64,000 nucleotides of DNA from Macrostomum lignano (GCA_002269645.1 NIVC01001449.1:186001-250000); one strand, 5' to 3'; shown: positions 1 through 64,000, numbered from the stretch's first letter. Numbers and translations are program-made. Notes: generated by a model from the letters alone, not told the origin.

Positions 1-672
1 TTGAACATAAACACCTGTGCGCTTATTTAGAATTGAACATAAACACCTGTGCGCTTATTTAGAATTGAACATAAACACCTGTGCGCTTATTTAGAATTGA
101 ACATAAACACCTGTACGCTTATTCAGAATTGAACATAAACACCTGTACGCTTATTCAGAATTGAACATAAACACCTGTACGCTTATTCAGAATTGAACAT
201 AAACACCTGTACGCTTATTCAGAATTGAACATAAACACCTGTACGCTTATTCAGAATTGAACATAAACACCTGAGCGCTTATTCAGAATTGAACATAAAC
301 ACCTGCACGCTTATTCAGAATTGAACATAAACACCTGTGCGCTTATTCAGAATTGAACATAAACACCTGCACGCTTATTCAGAATTGAACATAAACACCT
401 GTGCGCTTATTCAGAATTGAACATAAACACCTGCACGCTTATTCAGAATTGAACATAAACACCTGCACGCTTATTCAGAATTGAACATAAACACCTGTGC
501 GCTTATTCAGAATTGAACATAAACACCTGTGCGCTTATTCAGAATTGAACATAAACACCTGTGCACTTATTCAGAATTGAACATAAACACCTGCACGCTT
601 ATTCAGAATTGAACACAAAACTGTGCGCTTATTCAGAATTGAACATAAACACCTGTGCGCTTATTCAGAATT
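1..672. repeat. 32-bp tandem minisatellite, about 21 copies, truncated by the window start
   Basis: Unit TTGAACATAAACACCTGTGCGCTTATTCAGAA recurs at 1, 33, 65 and onward, with GTGC/GTAC/GCAC variants; ends near 672. Confidence 0.97.
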
Positions 673-927
673 AAAATTAATCAAATGCGAGCTTTTTGCT
701 CCATCTTAAAATATGTTATGAATGACAGCAGCAAAACCAAGCTCATGGCCAGGGAGCAGTCTCAGCCAATCAGAAGCGGATCTCTTGAGGCTTTATCAGC
801 GAAGCTGTGAACTCGGATTACTAAGTCAGGCTAAGAAGCAATCCGTCCCTTGCGCATCAAAGCCAAATCTACTTCGAAGCAAAAAAACAGGAAATTCTTA
901 GACAGTTAGTTCGTCGACAACAACGTC

Positions 928-1390
928 ATGCAAGTGCTGGACAAGGATTTTTTCTGCAGCATACTACAGTGCGGCAACTACAGCGCACAGGGCGATAGAC
1001 TCTACAACAGTTCAAACGCTACGACAGCCCCGCTGGTGCAGCCGACGGCGCTCAGCGCCGCACTAAGCCAGTACATCTTCACTGCGGTGACGCCTTTCGT
1101 GCTGCTGATCGGCTGCATTGGCAACAGCCTCTGCATCCTGGTGTTCACCAGGCGCCAGACCGCCAACCAGTCGGCCAAGGCTTACTTCACCGCGCTGGCT
1201 GGGGCCGACCTGCTGGTGCTGCTGTTCTACGTAGCGCCAGATTGGCTGCAGAAGCAGACCCTGCTGCCGGACTGGTCCCGCGACTGGCTGTACACCCAGA
1301 TAGCCTGCCAGCTGCGCCTGTTCTTCTCTTATTCATCCAGAATGGTGTCCGTGTGGCTGCTGGTCACCTCCACAGTGGAGAGATACGTTG
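928..1390 (+). CDS. Class A peptide-receptor-like GPCR, exon 1 (N-terminus to TM3)
   Basis: TM1 ..IGCIGNSLCILVF, TM2 YFTALAGADLLVLL, TM3 CQLRLFF..STVERYV. Consensus donor G|GTGAGT at 1391, phase 1. Confidence 0.9.
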
Positions 1391-2864
1391 GTGAGTAGTT
1401 CCACTAAGATGCGCTTTTTTAGCTGATAACTTCAAACACCGTCTGCAGGACGTCTTTAGGTCGAACGTGCGGAAGAGTGCGATCTTTAGACATCTGCTCC
1501 AGTGTTCTAATCTAAATAGCCAGAATATGCAGGCCCTGTAACGACCTCATGTCGGCAATTTAAAGGATTAAAGATACCGTAAAGGATTAATTAAAAGTCA
1601 AATATATTATATTTGTAATGTGTTAGAAAATAAGTTAATTGAGGGCAAGTTTTACTTTTAATTAGCACGGCGACACAGCGCTGTCGCAAGCCATACATGA
1701 AATAAAACAAGGACTACTGAACTACTTTTGGTCCTTGATGTCCAATCGTCTGCGCGCAGGGATTAAAAAACCTAGAAATGACAGATTGAACTCACGAACG
1801 AGCATGCAAAAATACACAAATCACCGTCCCCTAGAAGCAATTCTATATCAAAGAGCTTTTAGCTGCAAGATCAAGTCAGATGCTTGATCAATGGGTTTGG
1901 GATTCACTACCGCACTGGAGTTGCAATCAAACACTGCATTGAAAACAGAGGTGCACAAAGCAGTGAGCCTCATAAAGAAACCCGGGATAAAAGTGGAGGA
2001 AAGGAAAGTAAATGCAAGGTTTCGAGTGGAATAGCTATTTCAATTATTCGCCTGTGAGAACAATAAATTCTCGTGAAAACAATGCCTAGTCTGCCTCCAA
2101 ATCAATCAGTTGTTAGAATCCAATTCCTAATGAAAGAGGTAGCATTGAATAAACTGCTTCGATTAAAACATTTTTCACTTCCGATTCAATCCTGCTATTG
2201 AGACTCCCATTAAATTTAAGTCTACATGCAATGCACGCATGGGAAAAAGAAAGGTAATTTTAGAATCAGTGTGCACTGCTGGACTAAAGATCAAAGGTAC
2301 TTGAGGGCGCAGTACCTTAAAATTACGGTAAAGTTTGTTTGAAACTGTAGAAATCCATCTCGTAGAGTAGAGGAATAAATTAAAAACTGATAAAAACTAC
2401 TATTCGCAACGCGTTCCGGCTGAATCGGCCATCGTCAGGTGCATACTTTTATTGCATGAAATTTAACGAGCAAAATACGGAACAAAATTCATACAAGAAA
2501 ATCGCGTTCGGATTGAATAACAAGAGAGAGTGAACAGAATAAGTAATCAATTTATTAGTTTTTTAATTTGTTTCAAGGCCTAATTTTGTTTAAAATGCGT
2601 TACCTACAATATACAGTATGAAGTGAAATAGGAATTTGCTGTTTTGAGCGATTCCTTTTGTAATCGATTTGGAGTTTCCTCACCTACCAAACTTCCATGA
2701 CACAACTTTAATGCTTCGGCATAATGCTTAATGCTTTAATGCTTACGAGTATGTTCTTGCGGCTCGCTTTCAAAAGACCCACAGTTCACAATGCCGAAAA
2801 CTACTGCATGGTCCCTAGCAAGACCGAAACTTCACTTAGAGCTTAATATAACAAGGACCATGTA

Positions 2865-3715
2865 CACCATTTTACCTCCTATCTTGAACAAAGTCTTGTT
2901 CAAAAGTAACAAGCAGGAATTCAATTCAAACAAAGTACCTTTCTGTTAAAACAGATGAAGTTCAATTCAGACTGTCTGTGGCCAAAATTGTCTCTGAGTG
3001 ACGCACACGTTAAGCTTTGAAATTCAAAAGAAACAAAGTTACATTCTATTTCAACAAATACCGGTAGATAAAAAAGAACCTATCGATGAACATACGAGCG
3101 TAAGAGTAAAATTTAAAACAGGATCGAGTCAATGTCAGTTAATCAACTTGAGCCATCTCAAGTTGACCAACCATCTGGGACCTAATCATCAATTGCCTGT
3201 CCACCAAAGCAGCGAGGGACGTATGTAAGCATGGTTAAATACGTCTTGCAAAGACCTCCACCTTTGGGGCTTCTCTTCCGCTCTCCCTGACCTCATAATC
3301 ATGTACGCTGTTGACCTCTTGACTCCGCGCGCCAGTTCCACAAAGTCATCCCCACGATCAGCAGCCAGCACGATCTTCTTCCAGCAATTAATCGTCTTCT
3401 TCAATCAGATCTTCTTCTCAGCACTCACATCAACTCTTAGTGTGCAACAATTGTACAGTTGTAATAGATTAACCTTTAAGAATGTATCTATGCCCACAAA
3501 TCTCTGTCGAAATAGAATGTAAATTTGTTTCTTTAGAATTTCCAACTTGCTCATGCGTGTCACTCAGAGACAATTTTGGCCACAGACAGTCTGAATTGAA
3601 CTTCATCTGTTTCAATAGAAAGGGACTTTGTTCGAATTGAATTTCCATGTTTGAATTGAAGTTCTGCTTGTTTCTTTTGAACAAGACTTTATTCAAAATA
3701 GGAGGTAAAATGGTG
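2865..3715 (-). mobile_element. Non-autonomous Tc1/mariner element, 851 bp, with transposase HTH remnant
   Basis: TA on both flanks. TIRs start CACCATTTTACCTCCTAT (2865-3002 vs 3559-3715, one 19-bp indel). Internal minus-strand ADRGDDFVELARGVKRSTAY resembles a Tc1-type N-terminal HTH. Confidence 0.8.
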
Positions 3716-4715
3716 TATAATTTTCGTTGTGTAATTTTTGTCGTATGAAGCGCCCCCAGCCCCGTTTTTATTTTATAATTTTTTTTTAAAGGTTTTATTT
3801 TAAATTTTATGGCCTCTTGACACCTGTGCATTGTCACTGACTTTTACGAACTAAGTGCCCATTTCAGTGTGAAAATGAATTTTTTTTGATGAATTTTGAG
3901 TGCAAAATGCTTTGATGACGAGTGCATGAACGTAACAGAATTCACTGTGCATTTAATTTCTCTAAGCAATAAGCAAATTGCAAGCGTTTAAGCTGGCAAG
4001 CATAAAAATCCAGAGACTTTTGAATGTCAAAACTACGTATAAGTAAGCAAAATACCTTTGCAGTTGAAATACAGTCTGGTATAGTCTCATCCTAATTATT
4101 ATTTACGCTGCCCTAGTGGGTTTTTATTCAAGCTAAGTGATTACCTACTAGATTAAATTGTAGGATGCGGCCAAGCTGAAGTGGAATGCTAAACTCTGCT
4201 GGCGGAGAAGTACAAGCGCGTGTTGATTAAATTAAAATGCAGCGTCGGAAACAAAAGCTTCGCGCATGCGAAAGTTCACTTTTTAAACACGCCGGAAGGA
4301 GCCAAACGAGACAAAGTCAGTTGCGAAAAGCAGGCAGCGGCCGAGAAAGCGGATCCCAGTGGATCAAGCGAAGCGTTTATTTATTAGTTTAAATGAGTTA
4401 ATATTTACTGGTTTGTAAAAAGAAGATAAAAAAAATTGAGAAATGGCGGCGGAGCCAAGCCGGGCCGGGTGCAGAGGCTTTAAGCTGGCTGGCGTGGCCA
4501 ACCCCCACACCTCAACCCCCCGCCAAAGTACAGCGATATGTACAGCGGCACCCTCCGGCGCGTCTAACACCCCTTACTCAGAGAGTAACGATTGCATTAA
4601 ACACGCCGGAAGGAGCCAAACGAGACAAAGTCAGTTGCGAAAAGCAGGCAGCGGCCGAGAAAGCGGATCCCAACCCCAATGATGGGGAAGGGAAGGAGTA
4701 AAAGCGGGAAGGCAG

Positions 4716-5713
4716 TCAGGTGGACGCAGCCTGCAGCTGCGAAGCCATGAAAGAAGCAGAGCGCTGGCGGCGCGACAGGGCAGAGCTGGCAGAAAAGTAG
4801 CGGAGAACAGCGTCCGATCTCCAGCCCCCAAGAGCCCGAACGTCTGATTCTGACAAGCCGATTTGATGGCAGAAGCTGGCACCCCCACGCCGGATGCTGT
4901 GGCCGGAGAAACCAGCAGCTGGAAGGCCGCACGCAGCCAGACACGCACGAAGACAGCTGATGAACTGGCTGGCTGAGAGCTCGCCTCCGTGGCCGTAGCC
5001 AAAGAACGGCGCCCTTGGGTCGCTGGCTGGTGACAGGTGCAGGTGAGACAGTAGAGCGCGCACAGGGCAGAGCGGTGACTCTTGAACAGGTGGCAGAAGA
5101 ACGACATGCGGCGTCGACCCGAACTGGTTGGTCTTGGACTTAGGGAGGGTCAACTTCCAGCAGCCAGGTGAAGCCGACAGGCAGGCCCGTGAGACAGAGC
5201 GGCTGCCGCGGGTCGATAGGAAGTCGCCAAGGCGCAACATGCCCCACCAGCCCACCAGAAGAGCCGCCCAGAAGGCGGCCCTGAGATCTGCGCTTGAGAT
5301 GGAGCGCGGGAGCTGCTGATGGATGCTCTTGAGGTGCTCGATGGTCAGCGGCTTCGCCTGTTTGCATCGCAGGCCGAGATGACGTTTGGCGCCGCGAAGG
5401 GCCAGCTGCACGGTGAAGTCTTTCGCTGGGTCGGGGGCGCCGGTGGCTTGGTGCAGAAAAGAGACGGCATGGATGTAGGATCGGAGGCTAGAGAAAGACC
5501 GGAGCCGGGTGCTCACCAGGTGCGCAATGTAGCGGCAGAGCAGGTCACCGTCAGCTGGAGATGAAGGGCGGCCTGCGCTAACACAGAAGGCTTCCCAGGA
5601 GCGCAGCTGGCTGAGGTAGGATCGCCAGGAGTTCTCCGCCAGGCCGAGGCGGCACAGGTGTCTGGCAGACACAGCGCGGCGGGCGGGCGGCGTCTCCGGA
5701 GGGCGAGGGCGAC
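4716..5713 (-). CDS. Ngaro tyrosine recombinase ORF3, predicted to be entered through a splice acceptor at 5714/5713
   Basis: Catalytic set present: MLRLGD (R), KSKTN (K), HSIRRGGA (HxxR), GGWRSDAVLRY (W, Y). First in-frame Met lies next to the catalytic Arg. Confidence 0.9.
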
Positions 5714-7369
5714 CTGCAAAAGGAGGCGAGATTGGGAAGCGGCAGAGAGCGCGTGCGACGCGAACTCAAGCGGGCAGATCACGAGCGTACGGTAGTAGCG
5801 GCAGCAAAAGTTAATGAGCTCAGACTGCGAGGCAAACATGCGAGAGGCGGCATCAGCAAAAATCTGCATGCGACCAGGAAGGTGAAAGGCCTCCAAACTG
5901 ATGCTGTTCCTGGTGCACAGCAGAGCCACAGTCTGGTACACCTGCAGGAACCGCGGGTCACGACAGCTCAGTCGATTGATCATGCCAGCCGCAGCGGTGC
6001 TGTCGGTGTAGATGACAATCTTGCAGTTCTTTAGCTGAGAGCGACGGTGCAGGATGATCAGCAAAGGTGCCAGAGCCTCCTTGAAGTTGATATGAACATC
6101 CTTGAACACACCACCGCAGTCCAGCTCCCAGTCGATGACACTCCAGAAACTCTCGGCACCCCAGATGACTGCGGCTGCGCCCGACCGGCTGCTGTCAGTC
6201 TCCATGGCAAACTCCTCATCAAAGCGCGGCCACAAAGGCACCGGGGGGAGCCAAGCCAGGGCTCTGAGCCACCAGGACAGGTTGGCGCGGGTCTCATCGG
6301 TCACCCAAAGCTTGCAGTCAACAGCAGTTGTCAGCCAGTCGAAGAGCGGACGCAGGAAGACTCTGACATGAGGGACAATCTGACAGAACCAGCCAAGCTT
6401 GCCAATCAGCTTCTGAGCAGAGCGCATGTGCACCCGAGTCTCCGAGCAGGTTTGAGTCAGCAGCTTTGTCGTCTCGAGAGCTTTCTCCTCGGGCAGCGAC
6501 TTGGTGCCGGTAGCGGTGTTGATGCGCACGCCAAGGAAGTCGATGCATTGCGTAGGTCTGACAACCTTGTCCCAGTTGATGACAAAGCCGAGGCGCTGCA
6601 GGATGTCCAGCAGGCAATTGAAAGCAGCGAAAGCCTCGGACTCGGATTTCCCAGCGACTGCCCAGTCATCCAGGTAGTTCACCGTAGCAGAAAAGCCAAG
6701 CCGGTGCATGTGCCGGGTAACGGCGGCTGAAAGACGGTGAAAAACTTCGCAAGCAGCTTTGGCGCCGAAGGGAAGCCTGGTGTCGCAGAGCAGACTGTCC
6801 TGGCTGTCCGAGTCAAACCGCCAGGCGAGGCCGACGAGCCGGTAGTCAGCAGGCCTGATTGGCACGGACCTGTAGGCGCTTTTGAGATCAATTTTGGCCA
6901 TGTAGTGTCCCGGATGGAGATGACGAACCAGCTGCTGGACAGTGCAGTACTTGATGTGCTTCTGTTGGTCGTAGAAGTCGTTGACAGACTGGCCGGTCGG
7001 ATAGGACAGGTCATGGATCAGGCGGACCCGCCCGTCGGACTTGGGAAGGGCACCGATGGGGTTGATTTTGATCGGGCCGCTCCACCGGATGTACCTCCCA
7101 AGGCGCAGCTCCTCCTCGACCTGGGCTTCCACAGCAGAGCGGTGCAGCAGGGCGGAGGCGTGGTTCTTGGACGAAGTCAAAGGTGGCTGGCCAGCATTGG
7201 TGAGAGCGAAACCGTTGACGACGCCTTGCATCAGAAAGTCGCGGTCTGGGTCGTCGCTGAGCAGAGCACTCCAGGCGTCAGGTTGCAGGTCAGACGAGAT
7301 GGGCAGCGAAGAAGTAAAAGCAGAAAAATCGGAATTAAAAGCAGAGCAGTCAGCTGGATAAAATGGCAT
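5513..7369 (-). CDS. Ngaro reverse transcriptase / RNase H ORF2
   Basis: VRLIHDLS, KIDLKSAYR, RLPFG, YLDD, FLGV; RNase H TDSS, HINFKE, YTDS, ADAASR. Open frame from MPFY at 7369. Confidence 0.93.
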   Translation of the reverse strand: MPFYPADCSAFNSDFSAFTSSLPISSDLQPDAWSALLSDDPDRDFLMQGVVNGFALTNAGQPPLTSSKNHASALLHRSAVEAQVEEELRLGRYIRWSGPIKINPIGALPKSDGRVRLIHDLSYPTGQSVNDFYDQQKHIKYCTVQQLVRHLHPGHYMAKIDLKSAYRSVPIRPADYRLVGLAWRFDSDSQDSLLCDTRLPFGAKAACEVFHRLSAAVTRHMHRLGFSATVNYLDDWAVAGKSESEAFAAFNCLLDILQRLGFVINWDKVVRPTQCIDFLGVRINTATGTKSLPEEKALETTKLLTQTCSETRVHMRSAQKLIGKLGWFCQIVPHVRVFLRPLFDWLTTAVDCKLWVTDETRANLSWWLRALAWLPPVPLWPRFDEEFAMETDSSRSGAAAVIWGAESFWSVIDWELDCGGVFKDVHINFKEALAPLLIILHRRSQLKNCKIVIYTDSTAAAGMINRLSCRDPRFLQVYQTVALLCTRNSISLEAFHLPGRMQIFADAASRMFASQSELINFCCRYYRTLVICPLEFASHALSAASQSRLLLQVALALRRRRPPAALCLPDTCAASAWRRTPGDPTSASCAPGKPSVLAQAALHLQLTVTCSAATLRTW

Positions 7370-8484
7370 CAGTTTTTTGCACTTGCACCAGTCACGTGAC
7401 CCGGCAGCTGTCCGGTGAGAAATGACTGCGGCGACTGCGTGTGAGCATGAGCCGGGTGCGCTGCCAGGCAGCCTTGGATTTTGCAGACGTGGCGGAACTT
7501 GCAGTTCTGGCGGTTGCATCCGGACTCGGAGTTGAAGCGCAGACAGATCGGCCTGGTTGCTGCCGGGATTTGCTGCTGGCTGGGCTGCTTAGCGAACGTG
7601 AACCGCAGGTTTCTGGGGGCGTTGAGGTGCTTGTGGTACAACTGAGGGGGCTCCTCACCCCACGCCATGCCCGACTCCGCCACCAGCCTCCGGTAGTCCT
7701 CGTCAAACTCCCAGATTACGGACTCTGGGTAGTCAGCAGCCAGCAGCTCTCCGATCTTGCGATTGTAGTCAAGGTAGCCAAGGACGTCAGTCAGGAGACC
7801 ATCAGTGCTTCCAGCAGCCACCGGGAGTTTTTCCTTGATCAGCTTTTGCAAGATGATCGAGTTGGCCGCGATCCACTGACCAGCAGAGATACTAGACAGC
7901 TTCGGCTCCTGCTTTCTGAATGTGAGCGAGCCATTCTCCATAGTGGCGATCAACTGCTCCTGACTGGCTGAGCCGGATCCTCTGGCTAGCTTGATGTGGT
8001 CTCTGACGAGATGCAACTTGCGAGTCGGAGCCTGGCAATTAGCGGCCTGAAGCTGAGCCGCCTCCCTCATCCCAGATTCAAAAACCTCGGGCAACTGCAG
8101 ACTGGCATGTGCGTTATGCTCACCTGATGATGATGCTGGCTGGGGCTGAGCCGTCAAGCGCTGCTGAGTGTGAAGCTGTTGCTGAAGATCACGACGACGG
8201 CCTTCCAGGACTTGCAGTTCGAGCAGCTCCACCTCCTGCCGCAACGCAGCCAGACGGTCGCTCCCCGCCCCCGGAGGCGCCTCGCCCGCGCTGCCGATGC
8301 CGTCTTCGGCGTCCGGAGCAGAAGTCATCTCGGAGTTGTTGAAGTCTTCGTCAGCTTGCTCTAAACCGAGTGCAGTAGACAAGCGCTTGGCAAGCTGTTG
8401 TTTGCGGCCCGTAGTAGGCAGGCCTCTGTTTCGCAGCTCAGCCTTGAGTTGGCGCACGGTTAGTCGCTTTGGGCTGGCACTCAT
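7369..8484 (-). CDS. Ngaro Gag-like ORF1 with N-terminal SAP domain and C-terminal Cys/His zinc-finger region
   Basis: ATG at 8484 in GCCACCGCCATG context. LTVRQLKAELRNRGLPTTGRKQQLAKRL fits the SAP consensus. C-terminus CLRFNSESGCNRQNCKFRHVCKIQGCLAAH. Confidence 0.85.
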   Translation of the reverse strand: MSASPKRLTVRQLKAELRNRGLPTTGRKQQLAKRLSTALGLEQADEDFNNSEMTSAPDAEDGIGSAGEAPPGAGSDRLAALRQEVELLELQVLEGRRRDLQQQLHTQQRLTAQPQPASSSGEHNAHASLQLPEVFESGMREAAQLQAANCQAPTRKLHLVRDHIKLARGSGSASQEQLIATMENGSLTFRKQEPKLSSISAGQWIAANSIILQKLIKEKLPVAAGSTDGLLTDVLGYLDYNRKIGELLAADYPESVIWEFDEDYRRLVAESGMAWGEEPPQLYHKHLNAPRNLRFTFAKQPSQQQIPAATRPICLRFNSESGCNRQNCKFRHVCKIQGCLAAHPAHAHTQSPQSFLTGQLPGHVTGASAKN

Positions 8485-9630
8485 GGCGGTGGCTGAGCAA
8501 AAAAATTGAGAAATGGCGGCGGAGCCAAGCCGGGCCGGGTGCAGAGGCTTTAAGCTGGCTGGCGTGGCCAACCCCCACACCTCAACCCCCCGCCAAAGTA
8601 CAGCGATATGTACAGCGGCACCCTCCGGCGCGTCTAACACCCCTTACTCAGAGAGTAACGATTGCATTCAAGCAGCTTTGCTCTCAGACGGCAGTAAACA
8701 CACTAAAGTCAGGCATCATAGCGCCCAAGAGACTGATTGGGTAAACTTTTTCTAAAGTGGGTCGGCAGTTGAATAAAAAATCTGTCAAAACAGCGACTCT
8801 GAAACCAAGGTTTCCTCGAAGCTCTGCTTTTCCATGGGGGGCACTTCTGAAACTGAATAGATAGCTAATGACTCGTCAGCTTTTTCATCGCTTTTCAGGC
8901 CTTTATTCAGCAATGTGAATAGCTAAATAGCCACAGGCACATCCCAGATTAAAAGTCCAAGCAAACAAACAATAAATTTTAAGAACCATGTAGCATATTG
9001 TTGAAGTCCCTCTTGACGCTCTGTGACTGAGCACAGTAACAGATAAATTCTGAAATGAAAATATGCATCTGAGCCTGTGCTTTGCCTGCATTGGACACGA
9101 ATGAGGATCAAGAAAGTCCTGGAATGCAAGGAAGCACACTTCATATCCTTATGTCTGTTTTTGCGTAGAAGCTTGTGGGTTACTAAATCCCAGAACGAGA
9201 ACGAAATAAAGGTAAAAAGTGAACGGACAAGCGTATTGCGAGAAAGAAAAGAAACGATACGGTTTGGCTTTCCAGCACAGATCATTGTCGGCAGAAAAAG
9301 CAAAGAAACTATGTTCTACTATCCAATAGATACTTTTGAATTCAAAGGCATCTGGTTTTTTGGCAGTCAAAAGGTTCCTCTTATGATTCTCGAGGCGTGG
9401 GCTTCAATGTTTACAGAGCGTCATCTAAGCAGCTGAATGCTTTGATATGCATTATATTCCTGAATTTATTCTATCAGAGCGTAACTCTAACAGTGAGCTG
9501 GAGTCTTATTTTTGCAAGCTTGATCGAAAGAGACCCATAGCTACTCGACGGAGCAGATCAGCGGCAAACGTTCTTGCCCATGATCGCCAAGCTCCAAAGT
9601 ACACAGAGTTTGCATGCCTCATGATTAGAA

Positions 9631-9996
9631 GGGGGCCGTAGCCCAGCGGTAGCGCAGCTGCTCTGGTGTGCCAGCGACTCAGGCTCGATTCCAAGTGCAG
9701 TCACATTAATTTGGGGCTGAATTGGAATCTCGGCTTGGCTCTGCTCGTGCAATTAACGGCCTTGAGAGCCAACCCCCAAGGCGCAGTGAAGTGTACATGC
9801 CTAACGATAAAATAAAGTTAGGGCCGCTGTACACTCCTGTGTGAGTGTGTGCCTGCGTACGTATCCGCGCGCTTGTATGCCTGCTCAGGGGAGTCGGCGG
9901 AATGGGCAGTAATGCCTCTCGCCGGTTGTGTGCCTATGTCGCTTAGAGTGCGCCAGGGTGCACACAACCCCTCTGCCTCTAATAATAATAAAAATA
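9631..9996 (+). mobile_element. tRNA-derived SINE, family 1, copy A
   Basis: A box TAGCCCAGCGG, B box GGCTCGATTCC, (TAA)n/A tail, 10-bp TSD ATGATTAGAA (9621-9630, 9997-10006). Near-identical inverted copy at 59.2-59.6 kb. Confidence 0.9.
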
Positions 9997-11448
9997 ATGA
10001 TTAGAAACTATACAAACTTTATAAAAATTCTACCTAGTCTAGAAGAAAGCTTAAAACAAACTAAGTAAGGGGGTTTTAAGCCGCATTCGAGCTTATAGCA
10101 CCACGACTCAGTTCGAATCGCTAGGGAGTTAAGATCTCAGACGCCATGTCGTGCGGTGGCCTAAGAAACACGCCTCCTTAGGGACAAAGTAAAAGCGTTG
10201 CAGTCTCTCGAAGTGAAGAAGCCTCTCGAAATTGGTTGGATTTCGACTTGCCTTTCAATTTGCTTGATTATTATCCATCGAGATCAGCGTATAATCCTTC
10301 CAGGGAAGCTATTACTGATGGCAAGAAAAATGATCAGTGGGTTGGGGATAACGGATATTAATTTAATTAGTGCATAAGAGCAATTCGGCATGTGAGCGCT
10401 GCAGAATTTGATAAAAGACTCAGCACTAGTGATCCAGATATGCGCACATGCTTCGCGTGTGTCACCGGTAAACGAACTAAAAATGAAACAGTATGCGTTG
10501 GCCAAAGCTGGGCTCACAATTTTACGTAGAGAAAGCTTGAAAATAACCAGATTGGTGCAGTAATTTTTTAAATACATTTGAGTTTTTTAAACGGAATTTT
10601 GCAAAGATTTTCATGTCGCTGAATGGAGCTTTGTCATGACAGATTTCGTCAAGAAAAGTTACACCAAAAGAGACAGGAACAGCTGAAATTCCACCAGAAC
10701 TTTGCTTGGTTGCTGGTCTCCTCTAGCGTTTCATAAAAATAACTTGATAAACTTATGAGTGCAATTTGGCAGTTCAGAAGTTGATTACGTTGTGAATCCA
10801 GTAGCCTGGAAGAGATATACCCTAGGTTTTCTACCTTTCTAATGGCCTTCTGTGTTACTGTCTAGTTTACTCAATGAACTGAAACCTAAGCACAGGGGCC
10901 TCTTAGGCCACTTGAAAATTCTACAACCTCTGCACCCTAAAAGTCAGAGCAAATTTAAGTCATTGAAATGTTTCGCTACTTTGCAATGCTGTTTGATACT
11001 TCTGAAGAAGAGGTCAGCCATGTGGAGAGTCCGATGCTAGCCTGTCAACTTAAAAATGTGCAATAAAACTGCATTGACAACTGCCGTCTACTCGCAGTTG
11101 CTGACAAAACGAATTTACAGGTCTTTGCCAATAAGTTTCCAAAATGGCAACTCGTCTTTACCCGTTTCAATATAATTTCACTTTAGACTGCATGTAAATC
11201 TAACTTGGGTACGAAGTAAGTGAGCCCTCGGTCCGCGCTGCACTTAGATTATGTCTATCTCGCTTTGCCCAACTAAAATGATAAAAGGGGTTATGTTATG
11301 TTACATATGCATAACAAAGCAAAAAATATTTTGAAATAGTTTACTGTGCAGGTACATACAAATCAATCGGGCGGGTAAAGCGGGTAATCCTCTGCGGGCA
11401 ATCCTCACCTTCTGGTGTAACACTTCCCCGACACCAAAACTGTCGCAG

Positions 11449-11593
11449 GCGTTCGCAATCCGCTTCTGCACCGCCGATTTTGCAACTTGCGCAGCGCCAA
11501 GCGGGTGATCTTGCTGATTGTGTGCATCAGCTACGTGCTCTGTCTGTGGCGCCCGTTCATGCAGATCTCGGCGCATACCGGCTTCTCATACAG
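11449..11593 (+). CDS. GPCR exon 2 (ICL2 and TM4), not in the ORF track
   Basis: Acceptor TGTCGCAG at 11448 and donor AG|GTGAGT at 11594. In phase 1 it reads (G)VRNPLLHRRFCNLRSAKRVILLIVCISYVLCLWRPFMQISAHTGFSY, continuing ERYV. Confidence 0.88.
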
Positions 11594-12025
11594 GTGAGTA
11601 AGTCTTTGGTTAGTAACTGTAATCCTCAATGCGCTTCATGAACTTTAGGTGAGTAAAATAGTTGTATTTCTCTGACTTTTTGTCCAAATTTCCTCCCTTG
11701 CTCAAGAAGTTCCTAATGCTAAAAACAATGTTGCTTCCCTGTCCATCCGAAGGACTGGTTTTCAGCTGAACAGAACTTAGACTTGGCCAAAAATGAAAAA
11801 AATAATATACATGTGCTTATGCCTACTTAGAATCTCCCAGCCATACCAACACTTCAGATCTCAAAGGGTTACCCAAAGGGTATTTAAACTAAATAGAATC
11901 CGGTTTAAGATAACATTAAACAATAATAATATTGTAATTGACTACACCTGCCTGTGCAGATGTGCAACCGACAGCTCAGCCGCAGCTATTGCGCGGCGCA
12001 TCTGAAGGCTGCGTACGGCTGTTCA

Positions 12026-12224
12026 GTCCAAAGACTGGGGGGGGGGTCGCCACACACACCCTCAATTACCCCAGCTAATGCTGGCACCCATTTTACAGCT
12101 GGGTGAACTGAAGCAATGCAGAGTTAAGCGTCTTGCTCAAGGACAGATTGTTCCGGGTGGGTCGAGAATCGAGCCCCGACCTTTAATTCGTAAGCCCGAC
12201 TCTCTAGCCACTAGACTACAACCC
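12026..12224 (-). mobile_element. tRNA-derived SINE, family 2, with CORE-like central domain
   Basis: Minus strand: A box TAGTCTAGTGG, B box GGCTCGATTCT, then TGTCCTTGAGCAAGACGCTTAACT..CAGTTCACCCAGCTGTAAAATGGG, resembling the MIR/CORE consensus as recalled. Confidence 0.65.
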
Positions 12225-12592
12225 CCTACTAGACTGCAACCCTTGTAGTCTAGTTTAAGATGCACAGTTTAAGATTCCAGTTTAAAATATTTGAAACAAT
12301 CAGAAACCCAATAACCACATAATAAACATGCAGATTCATCCAAGCAAATTTGCTTACTTTACCAGTCTAAATTTTAAAGTATCTTAAAAGCGTAGATTAA
12401 ATCTTGTAATGTATTTTTGGAGAAATTTTCAATAAAATAAATATATGTACGACAAGTACCTTGTACGGCATGTAGAATTTTTGAATGGCTGCTCCAAACA
12501 GTTATGAACAATACCGATATTCTACTCATATTCAAATCCGCCAGTTCGTGGCTGGCATTTATTTATGTTCAAATCCTTGTGCATCACCGCAG

Positions 12593-13307
12593 ATGCGTGC
12601 CCCGCCCCAGTTTCAAACGGCAGCTTTTCGTACTTGACGCCATCTTCGCAGCCATGCTGACCATCATCCCCACCTGCCTACTGTTCACTTTCAACGTCTT
12701 GATCGCGCGTCACCTGCTGGTGATCCGTCGAAATCAGTCGGGCTCGAACCAAGACGTTATCGGTCACCAGTTTGCCCTGCTGCTGATCCTGGTGTCCGCC
12801 ACTTTCCTGGTCCTCACCTGGCCCTACTATTTGTGCTGGCTGGCCAACTTCGTCACCAAGCTTACAATCAGTGCAAAGCTGGACGAATCGAAATACTTTG
12901 CGAATACAAAGGACGGCCTGTACCAGTTCCACGTGGGCAGCGCAATCTACGTGACCAAGATTTTTTATCACCTGTCCTACAGCATCAACTTCTTTCTCTA
13001 CACCTACGTCAGCAGCTATTTCCGCAGTCAGATGAAGCGCATTTTTGACAACCGTCGCAGGCGAGCGGAATCGCAGCAGTTCTACCAGCAGCAGATGATG
13101 CAGCTAGGCGGAAGTCACCTGCAGCGACCAGCCGGGGCCGTTGCTGCCAACCGTAGCAACAGACGGACCAACAGCAATTCACAGCGTTACCAAGGTGTTA
13201 CAGGCTCCGCTCGGCTTGAAAGATACGAGCCAAACTCTCGGAGCGCCTTCATCAGGCGGATGCCCACGATGCGCAGGCCCAGCAGTGAGGTGCAGGGTTA
13301 TTGCTAG
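12593..13307 (+). CDS. GPCR exon 3 (ECL2 Cys, TM5-TM7, C-tail); spliced product about 440 aa
   Basis: Acceptor CACCGCAG at 12592, phase 2, gives RCVPRP. TM5 ..IIPTCLL, TM6 FLVLTWPYY, TM7 YSINFFLY. Exons 463+145+715=1323 nt stay in frame. Confidence 0.88.
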
Positions 13308-13910
13308 GGTCAGGGATAAGATTAGGAGCCCACCGTGGATATGCTGATTGTGGCTAATTGATCAATAAAGGAGTCAACATTTATGATTTTAAGTCAGTAT
13401 CCCTTTTGATTTAGAGCATTTGAGAATTCATAAGTGGCTTTTGTTTCTGTCAAAGGTAATTTATAAAAAAACAGACGTTAAGCATGTTGAATATTACTGG
13501 TCTGCAAGTGACTTTAACATGAACCTCGATAAATTTGAGACATTGGCAGCCTCTTTAGCGTTGCTCATTTGGAGACCATTGTACCCAGGAATTTATGGAC
13601 TAATAGTAAGAGATCCAGGATGATTAGGTAAGTACATGGTTAGTTTAATGACTTATTTTCGCTCATGAATGAAATTTTTTGCAACGAATTATAAGATCGA
13701 TAGGAGTGAGCTTGAAGCTAAGTATATATTTGATACAGTTAGATTTGATGAAGTCAAAAAAACTATTTAATCTGTTTTAAACTCGCAGTTGCTTTTGGCA
13801 GTGACTGTGGACGCACTTTTGCAGTCACTTTTTCGCACTTTTTTTCAGTGAATTTTGACAAACTGTCGATATTTTCGCAAAATATTTGCCACAGTTTTGG
13901 AAATACCATG

Positions 13911-14083
13911 ACCACACTGTTGCAGTGACCGATAACACAATTTTGACCGCTCCACACGATGACCACACTGTTGCAGTGACCGAAAACACAATTTTGGCCG
14001 TTCCACACGATAACCACACTGTTGCAGTGACCGAAAACACAATTTTGGCCGTTCCACACGATAACCACACTGTTGCAGTGACC
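13911..14083. repeat. 51-bp tandem repeat, about 3.4 copies
   Basis: ACCACACTGTTGCAGTGACC recurs at 13911, 13962, 14013 and 14064. Confidence 0.9.
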
Positions 14084-15813
14084 GTAAGCACCTTTTTGCA
14101 GTTGGTGTTGTAAAACTTTTGCAAGGAAAATTTTACCATATATTTATGCTGTCCTTTTTTGTGATCAGTGTTTTGTTTGTGACTACCCTAACTAGTTACA
14201 ACTGTATATCTGCTCGACAATCACTGTAATAAACTGAAGTCTATACAAACTTTGAAAACTGTTCGGAATTTTAGCGACAAGTTTTAAAAATCTTTAAATT
14301 CAATGATGCATTGTCACTTGAAGCTTGGGATGGTTGTGGGAATATTCCAGCTGAACGAATATTCTGTTAAATCCTAATAGTTAAAACTAAAAGTACACAT
14401 AACATCTAATGTTAACCATGCATCCCATGTTTACATTTTTTAAAGAATAAAAATTAATTTACCAGCGATGTCAACGATTGATGGATAAAGAATGAAAAAG
14501 CTCAAAAAGACTTCCAGTGTTTGATTGTTTTTCTCGCGTTTCCAGCAATTGTTCGACAAAGTTACATAATGAGCAAGTGCATTTTAATATGCGTTTTGTC
14601 AAGCTAATTCAAAATTTAAGGAGACTAATGACTGTAATTTTGGGAACAACTGGCTGGGGTCAGCAGTTGTAGTTGCGGTCTCATTCACCTCAACTGGGGA
14701 CTCACTGTAAAGTACAACCGACGCATTCTTTTCGGAATGACGCAATTAGTCGGTGTCGCGGTCTGTCCTCCTTTGCACTATTTGGTCCTGTCTTTGAAAC
14801 CGCTATCTCTTTGCTTATGCCTCTTTTCACAAGCCTAGCCATTCATGTTCTCCAAAGACTTTGGTTCGCGATTCGCTGTGTTGTGTCGACGATGAGCAGA
14901 TTTTTTATACGCTTTTGATAGAATGCATACCCATGGTTTGGCCCCCTTAGCTCAGAGTTCGGTGATTTGATCGGGGTCAGGTAGAACGGAGAATGCTCTA
15001 ATTGAAGCCGAAGCTTTCAGGTCTGTGTTGAGCGTATAGTTTGTAAATCGTTATGACTAATCGTAATGGGTCACGACTCTGATAGATGCGTGACGTCTCG
15101 AAATCGAAAATTCAAATCGATTGATGCTATATATTATATATCATACTATATAGACGTAGAGGTTAGGATTAAGTGCGAAAAATACACTGATTGGATAGGC
15201 AGAATGCACTTTTTCTCAAATTAGACGCACACGGTCCCAGAAAAATTCCTGTTTCGGATTATGCAATTTTTAAAAATGGTTGGATAGCTAGGTTTTGAGA
15301 TTTGAATAATATATAATGCATAATACATCATTACATTAGCCTTAGTATACACATGGTAGGGATTCTACGTTTTCATAATTTTCTAATGGCACGGCCGGAC
15401 ACCAGCATAGCCACAGAACACGCGGCCACATCATTCTAGAATTTTCAGTCCCTTTTACGGAATGGTATTCGATTGTCCCTATTGTACATTTTAGCAACTT
15501 TAAATGCGGCATTAGCTTCCTGATAGTGTTTCCGTGTTAGCTTCCAGCTCTTTTCTTCTCTCTCATATTTTGATCTCCGTCATTCATCAGGAGGCGAAGA
15601 ACGAGTCAGGTGAGAAGGGGTTAAAAGCAGAACAGAATCCGTTGTGCAATAGTGACTTTTTTCTCTCGCGCCCCCGTCTCAACCGTTCCATTCTTCCCCG
15701 CCCCTCCAGTTTTCTCTATCAGTGCGTACACTGATCACGCCACCTCGCACCTCACCCTCCAGTACCGTCATGTAGCTAAGCTGATATTATTGTATCAGTT
15801 TCTTTCCCTGCTT

Positions 15814-17248
15814 CAGGGACTACTCAAACATCGGGACGGGAAACTAGGCAAATCATGGCGAAGTTTTTACGAGGCTGGTTTGTTAGCAGCTGACGAGGCT
15901 GGCTGGCTTAATTGTATAGAGCGATACTTTGTTGTCTATGGTTATTTTCTATTATTTGAAGCTTGTGATACCGTCATTTCTACTGCAGTCTAGCAGGGAT
16001 GCTTGCATTATATTATAGCAGCTAAGTTTCTGGCAGACGCGTAGGACAAGCTCGATTTTTCTGCTTGTGTTGTTGGCATCAATGCCAAGAAAGTGCAGCG
16101 TTGTTGGCTGCAAGTCAAATTACGAGTTCGAACGATTAGCTACGAAAGTCCATCTGTTTCCGAAGGACTCGGTTGAGCGAGAGCGATGGAAAAAGGCCCT
16201 GCCGAACATCCTAGAGGTAGGCGCTATTTACTATAAGGTAAATTGTGCTAATATATTATATGCAAATTTTTCCTTTATTCCGCCTTTCAGTCCGTTACAG
16301 ATCACATGGGAATCTGCGCCAAACACTGGCCACCGGACACAACAATGTTTTTACATTTTAGAACGCAATAGAGATGTGAAGACGAGAGTTGTTCTCTCTG
16401 ACGCACGAGGTGGCTTAGCGGATGAATTAGAGGAGTTTCAGCTGAGCGACACCATATCTTCGTGGAATGGTTTCTGTGACTCCGTACAGGACTCTGAAAT
16501 AGTCAAATGTTTTCATTGGACTCCGATGGCGACATGCTTGTTCGATTATTTATTTCGCCAAATTTTGCTGCTCGCGCCTACATAATGAACACGCCAATTA
16601 GTGTTCGCGACCTACTTGGATTTCAACCCACGCTGAAGTTTTGGTCGCAACTGGATGCAATTATCGTACGATGCAACAACTCTGAGTTTTCAGTTGAGAA
16701 CGAGATTTCGTATTTCATGAAAAGCAACATATTCGCCATTGACAGCGCAGCGCTAGAGATTTCGAATCCAACTATTAAAACTTAGAAGTACGTGACATTG
16801 CGGAACAGACAAGTTCACATCTACTGAGTATTCCCGACTATTCAATGCTTAAATCTGTTAAAAAAAATTTTCGCATCTGTTCATTTTCCCGTCTGTGTAT
16901 ATATATGTTCAAACTTCACATATTTTATTGCTCACATCCACTGTGTGAGTTAACTTTTTATTGTTCGTCTGTTCCATGTTCACTATTCACCATTGAAATA
17001 GCCCTCAATGTTACCTTATATGTTTTATGAACTATTTTTCCTATGAACTTTCAAGTAAATATACACAGTTCATAAAAGCACCTGAACATTAAAATTCACA
17101 GATATAATAAAATATAAAATTTATTGAAGATTTATTGAAATATTGAAAAAGCTACTGCTGCATTGGCGCGGCCATAGACTTAACCAGCCTCGTAAAAACT
17201 TCGCCATGATTTGCTTAGTTCCCCGTCCCGATGTTTGAGTAGTCCCTG
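15814..17248 (+). mobile_element. Internally deleted P-superfamily DNA transposon, 1435 bp
   Basis: 67-bp TIRs starting CAGGGACTACTCAAAC (15814-15880, 17182-17248), 8-bp TSD CCCTGCTT, internal THAP domain. An 8-bp TSD alone also fits hAT; THAP favours P. Confidence 0.85.
16082..16371 (+). pseudogene. Truncated THAP-domain transposase (exons 16082-16216 and 16291-16371, 71 aa)
   Basis: MPRKCSVVGC..FPKD..RWKKALPNILE, GT-AG intron 16217-16290 in phase 0, then SVTDHMGICAKHWP completes C2CH; early stop at 16369. Further remnant frames to about 16785. Confidence 0.78.
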
Positions 17249-17940
17249 CCCTGCTTCTCCCCCGGATGCAGGAGGTCAGGATGCAGGCGGGCGGGTGCTG
17301 CGGAGAAAGGGGCGCAAAACAGGTCAAATGACAGGTAAGAACGTAAGATGCGTGAAGGTCGGCTTGCGTGAATAGAAGTGGTTAGAACCCTTCACAAATG
17401 TGTCAGTCCTCACTATAATGGCATTTTCCCTAATACGCTTTGCTGCTGTGCTGTACAAGCAGCAGTTGGATTCGAATGGCATTTCTGATCAGAATGCAGC
17501 GCATGCACTTTACTGCATTGAACATGTCCCGCGGCTAAGACCTTCCGTGCAGCTCAAGCTCTGAATGAAAAGCAGGCCTGAAGTAACGCGAAATTAATTT
17601 TTGACTGAATTTCGTTTTCAGAAAATAATTATGATATTGAAAATTAATGCTCCAAGCAGGCATGGCTTGTTCGAAGGGTTAAACCGGTGAGGCGTGGCGC
17701 AGTTTTATGGATAATTTTATTAGGAGGTTTCTGTGATTATGTAAAAAAGAGAAATGTCTAAATTAGATTGCATATCTCCCTGGTTTGCGCCCTAAAATGC
17801 ACGACAGGATTATGGCAGCTTTTTACTCAAACCATAAATTTATATATTTTATTGTCGAATCTTGATTGCAGGTTTAACTTGACGTAAGTCACTATAAGTT
17901 TTCAGAGACTTACAAGCAAGCAAAGCGACTGGGATTTCAC

Positions 17941-20900
17941 TGACGGAGGTGACGGAAGGGACAAGGTGACGCAGATGACGGAGGTGACGGAGGTGACGCA
18001 GCTGACGGAGGTGACGGAGGTGACGGAGGTGACGGAGCTGACGGAGGTGACGGAGGTGACGGAGCTGACGGAGGTGACGCAGATGACGGAGGTGACGGAG
18101 GTGACGCAGCTGACGGAGGTGACGGAGGTGACGGAGGTGACGGAGCTGACGGAGGTGACGGAGGTGACGGAGGTGACGCAGAAGACGGAGGTGACGCAGA
18201 TGACGGAGGTGACGCAGATGACGGAGGTGACGGAGGTGACGCAGCTGACGGAGGTGACGGAGGTGACGGAGGTGACGGAGCTGACGGAGGTGACGGAGGT
18301 GACGGAGGTGACGCAGATGACGGAGGTGACGGAGGTGACGCAGCTGACGGAGGTGACGGAGGTGACGGAGGTGACGGAGCTGACGGAGGTGACGGAGGTG
18401 ACGGAGCTGACGGAGGTGACGCAGATGACGGAGGTGACGGAGGTGACGCAGCTGACGGAGGTGACGGAGGTGACGGAGGTGACGGAGCTGACGGAGGTGA
18501 CGCAGATGACGGAGGTGACGCAGATGACGGAGGTGACGGAGGTGACGCAGCTGACGGAGGTGACGGAGGTGACGGAGGTGACGGAGCTGACGGAGGTGAC
18601 GGAGGTGACGGAGGTGACGCAGATGACGGAGGTGACGGAGGTGACGCAGCTGACGGAGGTGACGGAGGTGACGGAGGTGACGGAGCTGACGGAGGTGACG
18701 GAGGTGACGGAGCTGACGGAGGTGACGCAGATGACGGAGGTGACGGAGGTGACGCAGCTGACGGAGGTGACGGAGGTGACGGAGGTGACGGAGCTGACGG
18801 AGGTGACGGAGGTGACGGAGGTGACGCAGAAGACGGAGGTGACGCAGATGACGGAGGTGACGCAGATGACGGAGCTGACGGAGGTGACGCAGCTGACGGA
18901 GGTGACGGAGCTGACGGAGGTGACGGAGGTGACGGAGCTGACGGAGGTGACGCAGATGACGGAGGTGACGGAGGTGACGCAGCTGACGGAGGTGACGGAG
19001 GTGACGGAGGTGACGGAGCTGACGGAGGTGACGGAGGTGACGGAGGTGACGCAGAAGACGGAGGTGACGCAGATGACGGAGGTGACGCAGATGACGGAGG
19101 TGACGCAGATGACGGAGGTGACGCAGATGACGGAGGTGACGCAGATGACGGAGGTGACGGAGGTGACGGAGGTGACGCAGATGACGGAGGTGACGCAGAT
19201 GACGGAGGTGACGCAGATGACGGAGGTGACGGAGGTGACGGAGGTGACGCAGATGACGGAGGTGACGGAGGTGACGGAGCTGACGGAGGTGACGCAGATG
19301 ACGGAGGTGACGGAGGTGACGGAGCTGACTGAGGTGACGGAGGTGACGGAGGTGACGGAGGTGACGGAGCTGACGGAGGTGACGGAGGTGACGGAGGTGA
19401 CGGAGCTGACGAAGGTGACGGAGGTGACGGAGGTGACGGAGCTGACGGAGGTGACGGAGGTGACGGAGGTGACGCAGATGACGGAGGTGACGCAGATGAC
19501 GGAGGTGACGCAGATGACGGAGGTGACGCAGATGACGGAGGTGACGCAGATGACGGAGGTGACGGAGGTGACGGAGGTGACGCAGATGACGGAGGTGACG
19601 GAGGTGACGGAGCTGACGGAGGTGACGCAGATGACGGAGGTGACGGAGGTGACGGAGCTGACGGAGGTGACGGAGGTGACGGAGGTGACGGAGGTGACGG
19701 AGCTGACGGAGGTGACGGAGGTGACGGAGGTGACGGAGCTGACGGAGGTGACGGAGGTGACGGAGGTGACGGAGCTGACGGAGGTGACGGAGGTGACGCA
19801 GATGACGGAGGTGACGCAGATGACGGAGGTGACGCAGATGACGGAGGTGACGGAGGTGACGGAGGTGACGCAGATGACGGAGGTGACGGAGGTGACGGAG
19901 CTGACGGAGGTGACGCAGATGACGGAGGTGACGGAGGTGACGGAGCTGACGGAGGTGACGGAGGTGACGGAGGTGACGGAGGTGACGGAGCTGACGGAGG
20001 TGACGGAGGTGACGGAGGTGACGGAGGTGACGGAGGTGACGGAGGTGACGGAGGTGACGGAGCTGACGGAGGTGACGGAGGTGACGGAGCTGACGGAGGT
20101 GACGCAGATGACGGAGGTGACGGAGGTGACGGAGGTGACGCAGATGACGGAGGTGACGGAGGTGACGCAGATGACGGAGGTGACGGAGGTGACGGAGCTG
20201 ACGGAGGTGACGCAGATGACGGAGGTGACGGAGGTGACGGAGCTGACGGAGGTGACGGAGGTGACGGAGGTGACGGAGCTGACGGAGGTGACGGAGGTGA
20301 CGGAGGTGACGGAGCTGACGGAGGTGACGGAGGTGACGGAGGTGACGGAGCTGACGGAGGTGACGGAGGTGACGGAGCTGACGGAGGTGACGCAGATGAC
20401 GGAGGTGACGGAGGTGACGGAGCTGACGGAGGTGACGGAGGTGACGGAGGTGACGGAGCTGACGGAGGTGACGGAGGTGACGGAGCTGACGGAGGTGACG
20501 CAGCTGACGGAGGTGACGGAGGTGACGGAGGTGACGGAGCTGACGGAGGTGACGGAGGTGACGGAGGTGACGGAGCTGACGGAGGTGACGGAGGTGACGG
20601 AGGTGACGGAGCTGACGGAGGTGACGGAGGTGACGGAGCTGACGGAGGTGACGGAGGTGACGGAGCTGACGGAGCTGACGGAGGTGACGGAGCTGACGCA
20701 GATGACGGAGGTGACGGAGGTGACGGAGGTGACGGAGGTGACGGAGGTGACGGAGGTGACGGAGGTGACGGAGGTGACGGAGGTGACGGAGCTGACGGAG
20801 CTGACGGAGGTGACGGAGCTGACGGAGGTGACGGAGCTGACGGAGCTGACGGAGGTGACGCAGATGACGGAGGTGACGGAGGTGACGGAGCTGACGGAGG

Positions 20901-23900
20901 TGACGGAGGTGACGGAGGTGACGGAGCTGACGGAGGTGACGGAGGTGACGGAGGTGACGGAGCTGACGGAGGTGACGGAGGTGACGGAGGTGACGGAGGT
21001 GACGGAGGTGACGCAGATGACGGAGGTGACGCAGATGACGGAGGTGACGGAGGTGACGGAGCTGACGGAGGTGACGGAGCTGACGGAGGTGACGGAGGTG
21101 ACGGAGGTGACGGAGGTGACGGAGGTGACGCAGATGACGGAGGTGACGCAGATGACGGAGGTGACGGAGGTGACGGAGCTGACGGAGGTGACGGAGGTGA
21201 CGGAGGTGACGGAGCTGACGGAGGTGACGGAGGTGACGGAGCTGACGGAGGTGACGCAGCTGACGGAGGTGACGGAGGTGACGGAGGTGACGGAGCTGAC
21301 GGAGGTGACGGAGGTGACGGAGGTGACGGAGCTGACGGAGGTGACGGAGGTGACGGAGGTGACGGAGCTGACGGAGGTGACGGAGGTGACGGAGCTGACG
21401 GAGGTGACGGAGGTGACGGAGCTGACGGAGCTGACGGAGGTGACGGAGCTGACGCAGATGACGGAGGTGACGGAGGTGACGGAGGTGACGGAGGTGACGG
21501 AGGTGACGGAGGTGACGGAGGTGACGGAGGTGACGGAGGTGACGGAGCTGACGGAGCTGACGGAGGTGACGGAGCTGACGGAGGTGACGGAGCTGACGGA
21601 GGTGACGGAGGTGACGGAGGTGACGGAGGTGACGCAGATGACGGAGGTGACGCAGATGACGGAGGTGACGGAGGTGACGGAGCTGACGGAGGTGACGCAG
21701 ATGACGGAGGTGACGGAGGTGACGGAGCTGACGGAGGTGACGGAGGTGACGGAGGTGACGGAGCTGACGGAGGTGACGGAGGTGACGGAGCTGACGGAGG
21801 TGACGGAGGTGACGGAGGTGACGGAGGTGACGGAGGTGACGGAGCTGACGGAGCTGACGGAGCTGACGGAGGTGACGCAGATGACGGAGGTGACGGAGGT
21901 GACGGAGGTGACGGAGGTGACGGAGGTGACGGAGGTGACGGAGCTGACGGAGGTGACGGAGGTGACGGAGCTGACGGAGGTGACGGAGCTGACGGAGGTG
22001 ACGGAGGTGACGGAGGTGACGCAGATGACGGAGGTGACGCAGATGACGGAGGTGACGGAGGTGACGGAGCTGACGGAGGTGACGCAGATGACGGAGGTGA
22101 CGGAGGTGACGGAGCTGACGGAGGTGACGGAGGTGACGGAGGTGACGGAGCTGACGGAGGTGACGGAGGTGACGGAGGTGACGGAGGTGACGGAGGTGAC
22201 GCAGATGACGGAGGTGACGCAGATGACGGAGGTGACGGAGGTGACGGAGCTGACGGAGGTGACGCAGATGACGGAGGTGACGGAGGTGACGGAGCTGACG
22301 GAGGTGACGGAGGTGACGGAGGTGACGGAGCTGACGGAGGTGACGGAGGTGACGGAGCTTACGGAGGTGACGGAGCTGACGGAGGTGACGGAGGTGACGG
22401 AGGTGACGGAGCTGACGGAGGTGACGGAAGTGACGGAGGTGACGGAGCTGACGGAGGTGACGGAGGTGACGGAGGTGACGGAGCTGGCGGAGGTGACGGA
22501 GGTGACGGAGCTGACGGAGGTGACGGAGGTGACGGAGCTGACGGAGCTGACGGAGGTGACGGAGCTGACGCAGATGACGGAGGTGACGGAGCTGACGGAG
22601 GTGACGGAGGTGACGGAGCTGACGGAGGTGACGGAGCTGACGGAGGTGACGGAGGTGACGGAGGTGACGGAGCTGACGGAGGTGACGGAGGTGACGGAGG
22701 TGACGGAGCTGACGGAGGTGACGGAGGTGACGGAGGTGACGGAGCTGACGCAGATGACGGAGGTGACGGAGCTGACGGAGGTGACGGAGGTGACGGAGCT
22801 GACGGAGGTGACGGAGCTGACGGAGGTGACGGAGGTGACGGAGGTGACGGAGCTGACGGAGGTGACGGAGGTGACGGAGGTGACGGAGCTGACGGAGGTG
22901 ACGGAGGTGACGGAGGTGACGGAGCTGACGGAGGTGACGGAGGTGACGGAGCTGACGGAGGTGACGGAGGTGACGGAGCTGACGGAGCTGACGGAGGTGA
23001 CGGAGCTGACGCAGATGACGGAGGTGACGGAGGTGACGGAGGTGACGGAGGTGACGGAGGTGACGGAGGTGACGGAGTTGACGGAGGTGACGGAGGTGAC
23101 GGAGCTGACGGAGCTGACGGAGGTGACGGAGCTGACGGAGGTGACGGAGCTGACGGAGGTGACGGAGGTGACGCAGATGACGGAGGTGACGGAGGTGACG
23201 GAGCTGACGGAGGTGACGGAGGTGACGGAGGTGACGGAGCTGACGGAGGTGACGGAGGTGACGGAGGTGACGGAGCTGACGGAGGTGACGCAGATGACGG
23301 AGGTGACGCAGATGACGGAGGTGACGGAGGTGACGGAGCTGACGGAGCTGACGGAGGTGACGGAGGTGACGGAGGTGACGGAGCTGACGGAGGTGACGGA
23401 GCTGACGGAGGTGACGGAGGTGACGGAGCTGACGGAGGTGACGGAGGTGACGGAGCTGACGGAGGTGACGGAGGTGACGGAGCTGACGGAGGTGACGCAG
23501 ATGACGGAGGTGACGGAGGTGACGCAGCTGACGGAGGTGACGGAGGTGACGGAGGTGACGGAGCTGACGGAGGTGACGGAGGTGACGGAGGTGACGCAGA
23601 AGACGGAGGTGACGCAGATGACGGAGGTGACGCAGATGACGGAGCTGACGGAGGTGACGGAGGTGACGGAGGTGACGGAGGTGACGGAGGTGACGGAGCT
23701 GACGGAGGTGACGGAGCTGACGGAGGTGACGGAGCTGACGGAGGTGACGGAGGTGACGCAGATGACGGAGGTGACGGAGGTGACGGAGCTGACGGAGGTG
23801 ACGGAGGTGACGCAGATGACGGAGGTGACGGAGGTGACGGAGCTGACGCAGATGACGGAGGTGACGCAGATGACGGAGGTGACGCAGATGACGGAGGTGA

Positions 23901-26900
23901 CGGAGCTGACGGAGGTGACGGAGGTGACGGAGGTGACGGAGGTGACGGAGGTGACGGAGCTGACGGAGGTGACGGAAGTGACGGAGGTGACGGAGCTGAC
24001 GGAGGTGACGGAGGTGACGGAGGTGACGGAGCTGACGGAGGTGACGGAGGTGACGGAGCTGACGGAGGTGACGGAGGTGACGGAGCTGACGGAGCTGACG
24101 GAGGTGACGGAGGTGACGCAGATGACGGAGGTGACGGAGGTGACGGAGGTGACGGAGGTGACGGAGGTGACGGAGGTGACGGAGGTGACGGAGGTGACGG
24201 AGGTGACGGAGCTGACGGAGCTGACGGAGGTGACGGAGCTGACGGAGGTGACGGAGGTGACGGAGGTGACGGAAGGGACAAGGTGACGCAGATGACGGAG
24301 GTGACGCAGATGACGGAGGTGACGGAGGTGACGGAGCTGACGGAGGTGACGGAGGTGACGGAGCTGACGGAGCTGACGGAGGTGACGGAGCTGACGGAGG
24401 TGACGGAGCTGACGGAGGTGACGGAGGTGACGGAGGTGACGGAGGTGACGGAGCTGACGGAGGTGACGGAGGTGACGGAGCTGACGGAGGTGACGGAGCT
24501 GACGGAGGTGACGGAGGTGACGGAGGTGACGCAGATGACGGAGGTGACGCAGATGACGGAGGTGACGGAGCTGACGGAGCTGACGGAGGTGACGCAGATG
24601 ACGGAGGTGACGCAGATGACGGAGGTGACGGAGGTGACGGAGCTGACGGAGGTGACGGAGGTGACGGAGCTGACGGAGGTGACGCAGATGACGGAGGTGA
24701 CGGAGGTGACGCAGCTGACGGAGGTGACGGAGGTGACGGAGGTGACGGAGCTGACGGAGGTGACGCAGATGACGGAGGTGACGCAGATGACGGAGGTGAC
24801 GGAGGTGACGGAGCTGACGGAGGTGACGGAGGTGACGGAGGTGACGGAGCTGACGGAGGTGACGGAGGTGACGGAGGTGACGCAGATGACGGAGGTGACG
24901 GAGGTGACGCAGCTGACGGAGGTGACGGAGGTGACGGAGGTGACGGAGCTGACGGAGGTGACGGAGGTGACGGAGCTGACGGAGGTGACGCAGATGACGG
25001 AGGTGACGGAGGTGACGCAGCTGACGGAGGTGACGGAGGTGACGGAGGTGACGGAGCTGACGGAGGTGACGGAGGTGACGGAGGTGACGCAGAAGACGGA
25101 GGTGACGCAGATGACGGAGGTGACGCAGATGACGGAGCTGACGGAGGTGACGGAGGTGACGGAGGTGACGGAGGTGACGGAGGTGACGGAGCTGACGGAG
25201 GTGACGGAGCTGACGGAGGTGACGGAGCTGACGGAGGTGACGGAGGTGACGCAGATGACGGAGGTGACGGAGGTGACGGAGCTGACGGAGGTGACGGAGG
25301 TGACGCAGATGACGGAGGTGACGGAGGTGACGGAGCTGACGGAGGTGACGCAGATGACGGAGGTGACGCAGATGACGGAGGTGACGCAGATGACGGAGGT
25401 GACGGAGGTGACGGAGGTGACGCAGATGACGGAGGTGACGCAGATGACGGAGGTGACGCAGATGACGGAGGTGACGGAGGTGACGGAGGTGACGCAGATG
25501 ACGGAGGTGACGGAGGTGACGGAGCTGACGGAGGTGACGCAGATGACGGAGGTGACGGAGGTGACGGAGCTGACTGAGGTGACGGAGGTGACGGAGGTGA
25601 CGGAGGTGACGGAGCTGACGGAGGTGACGGAGGTGACGGAGGTGACGGAGCTGACGGAGGTGACGGAGGTGACGGAGGTGACGGAGCTGACGGAGGTGAC
25701 GCAGATGACGGAGGTGACGCAGATGACGGAGGTGACGCAGATGACGGAGGTGACGGAGGTGACGGAGGTGACGCAGATGACGGAGGTGACGGAGGTGACG
25801 GAGCTGACGGAGGTGACGCAGATGACGGAGGTGACGGAGGTGACGGAGCTGACGAAGGTGACGGAGGTGACGGAGGTGACGGAGCTGACGGAGGTGACGG
25901 AGGTGACGGAGGTGACGCAGATGACGGAGGTGACGCAGATGACGGAGGTGACGCAGATGACGGAGGTGACGCAGATGACGGAGGTGACGCAGATGACGGA
26001 GGTGACGGAGGTGACGGAGGTGACGCAGATGACGGAGGTGACGGAGGTGACGGAGCTGACGGAGGTGACGCAGATGACGGAGGTGACGGAGGTGACGGAG
26101 CTGACGGAGGTGACGGAGGTGACGGAGGTGACGGAGGTGACGGAGCTGACGGAGGTGACGGAGGTGACGGAGGTGACGGAGCTGACGGAGGTGACGGAGG
26201 TGACGGAGGTGACGGAGCTGACGGAGGTGACGGAGGTGACGCAGATGACGGAGGTGACGCAGATGACGGAGGTGACGCAGATGACGGAGGTGACGGAGGT
26301 GACGGAGGTGACGCAGATGACGGAGGTGACGGAGGTGACGGAGCTGACGGAGGTGACGCAGATGACGGAGGTGACGGAGGTGACGGAGCTGACGGAGGTG
26401 ACGGAGGTGACGGAGGTGACGGAGGTGACGGAGCTGACGGAGGTGACGGAGGTGACGGAGGTGACGGAGCTGACGGAGGTGACGGAGGTGACGGAGCTTA
26501 CGGAGGTGACGGAGCTGACGGAGGTGACGGAGGTGACGGAGGTGACGGAGCTGACGGAGGTGACGGAAGTGACGGAGGTGACGGAGGTGACGGAGGTGAC
26601 GGAGCTGACGGAGGTGACGCAGATGACGGAGGTGACGGAGGTGACGGAGCTGACGGAGGTGACGGAGGTGACGGAGGTGACGGAGCTGACGGAGGTGACG
26701 GAGGTGACGGAGGTGACGGAGCTGACGGAGGTGACGGAGGTGACGGAGGTGACGGAGCTGACGGAGGTGACGGAGGTGACGGAGCTGACGGAGGTGACGC
26801 AGATGACGGAGGTGACGGAGGTGACGGAGCTGACGGAGGTGACGGAGGTGACGGAGGTGACGGAGCTGACGGAGGTGACGGAGGTGACGGAGCTGACGGA

Positions 26901-29900
26901 GGTGACGCAGCTGACGGAGGTGACGGAGGTGACGGAGGTGACGGAGCTGACGGAGGTGACGGAGGTGACGGAGGTGACGGAGCTGACGGAGGTGACGGAG
27001 GTGACGGAGGTGACGGAGCTGACGGAGGTGACGGAGGTGACGGAGCTGACGGAGGTGACGGAGGTGACGGAGCTGACGGAGCTGACGGAGGTGACGGAGC
27101 TGACGCAGATGACGGAGGTGACGGAGGTGACGGAGGTGACGGAGGTGACGGAGGTGACGGAGGTGACGGAGGTGACGGAGGTGACGGAGGTGACGGAGCT
27201 GACGGAGCTGACGGAGGTGACGGAGCTGACGGAGGTGACGGAGCTGACGGAGCTGACGGAGGTGACGCAGATGACGGAGGTGACGGAGGTGACGGAGCTG
27301 ACGGAGGTGACGGAGGTGACGGAGGTGACGGAGCTGACGGAGGTGACGGAGGTGACGGAGGTGACGGAGCTGACGGAGGTGACGGAGGTGACGGAGGTGA
27401 CGGAGGTGACGGAGGTGACGCAGATGACGGAGGTGACGCAGATGACGGAGGTGACGGAGGTGACGGAGCTGACGGAGGTGACGGAGGTGACGGAGGTGAC
27501 GGAGCTGACGGAGGTGACGGAGGTGACGGAGCTGACGGAGGTGACGCAGCTGACGGAGGTGACGGAGGTGACGGAGGTGACGGAGCTGACGGAGGTGACG
27601 GAGGTGACGGAGGTGACGGAGCTGACGGAGGTGACGGAGGTGACGGAGGTGACGGAGCTGACGGAGGTGACGGAGGTGACGGAGCTGACGGAGGTGACGG
27701 AGGTGACGGAGCTGACGGAGCTGACGGAGGTGACGGAGCTGACGCAGATGACGGAGGTGACGGAGGTGACGGAGGTGACGGAGGTGACGGAGGTGACGGA
27801 GGTGACGGAGGTGACGGAGGTGACGGAGGTGACGGAGCTGACGGAGCTGACGGAGGTGACGGAGCTGACGGAGGTGACGGAGCTGACGGAGGTGACGGAG
27901 GTGACGGAGGTGACGGAGGTGACGGAGGTGACGGAGGTGACGCAGATGACGGAGGTGACGGAGGTGACGGAGGTGACGGAGGTGACGCAGATGACGGAGG
28001 TGACGCAGATGACGGAGGTGACGGAGGTGACGGAGCTGACGGAGGTGACGCAGATGACGGAGGTGACGGAGGTGACGGAGCTGACGGAGGTGACGGAGGT
28101 GACGGAGGTGACGGAGCTGACGGAGGTGACGGAGGTGACGGAGCTGACGGAGGTGACGGAGGTGACGGAGGTGACGGAGGTGACGGAGGTGACGGAGCTG
28201 ACGGAGCTGACGGAGCTGACGGAGGTGACGCAGATGACGGAGGTGACGGAGGTGACGGAGGTGACGGAGGTGACGGAGGTGACGGAGGTGACGGAGCTGA
28301 CGGAGGTGACGGAGGTGACGGAGCTGACGGAGGTGACGGAGCTGACGGAGGTGACGGAGGTGACGGAGGTGACGCAGATGACGGAGGTGACGCAGATGAC
28401 GGAGGTGACGGAGGTGACGGAGCTGACGGAGGTGACGCAGATGACGGAGGTGACGGAGGTGACGGAGCTGACGGAGGTGACGGAGGTGACGGAGGTGACG
28501 GAGCTGACGGAGGTGACGGAGGTGACGGAGGTGACGGAGGTGACGGAGGTGACGCAGATGACGGAGGTGACGCAGATGACGGAGGTGACGGAGGTGACGG
28601 AGCTGACGGAGGTGACGCAGATGACGGAGGTGACGGAGGTGACGGAGCTGACGGAGGTGACGGAGGTGACGGAGGTGACGGAGCTGACGGAGGTGACGGA
28701 GGTGACGGAGCTTACGGAGGTGACGGAGCTGACGGAGGTGACGGAGGTGACGGAGGTGACGGAGCTGACGGAGGTGACGGAAGTGACGGAGGTGACGGAG
28801 GTGACGGAGGTGACGGAGGTGACGGAGGTGACGGAGCTGGCGGAGGTGACGGAGGTGACGGAGCTGACGGAGGTGACGGAGGTGACGGAGCTGACGGAGC
28901 TGACGGAGGTGACGGAGCTGACGCAGATGACGGAGGTGACGGAGCTGACGGAGGTGACGGAGGTGACGGAGCTGACGGAGGTGACGGAGCTGACGGAGGT
29001 GACGGAGGTGACGGAGGTGACGGAGCTGACGGAGGTGACGGAGGTGACGGAGGTGACGGAGCTGACGGAGGTGACGGAGGTGACGGAGGTGACGGAGCTG
29101 ACGCAGATGACGGAGGTGACGGAGCTGACGGAGGTGACGGAGGTGACGGAGCTGACGGAGGTGACGGAGCTGACGGAGGTGACGGAGGTGACGGAGGTGA
29201 CGGAGCTGACGGAGGTGACGGAGGTGACGGAGGTGACGGAGCTGACGGAGGTGACGGAGGTGACGGAGGTGACGGAGCTGACGGAGGTGACGGAGGTGAC
29301 GGAGCTGACGGAGGTGACGGAGGTGACGGAGCTGACGGAGCTGACGGAGGTGACGGAGCTGACGCAGATGACGGAGGTGACGGAGGTGACGGAGGTGACG
29401 GAGGTGACGGAGGTGACGGAGGTGACGGAGTTGACGGAGGTGACGGAGGTGACGGAGCTGACGGAGCTGACGGAGGTGACGGAGCTGACGGAGGTGACGG
29501 AGCTGACGGAGGTGACGGAGGTGACGCAGATGACAGAGGTGACGGAGGTGACGGAGCTGACGGAGGTGACGGAGGTGACGGAGGTGACGGAGCTGACGGA
29601 TGTGACGGAGGTGACGGAGGTGACGGAAGGGACAAGGTGACGCAGATGACGGAGGTGACGCAGATGACGGAGGTGACGGAGGTGACGGAGCTGACGGAGG
29701 TGACGCAGATGACGGAGGTGACGGAGGTGACGGAGCTGACGGAGGTGACGGAGGTGACGGAGGTGACGGAGCTGACGGAGGTGACGGAGGTGACGGAGGT
29801 GACGGAGCTGACGGAGGTGACGGAGGTGACGGAGGTGACGGAGCTGACGGAGGTGACGGAGGTGACGGAGCTGACGGAGCTGACGGAGGTGACGGAGCTG

Positions 29901-32900
29901 ACGGAGGTGACGGAGCTGACGGAGGTGACGGAGGTGACGGAGGTGACGGAGGTGACGGAGCTGACGGAGGTGACGGAGGTGACGGAGCTGACGGAGGTGA
30001 CGGAGCTGACGGAGGTGACGGAGGTGACGGAGGTGACGCAGATGACGGAGGTGACGCAGATGACGGAGGTGACGGAGGTGACGGAGCTGACGGAGGTGAC
30101 GCAGATGACGGAGGTGACGGAGGTGACGGAGCTGACGGAGGTGACGGAGGTGACGGAGGTGACGCAGATGACGGAGGTGACGGAGGTGACGGAGCTGACG
30201 GAGGTGACGGAGGTGACGGAGCTGACGGAGGTGACGGAGGTGACGGAGGTGACGGAGCTGACGGAGGTGACGGAGGTGACGCAGATGACGGAGGTGACGG
30301 AGGTGACGCAGATGACGGAGGTGACGGAGGTGACGGAGGTGACGGAGGTGACGCAGATGACGGAGGTGACGGAGGTGACGGAGCTGACGGAGGTGACGGA
30401 GGTGACGGAGGTGACGGAGCTGACGGAGGTGACGGAGGTGACGGAGCTGACGGAGGTGACGGAGCTGACGGAGGTGACGGAGGTGACGGAGGTGACGGAG
30501 CTGACGGAGGTGACGGAAGTGACGGAGGTGACGGAGCTGACGGAGGTGACGGAGGTGACGGAGGTGACGGAGCTGACGGAGGTGACGGAGGTGACGGAGC
30601 TGACGGAGGTGACGGAGGTGACGGAGCTGACGGAGCTGACGGAGGTGACGGAGCTGACGCAGATGACGGAGGTGACGGAGGTGACGGAGGTGACGGAGGT
30701 GACGGAGGTGACGGAGGTGACGGAGGTGACGGAGGTGACGGAGGTGACGGAGCTGACGGAGCTGACGGAGGTGACGGAGCTGACGGAGGTGACGGAGGTG
30801 ACGGAGGTGACGGAAGGGACAAGGTGACGCAGATGACGGAGGTGACGCAGATGACGGAGGTGACGGAGGTGACGGAGCTGACGGAGGTGACGGAGGTGAC
30901 GGAGCTGACGGAGCTGACGGAGGTGACGGAGCTGACGGAGGTGACGGAGCTGACGGAGGTGACGGAGGTGACGGAGGTGACGGAGGTGACGGAGCTGACG
31001 GAGGTGACGGAGGTGACGGAGCTGACGGAGGTGACGGAGCTGACGGAGGTGACGGAGGTGACGGAGGTGACGCAGATGACGGAGGTGACGCAGATGACGG
31101 AGGTGACGGAGCTGACGGAGCTGACGGAGGTGACGGAGGTGACGGAGCTGACGGAGGTGACGGAGCTGACGGAGGTGACGGAGGTGACGGAGGTGACGGA
31201 GGTGACGGAGGTGACGGAGGTGACGGAGGTGACGCAGATGACGGAGGTGACGCAGATGACGGAGGTGACGGAGGTGACGGAGCTGACGGAGGTGACGCAG
31301 ATGACGGAGGTGACGGAGGTGACGGAGCTGACGGAGGTGACGGAGGTGACGGAGGTGACGGAGCTGACGGAGGTGACGGAGGTGACGGAGCTGACGGAGG
31401 TGACGGAGGTGACGGAGGTGACGGAGGTGACGGAGCTGACGGAGGTGACGCAGATGACGGAGGTGACGGAGGTGACGGAGCTGACGGAGGTGACGGAGGT
31501 GACGGAGCTGACGGAGGTGACGGAGCTGACGGAGGTGACGGAGGTGACGGAGGTGACGGAGCTGACGGAGGTGACGGAAGTGACGGAGGTGACGGAGCTG
31601 ACGGAGGTGACGGAGGTGACGGAGGTGACGGAGCTGACGGAGGTGACGGAGGTGACGGAGCTGACGGAGGTGACGGAGGTGACGGAGCTGACGGAGCTGA
31701 CGGAGGTGACGGAGCTGACGCAGATGACGGAGGTGACGGAGGTGACGGAGGTGACGGAGGTGACGGAGGTGACGGAGGTGACGGAGGTGACGGAGGTGAC
31801 GGAGGTGACGGAGCTGACGGAGCTGACGGAGGTGACGGAGCTGACGGAGGTGACGGAGCTGACGGAGGTGACGGAGGTGACGCAGATGACGGAGCTGACG
31901 GAGGTGACGGAGCTGACGGAGGTGACGGAGGTGACGGAGGTGACGGAGCTGACGGAGGTGACGGAGGTGACGGAGCTGACGGAGGTGACGGAGCTGACGG
32001 AGGTGACGGAGCTGACGGAGGTGACGGAGGTGACGGAGCTGACGGAGGTGACGGAGCTGACGGAGGTGACGGAGGTGACGGAGGTGACGGAGCTGACGGA
32101 GGTGACGGAGGTGACGGAGGTGACGGAGCTGACGGAGGTGACGGAGGTGACGGAGGTGACGGAGCTGACGGAGGTGACGGAGGTGACGGAGCTGACGGAG
32201 GTGACGGAGGTGACGGAGCTGACGGAGGTGACGGAGCTGACGGAGGTGACGGAGGTGACGGAGGTGACGGAGGTGACGGAGCTGACGGAGGTGACGGAGG
32301 TGACGGAGGTGACGGAGCTGACGGAGGTGACGGAGCTGACGGAGGTGACGGAGGTGACGGAGCTGACGGAGGTGACGGAGGTGACGGAGGTGACGGAGGT
32401 GACGGAGCTGACGGAGGTGACGGAGCTGACGGAGGTGACGGAGGTGACGGAGGTGACGGAGGTGACGGAGGTGACGCAGATGACGGAGGTGACGGAGGTG
32501 ACGGAGCTGACGGAGCTGACGGAGGTGACGGAGCTGACGGAGGTGACGGAGCTGACGGAGGTGACGGAGGTGACGGAGCTGACGGAGGTGATGGAGCTGA
32601 CGGAGGTGACGGAGGTGACGGAGGTGACGGAGGTGACGGAGGTGACGGAGGTGACGGAGGTGACGGAGGTGACGGAGGTGACGGAGGTGACGGAGGTGAC
32701 GGAGGTGACGGAGGTGACGGAGGTGACGGAGGTGACGGAGCTGACGGAGCTGACGGAGGTGACGGAGCTGACGGAGGTGACGGAGCTGACGGAGGTGACG
32801 GAGGTGACGCAGATGACGGAGCTGACGGAGGTGACGGAGGTGACGGAGCTGACGGAGGTGACGGAGGTGACGGAGCTGACGGAGCTGACGGAGGTGACGG

Positions 32901-33039
32901 AGCTGACGGAGGTGACGGAGGTGACGGAGGTGACGGAGGTGACGGAGCTGACGGAGGTGACGGAGGTGACGGAGCTGACGGAGGTGACGGAGCTGACGGA
33001 GGTGACGGAGGTGACGGAGCTGACGGAGGTGACGGAGAT
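17941..33039. repeat. 15.1-kb tandem array of 9-bp units (about 1680) with higher-order duplications
   Basis: Units GACGGAGGT, GACGGAGCT, GACGCAGAT, GACGCAGCT, GACGCAGAA. A 17-bp spacer GACGGAAGGGACAAGGT occurs at 17951, 24268, 29622 and 30809. Confidence 0.99.
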
Positions 33040-33562
33040 GAAATCTATAAAATAAATCTATAAAATCAATAACCTATGAGAGTAGAGCTCAATAATTAGG
33101 AGGTGATTGCTTGGTTGCTTAGAAGTCCTATAAAGATTCGAAAGTTGTAGAGCGCAATAATAAATGTAGAAGTATATGATCTGCATCGGTTAATCACTCA
33201 CTTGGCTCAGGCTAAACCCGTGAGACGGTCAGGAATATCCGAAAAGATATATTGATGTCGGGTCTGCTCCTGGTTTGACAGCTGTCAAACCAGCTGTGAC
33301 CACTAGCTGTATGTGAACTTTTAATTATTTCTGCACGACAGTATGAAATTTCTTTCAATAGTAACTTCCTTTGGTGCTTAACATATGACTTTCACGGACC
33401 TAAAGTCCGGTACGACAGTTAAGCTAGTATTGATTACATATGTAAAAATTAATTTTACTATCGCAATAAACACCAAACTTTCAAAACACCACAGCATTTC
33501 ACTAAGTACGCTACTTAAAGTAGAAATTGAGCCTCCAAATTTGTCGGCAATCTGCTCATCCT

Positions 33563-34118
<556 letters not shown>

Positions 34119-34253
34119 CATTCTCTGTCAGTTGATTTGCATTGATTTCGTTGAAAGACCTTGATTCGTTTGTTACAAACTGATCCAAATATTTACTAAT
34201 TAATTGGAACATTCGTAAAAATCTCACAATGACAAAATGGCAAGTTTTGGGTT

Positions 34254-34600
34254 TTATGATATGCTACGCCTTCTGTAAGTTTCAGCCTTGCTTTCACCCA
34301 TCAGTTGCTGGTAGCGAATCACGGTGTCAATAATGTCCTCAAAGCGAATCGCCTGGCCGCTCTGTCGTTCAGGCGGCTTCACAGTCGTGCGAATCAGGAC
34401 TGACCGATGGCGAAAGACGAAAATCGCTGCAAAGAAGATGTAGATGAGCAGCAGGGCGGCTGGGACCAGCAGCACGATGGTGTGGGTCAAATCTTCGCCA
34501 ATCGATTGCATTTGAAATGTCTCTTTCTGGAGTGACTCTTGATTCATGTGTTCAATCAGAGGCACGTCGTAGTGATAGAGCTGCTCCGATTGGCTGTTCG
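34254..34600 (-). other. Possible exon or relic of a single-pass membrane protein
   Basis: Open frame with hydrophobic TIVLLVPAALLLIYIFFAAIFVF followed by basic RHR; no recognisable family and no clear exon borders. Confidence 0.3.
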
Positions 34601-37600
34601 TACCGTCTGTTTTATCTGACGCTCCGCCATAACACATGTATGGTTGCTTAGAAGTCCTATAAAGATTCGAAAGTTCAGTAGAGTGCAATAATAAATGTAG
34701 AACTATATGATCTGCATCGGTTAATCACTCACTTGGCTCAGGCTAAATCCGTGCGACGTTCAGGGTTTTTCCATAAACTACAAGTAACTTCGCTCGAATT
34801 TTTTCTTTTGGTTTACTTACTGGCTCCCTCGTCCCTGATGTATAATAGTTAATAATGAAAATATCAATATGTATACCGAGGGCGCGCAGCGCCCGAGGTC
34901 ATAAAAAATTGGTGCACGAGTAGCCGTTCTTCACCGATATTGTATGATTTTGAAGGCGTTTGGACCATAGATATTTGAAGCCATAGATAAATGAAAGAAT
35001 CAAATAAGAATGAGATTCATGCACGCCAACTCGTGCGTCTATGGCAAAGAGCACTCGTGCGCTTCTTGCAATGCAACAACGCCTAGGACCACGAGTGCGC
35101 GTAGCGCACGAGTGTCTATGGCGTTGTTGCACGCGCAAGCCGCGCACTCGTGCTTTTGCCAATGACGCACTCGTTAGCGTTCAAGAATCCTAACAATGTT
35201 TTTGTGGCTAAAACTGAGTCTTTGAATCTTTGTTGCATAAGCAATACAATCTAAAGTTTGTCAATTTGTTAATGAAACATGTACGGCGTGCATAGAGCTC
35301 ATGACATACAGATAGGTGAAGCCTTGCTGCTGGCTATTGGAATACAATCAATGTACTTACTCAGTGCACCACTTCACCGTTTTGTATATGTTTGCACGCA
35401 TAAGAGCATCGTAGCATTACTTTTACTCTGCTTTACATTGGTTCCGAGCTTTTGTCTATGGCCAAAACAGAGTCTCAAAAAGTTTCATGGCGAAATTCGT
35501 TCGTAGGTCGCGCACAACCTGTATCATTCTAGCAAGGTTCTTCTTAGATTCATATATAAGCAATCAATACGAGTTCCCGAGTGCGAACGTAAGGCCGCAC
35601 CGCCGACCGAACCCACGGATGCTAGAATAACTAGATGGACCACTCAGCACATTCGCGTGTAAGCTACTTTCAGTTCAGTAGCAAGCTAAACAGAAGCATT
35701 TTAGTGTATTTTTCAAATCCAAGGCTCAATAACTGTTGGCTCTTACTCCTCCAGCTTAAACCCTCCAACCGCACCTATCTGCACTCCCCAATTTTTATTG
35801 CCTTTCTGCCAGCGTAAAGCTGCCATGTACATGTCAGTGGACTGGCCAATGTACATTATTGCTGAACCAATTAGCAAGGTGTTTGTGCCTGCAAGCTTGG
35901 ACTTCTAAACATATCGAAGTCACTTCAGCAGCCTTTTTTAGATAAAATAGCTTATCTATTCCTCTTTGCTACTGAATAGAAAGTAGAAAGATGTTTTACT
36001 AAGATGTTTGCATGAATTTAGATGCGTGAATTTACTATGAATTTACTAAGATGCTTTTCTTCGGAAATTAAGGAAATGAGTGAGAAGCTTATGGTTTATT
36101 TATTAGTTGTAGATGAAGTGTAGCAAATATTCTGGGGATATTGGCTACATCGATAAAAAAGATTTAGCCCTACTATTCAATGTCAAGAGGCTGCCGAGAA
36201 ATTCAAGATAGCTAGCTTAAAGTAGCTACCCAATCGACAATATCAAGGATATCAGTTATTCCCAAAACATCGATTCGTTAAACCTGAGACTAAGCATGCC
36301 TTTTTTCATCTTTTTATTATTTTTTCAGCAATTGATCTTATATGCCTAGCCATGAGCTCTGTATTTCAGATTTCGCAGAGAGGAGCTCAGGAAGTATACA
36401 ATAGAAAAATCTATTCAGCGCAGCCAAGGAATTCGTGTCTTCAATCTTTGCTGACTGTCTGCTGGGCATTCCTTTTACTTGTGCGTCGCATTGAGTTTTG
36501 GGGTTTTGTTTATTTATGGACTGTATTTCAAATGGCAAAGGGCTCTTCACTATTCTTTCGATTCTGAATGATGAGCATTCTGATACACGCATTCTGAGAT
36601 GGATCCGACATAGGCCCAAGCCCGCACCTCACTCATATAAGGTATAAAGCAGGTGTACTAGAAGTTACAGTAACTGCCGATCATCAAGTGGACAGTTGAC
36701 GCACAACGAGCCATGAGGCAAGCAGCCCTGCCGATTCCGCTGACGCCGAGTAGGCATACGCTCTCAAAGGGTGTACAGTGTTCCTGACTTTCTTATCGTC
36801 AGACATGTCAAGCAAGTTTTGATTCACGAGCCCTGATTTTGATTCAGGGTACTCTGGTGCCGGAGTCAGACGCATAAACAACTCAGCTGCCCCATCTCTT
36901 CTCTTAACTAGCAACCCGGTGCGTTTTTAGTTCAAGGTCAGCAACAAGGGCGAAAGACTATCTGCCAATGTGAAAGACGAGCGCCGATTTAGTTACAATT
37001 AAGCTGATGCTGCGAGAAGAATTAGCTGATGCTGTGATCAGTAGCGACACGTGGAGGCCTCCCAGAGCATCAAAGGCTCGGTACATCCCAGTCACTTACA
37101 TCAGCTTTAAGGGCTGCTCTGTGACTGACAGCACGCTCAGTTATAGTTGCAAACAAAATATTTAGTTTAATTTTGATGCTTGCTAAAAAATTTAAAAATG
37201 AATACTTTAGGCTACAGTTGGAAAACGTAGGAATTTATTATAAAACACCTTTTCACGATCCAGTTTTTCAAAACTATAATCTACTGTATTTTGCCCGGGG
37301 GAAACTCGTGCCTATCAATGTCCCATCACGACCCCAGCTTGAGCAATTGACAAACCAAACCTGCGATGAACACAGCATATGTGCACACAGACACATTAGC
37401 CACTGAAATGAAGAGAGATGTCGGTTGTCATTCAGTCACAGATGTCGACCAGCTCTGGACAACCTCTGAATGCACTTCTGTTGGGTGATGACATTCATCG
37501 CGGCCTCCACCGCTCGTTTGAGCACTGACATGCGATGCTGTTCCATCGTAGCCTTCACTGTTTCAGCCAAGTTTCTTTCAGCGACTTCACGTTGGATAGC

Positions 37601-37901
37601 AGTGACCTGAATTTTCTGTTTTACTGTCGCCTTCAGTGCTGATCCTGCACGCTCAGCTTGAACATGGCAGCAGAAAAGGATATGGCCATTCTTGCTCTTC
37701 CATGTCGGTCTTGGCAGTTTTGGCAACACTGAATGCAGTTTTTGAAGATTAGTCCATGGCTCAAGCTGGGGTCGTGATAGAACATGGATTGGTATAGTAC
37801 GAGTTTCCCCGGGGCAAAATGATTGCAGTTTTGGCAAACTAGATCGCTAAAAGGCATGTATAAGATATTCCATGGGTTTGAGGTCGGTATGTGATTAATA
37901 C

Positions 37902-38309
37902 TGGTTTTTGCGAGCTATCTCAGCCAAGGAGCAAGCAAACTCATCCATCCCATAGATTTCAATACGACGAAGGAGGTGGTTTGAACCATAGACTATCACG
38001 TTTTTTCAACCAAACTCATCCAACGGGCGTCCAACAAGCCATAGCTTGTTTATTAAGCGAAAAATTTAATTGGTTCGTATATAAGAGACTTTATGATTGT
38101 CGCAACTGAGCCATCGGAGGAGGAGGAAATAAAGAAGGGAAGAGGAAATGAATGGGCAGACAGGCTATGGCTGAGATTGCTCGCCCGTTGGATGAGTTTG
38201 GTTGAAAAAACGTGATAGTCTATGGTTCAAACCACCTCCTTCGTCGTATTGAAATCTATGGGATGGATGAGTTTGCTTGCTCCTTGGCTGAGATAGCTCG
38301 CAAAAACCA
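37902..38309. mobile_element. MITE, 408 bp, with perfect 128-bp TIRs
   Basis: 37902-38029 is the exact reverse complement of 38182-38309; ATAC on both flanks (putative 4-bp TSD). Confidence 0.85.
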
Positions 38310-39262
38310 ATACCAGTAGGTCGGTAAATACCGACCGTTAAACCACTTTAAAGCTCACTTTCAGGGAGGTTATTGACATAGATTTTATTTTGCGGGATTC
38401 AATCGATCACTTTCCCGGACATATTGCAAGGATTATTGTGTGTATCTAAATAAGCAAGCTTCTCTCTTCTTTTCCTTCGTGACTCGAGAAATTTCTTAAT
38501 GAAATTTTGTCTATGGTAAGAATTTGAAGGCTTCACCCCCACACCCCAGCAGGGGCTTCGCCCCCACACCCCCATCCCCAACTTCAACTATAGACATACA
38601 AGTATGGCTCCGGGATTTATCAGAATACATCCCGCAAAATTAAAGTAGTTTAAATAAGATATTCTATTGTGTTTTTATTATAATATATGCTTCAATTTGA
38701 GGAAAAATACGTAGCCAGTGCATTGCGAGCGCAACTCGTAATCTAATGAATCTGTATAGAGATCTGTCTGAGTGAAATCCATAGCTGCAAATTTTCATCG
38801 ATTTCATCCGATATTGGCATTGCCAATAAATCTGCTAAATATCCATTCTGTACGAAGCAATTATATGCCTTTGTCGTACCCAGTGATTAGAAAAATCGGG
38901 GCGTACCCTCTAGGTCGGCGCCCTTGCGGCCGTCGAGGGCACGCCCCGTACCACAATTCGAGTATAAAGGTTTTAGTTTTACCTTTTTACGTTTTTTTAC
39001 GAGAAAGAAAATATAAAAGGAAGTGAAGTGACGGTTGTTTGGTTTGTGAGCTGGGTAACTGTGGGGGGCTTGTTAATTTAACTTGGCTTTGTCACCTTGT
39101 TTTCAGCTTGCGATCTGCGTGTACTCAAAAAATCATTGTGTACTCTATGCGTACTCTACTCTGTTCCACGTGCATCATTGCGCTAGCCATTGCCTCGCCC
39201 CTTAAGTCTCTACCATTTTGTACTCTCTCCACTCAGAGTGTCAGTGCATTAGTGAAATCCAA

Positions 39263-40126
39263 TCCTATATACTAAAAATGAGTTGTCTGTGGGTATGTGG
39301 GTATGTGGGTATGCGATAGATTTCAGAAAAATTGGCTTAACCGATTTTCTTCAAACTTCCGCGTTTCAAGGTTAACAGGGGATTTTTTAGATTTCAAGGT
39401 TTATGGGGGGCATCGCTGACATGTCAAGGCTTACGAGGGGAATCTATCTATCTATCTATCTATAGCTGAGATGTCAATGCTCACGGGGGAACAAATGAGA
39501 TGTCAAGGCTAATGTCAGAAGCTACATGTAGTTTATTGGAAAAAAGTTATTACATTATTTGTTGGCTCCTCACGGGAGGGATCGCTGATAGAAAAAGCGT
39601 AATGTAAAAAAAAAAGAAGCTTCATGTCAAAGTTAAGAGATTCATTTGGGAATCCCTACGATGTCGAGGCTTGCAGGGAATCGCTATAATGCTGTAGTAG
39701 TGCTATAGACTCTTAGAGAGAATTACTGAAATTTCAATGCTTTAGGGTTAGGGTTAGGGTTAGGGTTAGGGTTAGAAAGTAGACAGATTTTTTAAGATTT
39801 CAAGGCTTATGGGAGCATTGCTGAGATGTCAAGGGGGGAGTTGATATGTTAAGGCTTGTGGGGGGGGATTGCTGACATGTCAAGGCTTACAAGGGTACTG
39901 GTAGCGTACTGAAGCATACTGGTAGAAGTAGCTCTGAAAGAAGGCAAGTATGGTTGAATTTCAATGTCTGTTATAAAATTCTGCACAAACATGTTTTATT
40001 GGTACATAAGCCTGGAATTAAAATGAGAATTCGATTCCTAGCCCCCCTCCCTAAGAATTTTTTTTCATTTTAAAGGATTCGTCCCTTGCTTATTGGCCAC
40101 CCCGAAGGGGGGCGCTAGATTGCTAG
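39263..40126 (+). mobile_element. Non-autonomous Helitron unit 1, 864 bp
   Basis: 5' TC after target A; subterminal hairpin CCCCGAAGGGG (40100-40110); 3' CTAG. Shares about 80 bp of 5' end with unit 2. Confidence 0.85.
39742..39775 (+). repeat. Interstitial telomere-type repeat (TTAGGG)5 inside Helitron unit 1
   Basis: Five exact TTAGGG plus TTAG. Confidence 0.9.
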
Positions 40127-40719
40127 TCCAATATACTAAAAATGAGTTGTCTGTCGGTATGCGATAGATTTCAGAAAAATTGGCTCAACCGATTTTCTTC
40201 AAACTTGCACCATTCGATCAGAAATTTTCCTGGGACGGTACATGCATCTTGGCTAAGAAATTGCTCAATATTAAAGGGATTAAATATTCGAAAAACATGC
40301 TTTTTTGCAAAGGTCAAGCAGCTCTTTCGACCTGAAATGCATTGTAAGAATGCTAGAGAAAAAACTGACTGACTGAATTCCACTTGTGATAAAGATTACA
40401 TCACAACCAGTTGAAAACAGTGCCGAACAAATGCACACAAAACTTGATTTAAATTGCGTAACAATATTGCTAACTTGAATTGACACTGATACTGGCTGAC
40501 TGAGAAATTGATTATGTCATAACTTTTTACTCTAACCGACTTGCTATAAGAATTTAATTATAAGGGCCACAATTCATGATCTCCAATTGAAAAGAGATAG
40601 CATAGATGCGAACAGACTGGACTGCTAATGCAGCGATCTGGGTTCGAATCTTAGTAGTGCAAAAAGATTTTTTTATTCAAAAACCTTAAAAACACAAAAT
40701 GCTAAACATAAAAAAGCAC

Positions 40720-43530
40720 AATGTCAAACATTAAAGAGCCACCATGTCGACCAGTAAAGAGCCACCATGTCGAACATTAAAGAGCCACCATGTCAAACAT
40801 TAAAGAGCCACCATGTCAAACATTAAAGAGCCACCATGTCGAACATTAAAGAGCCACCATGTCTAACATTAAAGAGCCACCATGTCGAAAATTAAAGAGC
40901 CACCATGTCTAACATTACAAAGCCACCATGTCTAACATTACAAAGCCACCATTTCAAACATTAAAGAGCCATCATGTCTAACATTTAAGAGCCACCATGT
41001 CTAACATTAAAAAGCCACCATTTCAAACATTAAAGAGCCATCATGTCGAACATTAAAGAGCAACCATGTCTAACATTAAAGAGCCACCATGTCTAACATT
41101 AAAGAGCCACCATGTCTAACATTAAAGAGCCACCATGTCGAAAATTAAAGAGCCACCATGTCCAACATATATGTGACTTCATGTCAAACATTAAAGAGCC
41201 ACCATGTCTAACATTAAAGAGCCACCATGTCTAACATTAAAGAGCCACCATGTCTAACATTAAAGAGCCACCATGTCAAACATTAAAGAGCCACAATTTC
41301 AAACATTAAAGAGCCATCATGTCGAACATTAAAGAGCAACCATGTCTAACATTAAAGAGCCACCATGTCTAACATTAAAGAGCCACCATGTCGAACATTA
41401 AAGAGCCACAATTTCAAACATTAAAGAGCCATCATGTCGAACATTAAAGGGCAACCATGTCTAACATTAAAGAGCCACCATGTCTAACATTAAAGAGCCA
41501 CCATGTCGAACATTAAAGAGCCATCATGTCCAACATAAATGTGACTTAACGTCAAACATTAAAGAGCCACCATGTCTAACATTAAAGAGCCACCATGTCT
41601 AACATTAAAGAGCCACCATGTCTAACATTAAAGAGCCACCATGTCTAACATTAAAGAGCCACCATGTCTAACATTAAAGAGCCACCATGTCTAACATTAA
41701 AGAGCCACCATGTCTAACATTAAAGAGCCACCATGTCTAACATTAAAGAGCCACCATGTCTAACATTAAAGAGCCACCATGTCTAACATTAAAGAGCCAC
41801 CATGTCGAACATTAAAGAGCCACCATGTCTAACATTAAAGAGCCACCATGTCTAACATTAAAGAGCCACCTTGTCGAACATTAAAGAGCCACCATGTCGA
41901 ACATTAAAGAGCCACCATGTCCAAAATTTATGTGACTTCATGTCAAACATTAAAGAGCCATCATATCGAACATTAAAGAGCCACCATGTCTAACATTAAA
42001 GAGCCACCATGTCTAAGATTAAAGAGCCACCATGTCGAAAATTAAAGAGCCACCATGTCCAACATTAAAGAGCCATCATGTCGAACATAAAAGAGCCACC
42101 ATGTCAAACATAAAAGGACCACCATGTCAAACATTAAAGAGCCACCATTTCAAACATTAAAGAGCCATCATTTCGAACATTAAAGAGCCACCATGTCTAA
42201 CATTAAAGAGCCACCATGTCGAACATCAAAGAGCCACCATGTCAAACATAAAAGGACCACCATGTCAAACATTAAAGAGGCACCATGTCAAAAATTAACA
42301 GCCACCATGTCTAACATTAAAGAGCCACCATGTTGAACATTAAAGAGCCACCATGTCGAACATTAAAGAGCCACGATGTCAAACATTTAAGAGGCACCAT
42401 GTCAAAAATTAACAGCCACCATGTCTAACATAAAGTGACTTTATGTAAAACATATAAGTGACTTTATGTAAAACATATAAGTGACTTTTTGTCAAGCATT
42501 AAAGAGCCACCATGTCAAACATACAAGAGCCACCATTTCGAACATTAAAGAGCCACCATTTCGAACATTAAAGAGCCACCATGTCAAACATAAAAGAGCC
42601 ATCATGTCAAACATTTAAGAGCCACTTTGTCTAACATTAAAGAGCCACCATGTCAAACATTAAAGAGCCCCCATGTCAGACATTGAAAAGCCACCGTATC
42701 AAACATAAAAGAGTTACCATGTAGAACATAAAAGAGCCATCATATCAACAAAAAGGAGCCACCATGTCAAACATAAAAGAGCCACCATGTCGAACATAAA
42801 AGAGCCACCATGTCAACATAAAAGAGCCACCATGTCAAACATAAAAGAGCCACCATGCCAAACAAAAAAGAGCCACCATGTCAAACATATACTATACGTG
42901 TCTCTATGTCAAACATTAACGCGCCATCATGTCAAACATATATATGACTGCATGTCAAACATAAAAGTGCCACCATGGTGAAAATTAAAGAGCCACCCTC
43001 TCAAACATAAAAGAGCCACTATGTGACTCCATGTCAAACATTGAACATAAAAGAGAGACCATGTCAAAACATTATTGAGCCACCATGTCAAAACATTATT
43101 GAGCCACCATGTCAAACATTAAAAAGCTTGTTTGTTTACTCATAAAAGAGATAAAACACATAAAAGAGCCACCATGTCAAACATATATGACTCCATGTCA
43201 AACCTAAAACATAAAAAAGACACCATGTCACACATAAGGGAGCCGCCATGTCAAACATAGAAGAGCCACCATGTCGAACATTAAAGAGCCACCATTTCAA
43301 ACATTAAAAAGCTATGATGTCAAACACAAAAGAGCCACCATGTCAAACATAGAAGAGACACCATGGCAAACATAGAGGAGCCACCATGTCAAACATTAAA
43401 GAGCTATCATGTCAAACACAAAAGAGCTACCATGTCAAACATAGAAGAGCCACCATGTCAAACATTAAAGAGCCACCATGTCAAACATTAAAGAGCCACC
43501 TTTTTAAAAAAAGAGACACCATTTCAAACA
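40720..43530. repeat. 23-bp minisatellite (CATGTCTAACATTAAAGAGCCAC), about 120 copies
   Basis: 23-bp period (41641 to 41664); homogeneous near 41.6-41.9 kb, degenerate toward 43.5 kb. Confidence 0.97.
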
Positions 43531-43724
43531 TAAAAAGAAGTGTCATGCCAAACAAAATGGAACCATTATAAAGCTAAGGAAATTGCTGCACTAGCTACTT
43601 GTTCTCTGGTGGATGCTTGCTCTTGGGGGTGGAGAGTACTTGCTATCTGAGAGGGGGTTGCTAGATATCTATAAGGTCTCTTTGTATCCAGGTTATGCTT
43701 GCTATCAGGGTTTGCTTGCTGTCT

Positions 43725-44270
43725 GGGGGATTCTTGCGATCTGGGGGATGCTTGCTATCTGGGGGATGCTTGCTATCTGGGGGATGCTTGCTATCTGGGG
43801 ATGCTTGCTATCTGGGGATGCTTGCTATCTGGGGGATGCTTGCTATCTGGGGGATACTTACTATCTGGGGTCTGGGGAATGCTTGGTATCTGGGGGATGC
43901 TTGCTATCTGGGGGATGCTTGCTATCTGGGGGATGCTTACTATCTGGGGTCTGGGGAATGCTTGGTATCTGGGGGATGCTTGCTATCTGGGGGATGCTTG
44001 CTATCTGGGGATGCTTGCTATCTGGGGGATGCTTGCTATCTGGGGTTGCTTTCTATCGGGGGATGCTTGCTATCTGGGGTTGCTTTCTATCGGGGGATGC
44101 TTGCTATCTGGGGTTGCTTTCTATCGGGGGATGCTTGCTATCTGGGGTTGCTTTCTATCGGGGGATGCTTGCTATCTGGGGGATGCTTGCAGTCTGGGGG
44201 ATGCTTGCAGTCTGGGGGATGCTTGCAGTCTGGGGGATGCTTGCAGTCTGGGGGATGCTTGCTATTTGGG
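43725..44270. repeat. 18-bp minisatellite (GGGGGATGCTTGCTATCT)
   Basis: 18-bp period (43741 to 43759) with 17-bp variants. Confidence 0.95.
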
Positions 44271-44569
44271 GATCGATGCTTGAATGCTGTCTGAGGATGC
44301 TTGCTGTCTTGGGATGTTTTGTTTTTAAGAGGGAATGTCTGTTGTTTTTTTATGAAGGCTTTTTTTGCTGTCTATTTGTTATTTGTAAAGAACAAGGATT
44401 CTATCCAGATGTCCCCCATCGGGGGGCAAAGATTGCTAGTATTTACTATATTTAAGCTATTTCTCTCGGTCTTCAACTCGTCAAGTACTTAGGCTATTCT
44501 ACAAATATATCGCAAGCATTCACATTCGTTATTAAACAACAATCAGCTCCTGACTTTCGTGTCACGTCA

Positions 44570-47500
44570 ATGGCGTCGCAAGCAGGCGAAATTCGGAGTC
44601 AGGAACTCAACCTCAACGATCCTGAACTCGCTAAGGCATGGATGCAGCAGCTTTCCGCCACGGCCCGCATTAAGAAACTTACGGACACGGACGAAGCGCG
44701 GGATAAGACTGACTTGTTCCTGTCCAAGGCTGGACTACAGGCGATCCGGACACTCTCTCTGATGGCCGCAGCAAAAAAGCTGGAGGCACTCAAATTTAGC
44801 GAAATCGAGACACTAGTAACAGCAACAATCCGGCCTAAGAAGAGGCTGGTCATCGCTGAACGCACCAGATTTCTAAGCCTCAAACAAGAGCCAGGTGAAT
44901 CGATCAGCACTTACTACCGTCGGCTTCGAGCAGCGGCGGCGCTCTGCGAATTCGAGGAACTTGGGGCCAAGCAGTCCAAGGAAAACGACCTCATCGCAAT
45001 GAGGCTAATCGGCGGCCTTGCCTCTGCCGAACACAAGAAGAGGATTTTGGAGCAGCTTCAAGGCGAAGAAAAACTTCTTGACGATATCCTGCAAAACCTG
45101 CAGCAGCTCGAGCAAATCCAACAGTACAATAAAGACACGACCAACACCGCTTCATCAGGCGCGCCCGTTCCCCTGGAGATCGCTTTTGCAGGTCAACCAA
45201 GAACGGCCGGTGCGGCAGCCAAGTCCTCAGGAGCGGCCGGTAAAGGCAGGTGCTATTACTGCGGTACAACTCACCCCAAAGGCAGTTGCCCAGCTTTCGG
45301 TCAGAGGTGCACCAAGTGTAAACGAAAGAATCATTTTGCGGCGGTCTGCAGATCCAGAGAAGTTCACTTGACCCAAGAAGAATCAACAAGCGATCGTGAG
45401 AATCAAGACCAAGAGCCAGCCGACATTTTCGTGGTCGCTCCAGGGCGTAGCAACGGACTCTTTCACGAAGCGAAGATCAATGGTCGGACCCTGCCCATGC
45501 AGATTGGTACAGGGGCCGAGGTGAGTCTACTTCCGCAAAATCTGTGAGTCAAGCTCGGCCGCCCTTCTCTCAAAAGGTGCAGGCGAACACTCAGGCAGTA
45601 CGACGGATCCAGCATTTCCTGTCTAGGAGAATTCACTGCCTCCCTAGAAACTGACACCAACTTTGTTACACTGGACCTAATCGTCACGGAGGCCAGCAAG
45701 CCACATGGACTGCTGGGAATGGACGTCATCAAGCTGCAAGGGGACGCCATTACAATCAACGCTGTCGGCCAGCTAGGATGTCTCAAAAACTTCAAAGCCA
45801 AGATTCGACTTGTTGACGGAGCAAAACCGTTTTACTGCGCAGCCAGGCCCGTTCCCATTCACCTGCGAGACCGGGTTAACGAGGAACTCAAGCTAATGGA
45901 GGCTGAGCAGATAATTGAACCTGTTCCAGCCGGAGGGAGTCAGTGGGCCTCACCAATTGTCAGTGTGCTAAAACCTAACGGAAAGGTGCGCGTCTGTGCT
46001 GACTTCAAAGCAGGAGTTAATCATCAGGTGTGCAATGATACGTACCCAATGCCTGAGATGGAGACAATCTTTGCGGCGACCTCTGGAATGTCGCACTTCT
46101 CCAAAATCGACCTCTCGGATGCATATTTGCAGATAGAGCTTGACGAAGACAGCAGAAAAATCACCACCATCGCCACACCTTTGGGCCTCTATCGCTATAA
46201 GCGTCTCGTTCCAGGCCTCAAATCTGCATCATCTATCTTTCAAAAGGCAATGGAATCTGTCCTTACTGACATCACCGGCAAGATAGTTTATCAGGACGAC
46301 ATTCTTCTAGGCGGAAAATCTGACTCAGAGATCGACTCAAAAGTCAAAAACGTCATAGCTACCCTAAAGAAGGCAGGAATGTCAATCAACTTGGAAAAAT
46401 CAACCCTCAAGGCTAGGGAGGTCTCATTTCTCGGATACAGAGTCAGCGAGAGAGGAATTTCTCCTGATCCAAATCTAGTCGATCGGATCCGCGCCGTCAA
46501 GACTCCGGAAGACAAGAAGCAACTAGAATCTTTTCTTAATTGGTTTTGCCAACTTCTTTGGCAGATTCGTTCGCAACTACTCACAGATCATCGAGCCACT
46601 CAACCGGTTACGAACCAAGAACGCAAAGTTCAGTTGGGGAACCGATCAGACTCAGGCCTTCGAGCGAATCAAAGCCATTCTTAGCAGTGCGCCAGTCCTA
46701 CAGCCCTACGACAAGACCAAAGAGACGACTCTTACCACAGATGCCAGTGAGAGGGCCATCGCCGCTGTACTCACCCAAAACGGCCACCCGGTTATATACC
46801 TTAGCAGACGGTTGAGCAGCACGGAGTCGCGCTATTCGAATATCGAAAGAGAGGCCCTCGCCATCGTTTGGGCGATGGAACGCGCCAAGCAATTCCTTCT
46901 CGGTGCCCGATTCACTCTACGGACAGATCATCGGCCTCTAGAGTTTCTCTTCGGAGCGCGGCGGCAACTTCCAAAGGTGGCGAACGCTCGGCTACTTCGC
47001 TGGGCGATCAAGCTAATGGCCTTCGATTTTGACACGATCTACACAAAAGGCGAGCACATTCCGCACGCTGATGCCCTCTCTCGCCTTGACTGCAACGGTG
47101 AACTATCCCAATCAGAACCTGCTGCCTTGGAAGGTCTGGTTCATTGGGCAGGCGCCCGGTGATTCCATGGGAGGAGCTGCAAGCGGAGACCCAGCGCGAT
47201 CGTCTACTCCAAGATATTGCTGAGCGAGTCGCATCAAGCAGATGGTCAGGATGCTCCCCAGCTGAGAGGCCGTACAAGTCAGTTCGCCATGCCTTAGTGA
47301 TAGACGACGGCATTCTCTGCTACGGCGATCGACCGGTGATTCCTGCGACACTCAGGCAGCGCGTCCTGGATCAGGTACACAATGACTCGCATCAGGGAAC
47401 CATGGCAACTCGCGCACTCATCCGCAACTCGGCCTGGTGGCCAGGATATTGCACGGACGTGGAGCGGCACGTACGCAACTGCCACACCTGCACGCGAATT

Positions 47501-48463
47501 CGGCCCTCTGGCACACCTACGGTACATCAGTGGCCGAAAGAAGACGAGCCGTGGTATCGCGTGCACATGGACCACGCCACAATCCCGAAGGTTGGACTGG
47601 TGCTCATTCTAGTCGCTGCTATGTCAGGATGGCCTGAGGTCCTGAGAGTACCAAACCACGATGCTGCGACTGTTAAAGCCGCTCTTCAGTCAGTGTTCGC
47701 TAGAAACGGTGTCCCGCACGTCCTGGTTAGTGATAATGCCACTGAGTATCACGACGCCGGACTGCTGTCCTGGCTTGAGCGAATCGGCTGTCGAGTCCTC
47801 AAAACTCCTCCAAGGCATCCGCAATCGAACGGACTTGCGGAACGGATGGTCGGCTCGATCAAGAGGGCGTCGGCGGCCTGGGACCAAGCGTCGGAGCCGT
47901 ACAACTCATTCCTGTTCAGACTCTTACTCAATTACAGGTGCATTCCACACGCCGGTCGGGCCCAGAGTCCAGCACAGCTCATGGGACGGCAGCTTCGCAA
48001 TCCTATCACGATGAAGACGCCAATAAGAGCCAAAATCTGGTACGCACCGGGAGCAGGGCTGGAGCGCGAGCCGGCCGAGTTTCTATGTCAGAAAGGGACG
48101 AACACGGCCATCATCGCCCGCCAAGGCGGTCGCACCGTCCTGGCGCATGCAGACCAGCTGAGTGAACGCATCGAGGCCGGAGCCGATGATCCGGTAACCT
48201 CCCGCGCCACGGACGAGGATGCGATGCTGTCAAGGCCGCAGACCAGCTGCCAAGATGCCAAGAGCAGCGGTGGCAGCGACGCCGCTACTGCATCCGCTGA
48301 AGATGGCGAAGCTATCGGACTGCAGGGCGGGGAGCCAACCGAGTTGCATCGGCCGGAGCCGATGGCTGAAAGCACCGCCGGCCCCTCGCAGGTGAAGCTG
48401 CCTCGCTATCCGATTCGTTCGACAAGGGGCCTGCCACCAGCTCGATTCGAAGCGGGGAGATGA
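44570..48463 (+). pseudogene. Gypsy 1 gag-pol, inactivated
   Basis: Gag CYYCGTTH..CPAFGQRCTKCKRKNHFAAVC; protease IGTGA (catalytic D to G); TGA at 45545; RT YQDD; RNase H TDAS; integrase HHCC and D-D-E; frameshifts near 46537 and 47160. Confidence 0.93.
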
Positions 48464-49544
48464 AGTGACGGTTGTTTGGTTTGTGAGCTGGGTAACTGTG
48501 GGGGGCTTGTTTATTTAACTTCGCTTTGTCACCTTGTTTGCAGCTTGCGATCTGCGTGTACTCAGTAAATCATTGTGTACTCTATGCGTACTCTACTCTG
48601 TTCCACGTGCATCATTGCGCTAGCCATTGCCTCGCCCCTAAGTCTCTACCATTTTGTACTCTCTCCACTCACAGTGTCAGTGCATTAGTAAAATCCAATA
48701 TTTACTATATTTAAGCTATTTCTCTCGGTCTTCAACTCGTCAAGTACTTAGGCTATTCTACAAATATATCGCAAGCATTCACATTCGTTATCAAACAACA
48801 ATCAGCTCCTGACTTTCGCGTCACGTCAGGAAGGACTTTCAAGGTTGATTTGTTTGAGTTTCGGGTGCTTTTCTACGAGTACTTGTACCTAACACTACAC
48901 CATTTTACCGCCTATTTTGACCAAACTCCCTTTCAGTTCAAACAGTCGGAACAGCAATTCAGAAACTGTCTACGAAACACAGTGCTTGCAGAAATTCGAT
49001 TAAGACTCTCTCTTTCATATTCAACAGAGCCCTTTCAATTCAGTCAGCCAAAATTGTCTATGGACTTTCTCTCTTTATTGTTCCACTTGCAGAACCACAT
49101 AGGAAATTCTAAACAAACACAAGACAATCAAAAGAAACACTTTCAGCTTTAAACATAAACATTACGTAAACTGAATAAACAAGCGTCCAAGGTCTGGCGG
49201 TGCATTTAACTCTTTGAAAATTAGGGGGTGGGGTTGGGTGCAAGATAGGACAAGGGGTGGAGTGCAAGACTGAGGAAAGAGGCGAGAATGAAGAGCCAAT
49301 CAGAAGGCAGCGAGGGAGAGAGAAAGAATAACAAGATTTGAGCTAGACAGAGAGGGAGAGAAATCAGAACAAACAAAGACAAGTGAAGGTGAACTGAAGA
49401 ATTGACTAAAAAAAGTCGCGACATCCATGTCTTCACTTCCAGCCTCAGTCATCGCATCTCTTTGCAAAGCAAGCCGCGGATACCACTAAGTGTCATGTCG
49501 AACTGAGGCATGGCAAGTTGCGTCGAAAAAACAGCGCAGATAAT

Positions 49545-52500
49545 TATTAAATAATGATACTTTTGACGCGGCTGGGCTTCACTGTGAACTGGGCGAAAAG
49601 TCAGGCACCAACTCAGCGCATGACTTTCCTGGGTGTCGAGTTCGATACGGTGGCTGGCATCAAGAGGTTGCCCGAGGAGAAGGCGTGGAACCTGGCTGAG
49701 CTGTTAGCAACTGAAAGGAGCAAAACAAAGATCAGCAAGCGGGCCTTGCAACGCTTGATCGGCAACCTTGGCTGGGCGGCGCAGGTGATTTGCAAAGGGA
49801 AAACTAATTGCGTGATCTGATCGAAGTGTGCAACGCTTTGCGACCTGACGAGATGATTAAAGTCAGCCTACAGTTATCCGACAATAATCCATCAATTCAG
49901 CTGATGGATTGTGGCGCTGGAGTCTGCCCGGTGGGTGGAGCTCTGGCCCGTCTTCAAGAATCATGTTGCAATCGAGTCTGATGCGTGTGGAAGAGGCGGG
50001 GCAGCGGTGCTTCGAAGGTCGGATCGCAGTTGGACTGGTGCTACGTCAGTTGGAGCCAAGACGCGGCCGGAGTGTTCGCTGATCTGCAAAGAGGCGGTGG
50101 CTCCTCTGCTGTCAATCCAGCGCTGGAGGGAAGAGCTGGAAGGCTGTAATGTTAGCGTTTATTGTGACAACATGGCGGCGTGCCATATTATCAACAATGG
50201 CACTTCGAGGTGTCCCCTCGTGCAGAGATTACTGCAGACGATTGCGCTGATGTCATTACGGTATAGTCTGAGAGTTCGAGCCTTTCATGTGCCGGGAGAG
50301 TTTCAAATTCTCGCCGATGCAGCGTCTCGGTTGCACGAGCGCAGTCAGTTGATTATTTTTTTTCGTTGCTATGGCAACTTGTGCCCGTTTGCTTTGCAAT
50401 CAATGCACCGACATGCTTTCTGCTCTGCCCATTTTCTTCATTTTCAGCCCGTCCAGCTTCGCCATGCAGACTCTCTCAGCCGCCAGGCCGCGTCGCTGCT
50501 AGGCGTCTCCATGCACCACGGTCGAGACAGGCGGTGGCAAGGCACATCCGTGAGTGGCAAGCTTACTGCAAGCAGACCAGCTGCAGTCCTGTATCCTGTC
50601 CGCTGAACAGACTGCGCGAATACCTGCCCAGCCTAGTCGGGACGCGTTTGCGTGCGTACGGCAGCGTTGCTTCTGTCGCCAGCTCGCTGTCCGTATGGTT
50701 TCGCTTCAACTCTGCACCAGATCTGACAAAGCATGCCGCCACCACTCTCCTCCTGCGAGGTGCCAAGCGAGAGCTGAGATGTCGGGTGTCGAGAAAACGA
50801 CAATTATCGCCGCTCATGTTGCGGGAGATTCAACAGCGAGTCAGTCGTTCTGACGGTTTTCTGCTTGCATGCTGGGCAGTCACTATCTGCTGTTGGTGGG
50901 GCATGCTTAGAAAATCTAGTGTGCTGCCAACTTCAGGAAAAGGTCCGACACGTGTGCGCTGCGCTGACGTCTTTCGACATCCGCTGGGTCTTATCTTGGC
51001 GCCTGGACCAAGGGAAGACTATCCAGTTTAAAAAGCGAGTGCACCAGGTGCTTTTTCCAAGGCTAGTGACGCGGAGCCTGACTAGAGTTGGCGATCGAGC
51101 AGCACGCACGATTCAATAATCTGCATTTGGCGGATGTGCTGTGAATGTGCATGCTCAATGCTATTATGCAATGTACGCGCACTGATGTACATCTATGAGT
51201 ATCAGTCAGATTAATTTCATTCATTTGGCCAGCGGCCACAACACTGGCATCGCAAACAGGGACTTAGCGAAAACCCACCCCGGGCAAACTTCAAATTCAA
51301 AATTCAACTCACGGCAGCCAAGGCCCACAAGCCCAACTCTCGCTATCGCATTGCAATTCTGCAAACTCAGCACAACGAAGTTAGAAATGAGCAGCTCTGA
51401 CAACGCCACAGCGCCAGCGCTACGACTAAACCTCAGAGAACAGCCTCCATTTCTCGACAACCCAGGAACACCTGTGGGCCGCTGAGTTCGATAACTACCT
51501 GCTAGCGTCAGGAGTCGACGGCTTGCAAGAAGCCAGGAAGATCGCACTACTCGTGCACTGCCTCGGGCGGGAAGGAGTGCGAGTCTACCGGACTCTCATC
51601 AAGTCTCCAGATGAAGCTCCAGCGACACTCGAAGCGGCATGCAAACTGCTCAAGGAGCACTTTCAGCCCACCGTCAGCGTGTATGCCAAGCGCCATGACT
51701 TCCAGAAGTGCGTCCAGCGGAGCGGCGAAGGCGTGCACGCATTCGTGGCAAACTGGCGCCATGCCGCCAGAGAATGCGAGTTCCAGAGCCTTCACGACCG
51801 ACCTCATCCTGGACCAGCTGATCTTCGGCACTTCATCAGCGAAGGTGCGCGAACGCCTCCTGCTAGAGCAAGAGCTCACCCTGGACGGAGCAATCCAGAT
51901 TGCCGCCCAGGTGGAAAAGGCTGTCCAGAGTGAGAAGTCCTTGACCGGCAAGAATGCAGCTGACGACGGCATCAGGAAGATCAACGCCAAGAGAGCTCCG
52001 ATCGGCACCAGAGGCCAGGCAGTGCGACCATCGCAGGAGCCCTGCTGCTCACACTGCGGTAAGCCGGACCACCGCGCAGGCAGCGACCCGCGCTGCGCTG
52101 CCCGTGGCAAAGCGTGTAAGAAGTGCGGGAAGCTCAACCACTTTGCCAGCGTGTGCAAGAGCAGCACCACGGCACCGCACTCGGCTCAGAATAATGTTCA
52201 AGGCGTCGACTTCGACAGCTCCACTCAGCAAAGCATCATCGCCGTCAGCACGGACAAGAAGGGTGAGTACAAGAAAGAGAGCCAGCGTCAGGATTAACGG
52301 GTTTAGAACTCCGCTGTTGGTGGACACAGCTGCCAAAGTCTCCATGATCAACATGCAGACCTGCCATAAGCTTTTCGGCTCGAAGGTCCCCCTGCGACCG
52401 TCTGGGAGACAGCTCGTGTCGTACAACGGCTCCAGCATCAGCGTCGCCGGTGAGGTCGACGCCACGGTCGAGTTCGACCGCGTCCAGCTCCAGTCGTTCA

Positions 52501-55500
52501 CCTTCACCGTCGTCATGGACGGCGATGACCTGATGGGAATCGACCTGATGGACAAGCTGAACTGCAGAGTTCTCAGGCCTTCCGGACATCTCCTCCTGCG
52601 AGGTGCGAAGCGAGAGCTGAGATGTCGGTTGTCGAGAAAATGACCATTATCGCCGCTCATGTTGCGGGAGATTCAACAGCGAGTCAGTCGTTCTGACGGT
52701 TTTCTGCTTGCATGCGGGGCAGTCACCATCTGCTGTTGGTGGGGCATGCTTCGAAAATCTAGTGTGGTACTTGCTGCGGTCGAGTCAGAGGAGCCTCCGA
52801 CCACGTCGATGCCCGAATGGATTCCAGTCAAATACCACGCCCTGGGCACCGGACTCGGTGAGATCAAAAGGTTCTGCCACCGTCCGAGAGTTGACCCAAA
52901 TGTGCCGCCCATGGCTCAGCGTCTGCGCCGACTGCCTCTAGCGCTGCGCCAGGAGTGCGACAGCGAGATTCAACGCTTGGAGGAAGAAGGCATCATCAAG
53001 CGAGTCGACGGCGACATCCCTGACTGGCAGTGCAACGTCACCTGTGCCCGCGGAAGCTGCGCCTCTGCGTTGATCTGGGAAGCGTCAACAAGGCGATCAT
53101 CCTGGACTCGATGTCACTGCCTACCTTCGCCGACCTGGTGACAGAATTCAACAATCGAAGTTTTTCTCAAGGATCGACCTCAACCAGTCGTATCTACAGC
53201 TGCCTCTGCATGATGACGCCAAGAACCTGACCTGCTTCCACACCGAATCCGGCCTCTACCGATTCAGACGGATGCCGTTCGGCATAAGCTTGGCTCCGGC
53301 GGCCTTCCAGAAGGTCGTCGGCAAGATCCTTCAAGGCATCAGAGGCGTCGTTCACTATCAATACGTTCGCTGTTCACGCCGCTACGGAATCCGAGCACGA
53401 AAGTCGCGTACTTCAGGTACTGGACAAGCTGCTGCAGCATCGGGTAACCGTCAACCTCAAGAAGAGCACCTTCAAGGCGTCGGAAATCGAGTTCGTCGGA
53501 CACCGCGTCAGCGCAGCGGGAATTCAACCCCTCCAGTCGCACACCGAGTCCGTATCGGAACTCAAGGCACCCACAAATACGGCAGAGTTGGCTTCATTCC
53601 TCGGCTTTGCAAAGTTCTTCCAGTTCTACATCAAGAACCTGTCTCACGTCGCCGGGCCGCTGACAGTGCTCCTGCGCAAGGACACGCCATGGAACTGGAA
53701 CGCGAAATGCGAGGCAGCCTTCAGCGAGGTGAAGCGGCTCATCTCATCAGCACCGTGCCTGAAGTTCTTCGACCAAGATCACGAGACCGTCGTCTCCTGC
53801 GACAGCAGCGGCGTCGCCCTGGGCGCGACACTGAGCCAAGTCGACGAGCACGGACAGCTGCGGCCATTTGCCTTCGCCTCTACTTCGCCTCTACTCTGCG
53901 TCAGAGAAGGAGGCCTTGGCCTGCGTCTAGAGCTGCGAGTATTGGCACCTGCTGCTATACGGTTGCAAGTTCAAGCTTCTCACCGACCATCAAGCGCTGA
54001 CAACCCTCTTCGACGACCTCTTCGACTTCAGCGCTGGTGCGAGCGACTCTTCGTCCACGACTTCGACATCGAGTACGTCCCCGGCAAGCTCAACGTCTAG
54101 CCCGACTTTCTATCTTGCTACGGCTACGACGGCAAGAGCCCAGCCAACGAGTCCAAAAAACAGCACCAGAGCGAGTCCGACATCAACCTGGTGCTGGCCA
54201 GAAGCGCCGAGCCGATCTCAGTCACTCAACTGGCCGATGCAACCAAGTGCGACAACCAACTGCAGCGAGTCATCGCGTTTTTCATCAACGGATGGCCAGC
54301 CGAGGTTCCAGCCGACCTGAAGGGCTTCCACCAAGTGCAACACGAGCTCTACCTGTGGAACGATGGTTGCTGTCTGGCGAGAGGCAGCCGAGCCGTCATC
54401 CCGACTGACCTCCGCGACCTTGTGCTGGCAGAGGCGCATCAAGGACATCTCGGCGTCGCCAAGGTCAAGGCGCGGTGCCGCGATACGGTCTGGTGGCCGC
54501 GCATCGACAGCGACGACGTGGAGGCCTTCGTGCGGAACTGCAGCGCCTGCTTCCTGTCCGAGAAGGCGTTCAAGCCGATCAAGGTCCCATGGTCAACGAC
54601 GGAGCTACCAGCGGGTCCATGGCGGCAGCTGCAAGTCGAGATATCGTTGGAGAGCTGCCGGAAGCCAATGTGCCGCAGTCACATCGATTTTTCATTGTCG
54701 TTCACGATCTCTACTCCAAGTGGCCTGAGATCATCGCATCTTCATCCGTGACTTCCGCTGCTTGTATCGAAGCCCTTCGCAGCCTGTTTGTCCGCTGGGG
54801 GCTTCCAGACGAAATTACCACGGACAACGGACCTCAGTCTTTGTCGATCGAGTTCACGGACTTCCTCAGCTCGCTCGGCATCAAACACCGTCGCACTCCA
54901 CAGTGGATGGCGGAGTCGAGAGGTTCAACGGCTTCATCAAGACCTCACTGCGCGCACTTCTCGCTAATGGTGTGCCGGTGAAGCAGGCGGTTCAGGAGCT
55001 GCTGCTCGTGTATCGGTCATCCGAGCACGCGCTGACCAAGAAGTCGCCGGCCGAACTGATGCTGGGACGGAAGCTCCGCCTGCCTCTCGATCGTCTTCAA
55101 CCAGCAATTAAGCACCGAGTCAACGACGGACCAGGAGCTGCGGCGCAGCGTCACGGAGCGACAGTAGCGGGCCAAGAGCCGCCGCCGGATACGCAAGCGG
55201 AACCAGCCGCTGAAGGGCGCAGCACTGACTGTCCGGAGCCACGTCCGCGTCCGCCGGCCGAGGCGCGGAAAGCTCAGCAGCGGCGTCTCCGAGCCACAGA
55301 CAGTCGTCAGTCGCGAGGGCAACACGATCACCCTGACCGATGGCAGCCGCTGGCACATCAGCCGATGCATCCTGGATGACTACCACGGCTGGGGTGACGG
55401 AGCCGACGACACAGAGGCTCTGCAACAGCCGGACGGCGGGCAACCAGAGGCGGCGCCACCGCCAACGCCACCGCTGCGTCGCTCTGAGAGACTTCGCGCA

Positions 55501-56130
55501 CCGCCTCAATGGTTCGGCAACATTGTGACTCACGATTGACTGACTTGACTAACTGACTGCTCATGCACTGAAACTGTTCCATTGAAATTGCTTGCTTTAA
55601 TGCGTCTGCTAATCCCACCCGTAATCTGTCACCTCTTTGCACGGGGGGATGATGTTGTGAATGTGCATGCTCAATGCTATTATGAAATGTACGCGCACTG
55701 ATGTACATCTATGAGTATCAGTCAGATAATATATATTGGCTAGATCACTATAGCTGAGAGCTACCTCTCCTCTCCTCGCCTTCGTCTCAAGTGAATTGAT
55801 TTAATTCATTTGGCCAGCGGCCACAACAGGATGCACCCCTGTTCACTTATCGCGACGCTGGAGGCAATAAGCGGCTGTTGACGGGCAGGCAACTCGATCG
55901 CTTCCTAGCTGACAAGTTGGGTGCAACGGGCTTCAAGCGTAAGCCCAGCCCACAGCCTCAGCCGTGGCGGCGCGACCTGGGCTTCAGTGTTGGGTGTGCC
56001 GGTGCCCGACATTATGCAGATTGGGGACTGGAAGAGCAAGGCAGTGCAGCGGTATCTTCCGCAGTCGCAGCAGGGCTTGGCAGCTTCTGTCGTGTTTGCT
56101 AGAGGTGTAGGCACTCTCTTTTGACGTTGA
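49545..56130 (+). mobile_element. Decayed Ngaro-type element 2 (RT end, RNase H, YR), split by Gypsy 2
   Basis: LGFTVNWAK..FLGV, ESDA..YCDN..ADAASRL, WWGMLRK. After the Gypsy the YR resumes with APLFTY..HSLSRGGA..GDWKSKAVQRY. Multiple frameshifts. Confidence 0.88.
51137..55828 (+). mobile_element. Gypsy (Mag-like) LTR retrotransposon 2, degraded, inserted in the YR gene of Ngaro 2
   Basis: TSD GGATG; 5' LTR 51137-51243, 3' LTR 55653-55828; PBS-like TGGCATCGC; PPT GGGGGGATGA; double zinc knuckle, protease VDTAA, RT, RNase H and integrase remnants. Confidence 0.93.
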
Positions 56131-57289
56131 CATTCAACTTTTCAAAGTTCCGGTTTTTCCTTTGTTCGCTTTCCCTCCGCTTCGTTGCTTTGGCTTTGGA
56201 CGTCTCACTGCTGCTTTCGCTTTGGCCAAAATCGCTTCTTCGTGTTTTGCTTTGGGGCACTAGCTATGAAAATTAACTCCATAGACTAACATTTATCCAG
56301 CCGAGGAGCCGGGACTAGCTAGCTATACAGAGAACCCTCTTTCTGCTCTCAGGTCTATGGTATTGGTATATTATTGATATCCTGATATAATGTCTTGTAT
56401 AGTGGACTGATTATTTTTTTACATTGTCGAAACCTTTTAAACCTTTTTAGCAGTACACTCTCCCTTTCCATACAATAAGGCTTGTGCAGGCAGAAGCCAA
56501 GATTATTTGCCAGGAACAAATAGTAGAAAGTGTAGAGAGTTTGATAAAAAGCGACCAGATGAATGTCATTGATTGCATGCCAGGGGAAGTCCGAATTCAA
56601 TCATCGTTGCCCATGTCGAAAGAAGGATTCATAATTCATAATTCATAAGAGGAATTCACAGTGAAAGGCAAAATGAAAGATTTAATTGGGTTCAGCAGTT
56701 CCAATGATGAAATTCCTAATAATCATTCCCGCCAATCACGCACTGGGGTTAGTTGAAATATCCTGTCACCAATCAACTCCCATATAACCATCTACTACCA
56801 CGACTTCTAAAAACTTTCTTGCCGTGCTGTGCTTTCTGAGAAATTTAACTGGACTCGTACGAGACCTTCCATTAATTCAATTTAACATTAGGGTCTGACA
56901 TAGCTTACTAAACCAAGCCAAGCATCGAAATGAACGATTCAATGACAAACGCGTAAGTTACAGCAATCGTACGTCTATTGTCTCATCAGGCACTTTGAAT
57001 GAAACAGATGCTTCTCCATTCTACGAGCGTATATCAAGGACTACTAGGAATACTTCGTTATAGAAGGACGTTACACTCTCGATTCGTGTAAAAATATTTG
57101 AAGGCCCATTTTCGTTGTCTTATACAAAAATCTAAACAAGCTGGCGACTAAAGTAACTTTCTACACGCAACCGAAAAGACATTTTAATAACCGGTCTTTA
57201 ACTATTGTCTACGTTTTGTAACAGCGTCCTTCTAGCCTGTTAGTCCTTGGCGTATATACTAAAAATGAGTTATCTGGCCTTTTATTCAT

Positions 57290-58369
57290 ATGAGATCTGT
57301 CTTAAGTCCTAAAACTGCTCAAACCAGGACCGAGCCAGGCTCCACCGAAGCCTCACCGCTGAGCGCCCTCAACGTTGTCCGACTCGCCTTGGAGGCGGTC
57401 ATCTCGGCCACCGCCATCGCGGGCAACTCTCTCACGGTGGCAGTCGTAATGTTGAACCCGACCATGCGCAAGCCAACCAACTACCTGGTAGCCAATCTGG
57501 CTGCTACGGATTTCCTCGTTGGCAGCGTGGCCATCCCCATCTCCCTGGTCTCAGAGAATGGCTTTCCAAGAAATGATTTCAATGGCTGCCTAATTTTAAA
57601 CTCTTTAATAGTAAGTCTCACCCAGGTGAGCATATTCGGCATGCTGGCAATATCGCTGGAACGATTCACAGCCGTATTCATGCCACTGAGGTACCGGCGT
57701 CTCAGCTCGAGTCGGTGGATCTCCATCATTTGCCTGGCGACCTGGCTGGCAGGCCTACTGGCTGGGAACCTGCCACTGATGGGCTGGAATCTGGGCCCTC
57801 CTGCCAACGGTCAGTGCAGCTTTGTGGCTGTCATCGACATGAATTTCATGGTTTATTTCAACTTCTTCGTGTGCGTCCTGCCTCCGCTGCTTGTTGTCGG
57901 CGTTGTGTACGGCTGCATCTTCAAGGCTCTCATAGACAGAGCCAGTGCTCAAGTAGAAAGCGTAAAAGCTCAACGAGGTGATTCTGAGTTCTGTTCCGCC
58001 AATAGAACTGCAGTTGACGCTGCTGGAAGTAACGATAGCAACCAAGGAGGCAAGCTTTCACTCAGCGAGCGCAGAGCAGCAAGGAGCCTCGCTGTAGTTG
58101 TGCTTCTCTTCTTCCTGTGTTGGCTGCCGCTGCACTGCCTCAACGCTGTCAGCCTGATGTGCTCGGAGGCCTGCGCCTACCCGTACGAGCTGCTTGTTGG
58201 CGCAATTCTGCTGAGCCACGCCAACAGCGCCGTCAACCCGTTTGTGTATGCCCTGTCCAGCACGCAGTTCCGCTCCGCCTACAGGCGGCTGCTGCAGCTC
58301 CCAAAGTGCTGGCGACGATGCAGCACCGCCGTTGGGCCGACTGTGATAATGCGTCTTGAAAGCACCTGA
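57290..58369 (+). CDS. Adenosine-receptor-like class A GPCR, 359 aa, single coding exon
   Basis: Motifs typical of adenosine receptors: TQVSIFGMLAISLERF..PLRY, PLMGWN, MNFMVYFNFFVCVLPPLL, ERRAARSL..CWLPLHCLN, LSHANSAVNPFVYA. The start Met is not certain. Confidence 0.88.
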   Translation: MRSVLSPKTAQTRTEPGSTEASPLSALNVVRLALEAVISATAIAGNSLTVAVVMLNPTMRKPTNYLVANLAATDFLVGSVAIPISLVSENGFPRNDFNGCLILNSLIVSLTQVSIFGMLAISLERFTAVFMPLRYRRLSSSRWISIICLATWLAGLLAGNLPLMGWNLGPPANGQCSFVAVIDMNFMVYFNFFVCVLPPLLVVGVVYGCIFKALIDRASAQVESVKAQRGDSEFCSANRTAVDAAGSNDSNQGGKLSLSERRAARSLAVVVLLFFLCWLPLHCLNAVSLMCSEACAYPYELLVGAILLSHANSAVNPFVYALSSTQFRSAYRRLLQLPKCWRRCSTAVGPTVIMRLEST

Positions 58370-59245
58370 TGCTGGAGGTTATCGCGTGACCACAGCTTTT
58401 GGTTTTATTGTTAATAAAAAATGCGCTTGGATGTGGGAACAGGGGCAGCTCAGCGGTAAACACGGACTGAATGTGCTCAGGAATGGGAATAATTCTGGGA
58501 CGTGGTTGTTGCTGTGGGACCATGTCGCCGCTGAAGCTGTTGGGCCAGTGCGCCAACAAGCCTCCTGCGAGTACAACTATAGATGACGCTGCACCTTTGC
58601 AAGCGACGGAAGTAAGGATACGAGGAAGTCGTCAGCTTTTAAGCACAAGATTACGAGTATTAGATGTTCCTATATTTCTATTGTATTGTTTTTACAGTTA
58701 CAGTCTATGAGAATAAATATTTGGTTACAAACATTGTGTGTGCTTTTGTCTGCGATATTATTTTTCTGTCATTTTTTTCTTGAATTTTTTTGCTGTGTGG
58801 CAGGGTGTTATCTGTTGCTGGGCATATGCATGTACATTATCGAATAAAAAGCCGTCTCGGAGTGCCCCGGCAACGGCACGCAAACTAGCTGAGTAGCATG
58901 TTTATTTGCCAGTAACTAGATGAATTATAAGAATCAAAGCTAAGAAGTAAACTACAGCTTGTATCACAGACAGAATTGCAACAAAAAGGTAGACAAAGAC
59001 ATTAAAGTGGCATTAGTAAAGTTTTACTACATCCTTGATTTGAATTCGCAACGGACCAAGAGACGAAAGAATTATTATTATGATCATCACAGGTGTCGTT
59101 AATGTACTAATTTTGCTCACCTTTATATAATTCTTATTGCTTTCAGATGATCAACGGGGATCAAACAGAGTTGCTTGGCAGTGGCAAAACGGAGCTTGTC
59201 AAGAGTTGCTCAAATCTTCATGCATTTTTTTCTCCACCATGTTGC

Positions 59246-59606
59246 TTTTTTTATTAGAGGCAGGGGGGTTGTGTGCACCCTGGCGCACTTTAAGCGACAC
59301 AGGCACACAACCGGCGAAAGGCATTGCTGCCCATTCCACCGACTCCCCTGAGCAGGCACACAAGCGCGCGGATACGTACGCAGGCACACACTCACACAGG
59401 AGTGTACAGCGGCCCTAACTTTATATTATCGTTAGGCATGTACACTTCACTGCGCCTTGGGGGTTGGCTCTCAAGGCCGTTAATTGCACGAGCAGAGCCA
59501 AGCCGAGATTCCACTTCAGCCCCAAATTAATGTGACTGCACTTGGAATCGAGCCTGGGTCGCTGGCACACCAGAGCAGCTGCGCTACCGCTGGGCTACGG
59601 CCCCCC
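59246..59606 (-). mobile_element. tRNA-derived SINE, family 1, copy B
   Basis: Reverse complement of 9631-9996 with few substitutions; TSD ACCATGTTG (59236-59244, 59609-59617). Confidence 0.9.
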
Positions 59607-59735
59607 TTACCATGTTGTTTCATTCATTTAGCTTACATTGAAGTCGAGTTTTGTTCATGGTTAAGCCAGATATGCAGTCATTAGGAAACCAACTAAGGTA
59701 ATATTTTGCTATCTCGAAAACTTTCTCTCTTTCAC

Positions 59736-59737
<2 letters not shown>

Positions 59738-59775
<38 letters not shown>
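59738..59775. repeat. (CT)n microsatellite
   Basis: Uninterrupted CT run. Confidence 0.95.
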
Positions 59776-59776
<1 letters not shown>

Positions 59777-60606
59777 AACTATTTCCCCAGTGCTCCTGTC
59801 TATGGTCGATTAACGACCCTGCATCAAAATCCGTGCGTTATCCATCCATTATCGTATCAATGGTGGCCATCTTAAAAATCTATAAGCTATAAGGATAAAA
59901 CTTCATGATTTTGATCTTACCATGTTTCCTACGCGCATAAGCATGTGCTGCATATGCTATAGACCGGATTGCCACGGGTCTCTAAAGTAATACTCCATGT
60001 AGTTCCCAAATTCTGTTTCAAAAATATAGAATCTAATTACAAAAGCGTCGAATAATTATAGAGCACTAATGCCTTGACAGCTTTCTGCATAACAGGAAAA
60101 CAGCATAATGCAGTCCAAAAATGAGATCGAAATTGGATGTTTATTATGAGGCTATAGCTTTCAGCAATGCAGCCGCAGCTAGCTCGTAAAAGTGCATGCA
60201 AATGTGTGAAAAACATTTCATATTTGGCCTCGTCCTCATCATCCACATAATTACAGCAGCTGTAGTTTAATTAAACAACAGGTAACTTCCGGGCCACTTA
60301 ATGTTGACTAAATGCCCTTTGTTTCCTCTCTGTGCTAAGAATGTACATTTGCACGGTAAAGTTGTGTGCACTTGCTAATTTTCAGTCAAGTTGATTGCAC
60401 AGGCAATTCCCATTTTCACAGGTAATGCCTGGGAACCACTGCAGATGCGCACCTACGTACGTCTACAGACTGCATGTAATTCAAATATGCTCATTAGATC
60501 CCGATTCCCTTTGATAAAACCGGATCTGGTATACATGTAAGTTGTAAATCCGGCCTTATCTCTGAATTCTTCTCAACTGTTTTATTGTTCTTAACTGGCC
60601 GCAGGT

Positions 60607-60790
60607 ACTCCTCTTAGCGCCGCAGGAACTCATTTTAGCGCCACTGGCACTCATTTTAGCGCCACTGGCACTCATTTTAGCGCCACTGGCACTCATTTTA
60701 GCGCCACTGGCACTCATTTTAGCGCCACTGGCACTCATTTTAGCGCCACTTGCACTCATTTTAGCGCCGCGGGTACTCATTTTGGCGCCG
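60607..60790. repeat. 21-bp tandem repeat (ACTCATTTTAGCGCCACTGGC), about 9 copies
   Basis: 21-bp period starting at 60628, 60649, 60670; explains the KMSASGA repeat ORF. Confidence 0.95.
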
Positions 60791-62394
60791 AAGGGCACCT
60801 GGAAGAAAAATTATTGATTGCCACAACAGGTCACAAGGTGGGGTGGGGGGGGGCAAAGCATTGGCAATGTCCCCCATTACCCCATAGCCTTTAAGGGGGG
60901 CATGTCCCCCCTGTCCCCCCCCCGCGCCTGCAAACAGCCCTCTAGCCCGAACTAATGCTTCTGTCTATGGATTTTCGGGCAGTGATGAGCTCTGATTCTG
61001 ATCCTGTCCTCAAATCCATTGACAGAGCTGTGTTGTCACATCATTACAAGGGCGCCACTAAGCATTAACCATAGACGAAACTAGCAGGCACGGAATGAAT
61101 TCGCGGGCACACATTGACGATTCCGTGTGCGTGCGGTCCGCAAAATCTTAGGACAACAATATTCCGACGTCCACCTAAGTAACTGCGGCGTCGATGGGAA
61201 TCCATGGCAAATTTAGTACTTTTATTTACCAGTAGCATATTTACACTGCCGATGTCTCGATCCTACGTCTGATTGTTGTACAGGTAGTATATTTTACCTC
61301 TGCATACATATATACATGTACTTTAGCGTCAGTCCTTATCCAGCGTCTGTACAAGCACTCGGGAGGTTAGTTACATGCACGATTATCAGCTGTTATTACT
61401 TATTTGCATATGATATCCGACTTTCGAATTCAAATCCTGCATATAGTATCGATCTGGTAATATAGATATATTCTCAGCAACATTGATGATAACGGTCATC
61501 CAAGACCTAGTGCGTTTCAGCGAAAATTACAGAAGACAGAAATTACGTACAGAGTGTAATGAGCCGAAGTCAATCGCTATGCCAATGCTCTGGGGTGACG
61601 GCTTTCAATGTTCTACATGAATTTATATGGGGTGCATGGGTAACTGGGTACCCAACGTACATGTAAGCCTAAATATTTTGAAACAGTTTGACTAAAAATT
61701 AGATTCCTGACTGTAGCCAATTGTTGGATGACGATATTGGTGAGCCGGCCGGGTTGCCGAAATGGACAGAGGACTCTATCAAAATCGGGATCTAAAGAGA
61801 TTTTCCCGCGAGCGAGTTAATTTGCCGCTAAAGCTTTGTCTGAGAAGCATTTCCTGAATAAAGTTCAATTTCAAGATTTTCCCACTGAGATTTTTTGCCG
61901 AGTCTTTTGACAACTGATAGTAAATGTTTATACAAACGCAATTATTTTATTTCTCTTCCCCTTCTCCCCCTGTGACTTCGGCACCCCCGTGATGACTCAT
62001 TGGGATTATTCATCACGATGATTCATGCTTATCGCCCACCCCACCAACACCACCTCCTTTCTGACCCCCATCTTCCAAAGCTTTTTATGCCTGTTATCTT
62101 TTACGTAATCCCCCATCATGAACCTTTTTTCTCCGCTTCGTACCACCCCAATTTCTCGTCCAATCACAGCGCGACTGACGGGTGACATCATCAAGGTTGT
62201 TTGGAAACGGAGGTCAAGGACAAGTCACGGCCTTCAATATCACGCATCACGCTCACGTGATCGCGTGACGCGTGATCTCAGGTCTATAAATAAGAGCCCG
62301 TTTTGAGCCCTGAGCGGCGCTGGTTTTTGAACTTTCACCCTGGCCCTGAGCACGGCAACGTTTCCTGTGCCACCACTTCCTGAACCTGCTATAA

Positions 62395-62842
62395 CTTCCT
62401 GCTGTAGCGTCCACTCCGAGACGTGGACGCTGACGGCTACGCTAGAGCGGCAGCTGGACTCGGCGCACTCAGGGCTGCTCCGTGCGGCCTTTCGAGCTGA
62501 CGAGAGCGTCGGGACCGAGGCCCTGTACGATCGGGCCAAAAGCTGCAGTGCCCGTCCACCATCCTGCGCCGGCGGCGACTTCAACTGGCCAGCCACGTGA
62601 TCCGGGCCGAGGGCTACCGCCCCCAACCTGTTCAGGACGTCCTGCTGCTCACCTTGCAGGGTCTGTTCAGGCGGGGTCAGGCCCGAACCCGTCGATACGT
62701 GGACTGCCTGCTGTGCGACGCTGGGGTGCCCGACACTGCCAATGGAGCGGACTTTGTTCGCTCCCAGGCTCTGCGGCGCACCATCTGACGCGCCCTGCTC
62801 TAACTGTGAGCTTTGCTTGCGGGGCCGCGTATTTTGTTGTTC

Positions 62843-62873
<31 letters not shown>
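62395..62873 (+). mobile_element. 5'-truncated RTE-clade LINE 3' end with (GTT)n tail
   Basis: SETWTLTATLERQLDSAHSGLLRAAF..RRRLQLAGHVIRAE..RRGQARTRRYVDCL matches the RTE RT C-terminal pattern; stop at 62788; GTT tail 62835-62873. Confidence 0.8.
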
Positions 62874-64000
62874 AACTTCCCTTGGTTTTAACCTCCTAGC
62901 TGTTGCGTCTCGTCTGGACTGATCGTCCGTGACTGCATCCGCCGGAGTGACTATCCAACGACCACCGTGCCAATCAGCCCTGCTCATCGGCCGCATCTGC
63001 AAGGTAATTCTTTCTCAGTTGCGCTGCCCTTGGGTATAGTCAGCCCGGTCTCCCCCTATTGCTCATCATCCCTAATTTCTTCAATAATAACTTATTAATT
63101 CCGTTTTAATAATTAACCGAGCGGTTAAGGCCAAGTTCAGGACCAGTAATCCAGGACATTAGCTATCCAACTCGTTTGCTTCTGTCTGTTTACTTATTTA
63201 CTGAGACGTTGGTATGAAATGTGAGTAGTGAGTGCGCCGGCCGCAGGGCATGAAGAGAAAGCTGAGGATTAGAGTGAAAGATCAGTGAGTATGAGCCGAA
63301 TTTAACCAAATAATCATAGCAGTAACAGTACTTTTAAATAAGTTCCCGTAGGATGTGCACCACGAGAGAGCCCTGGGACCTGCATGCACTTCTCCATCCC
63401 CTGCTGCATCGAACCCACACCTAGGAGGAAAGGCATTAGGATGACGTTATTTATTATCCACCCTAGGAATCCTGGGGCATAGAAGGGCATTGTAGTCTAA
63501 GAGTCCCGTCTCGTTAGTGGGAGTTTTTACCGGATGTACTCCTGCACAGGTGACTGCTGCATGGCGGCCGCGCCTCTGGATGGCGTGTCCTTCAAACAAC
63601 TTCAGCTACCGCACCATCCAGAGGCGGACAAAGTCTAAGGGATAAGGCCTGGTGGCTGTACCTTTCAGCGCTATAGCCCAGGGGTTTGCACAGGTCAGCA
63701 TGCAGCATAGGTTACATATACGTCAGATGCAAATAATAGATCTTGAGTGAAATTTATCATGTATATCGAATTCTCATTTTGTACAATTCTCGGGCAGGAG
63801 ACAGGAAATAGATTGTATGTATTCCAGTGCTAGGGCAATAAATGCTTGAGTGACTTGTTTATTGACCGAGGCGAATGGTATAAAATGGGGAATATTATAT
63901 GTATCCCTCAGTTGAATAGCATAAAGTACAAAGCTAAAAGCAAAAGTGGCCATTGACACTAGAATTAAGGTACTGTACCGCTAAATGAAAGACGCGCTCG

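What the first reader, a model, noticed from the sequence alone, without database searches (positions are those of the whole stretch)
4716..8484. Predicted spliced SAP-recombinase fusion in the intact Ngaro element
Seen: the YR frame has no AUG before the catalytic Arg. A polypyrimidine acceptor CTCGCCTCCTTTTGCAG|G lies at 5714/5713 (minus), and a consensus donor CAG|GTGAGC lies in gag at 8124/8123. Both are phase 1. Removing the 2410-nt intron joins the first 120 Gag codons (SAP domain plus linker) in frame to the whole YR, giving 452 aa (..ASSS-G-RPRPPETP..). Known: SAP is a DNA/chromatin-binding motif, and how YR ORFs of these elements are translated is poorly defined. Inference: the integrase is a chimeric SAP-YR that could be tethered to particular DNA. 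I do not know of this being described for Ngaro, but cannot check the literature here.
Basis: partly seen in the sequence, partly recalled or inferred. Interest (0 to 1): 0.85.

Follow-up and report, generated by a model that had tools for sequence, protein, structure and literature searches.

The report
Spliced Gag-leader recombinase in Ngaro retrotransposon
An intact Ngaro retrotransposon of the flatworm Macrostomum lignano most likely makes its integration enzyme from a spliced mRNA that fuses the first 120 residues of Gag (a SAP DNA-binding domain plus a long helix) to the tyrosine recombinase, and the same gene structure is annotated in Ngaro elements of molluscs and a hemichordate, which would settle how this recombinase is translated.

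Summary
On the minus strand, donor CAG|GTGAGC (8124/8123) and acceptor TTTTGCAG|G (5714/5713) are both phase 1. Removing the 2410-nt intron gives a 452-aa SAP–recombinase open frame. In a rough scoring matrix they are the best donor and best acceptor of the whole 4.4-kb element. None of 2000 shuffles gave an equivalent in-frame pair.

The host is Macrostomum lignano. A UniProt gene model starts exactly at the acceptor. Another model, from a sister family (about 40% identical), reads SAP, helix, "SSQ-G-RSR" and recombinase without a break.

Four NCBI gene models of distant Ngaro families (Patella vulgata, Glandiceps talaboti, two in Argopecten irradians) have the same structure: a 5' gag exon, a 2.2–3.3-kb intron holding the rest of gag plus RT/RNase H, then a recombinase exon. 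All are phase 1.

Rivals fit less well. There is no slippery heptamer in the RT/recombinase overlap, and the AUG of the M. lignano spliced leader would be out of frame.

I saw no junction read or cDNA, and the SAP tethering role is inference. The papers I could search do not describe this. I rate it a new variant of a known kind, interest about 0.7.

The parts
4283..8671 (-). Whole Ngaro element (4389 bp) with split direct repeats A1 ... B1-A2-(spacer)-B2
   Evidence: Self-BLAST: A1 8671..8499 matches A2 4601..4429 (172/173 identical). B1 4672..4597 matches B2 4358..4283 (76/76 identical).
8499..8671 (-). A1 repeat (5' end, outside the intron)
8124..8484 (-). Exon 1 coding part: Gag codons 1-120 plus 1 nt (phase 1)
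8374..8469 (-). SAP domain (residues 6-37)
   Evidence: Pfam PF02037, E=3.7e-12, 46 bits against a cut-off of 23.9. PDB 1zrj SAP domain, E=0.0013. AF2 model shows helices 10-19 and 27-38.
8152..8268 (-). Long helix, possibly a coiled coil (residues 73-111), shared by Gag and the fusion protein
   Evidence: AF2 helix 73-111, pLDDT 64-87. A sister family keeps LAALRKEVEELE... at this place.
8118..8126 (-). 5' splice site CAG|GTGAGC (cut between 8124 and 8123). The G|GT lies in Gag codon Gly121.
   Evidence: Rank 1 of 199 GT. Matches the M. lignano cis-donor motif GT[G/A]AG (PMC8629364).
5714..8123 (-). Intron of 2410 nt: the rest of gag (to 7369) plus the RT/RNase H frame
7369..8484 (-). Full gag ORF (371 aa) read from unspliced RNA. 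The C-terminal part has a Cys/His knuckle, CLRFNSESGCNRQNCKFRHVC.
7372..7378 (-). A AAA AAC heptamer in the gag 0-frame, directly before the gag stop. RT/RNase H is in the -1 frame.
   Evidence: The same heptamer is present in the Patella element.
5513..7368 (-). RT/RNase H ORF (from the ATG that overlaps the gag TGA)
   Evidence: Pfam RVT_1, E=5e-12; RT_RNaseH weak
5714..5730 (-). 3' splice site: pyrimidine tract plus CAG (CTCGCCTCCTTTTGCAG|G)
   Evidence: Rank 1 of 246 AG.
4716..5713 (-). Exon 2 coding part: the whole Cre-like tyrosine recombinase (residues 121-452, then the stop). Catalytic R281 is at 5234..5232, H392/R395 lie in GHSIRRG, W418, and Y426 is at 4799..4797.
   Evidence: phmmer match to Cre, E=1e-10, with Cre residue 39 aligned to residue 141. 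Invariant or near-invariant R281, K314, H392, R395, W418, Y426 in 46 sequences. AF2 pLDDT above 90.
4283..4672 (-). 3' repeats: B1 (4672..4597), A2 (4601..4429), a 70-nt AT-rich spacer with AATAAA (4428..4359), and B2 (4358..4283). All lie outside the intron.
50430..50448 (+). Equivalent acceptor CCCATTTTCTTCATTTTCAG|CC in a second, decayed, 5'-truncated Ngaro-like copy (about 49551-56067). It is again phase 1 in the recombinase frame.

Best explanation
The element is an intact, recently inserted Ngaro-type tyrosine-recombinase retrotransposon of Macrostomum lignano. I propose three proteins from one primary transcript.

1. Unspliced RNA gives Gag. This RNA is also the template for reverse transcription.
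2. The same RNA probably gives Gag-RT/RNase H by -1 ribosomal frameshifting at A AAA AAC, just before the gag stop.
3. A fraction of the RNA is cis-spliced from the donor in Gag codon 121 (8124) to the acceptor that sits where the recombinase frame opens (5713). This removes the rest of gag and all of RT/RNase H. The spliced mRNA uses the gag AUG and encodes a 452-aa protein: SAP domain, acidic linker, long helix, disordered junction, then a complete Cre-like recombinase.

Sharing the Gag N-terminus would let the recombinase travel with Gag and the cDNA, as a Gag-Pol fusion does for retroviral enzymes. In the M. lignano families it would also give the enzyme a SAP DNA/chromatin-binding module.

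What is shown: the sites, the frame, the domains, and the same exon structure in other phyla. What is inferred: that splicing happens in vivo in this copy, the frameshift, and the roles of the shared leader.
For: - Geometry and frame check out.
- The donor and acceptor are each the top-scoring site of the element. No equivalent in-frame pair occurred in 2000 shuffles.
- The sites fit the published M. lignano cis motifs GT[G/A]AG and CAG (PMC8629364).
- The recombinase frame opens 18 codons before the acceptor. Its first AUG (M279) lies after the core-binding domain.
- UniProt A0A1I8JHY2 (100% identical) begins at RPRPPETP, the first whole codon after the acceptor.
- A0A1I8J2F9, from a sister family, aligns colinearly to residues 15-359 across the junction..AVSSQ-G-RSRAP...
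- Four NCBI models have the same two coding exons:
  - Patella vulgata XP_050388701.2: exon 1 373 nt, intron 2248 nt.
  - Glandiceps talaboti XP_077986280.1: exon 1 514 nt, intron 3291 nt.
  - Argopecten irradians XP_069104712.1: exon 1 214 nt, intron 2283 nt.
  - Argopecten irradians XP_069129437.1: exon 1 385 nt, intron 2268 nt.
- In all four the first coding exon is the 5' part of gag, and the intron holds RT/RNase H together with the remainder of the gag ORF (read directly in all four; confirmed by tblastn in two). All four are GT-AG and phase 1.
- Both Argopecten genes also carry a gag-only product from the same 5' end.
- A decayed second copy in the window keeps a strong phase-1 acceptor at the same place.
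- No X XXY YYZ heptamer exists in the RT/recombinase overlap in M. lignano, Patella or Argopecten.
- The junction falls in a disordered linker between the long helix and the recombinase fold.
Against: - I saw no RNA-seq junction read, cDNA or peptide for this or any copy.
- The gene models are automatic predictions, and I could not see their RNA support.
- The Logan contigs of the Argopecten element that I could fetch are all unspliced.
- The annotated sites in the other species are not top-ranked by my rough matrix (donor ranks 3-7, acceptor ranks 1-15).
- Some models (M. lignano A0A1I8G0Z6 and a frog model) use a donor inside RT rather than in gag.
- The Argopecten recombinase frame has its own AUG, so splicing may not be obligatory everywhere.
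- The leader exon is not conserved in sequence or domain between phyla. The Patella leader could not be modelled.
Confidence: 0.78

Rival explanations
1. The recombinase is made by translational recoding: a second -1 frameshift from the RT/RNase H frame into the overlapping recombinase frame gives a Gag-RT-RH-YR polyprotein. The splice-like sites would then be irrelevant.
For: The recombinase frame is -1 relative to RT/RNase H and overlaps it by about 250 nt (5765..5513). Papers on these elements describe the YR ORF as overlapping or frameshifted (PMC3783388; PMC9210276). The element does carry a good -1 site, A AAA AAC, at the gag/RT junction.
Against: There is no X XXY YYZ heptamer in the RT 0-frame anywhere in the overlap in M. 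lignano, Patella or Argopecten. In Patella the overlap is only 45 nt, and the recombinase frame opens 4 nt before the annotated acceptor. This idea does not explain why the best donor and best acceptor sit in compatible phase, or why other phyla share the exon structure.
Confidence: 0.07
2. The acceptor at 5713 is a spliced-leader trans-splice site. A monocistronic SL-recombinase mRNA is made without the Gag leader.
For: M. lignano trans-splices 20-30% of its genes. The acceptor TTGCAG fits the published trans-acceptor motif [T/C]TNCAG (PMC8629364). The UniProt model A0A1I8JHY2 starts exactly at the acceptor with no upstream exon, as a trimmed SL transcript would.
Against: The 35-nt SL ends in AUG. 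Joined to 5713, that AUG reads the RT-tail frame (a 67-aa ORF ending at 5513), not the recombinase frame. In the recombinase frame the SL supplies no AUG (my reading). Trans-splicing is expected where no upstream cis donor exists, whereas here the best donor lies upstream (PMC8629364). The sister-family model carries the Gag leader fused in frame. The mollusc and hemichordate models are cis-spliced.
Confidence: 0.08
3. The sites are fortuitous or only weakly used. The recombinase starts at a non-AUG codon or an internal entry site on unspliced RNA, or this copy does not express it. The public gene models are ab initio artefacts that chain the open frames of a repeat.
For: All exon structures come from automatic pipelines. 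Two models choose other donors. There is a GTG at 5672 in the recombinase frame. I retrieved no spliced contig.
Against: The shuffle test gave 0 of 2000. Four models in three species agree on gag 5' exon, recombinase exon and phase 1, which has a chance of about (1/3)^4 for the phase alone. The recombinase frame lacks an AUG before its core-binding domain in M. lignano, in Patella and in the metagenome contig L001. Frames are kept although intron lengths differ modulo 3.
Confidence: 0.07

Closest known systems
Ngaro group of tyrosine-recombinase retrotransposons (DIRS order; Goodwin and Poulter 2004, cited from my own knowledge and via PMC6681497 and PMC4157794)
   Same: Gag-like ORF1 with a Cys/His knuckle, an RT/RNase H ORF, a Cre-like recombinase ORF, no methyltransferase, and split direct repeats A1 ... 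B1-A2-B2.
   Different: Published descriptions that I could read treat the three ORFs as separate, overlapping or frameshifted, and do not mention an intron or a Gag-recombinase fusion. A SAP domain at the Gag N-terminus is not mentioned for Ngaro in any paper I could search. This copy has a 70-nt spacer between A2 and B2.
Retroviral subgenomic mRNAs that keep the gag AUG, such as avian leukosis virus env, where the first gag codons are spliced onto env (my own knowledge)
   Same: One primary transcript serves as both genome and mRNA. A donor lies just inside gag, an acceptor lies in front of a downstream gene, and the downstream protein starts at the gag AUG.
   Different: Here 120 codons holding folded modules are carried over, not a few codons. 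The downstream gene is the integration enzyme, not an envelope protein.
Foamy virus Pol expressed from its own spliced mRNA (topic reviewed in PMC7828637, listed but not read) and Gag-Pol fusions of other retroviruses
   Same: An enzyme of the element is expressed from a spliced mRNA rather than by recoding. Functionally, a Gag-derived N-terminus on an enzyme is what Gag-Pol uses for co-assembly.
   Different: Foamy virus Pol carries no Gag part. In Ngaro only the recombinase, not RT, would be made this way.
Spliced transcripts of LTR retrotransposons: Arabidopsis Ty1/copia subgenomic gag RNA (PMC5580714, listed but not read) and the plant Ogre intron (my own knowledge)
   Same: Host spliceosomal splicing sets the ratio of element proteins, while the unspliced RNA stays the replication template.
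   Different: Those splices produce Gag alone or restore a pol frame. None fuses a Gag N-terminal module to the integrase.
Integrase-borne targeting modules, such as the chromodomain of Ty3/gypsy integrases (my own knowledge) and ORF1-dependent target choice of Cafeteria Ngaros (PMC8547959)
   Same: A chromatin or DNA-binding module physically linked to the integration enzyme could bias target choice. In Cafeteria, loss of ORF1 goes with a changed insertion preference.
   Different: The module here is SAP. It is supplied by splicing from gag, and its effect on targeting is untested.

Membership tests
Ngaro (YR retrotransposon) | Reverse transcriptase plus RNase H ORF | tested here: met
   Pfam RVT_1, E=5e-12, 46 bits against a cut-off of 29.6; RT_RNaseH weak. 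28-33% identity to the RT of Patella, Argopecten and Glandiceps Ngaros.
Ngaro (YR retrotransposon) | Tyrosine recombinase with catalytic R..K..H-x-x-R..H/W..Y | tested here: met
   phmmer match to Cre, E=1e-10. R281 is invariant; K314, H392, R395, W418 and Y426 are at least 90% conserved in 46 sequences.
Ngaro (YR retrotransposon) | Split direct repeats A1 ... B1-A2-B2 | tested here: met
   A1/A2 173 nt with 1 mismatch; B1/B2 76 nt identical. A 70-nt spacer lies between A2 and B2.
Ngaro (YR retrotransposon) | No methyltransferase domain (separates Ngaro from DIRS1 and PAT) | tested here: met
   Only RT and RNase H families hit the 668-aa ORF in Pfam. There is no room for a further domain between RNase H and the recombinase.
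SAP domain | Match to the SAP profile above the curated threshold; helix-extended-helix fold | tested here: met
   PF02037, 46 bits against 23.9. PDB 1zrj SAP domain, E=0.0013. AF2 helices 10-19 and 27-38, but pLDDT only about 58-66.
SAP domain | Binds DNA or chromatin | not testable with these tools
   Function of the family is taken from the literature.
U2-type spliceosomal intron | GT-AG ends with consensus donor and pyrimidine tract / CAG acceptor | tested here: met
   CAG|GTGAGC and CTCGCCTCCTTTTGCAG|G are the top-ranked sites. They fit the M. lignano motifs.
U2-type spliceosomal intron | Recognisable branch point upstream of the acceptor | tested here: inconclusive
   By eye there is no clear YNYURAY within 40 nt upstream (..CTGCCGCTTCCCAATCTCGCC..). 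Branch sites are degenerate in animals.
U2-type spliceosomal intron | Junction present in RNA | not testable with these tools
   I had no access to M. lignano reads. Indirect support comes from the UniProt models and the NCBI isoforms in other species.
Conserved Ngaro gag-to-recombinase intron (proposed here) | Donor in the 5' part of gag, acceptor at the opening of the recombinase frame, same phase across families | tested here: met
   Five of five families are phase 1: M. lignano, Patella, Glandiceps, Argopecten x2. The acceptor lies 4-130 nt after the frame opens.
-1 programmed ribosomal frameshift (gag to RT/RNase H) | X XXY YYZ heptamer in the 0-frame within the overlap | tested here: met
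   A AAA AAC at 7378..7372. The same heptamer is present in Patella L002 at 9002.
-1 programmed ribosomal frameshift (gag to RT/RNase H) | Stimulatory downstream RNA structure | tested here: not met
   The 116 nt from the site fold no better than shuffles (z = +1.96). Pseudoknots were not searched.

The most novel reading that the evidence does not exclude
A single ancient phase-1 intron is a shared feature of animal Ngaro retrotransposons, and perhaps of Ngaros more widely. Through it the recombinase is always made as a fusion to the N-terminal module of Gag. This would be a splicing-based counterpart of Gag-Pol that loads the integration enzyme onto the Gag/cDNA complex. The lineage-specific leader (SAP plus a long helix in flatworms, basic or coiled-coil leaders elsewhere) would set nuclear import and insertion-site choice. 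It would also explain why loss of ORF1 changes target preference in Cafeteria Ngaros.
Probability: 0.5. Interest if true: 0.8.

Novelty: new variant of a known kind. Interest (0 to 1): 0.7.

Why it matters
How tyrosine-recombinase retrotransposons translate their recombinase has been left as "overlapping or frameshifted ORFs". A conserved splice that fuses a Gag N-terminal module to the enzyme gives a concrete mechanism that can be tested directly.

It has four practical consequences.

- It changes how these elements should be annotated. Recombinase ORFs "without a start codon" are not necessarily defective.
- It predicts intron-less gag-5'/recombinase retrocopies.
- It offers a physical link between ORF1 and target-site choice.
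- It explains chimeric host gene models such as the M. lignano "methionine synthase" entry.

The SAP-recombinase architecture may also interest people who engineer targeted recombinases.

Tried and rejected
- **Protein word-index search.** It timed out three times. Twice it returned nothing even for sequences known to be in the collection, so I could not look for junction-spanning proteins from transcript assemblies.
- **Exact look-up.** Gag is not on record.
- **Logan contigs of the Argopecten element (L005-L009).** All are unspliced or 5'-truncated, so they give no direct junction evidence.
- **Shared-leader idea.** I considered that the same donor also feeds an acceptor at 7353 to make a SAP-RT fusion, since it is in frame. 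I set it aside because no model in another species supports it, and a conserved A AAA AAC frameshift site explains RT better.
- **Spliced-leader AUG.** I considered it as the recombinase start and rejected it on frame.
- **Second frameshift into the recombinase.** No heptamer is present.
- **AF2 model of the Patella fusion.** I ran it to ask whether its leader is SAP-like. The leader has pLDDT below 50, so no conclusion is possible.
- **Pfam on the other leader exons.** Nothing significant.
- **Other copies in the window.** There is no second copy of the same family. There is only a decayed, 5'-truncated relative without gag.
- **Literature.** Goodwin and Poulter 2004 and Wasik et al. 2015 could not be opened.


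Full report
**1. What is at the locus**

The minus strand from 8671 to 4283 carries one complete retrotransposon of 4389 bp. A self-comparison shows the split direct repeats typical of Ngaro elements:
- A1 (8671..8499) matches A2 (4601..4429), 172 of 173 bases identical.
- B1 (4672..4597) matches B2 (4358..4283), 76 of 76 identical.
- A 70-nt AT-rich spacer with an AATAAA lies between A2 and B2.

The near-identity of the repeats points to a recent insertion. Three long frames follow one another:
- Gag: 8484..7369, 371 aa.
- RT/RNase H: in the -1 frame, with an ATG overlapping the gag TGA, ending at 5513.
- Recombinase: a further -1 frame, open from 5765 to the stop at 4716.

Pfam finds a SAP domain at Gag residues 6-37 (46 bits, cut-off 23.9) and RVT_1 in the second frame. 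The third frame matches Cre recombinase (E=1e-10). It keeps R281, K314, H392, R395, W418 and Y426 (numbering of the fusion protein). Pfam detects no methyltransferase. The element therefore meets every Ngaro criterion I could test.

**2. The observation**

- CAG|GTGAGC is cut after 8124.
- CTCGCCTCCTTTTGCAG|G is cut before 5713.
- Exon 1 is 361 nt from the gag ATG (phase 1), and the intron is 2410 nt.
- The joined frame runs without a stop for 452 codons and reads ..QPQPASSS-G-RPRPPETP..

The recombinase frame opens only 18 codons before the acceptor. Its first AUG is M279, two codons before the catalytic Arg and after the whole core-binding domain.

I scored every GT and AG of the sense strand with a simple position weight matrix, using approximate human frequencies that I entered by hand. 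The donor is first of 199 and the acceptor first of 246. In 2000 dinucleotide-preserving shuffles of the element, none had a donor of that quality in gag together with an in-frame acceptor of that quality in the 113-nt lead of the recombinase frame. At lower thresholds (8/8), 1.4% did. The pattern is not a chance one.

**3. Whose genome, and what its annotation says**

A full HMMER search with the predicted fusion protein and a look-up of the sources identify the host as the flatworm Macrostomum lignano. Four UniProt entries from that genome bear on the question.
- A0A1I8JHY2 is 100% identical to the recombinase. It begins with RPRPPETP, the first complete codon after the acceptor, so the pipeline placed an exon boundary at 5714/5713. 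The model then runs on into methionine synthase, which is not in this window. It is a chimeric model.
- A0A1I8J2F9 is a fragment from a sister family, 40-43% identical. It aligns in one colinear block to residues 15-359 of the fusion: SAP, acidic linker, helix..AVSSQ-G-RSRAP.., recombinase. This is the predicted architecture in a second family.
- A0A1I8IKY0 comes from a decayed copy. It also places the end of the Gag leader next to the start of the recombinase.
- A0A1I8G0Z6, from a third SAP-Gag family, enters the recombinase at the equivalent point (G|RLPATP..) but from a donor inside RT.

I do not know which of these models rest on transcripts.

**4. The same structure in other phyla**

Among the best 150 hits, the recombinases with long N-terminal extensions are mostly database gene models, several of them from NCBI. 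I fetched the loci that could be fetched and solved the exon structures exactly, requiring the translation of exon 1 plus exon 2 to equal the deposited protein.

| Species and model | Locus | First coding exon | Donor | Intron | Acceptor |
|---|---|---|---|---|---|
| Patella vulgata XP_050388701.2 | L002 | 373 nt | GCAA\|GTATGT | 2248 nt | TTTCTAAACAG\|A |
| Glandiceps talaboti XP_077986280.1 | L003 | 514 nt | CAG\|GTAATG | 3291 nt | TATTGCAG\|G |
| Argopecten irradians XP_069104712.1 | L004 | 214 nt | CAG\|GTATGG | 2283 nt | CGTTTGCAG\|T |
| Argopecten irradians XP_069129437.1 | L010 | 385 nt | TAG\|GTGTGT | 2268 nt | CGTTTACAG\|G |

In every case:
- The first coding exon is the 5' part of the gag ORF.
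- The intron holds RT/RNase H (tblastn in all four) and the rest of the gag ORF. I read the gag ORF through the donor in all four; tblastn with the M. lignano Gag confirms it in Patella and in Argopecten L004.
- The second exon is the whole recombinase.
- The acceptor lies 4 to 130 nt after the recombinase frame opens.

All four are phase 1, like M. lignano. The chance of that for the phase alone is about (1/3)^4. The frame is kept even though the recombinase is in the gag frame in two elements and +1 to it in the other two, with intron lengths of 0 or 1 modulo 3 to match. In four of the five families the donor sits in a Gly codon, G|GT.

Both Argopecten genes also carry a gag-only product from the same 5' end. 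From what I know of NCBI's pipeline, extra isoforms are issued only with transcript support. I could not verify that here.

Two further cases are suggestive only:
- The decayed Ngaro-like copy on the plus strand of the window keeps CCCATTTTCTTCATTTTCAG|CC in phase 1 at the start of its recombinase homology.
- A metagenome contig (L001) has a recombinase frame with no ATG that opens 7 nt before a phase-1 TTGCAG|G. Three phase-1 GTRAGC donors lie in its gag.

**5. How it most likely works**

Unspliced RNA encodes Gag. It probably also encodes Gag-RT/RNase H by -1 frameshifting:
- An A AAA AAC heptamer sits in the gag 0-frame directly before the gag stop (7378..7372).
- The same heptamer sits in the gag/RT overlap of the Patella element.
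- I found no stable structure downstream of it, so this part is inference.

A spliced mRNA then gives the recombinase from the gag AUG. The AlphaFold model of the fusion (46-sequence alignment, mean pLDDT 83) shows these parts in order:

| Residues | Feature |
|---|---|
| 10-19 and 27-38 | Two SAP helices, modest confidence |
| 45-71 | Disordered acidic stretch |
| 73-111 | One long helix |
| 112-136 | Disordered linker containing the junction at residue 121 |
| About 137 to the C-terminus | Confident Cre-like fold |

Cre residue 39 aligns to residue 141, so exon 2 is a complete recombinase and exon 1 is an add-on.

I propose that the leader has two roles. It makes the enzyme associate with Gag and the cDNA, as the Gag part of Gag-Pol does. 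In M. lignano it also adds a SAP DNA/chromatin-binding module. Both roles are inferred. They agree with the report that Cafeteria Ngaros lacking ORF1 insert in different places (PMC8547959).

Because A1 and B1-A2-B2 lie outside the intron, the spliced RNA keeps both ends of the element. It could occasionally be copied into intron-less gag-5'/recombinase elements. That is a testable prediction.

**6. Rivals**

- **A second frameshift from RT/RNase H into the recombinase.** This is what the literature implies. No slippery heptamer exists in the overlap in three elements, and the Patella overlap is only 45 nt.
- **Spliced-leader trans-splicing at 5713.** This is plausible for M. lignano, and the acceptor fits the trans-acceptor motif. 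However, the leader's terminal AUG would read the RT tail frame (67 codons), not the recombinase frame, and it supplies no AUG in the right frame. A strong cis donor upstream also argues against it. It may still occur alongside cis-splicing and could explain the model that starts at the acceptor.
- **Chance sites with non-AUG or internal initiation.** This cannot be excluded without RNA or protein data. It does not explain the shuffle result or the conservation.

**7. Comparison with what is known, and novelty**

The element is an ordinary member of the Ngaro group. The expression strategy is the new part.

Splicing that keeps the gag AUG is known from retroviral env mRNAs. Foamy viruses express Pol from a spliced mRNA. 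Copia-type and Ogre elements are also spliced. I found nothing on a spliced Gag-leader-recombinase fusion in tyrosine-recombinase retrotransposons, and nothing on SAP in their Gag.

Two cautions apply. The original Ngaro papers and the 2015 review were not available to me. The spliced models already sit, uncommented, in RefSeq and UniProt. I therefore rate this as a new variant of a known kind.

**8. Limits**

- There is no direct RNA or protein evidence.
- The splice-site matrix is rough and human-based.
- The gene models are automatic.
- The leader exon is not conserved between phyla.
- The Patella leader could not be modelled.
- The Argopecten recombinase frame has its own AUG, so the splice may not be the only route everywhere.

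Noticed in passing
window 7372-7378 (-); L002 9002-9008: The classical -1 frameshift heptamer A AAA AAC sits in the gag 0-frame directly before the gag stop, with RT/RNase H in the -1 frame. The same heptamer lies in the gag/RT overlap of the Patella Ngaro. No stable downstream structure was predicted.
   Followed up: partly
window 7353-7366 (-): Acceptor-like CCATTTTATCCAG|C lies just after the RT start codon. Joined to the 8124 donor it is also in frame and would give a SAP-RT fusion. No gene model in another species supports this.
   Followed up: partly
window 8492-8506 and 8581 (-): The second-best acceptor of the element (TTTTTTTGCTCAG|C) lies 8 nt before the gag ATG, at the end of repeat A1. 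A donor-like GAG|GTGTGG lies inside A1. This may be a small 5'-UTR intron or a trans-splice site.
   Followed up: no
window 5513-5520 (-): The second-best donor of the element, CTG|GTGAGC, overlaps the RT/RNase H stop codon TGA inside the recombinase coding region.
   Followed up: no
window 4359-4428 (-): A 70-nt AT-rich spacer with AATAAA sits between repeats A2 and B2, which are usually drawn as adjacent in Ngaro elements.
   Followed up: no
window 17941-33041: A 15.1-kb tandem array of the 9-nt unit TGACGGAGG (about 1680 copies, 92% matches).
   Followed up: no
window 1-672; 33562-34119; 40704-43535; 43695-44271: Further tandem arrays: a 32-nt unit x21 at the window edge, (TCTG)n, a 23-nt unit x123, and an 18/61-nt array.
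   Followed up: no
window 49551-56067 (+); 45872-46570 (+): A decayed, 5'-truncated Ngaro-like copy of another family (RT/RNase H 49551-50429, recombinase pieces to 56067, 34-41% aa identity), and a separate weak RT-like stretch.
   Followed up: partly
window 4725-5711 (-), UniProt A0A1I8JHY2: The M. lignano entry named 'methionine synthase' is a chimeric gene model. Its first 329 residues are this Ngaro recombinase, and the host gene part lies outside the window.
   Followed up: partly
L001 6521-6536 and 3737/3878/4154: On an 8.5-kb metagenome contig with a Ngaro element, the recombinase frame has no ATG. It opens 7 nt before a phase-1 TTGCAG|G acceptor, and three phase-1 GTRAGC donors lie in its gag.
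   Followed up: partly
L006/L007 3658-4236; L004 about 7584-8180: The Argopecten Ngaro carries a fourth ORF with a weak GDSL/SGNH-hydrolase hit, as reported for some Ngaros. The M. lignano element has no such ORF.
   Followed up: no
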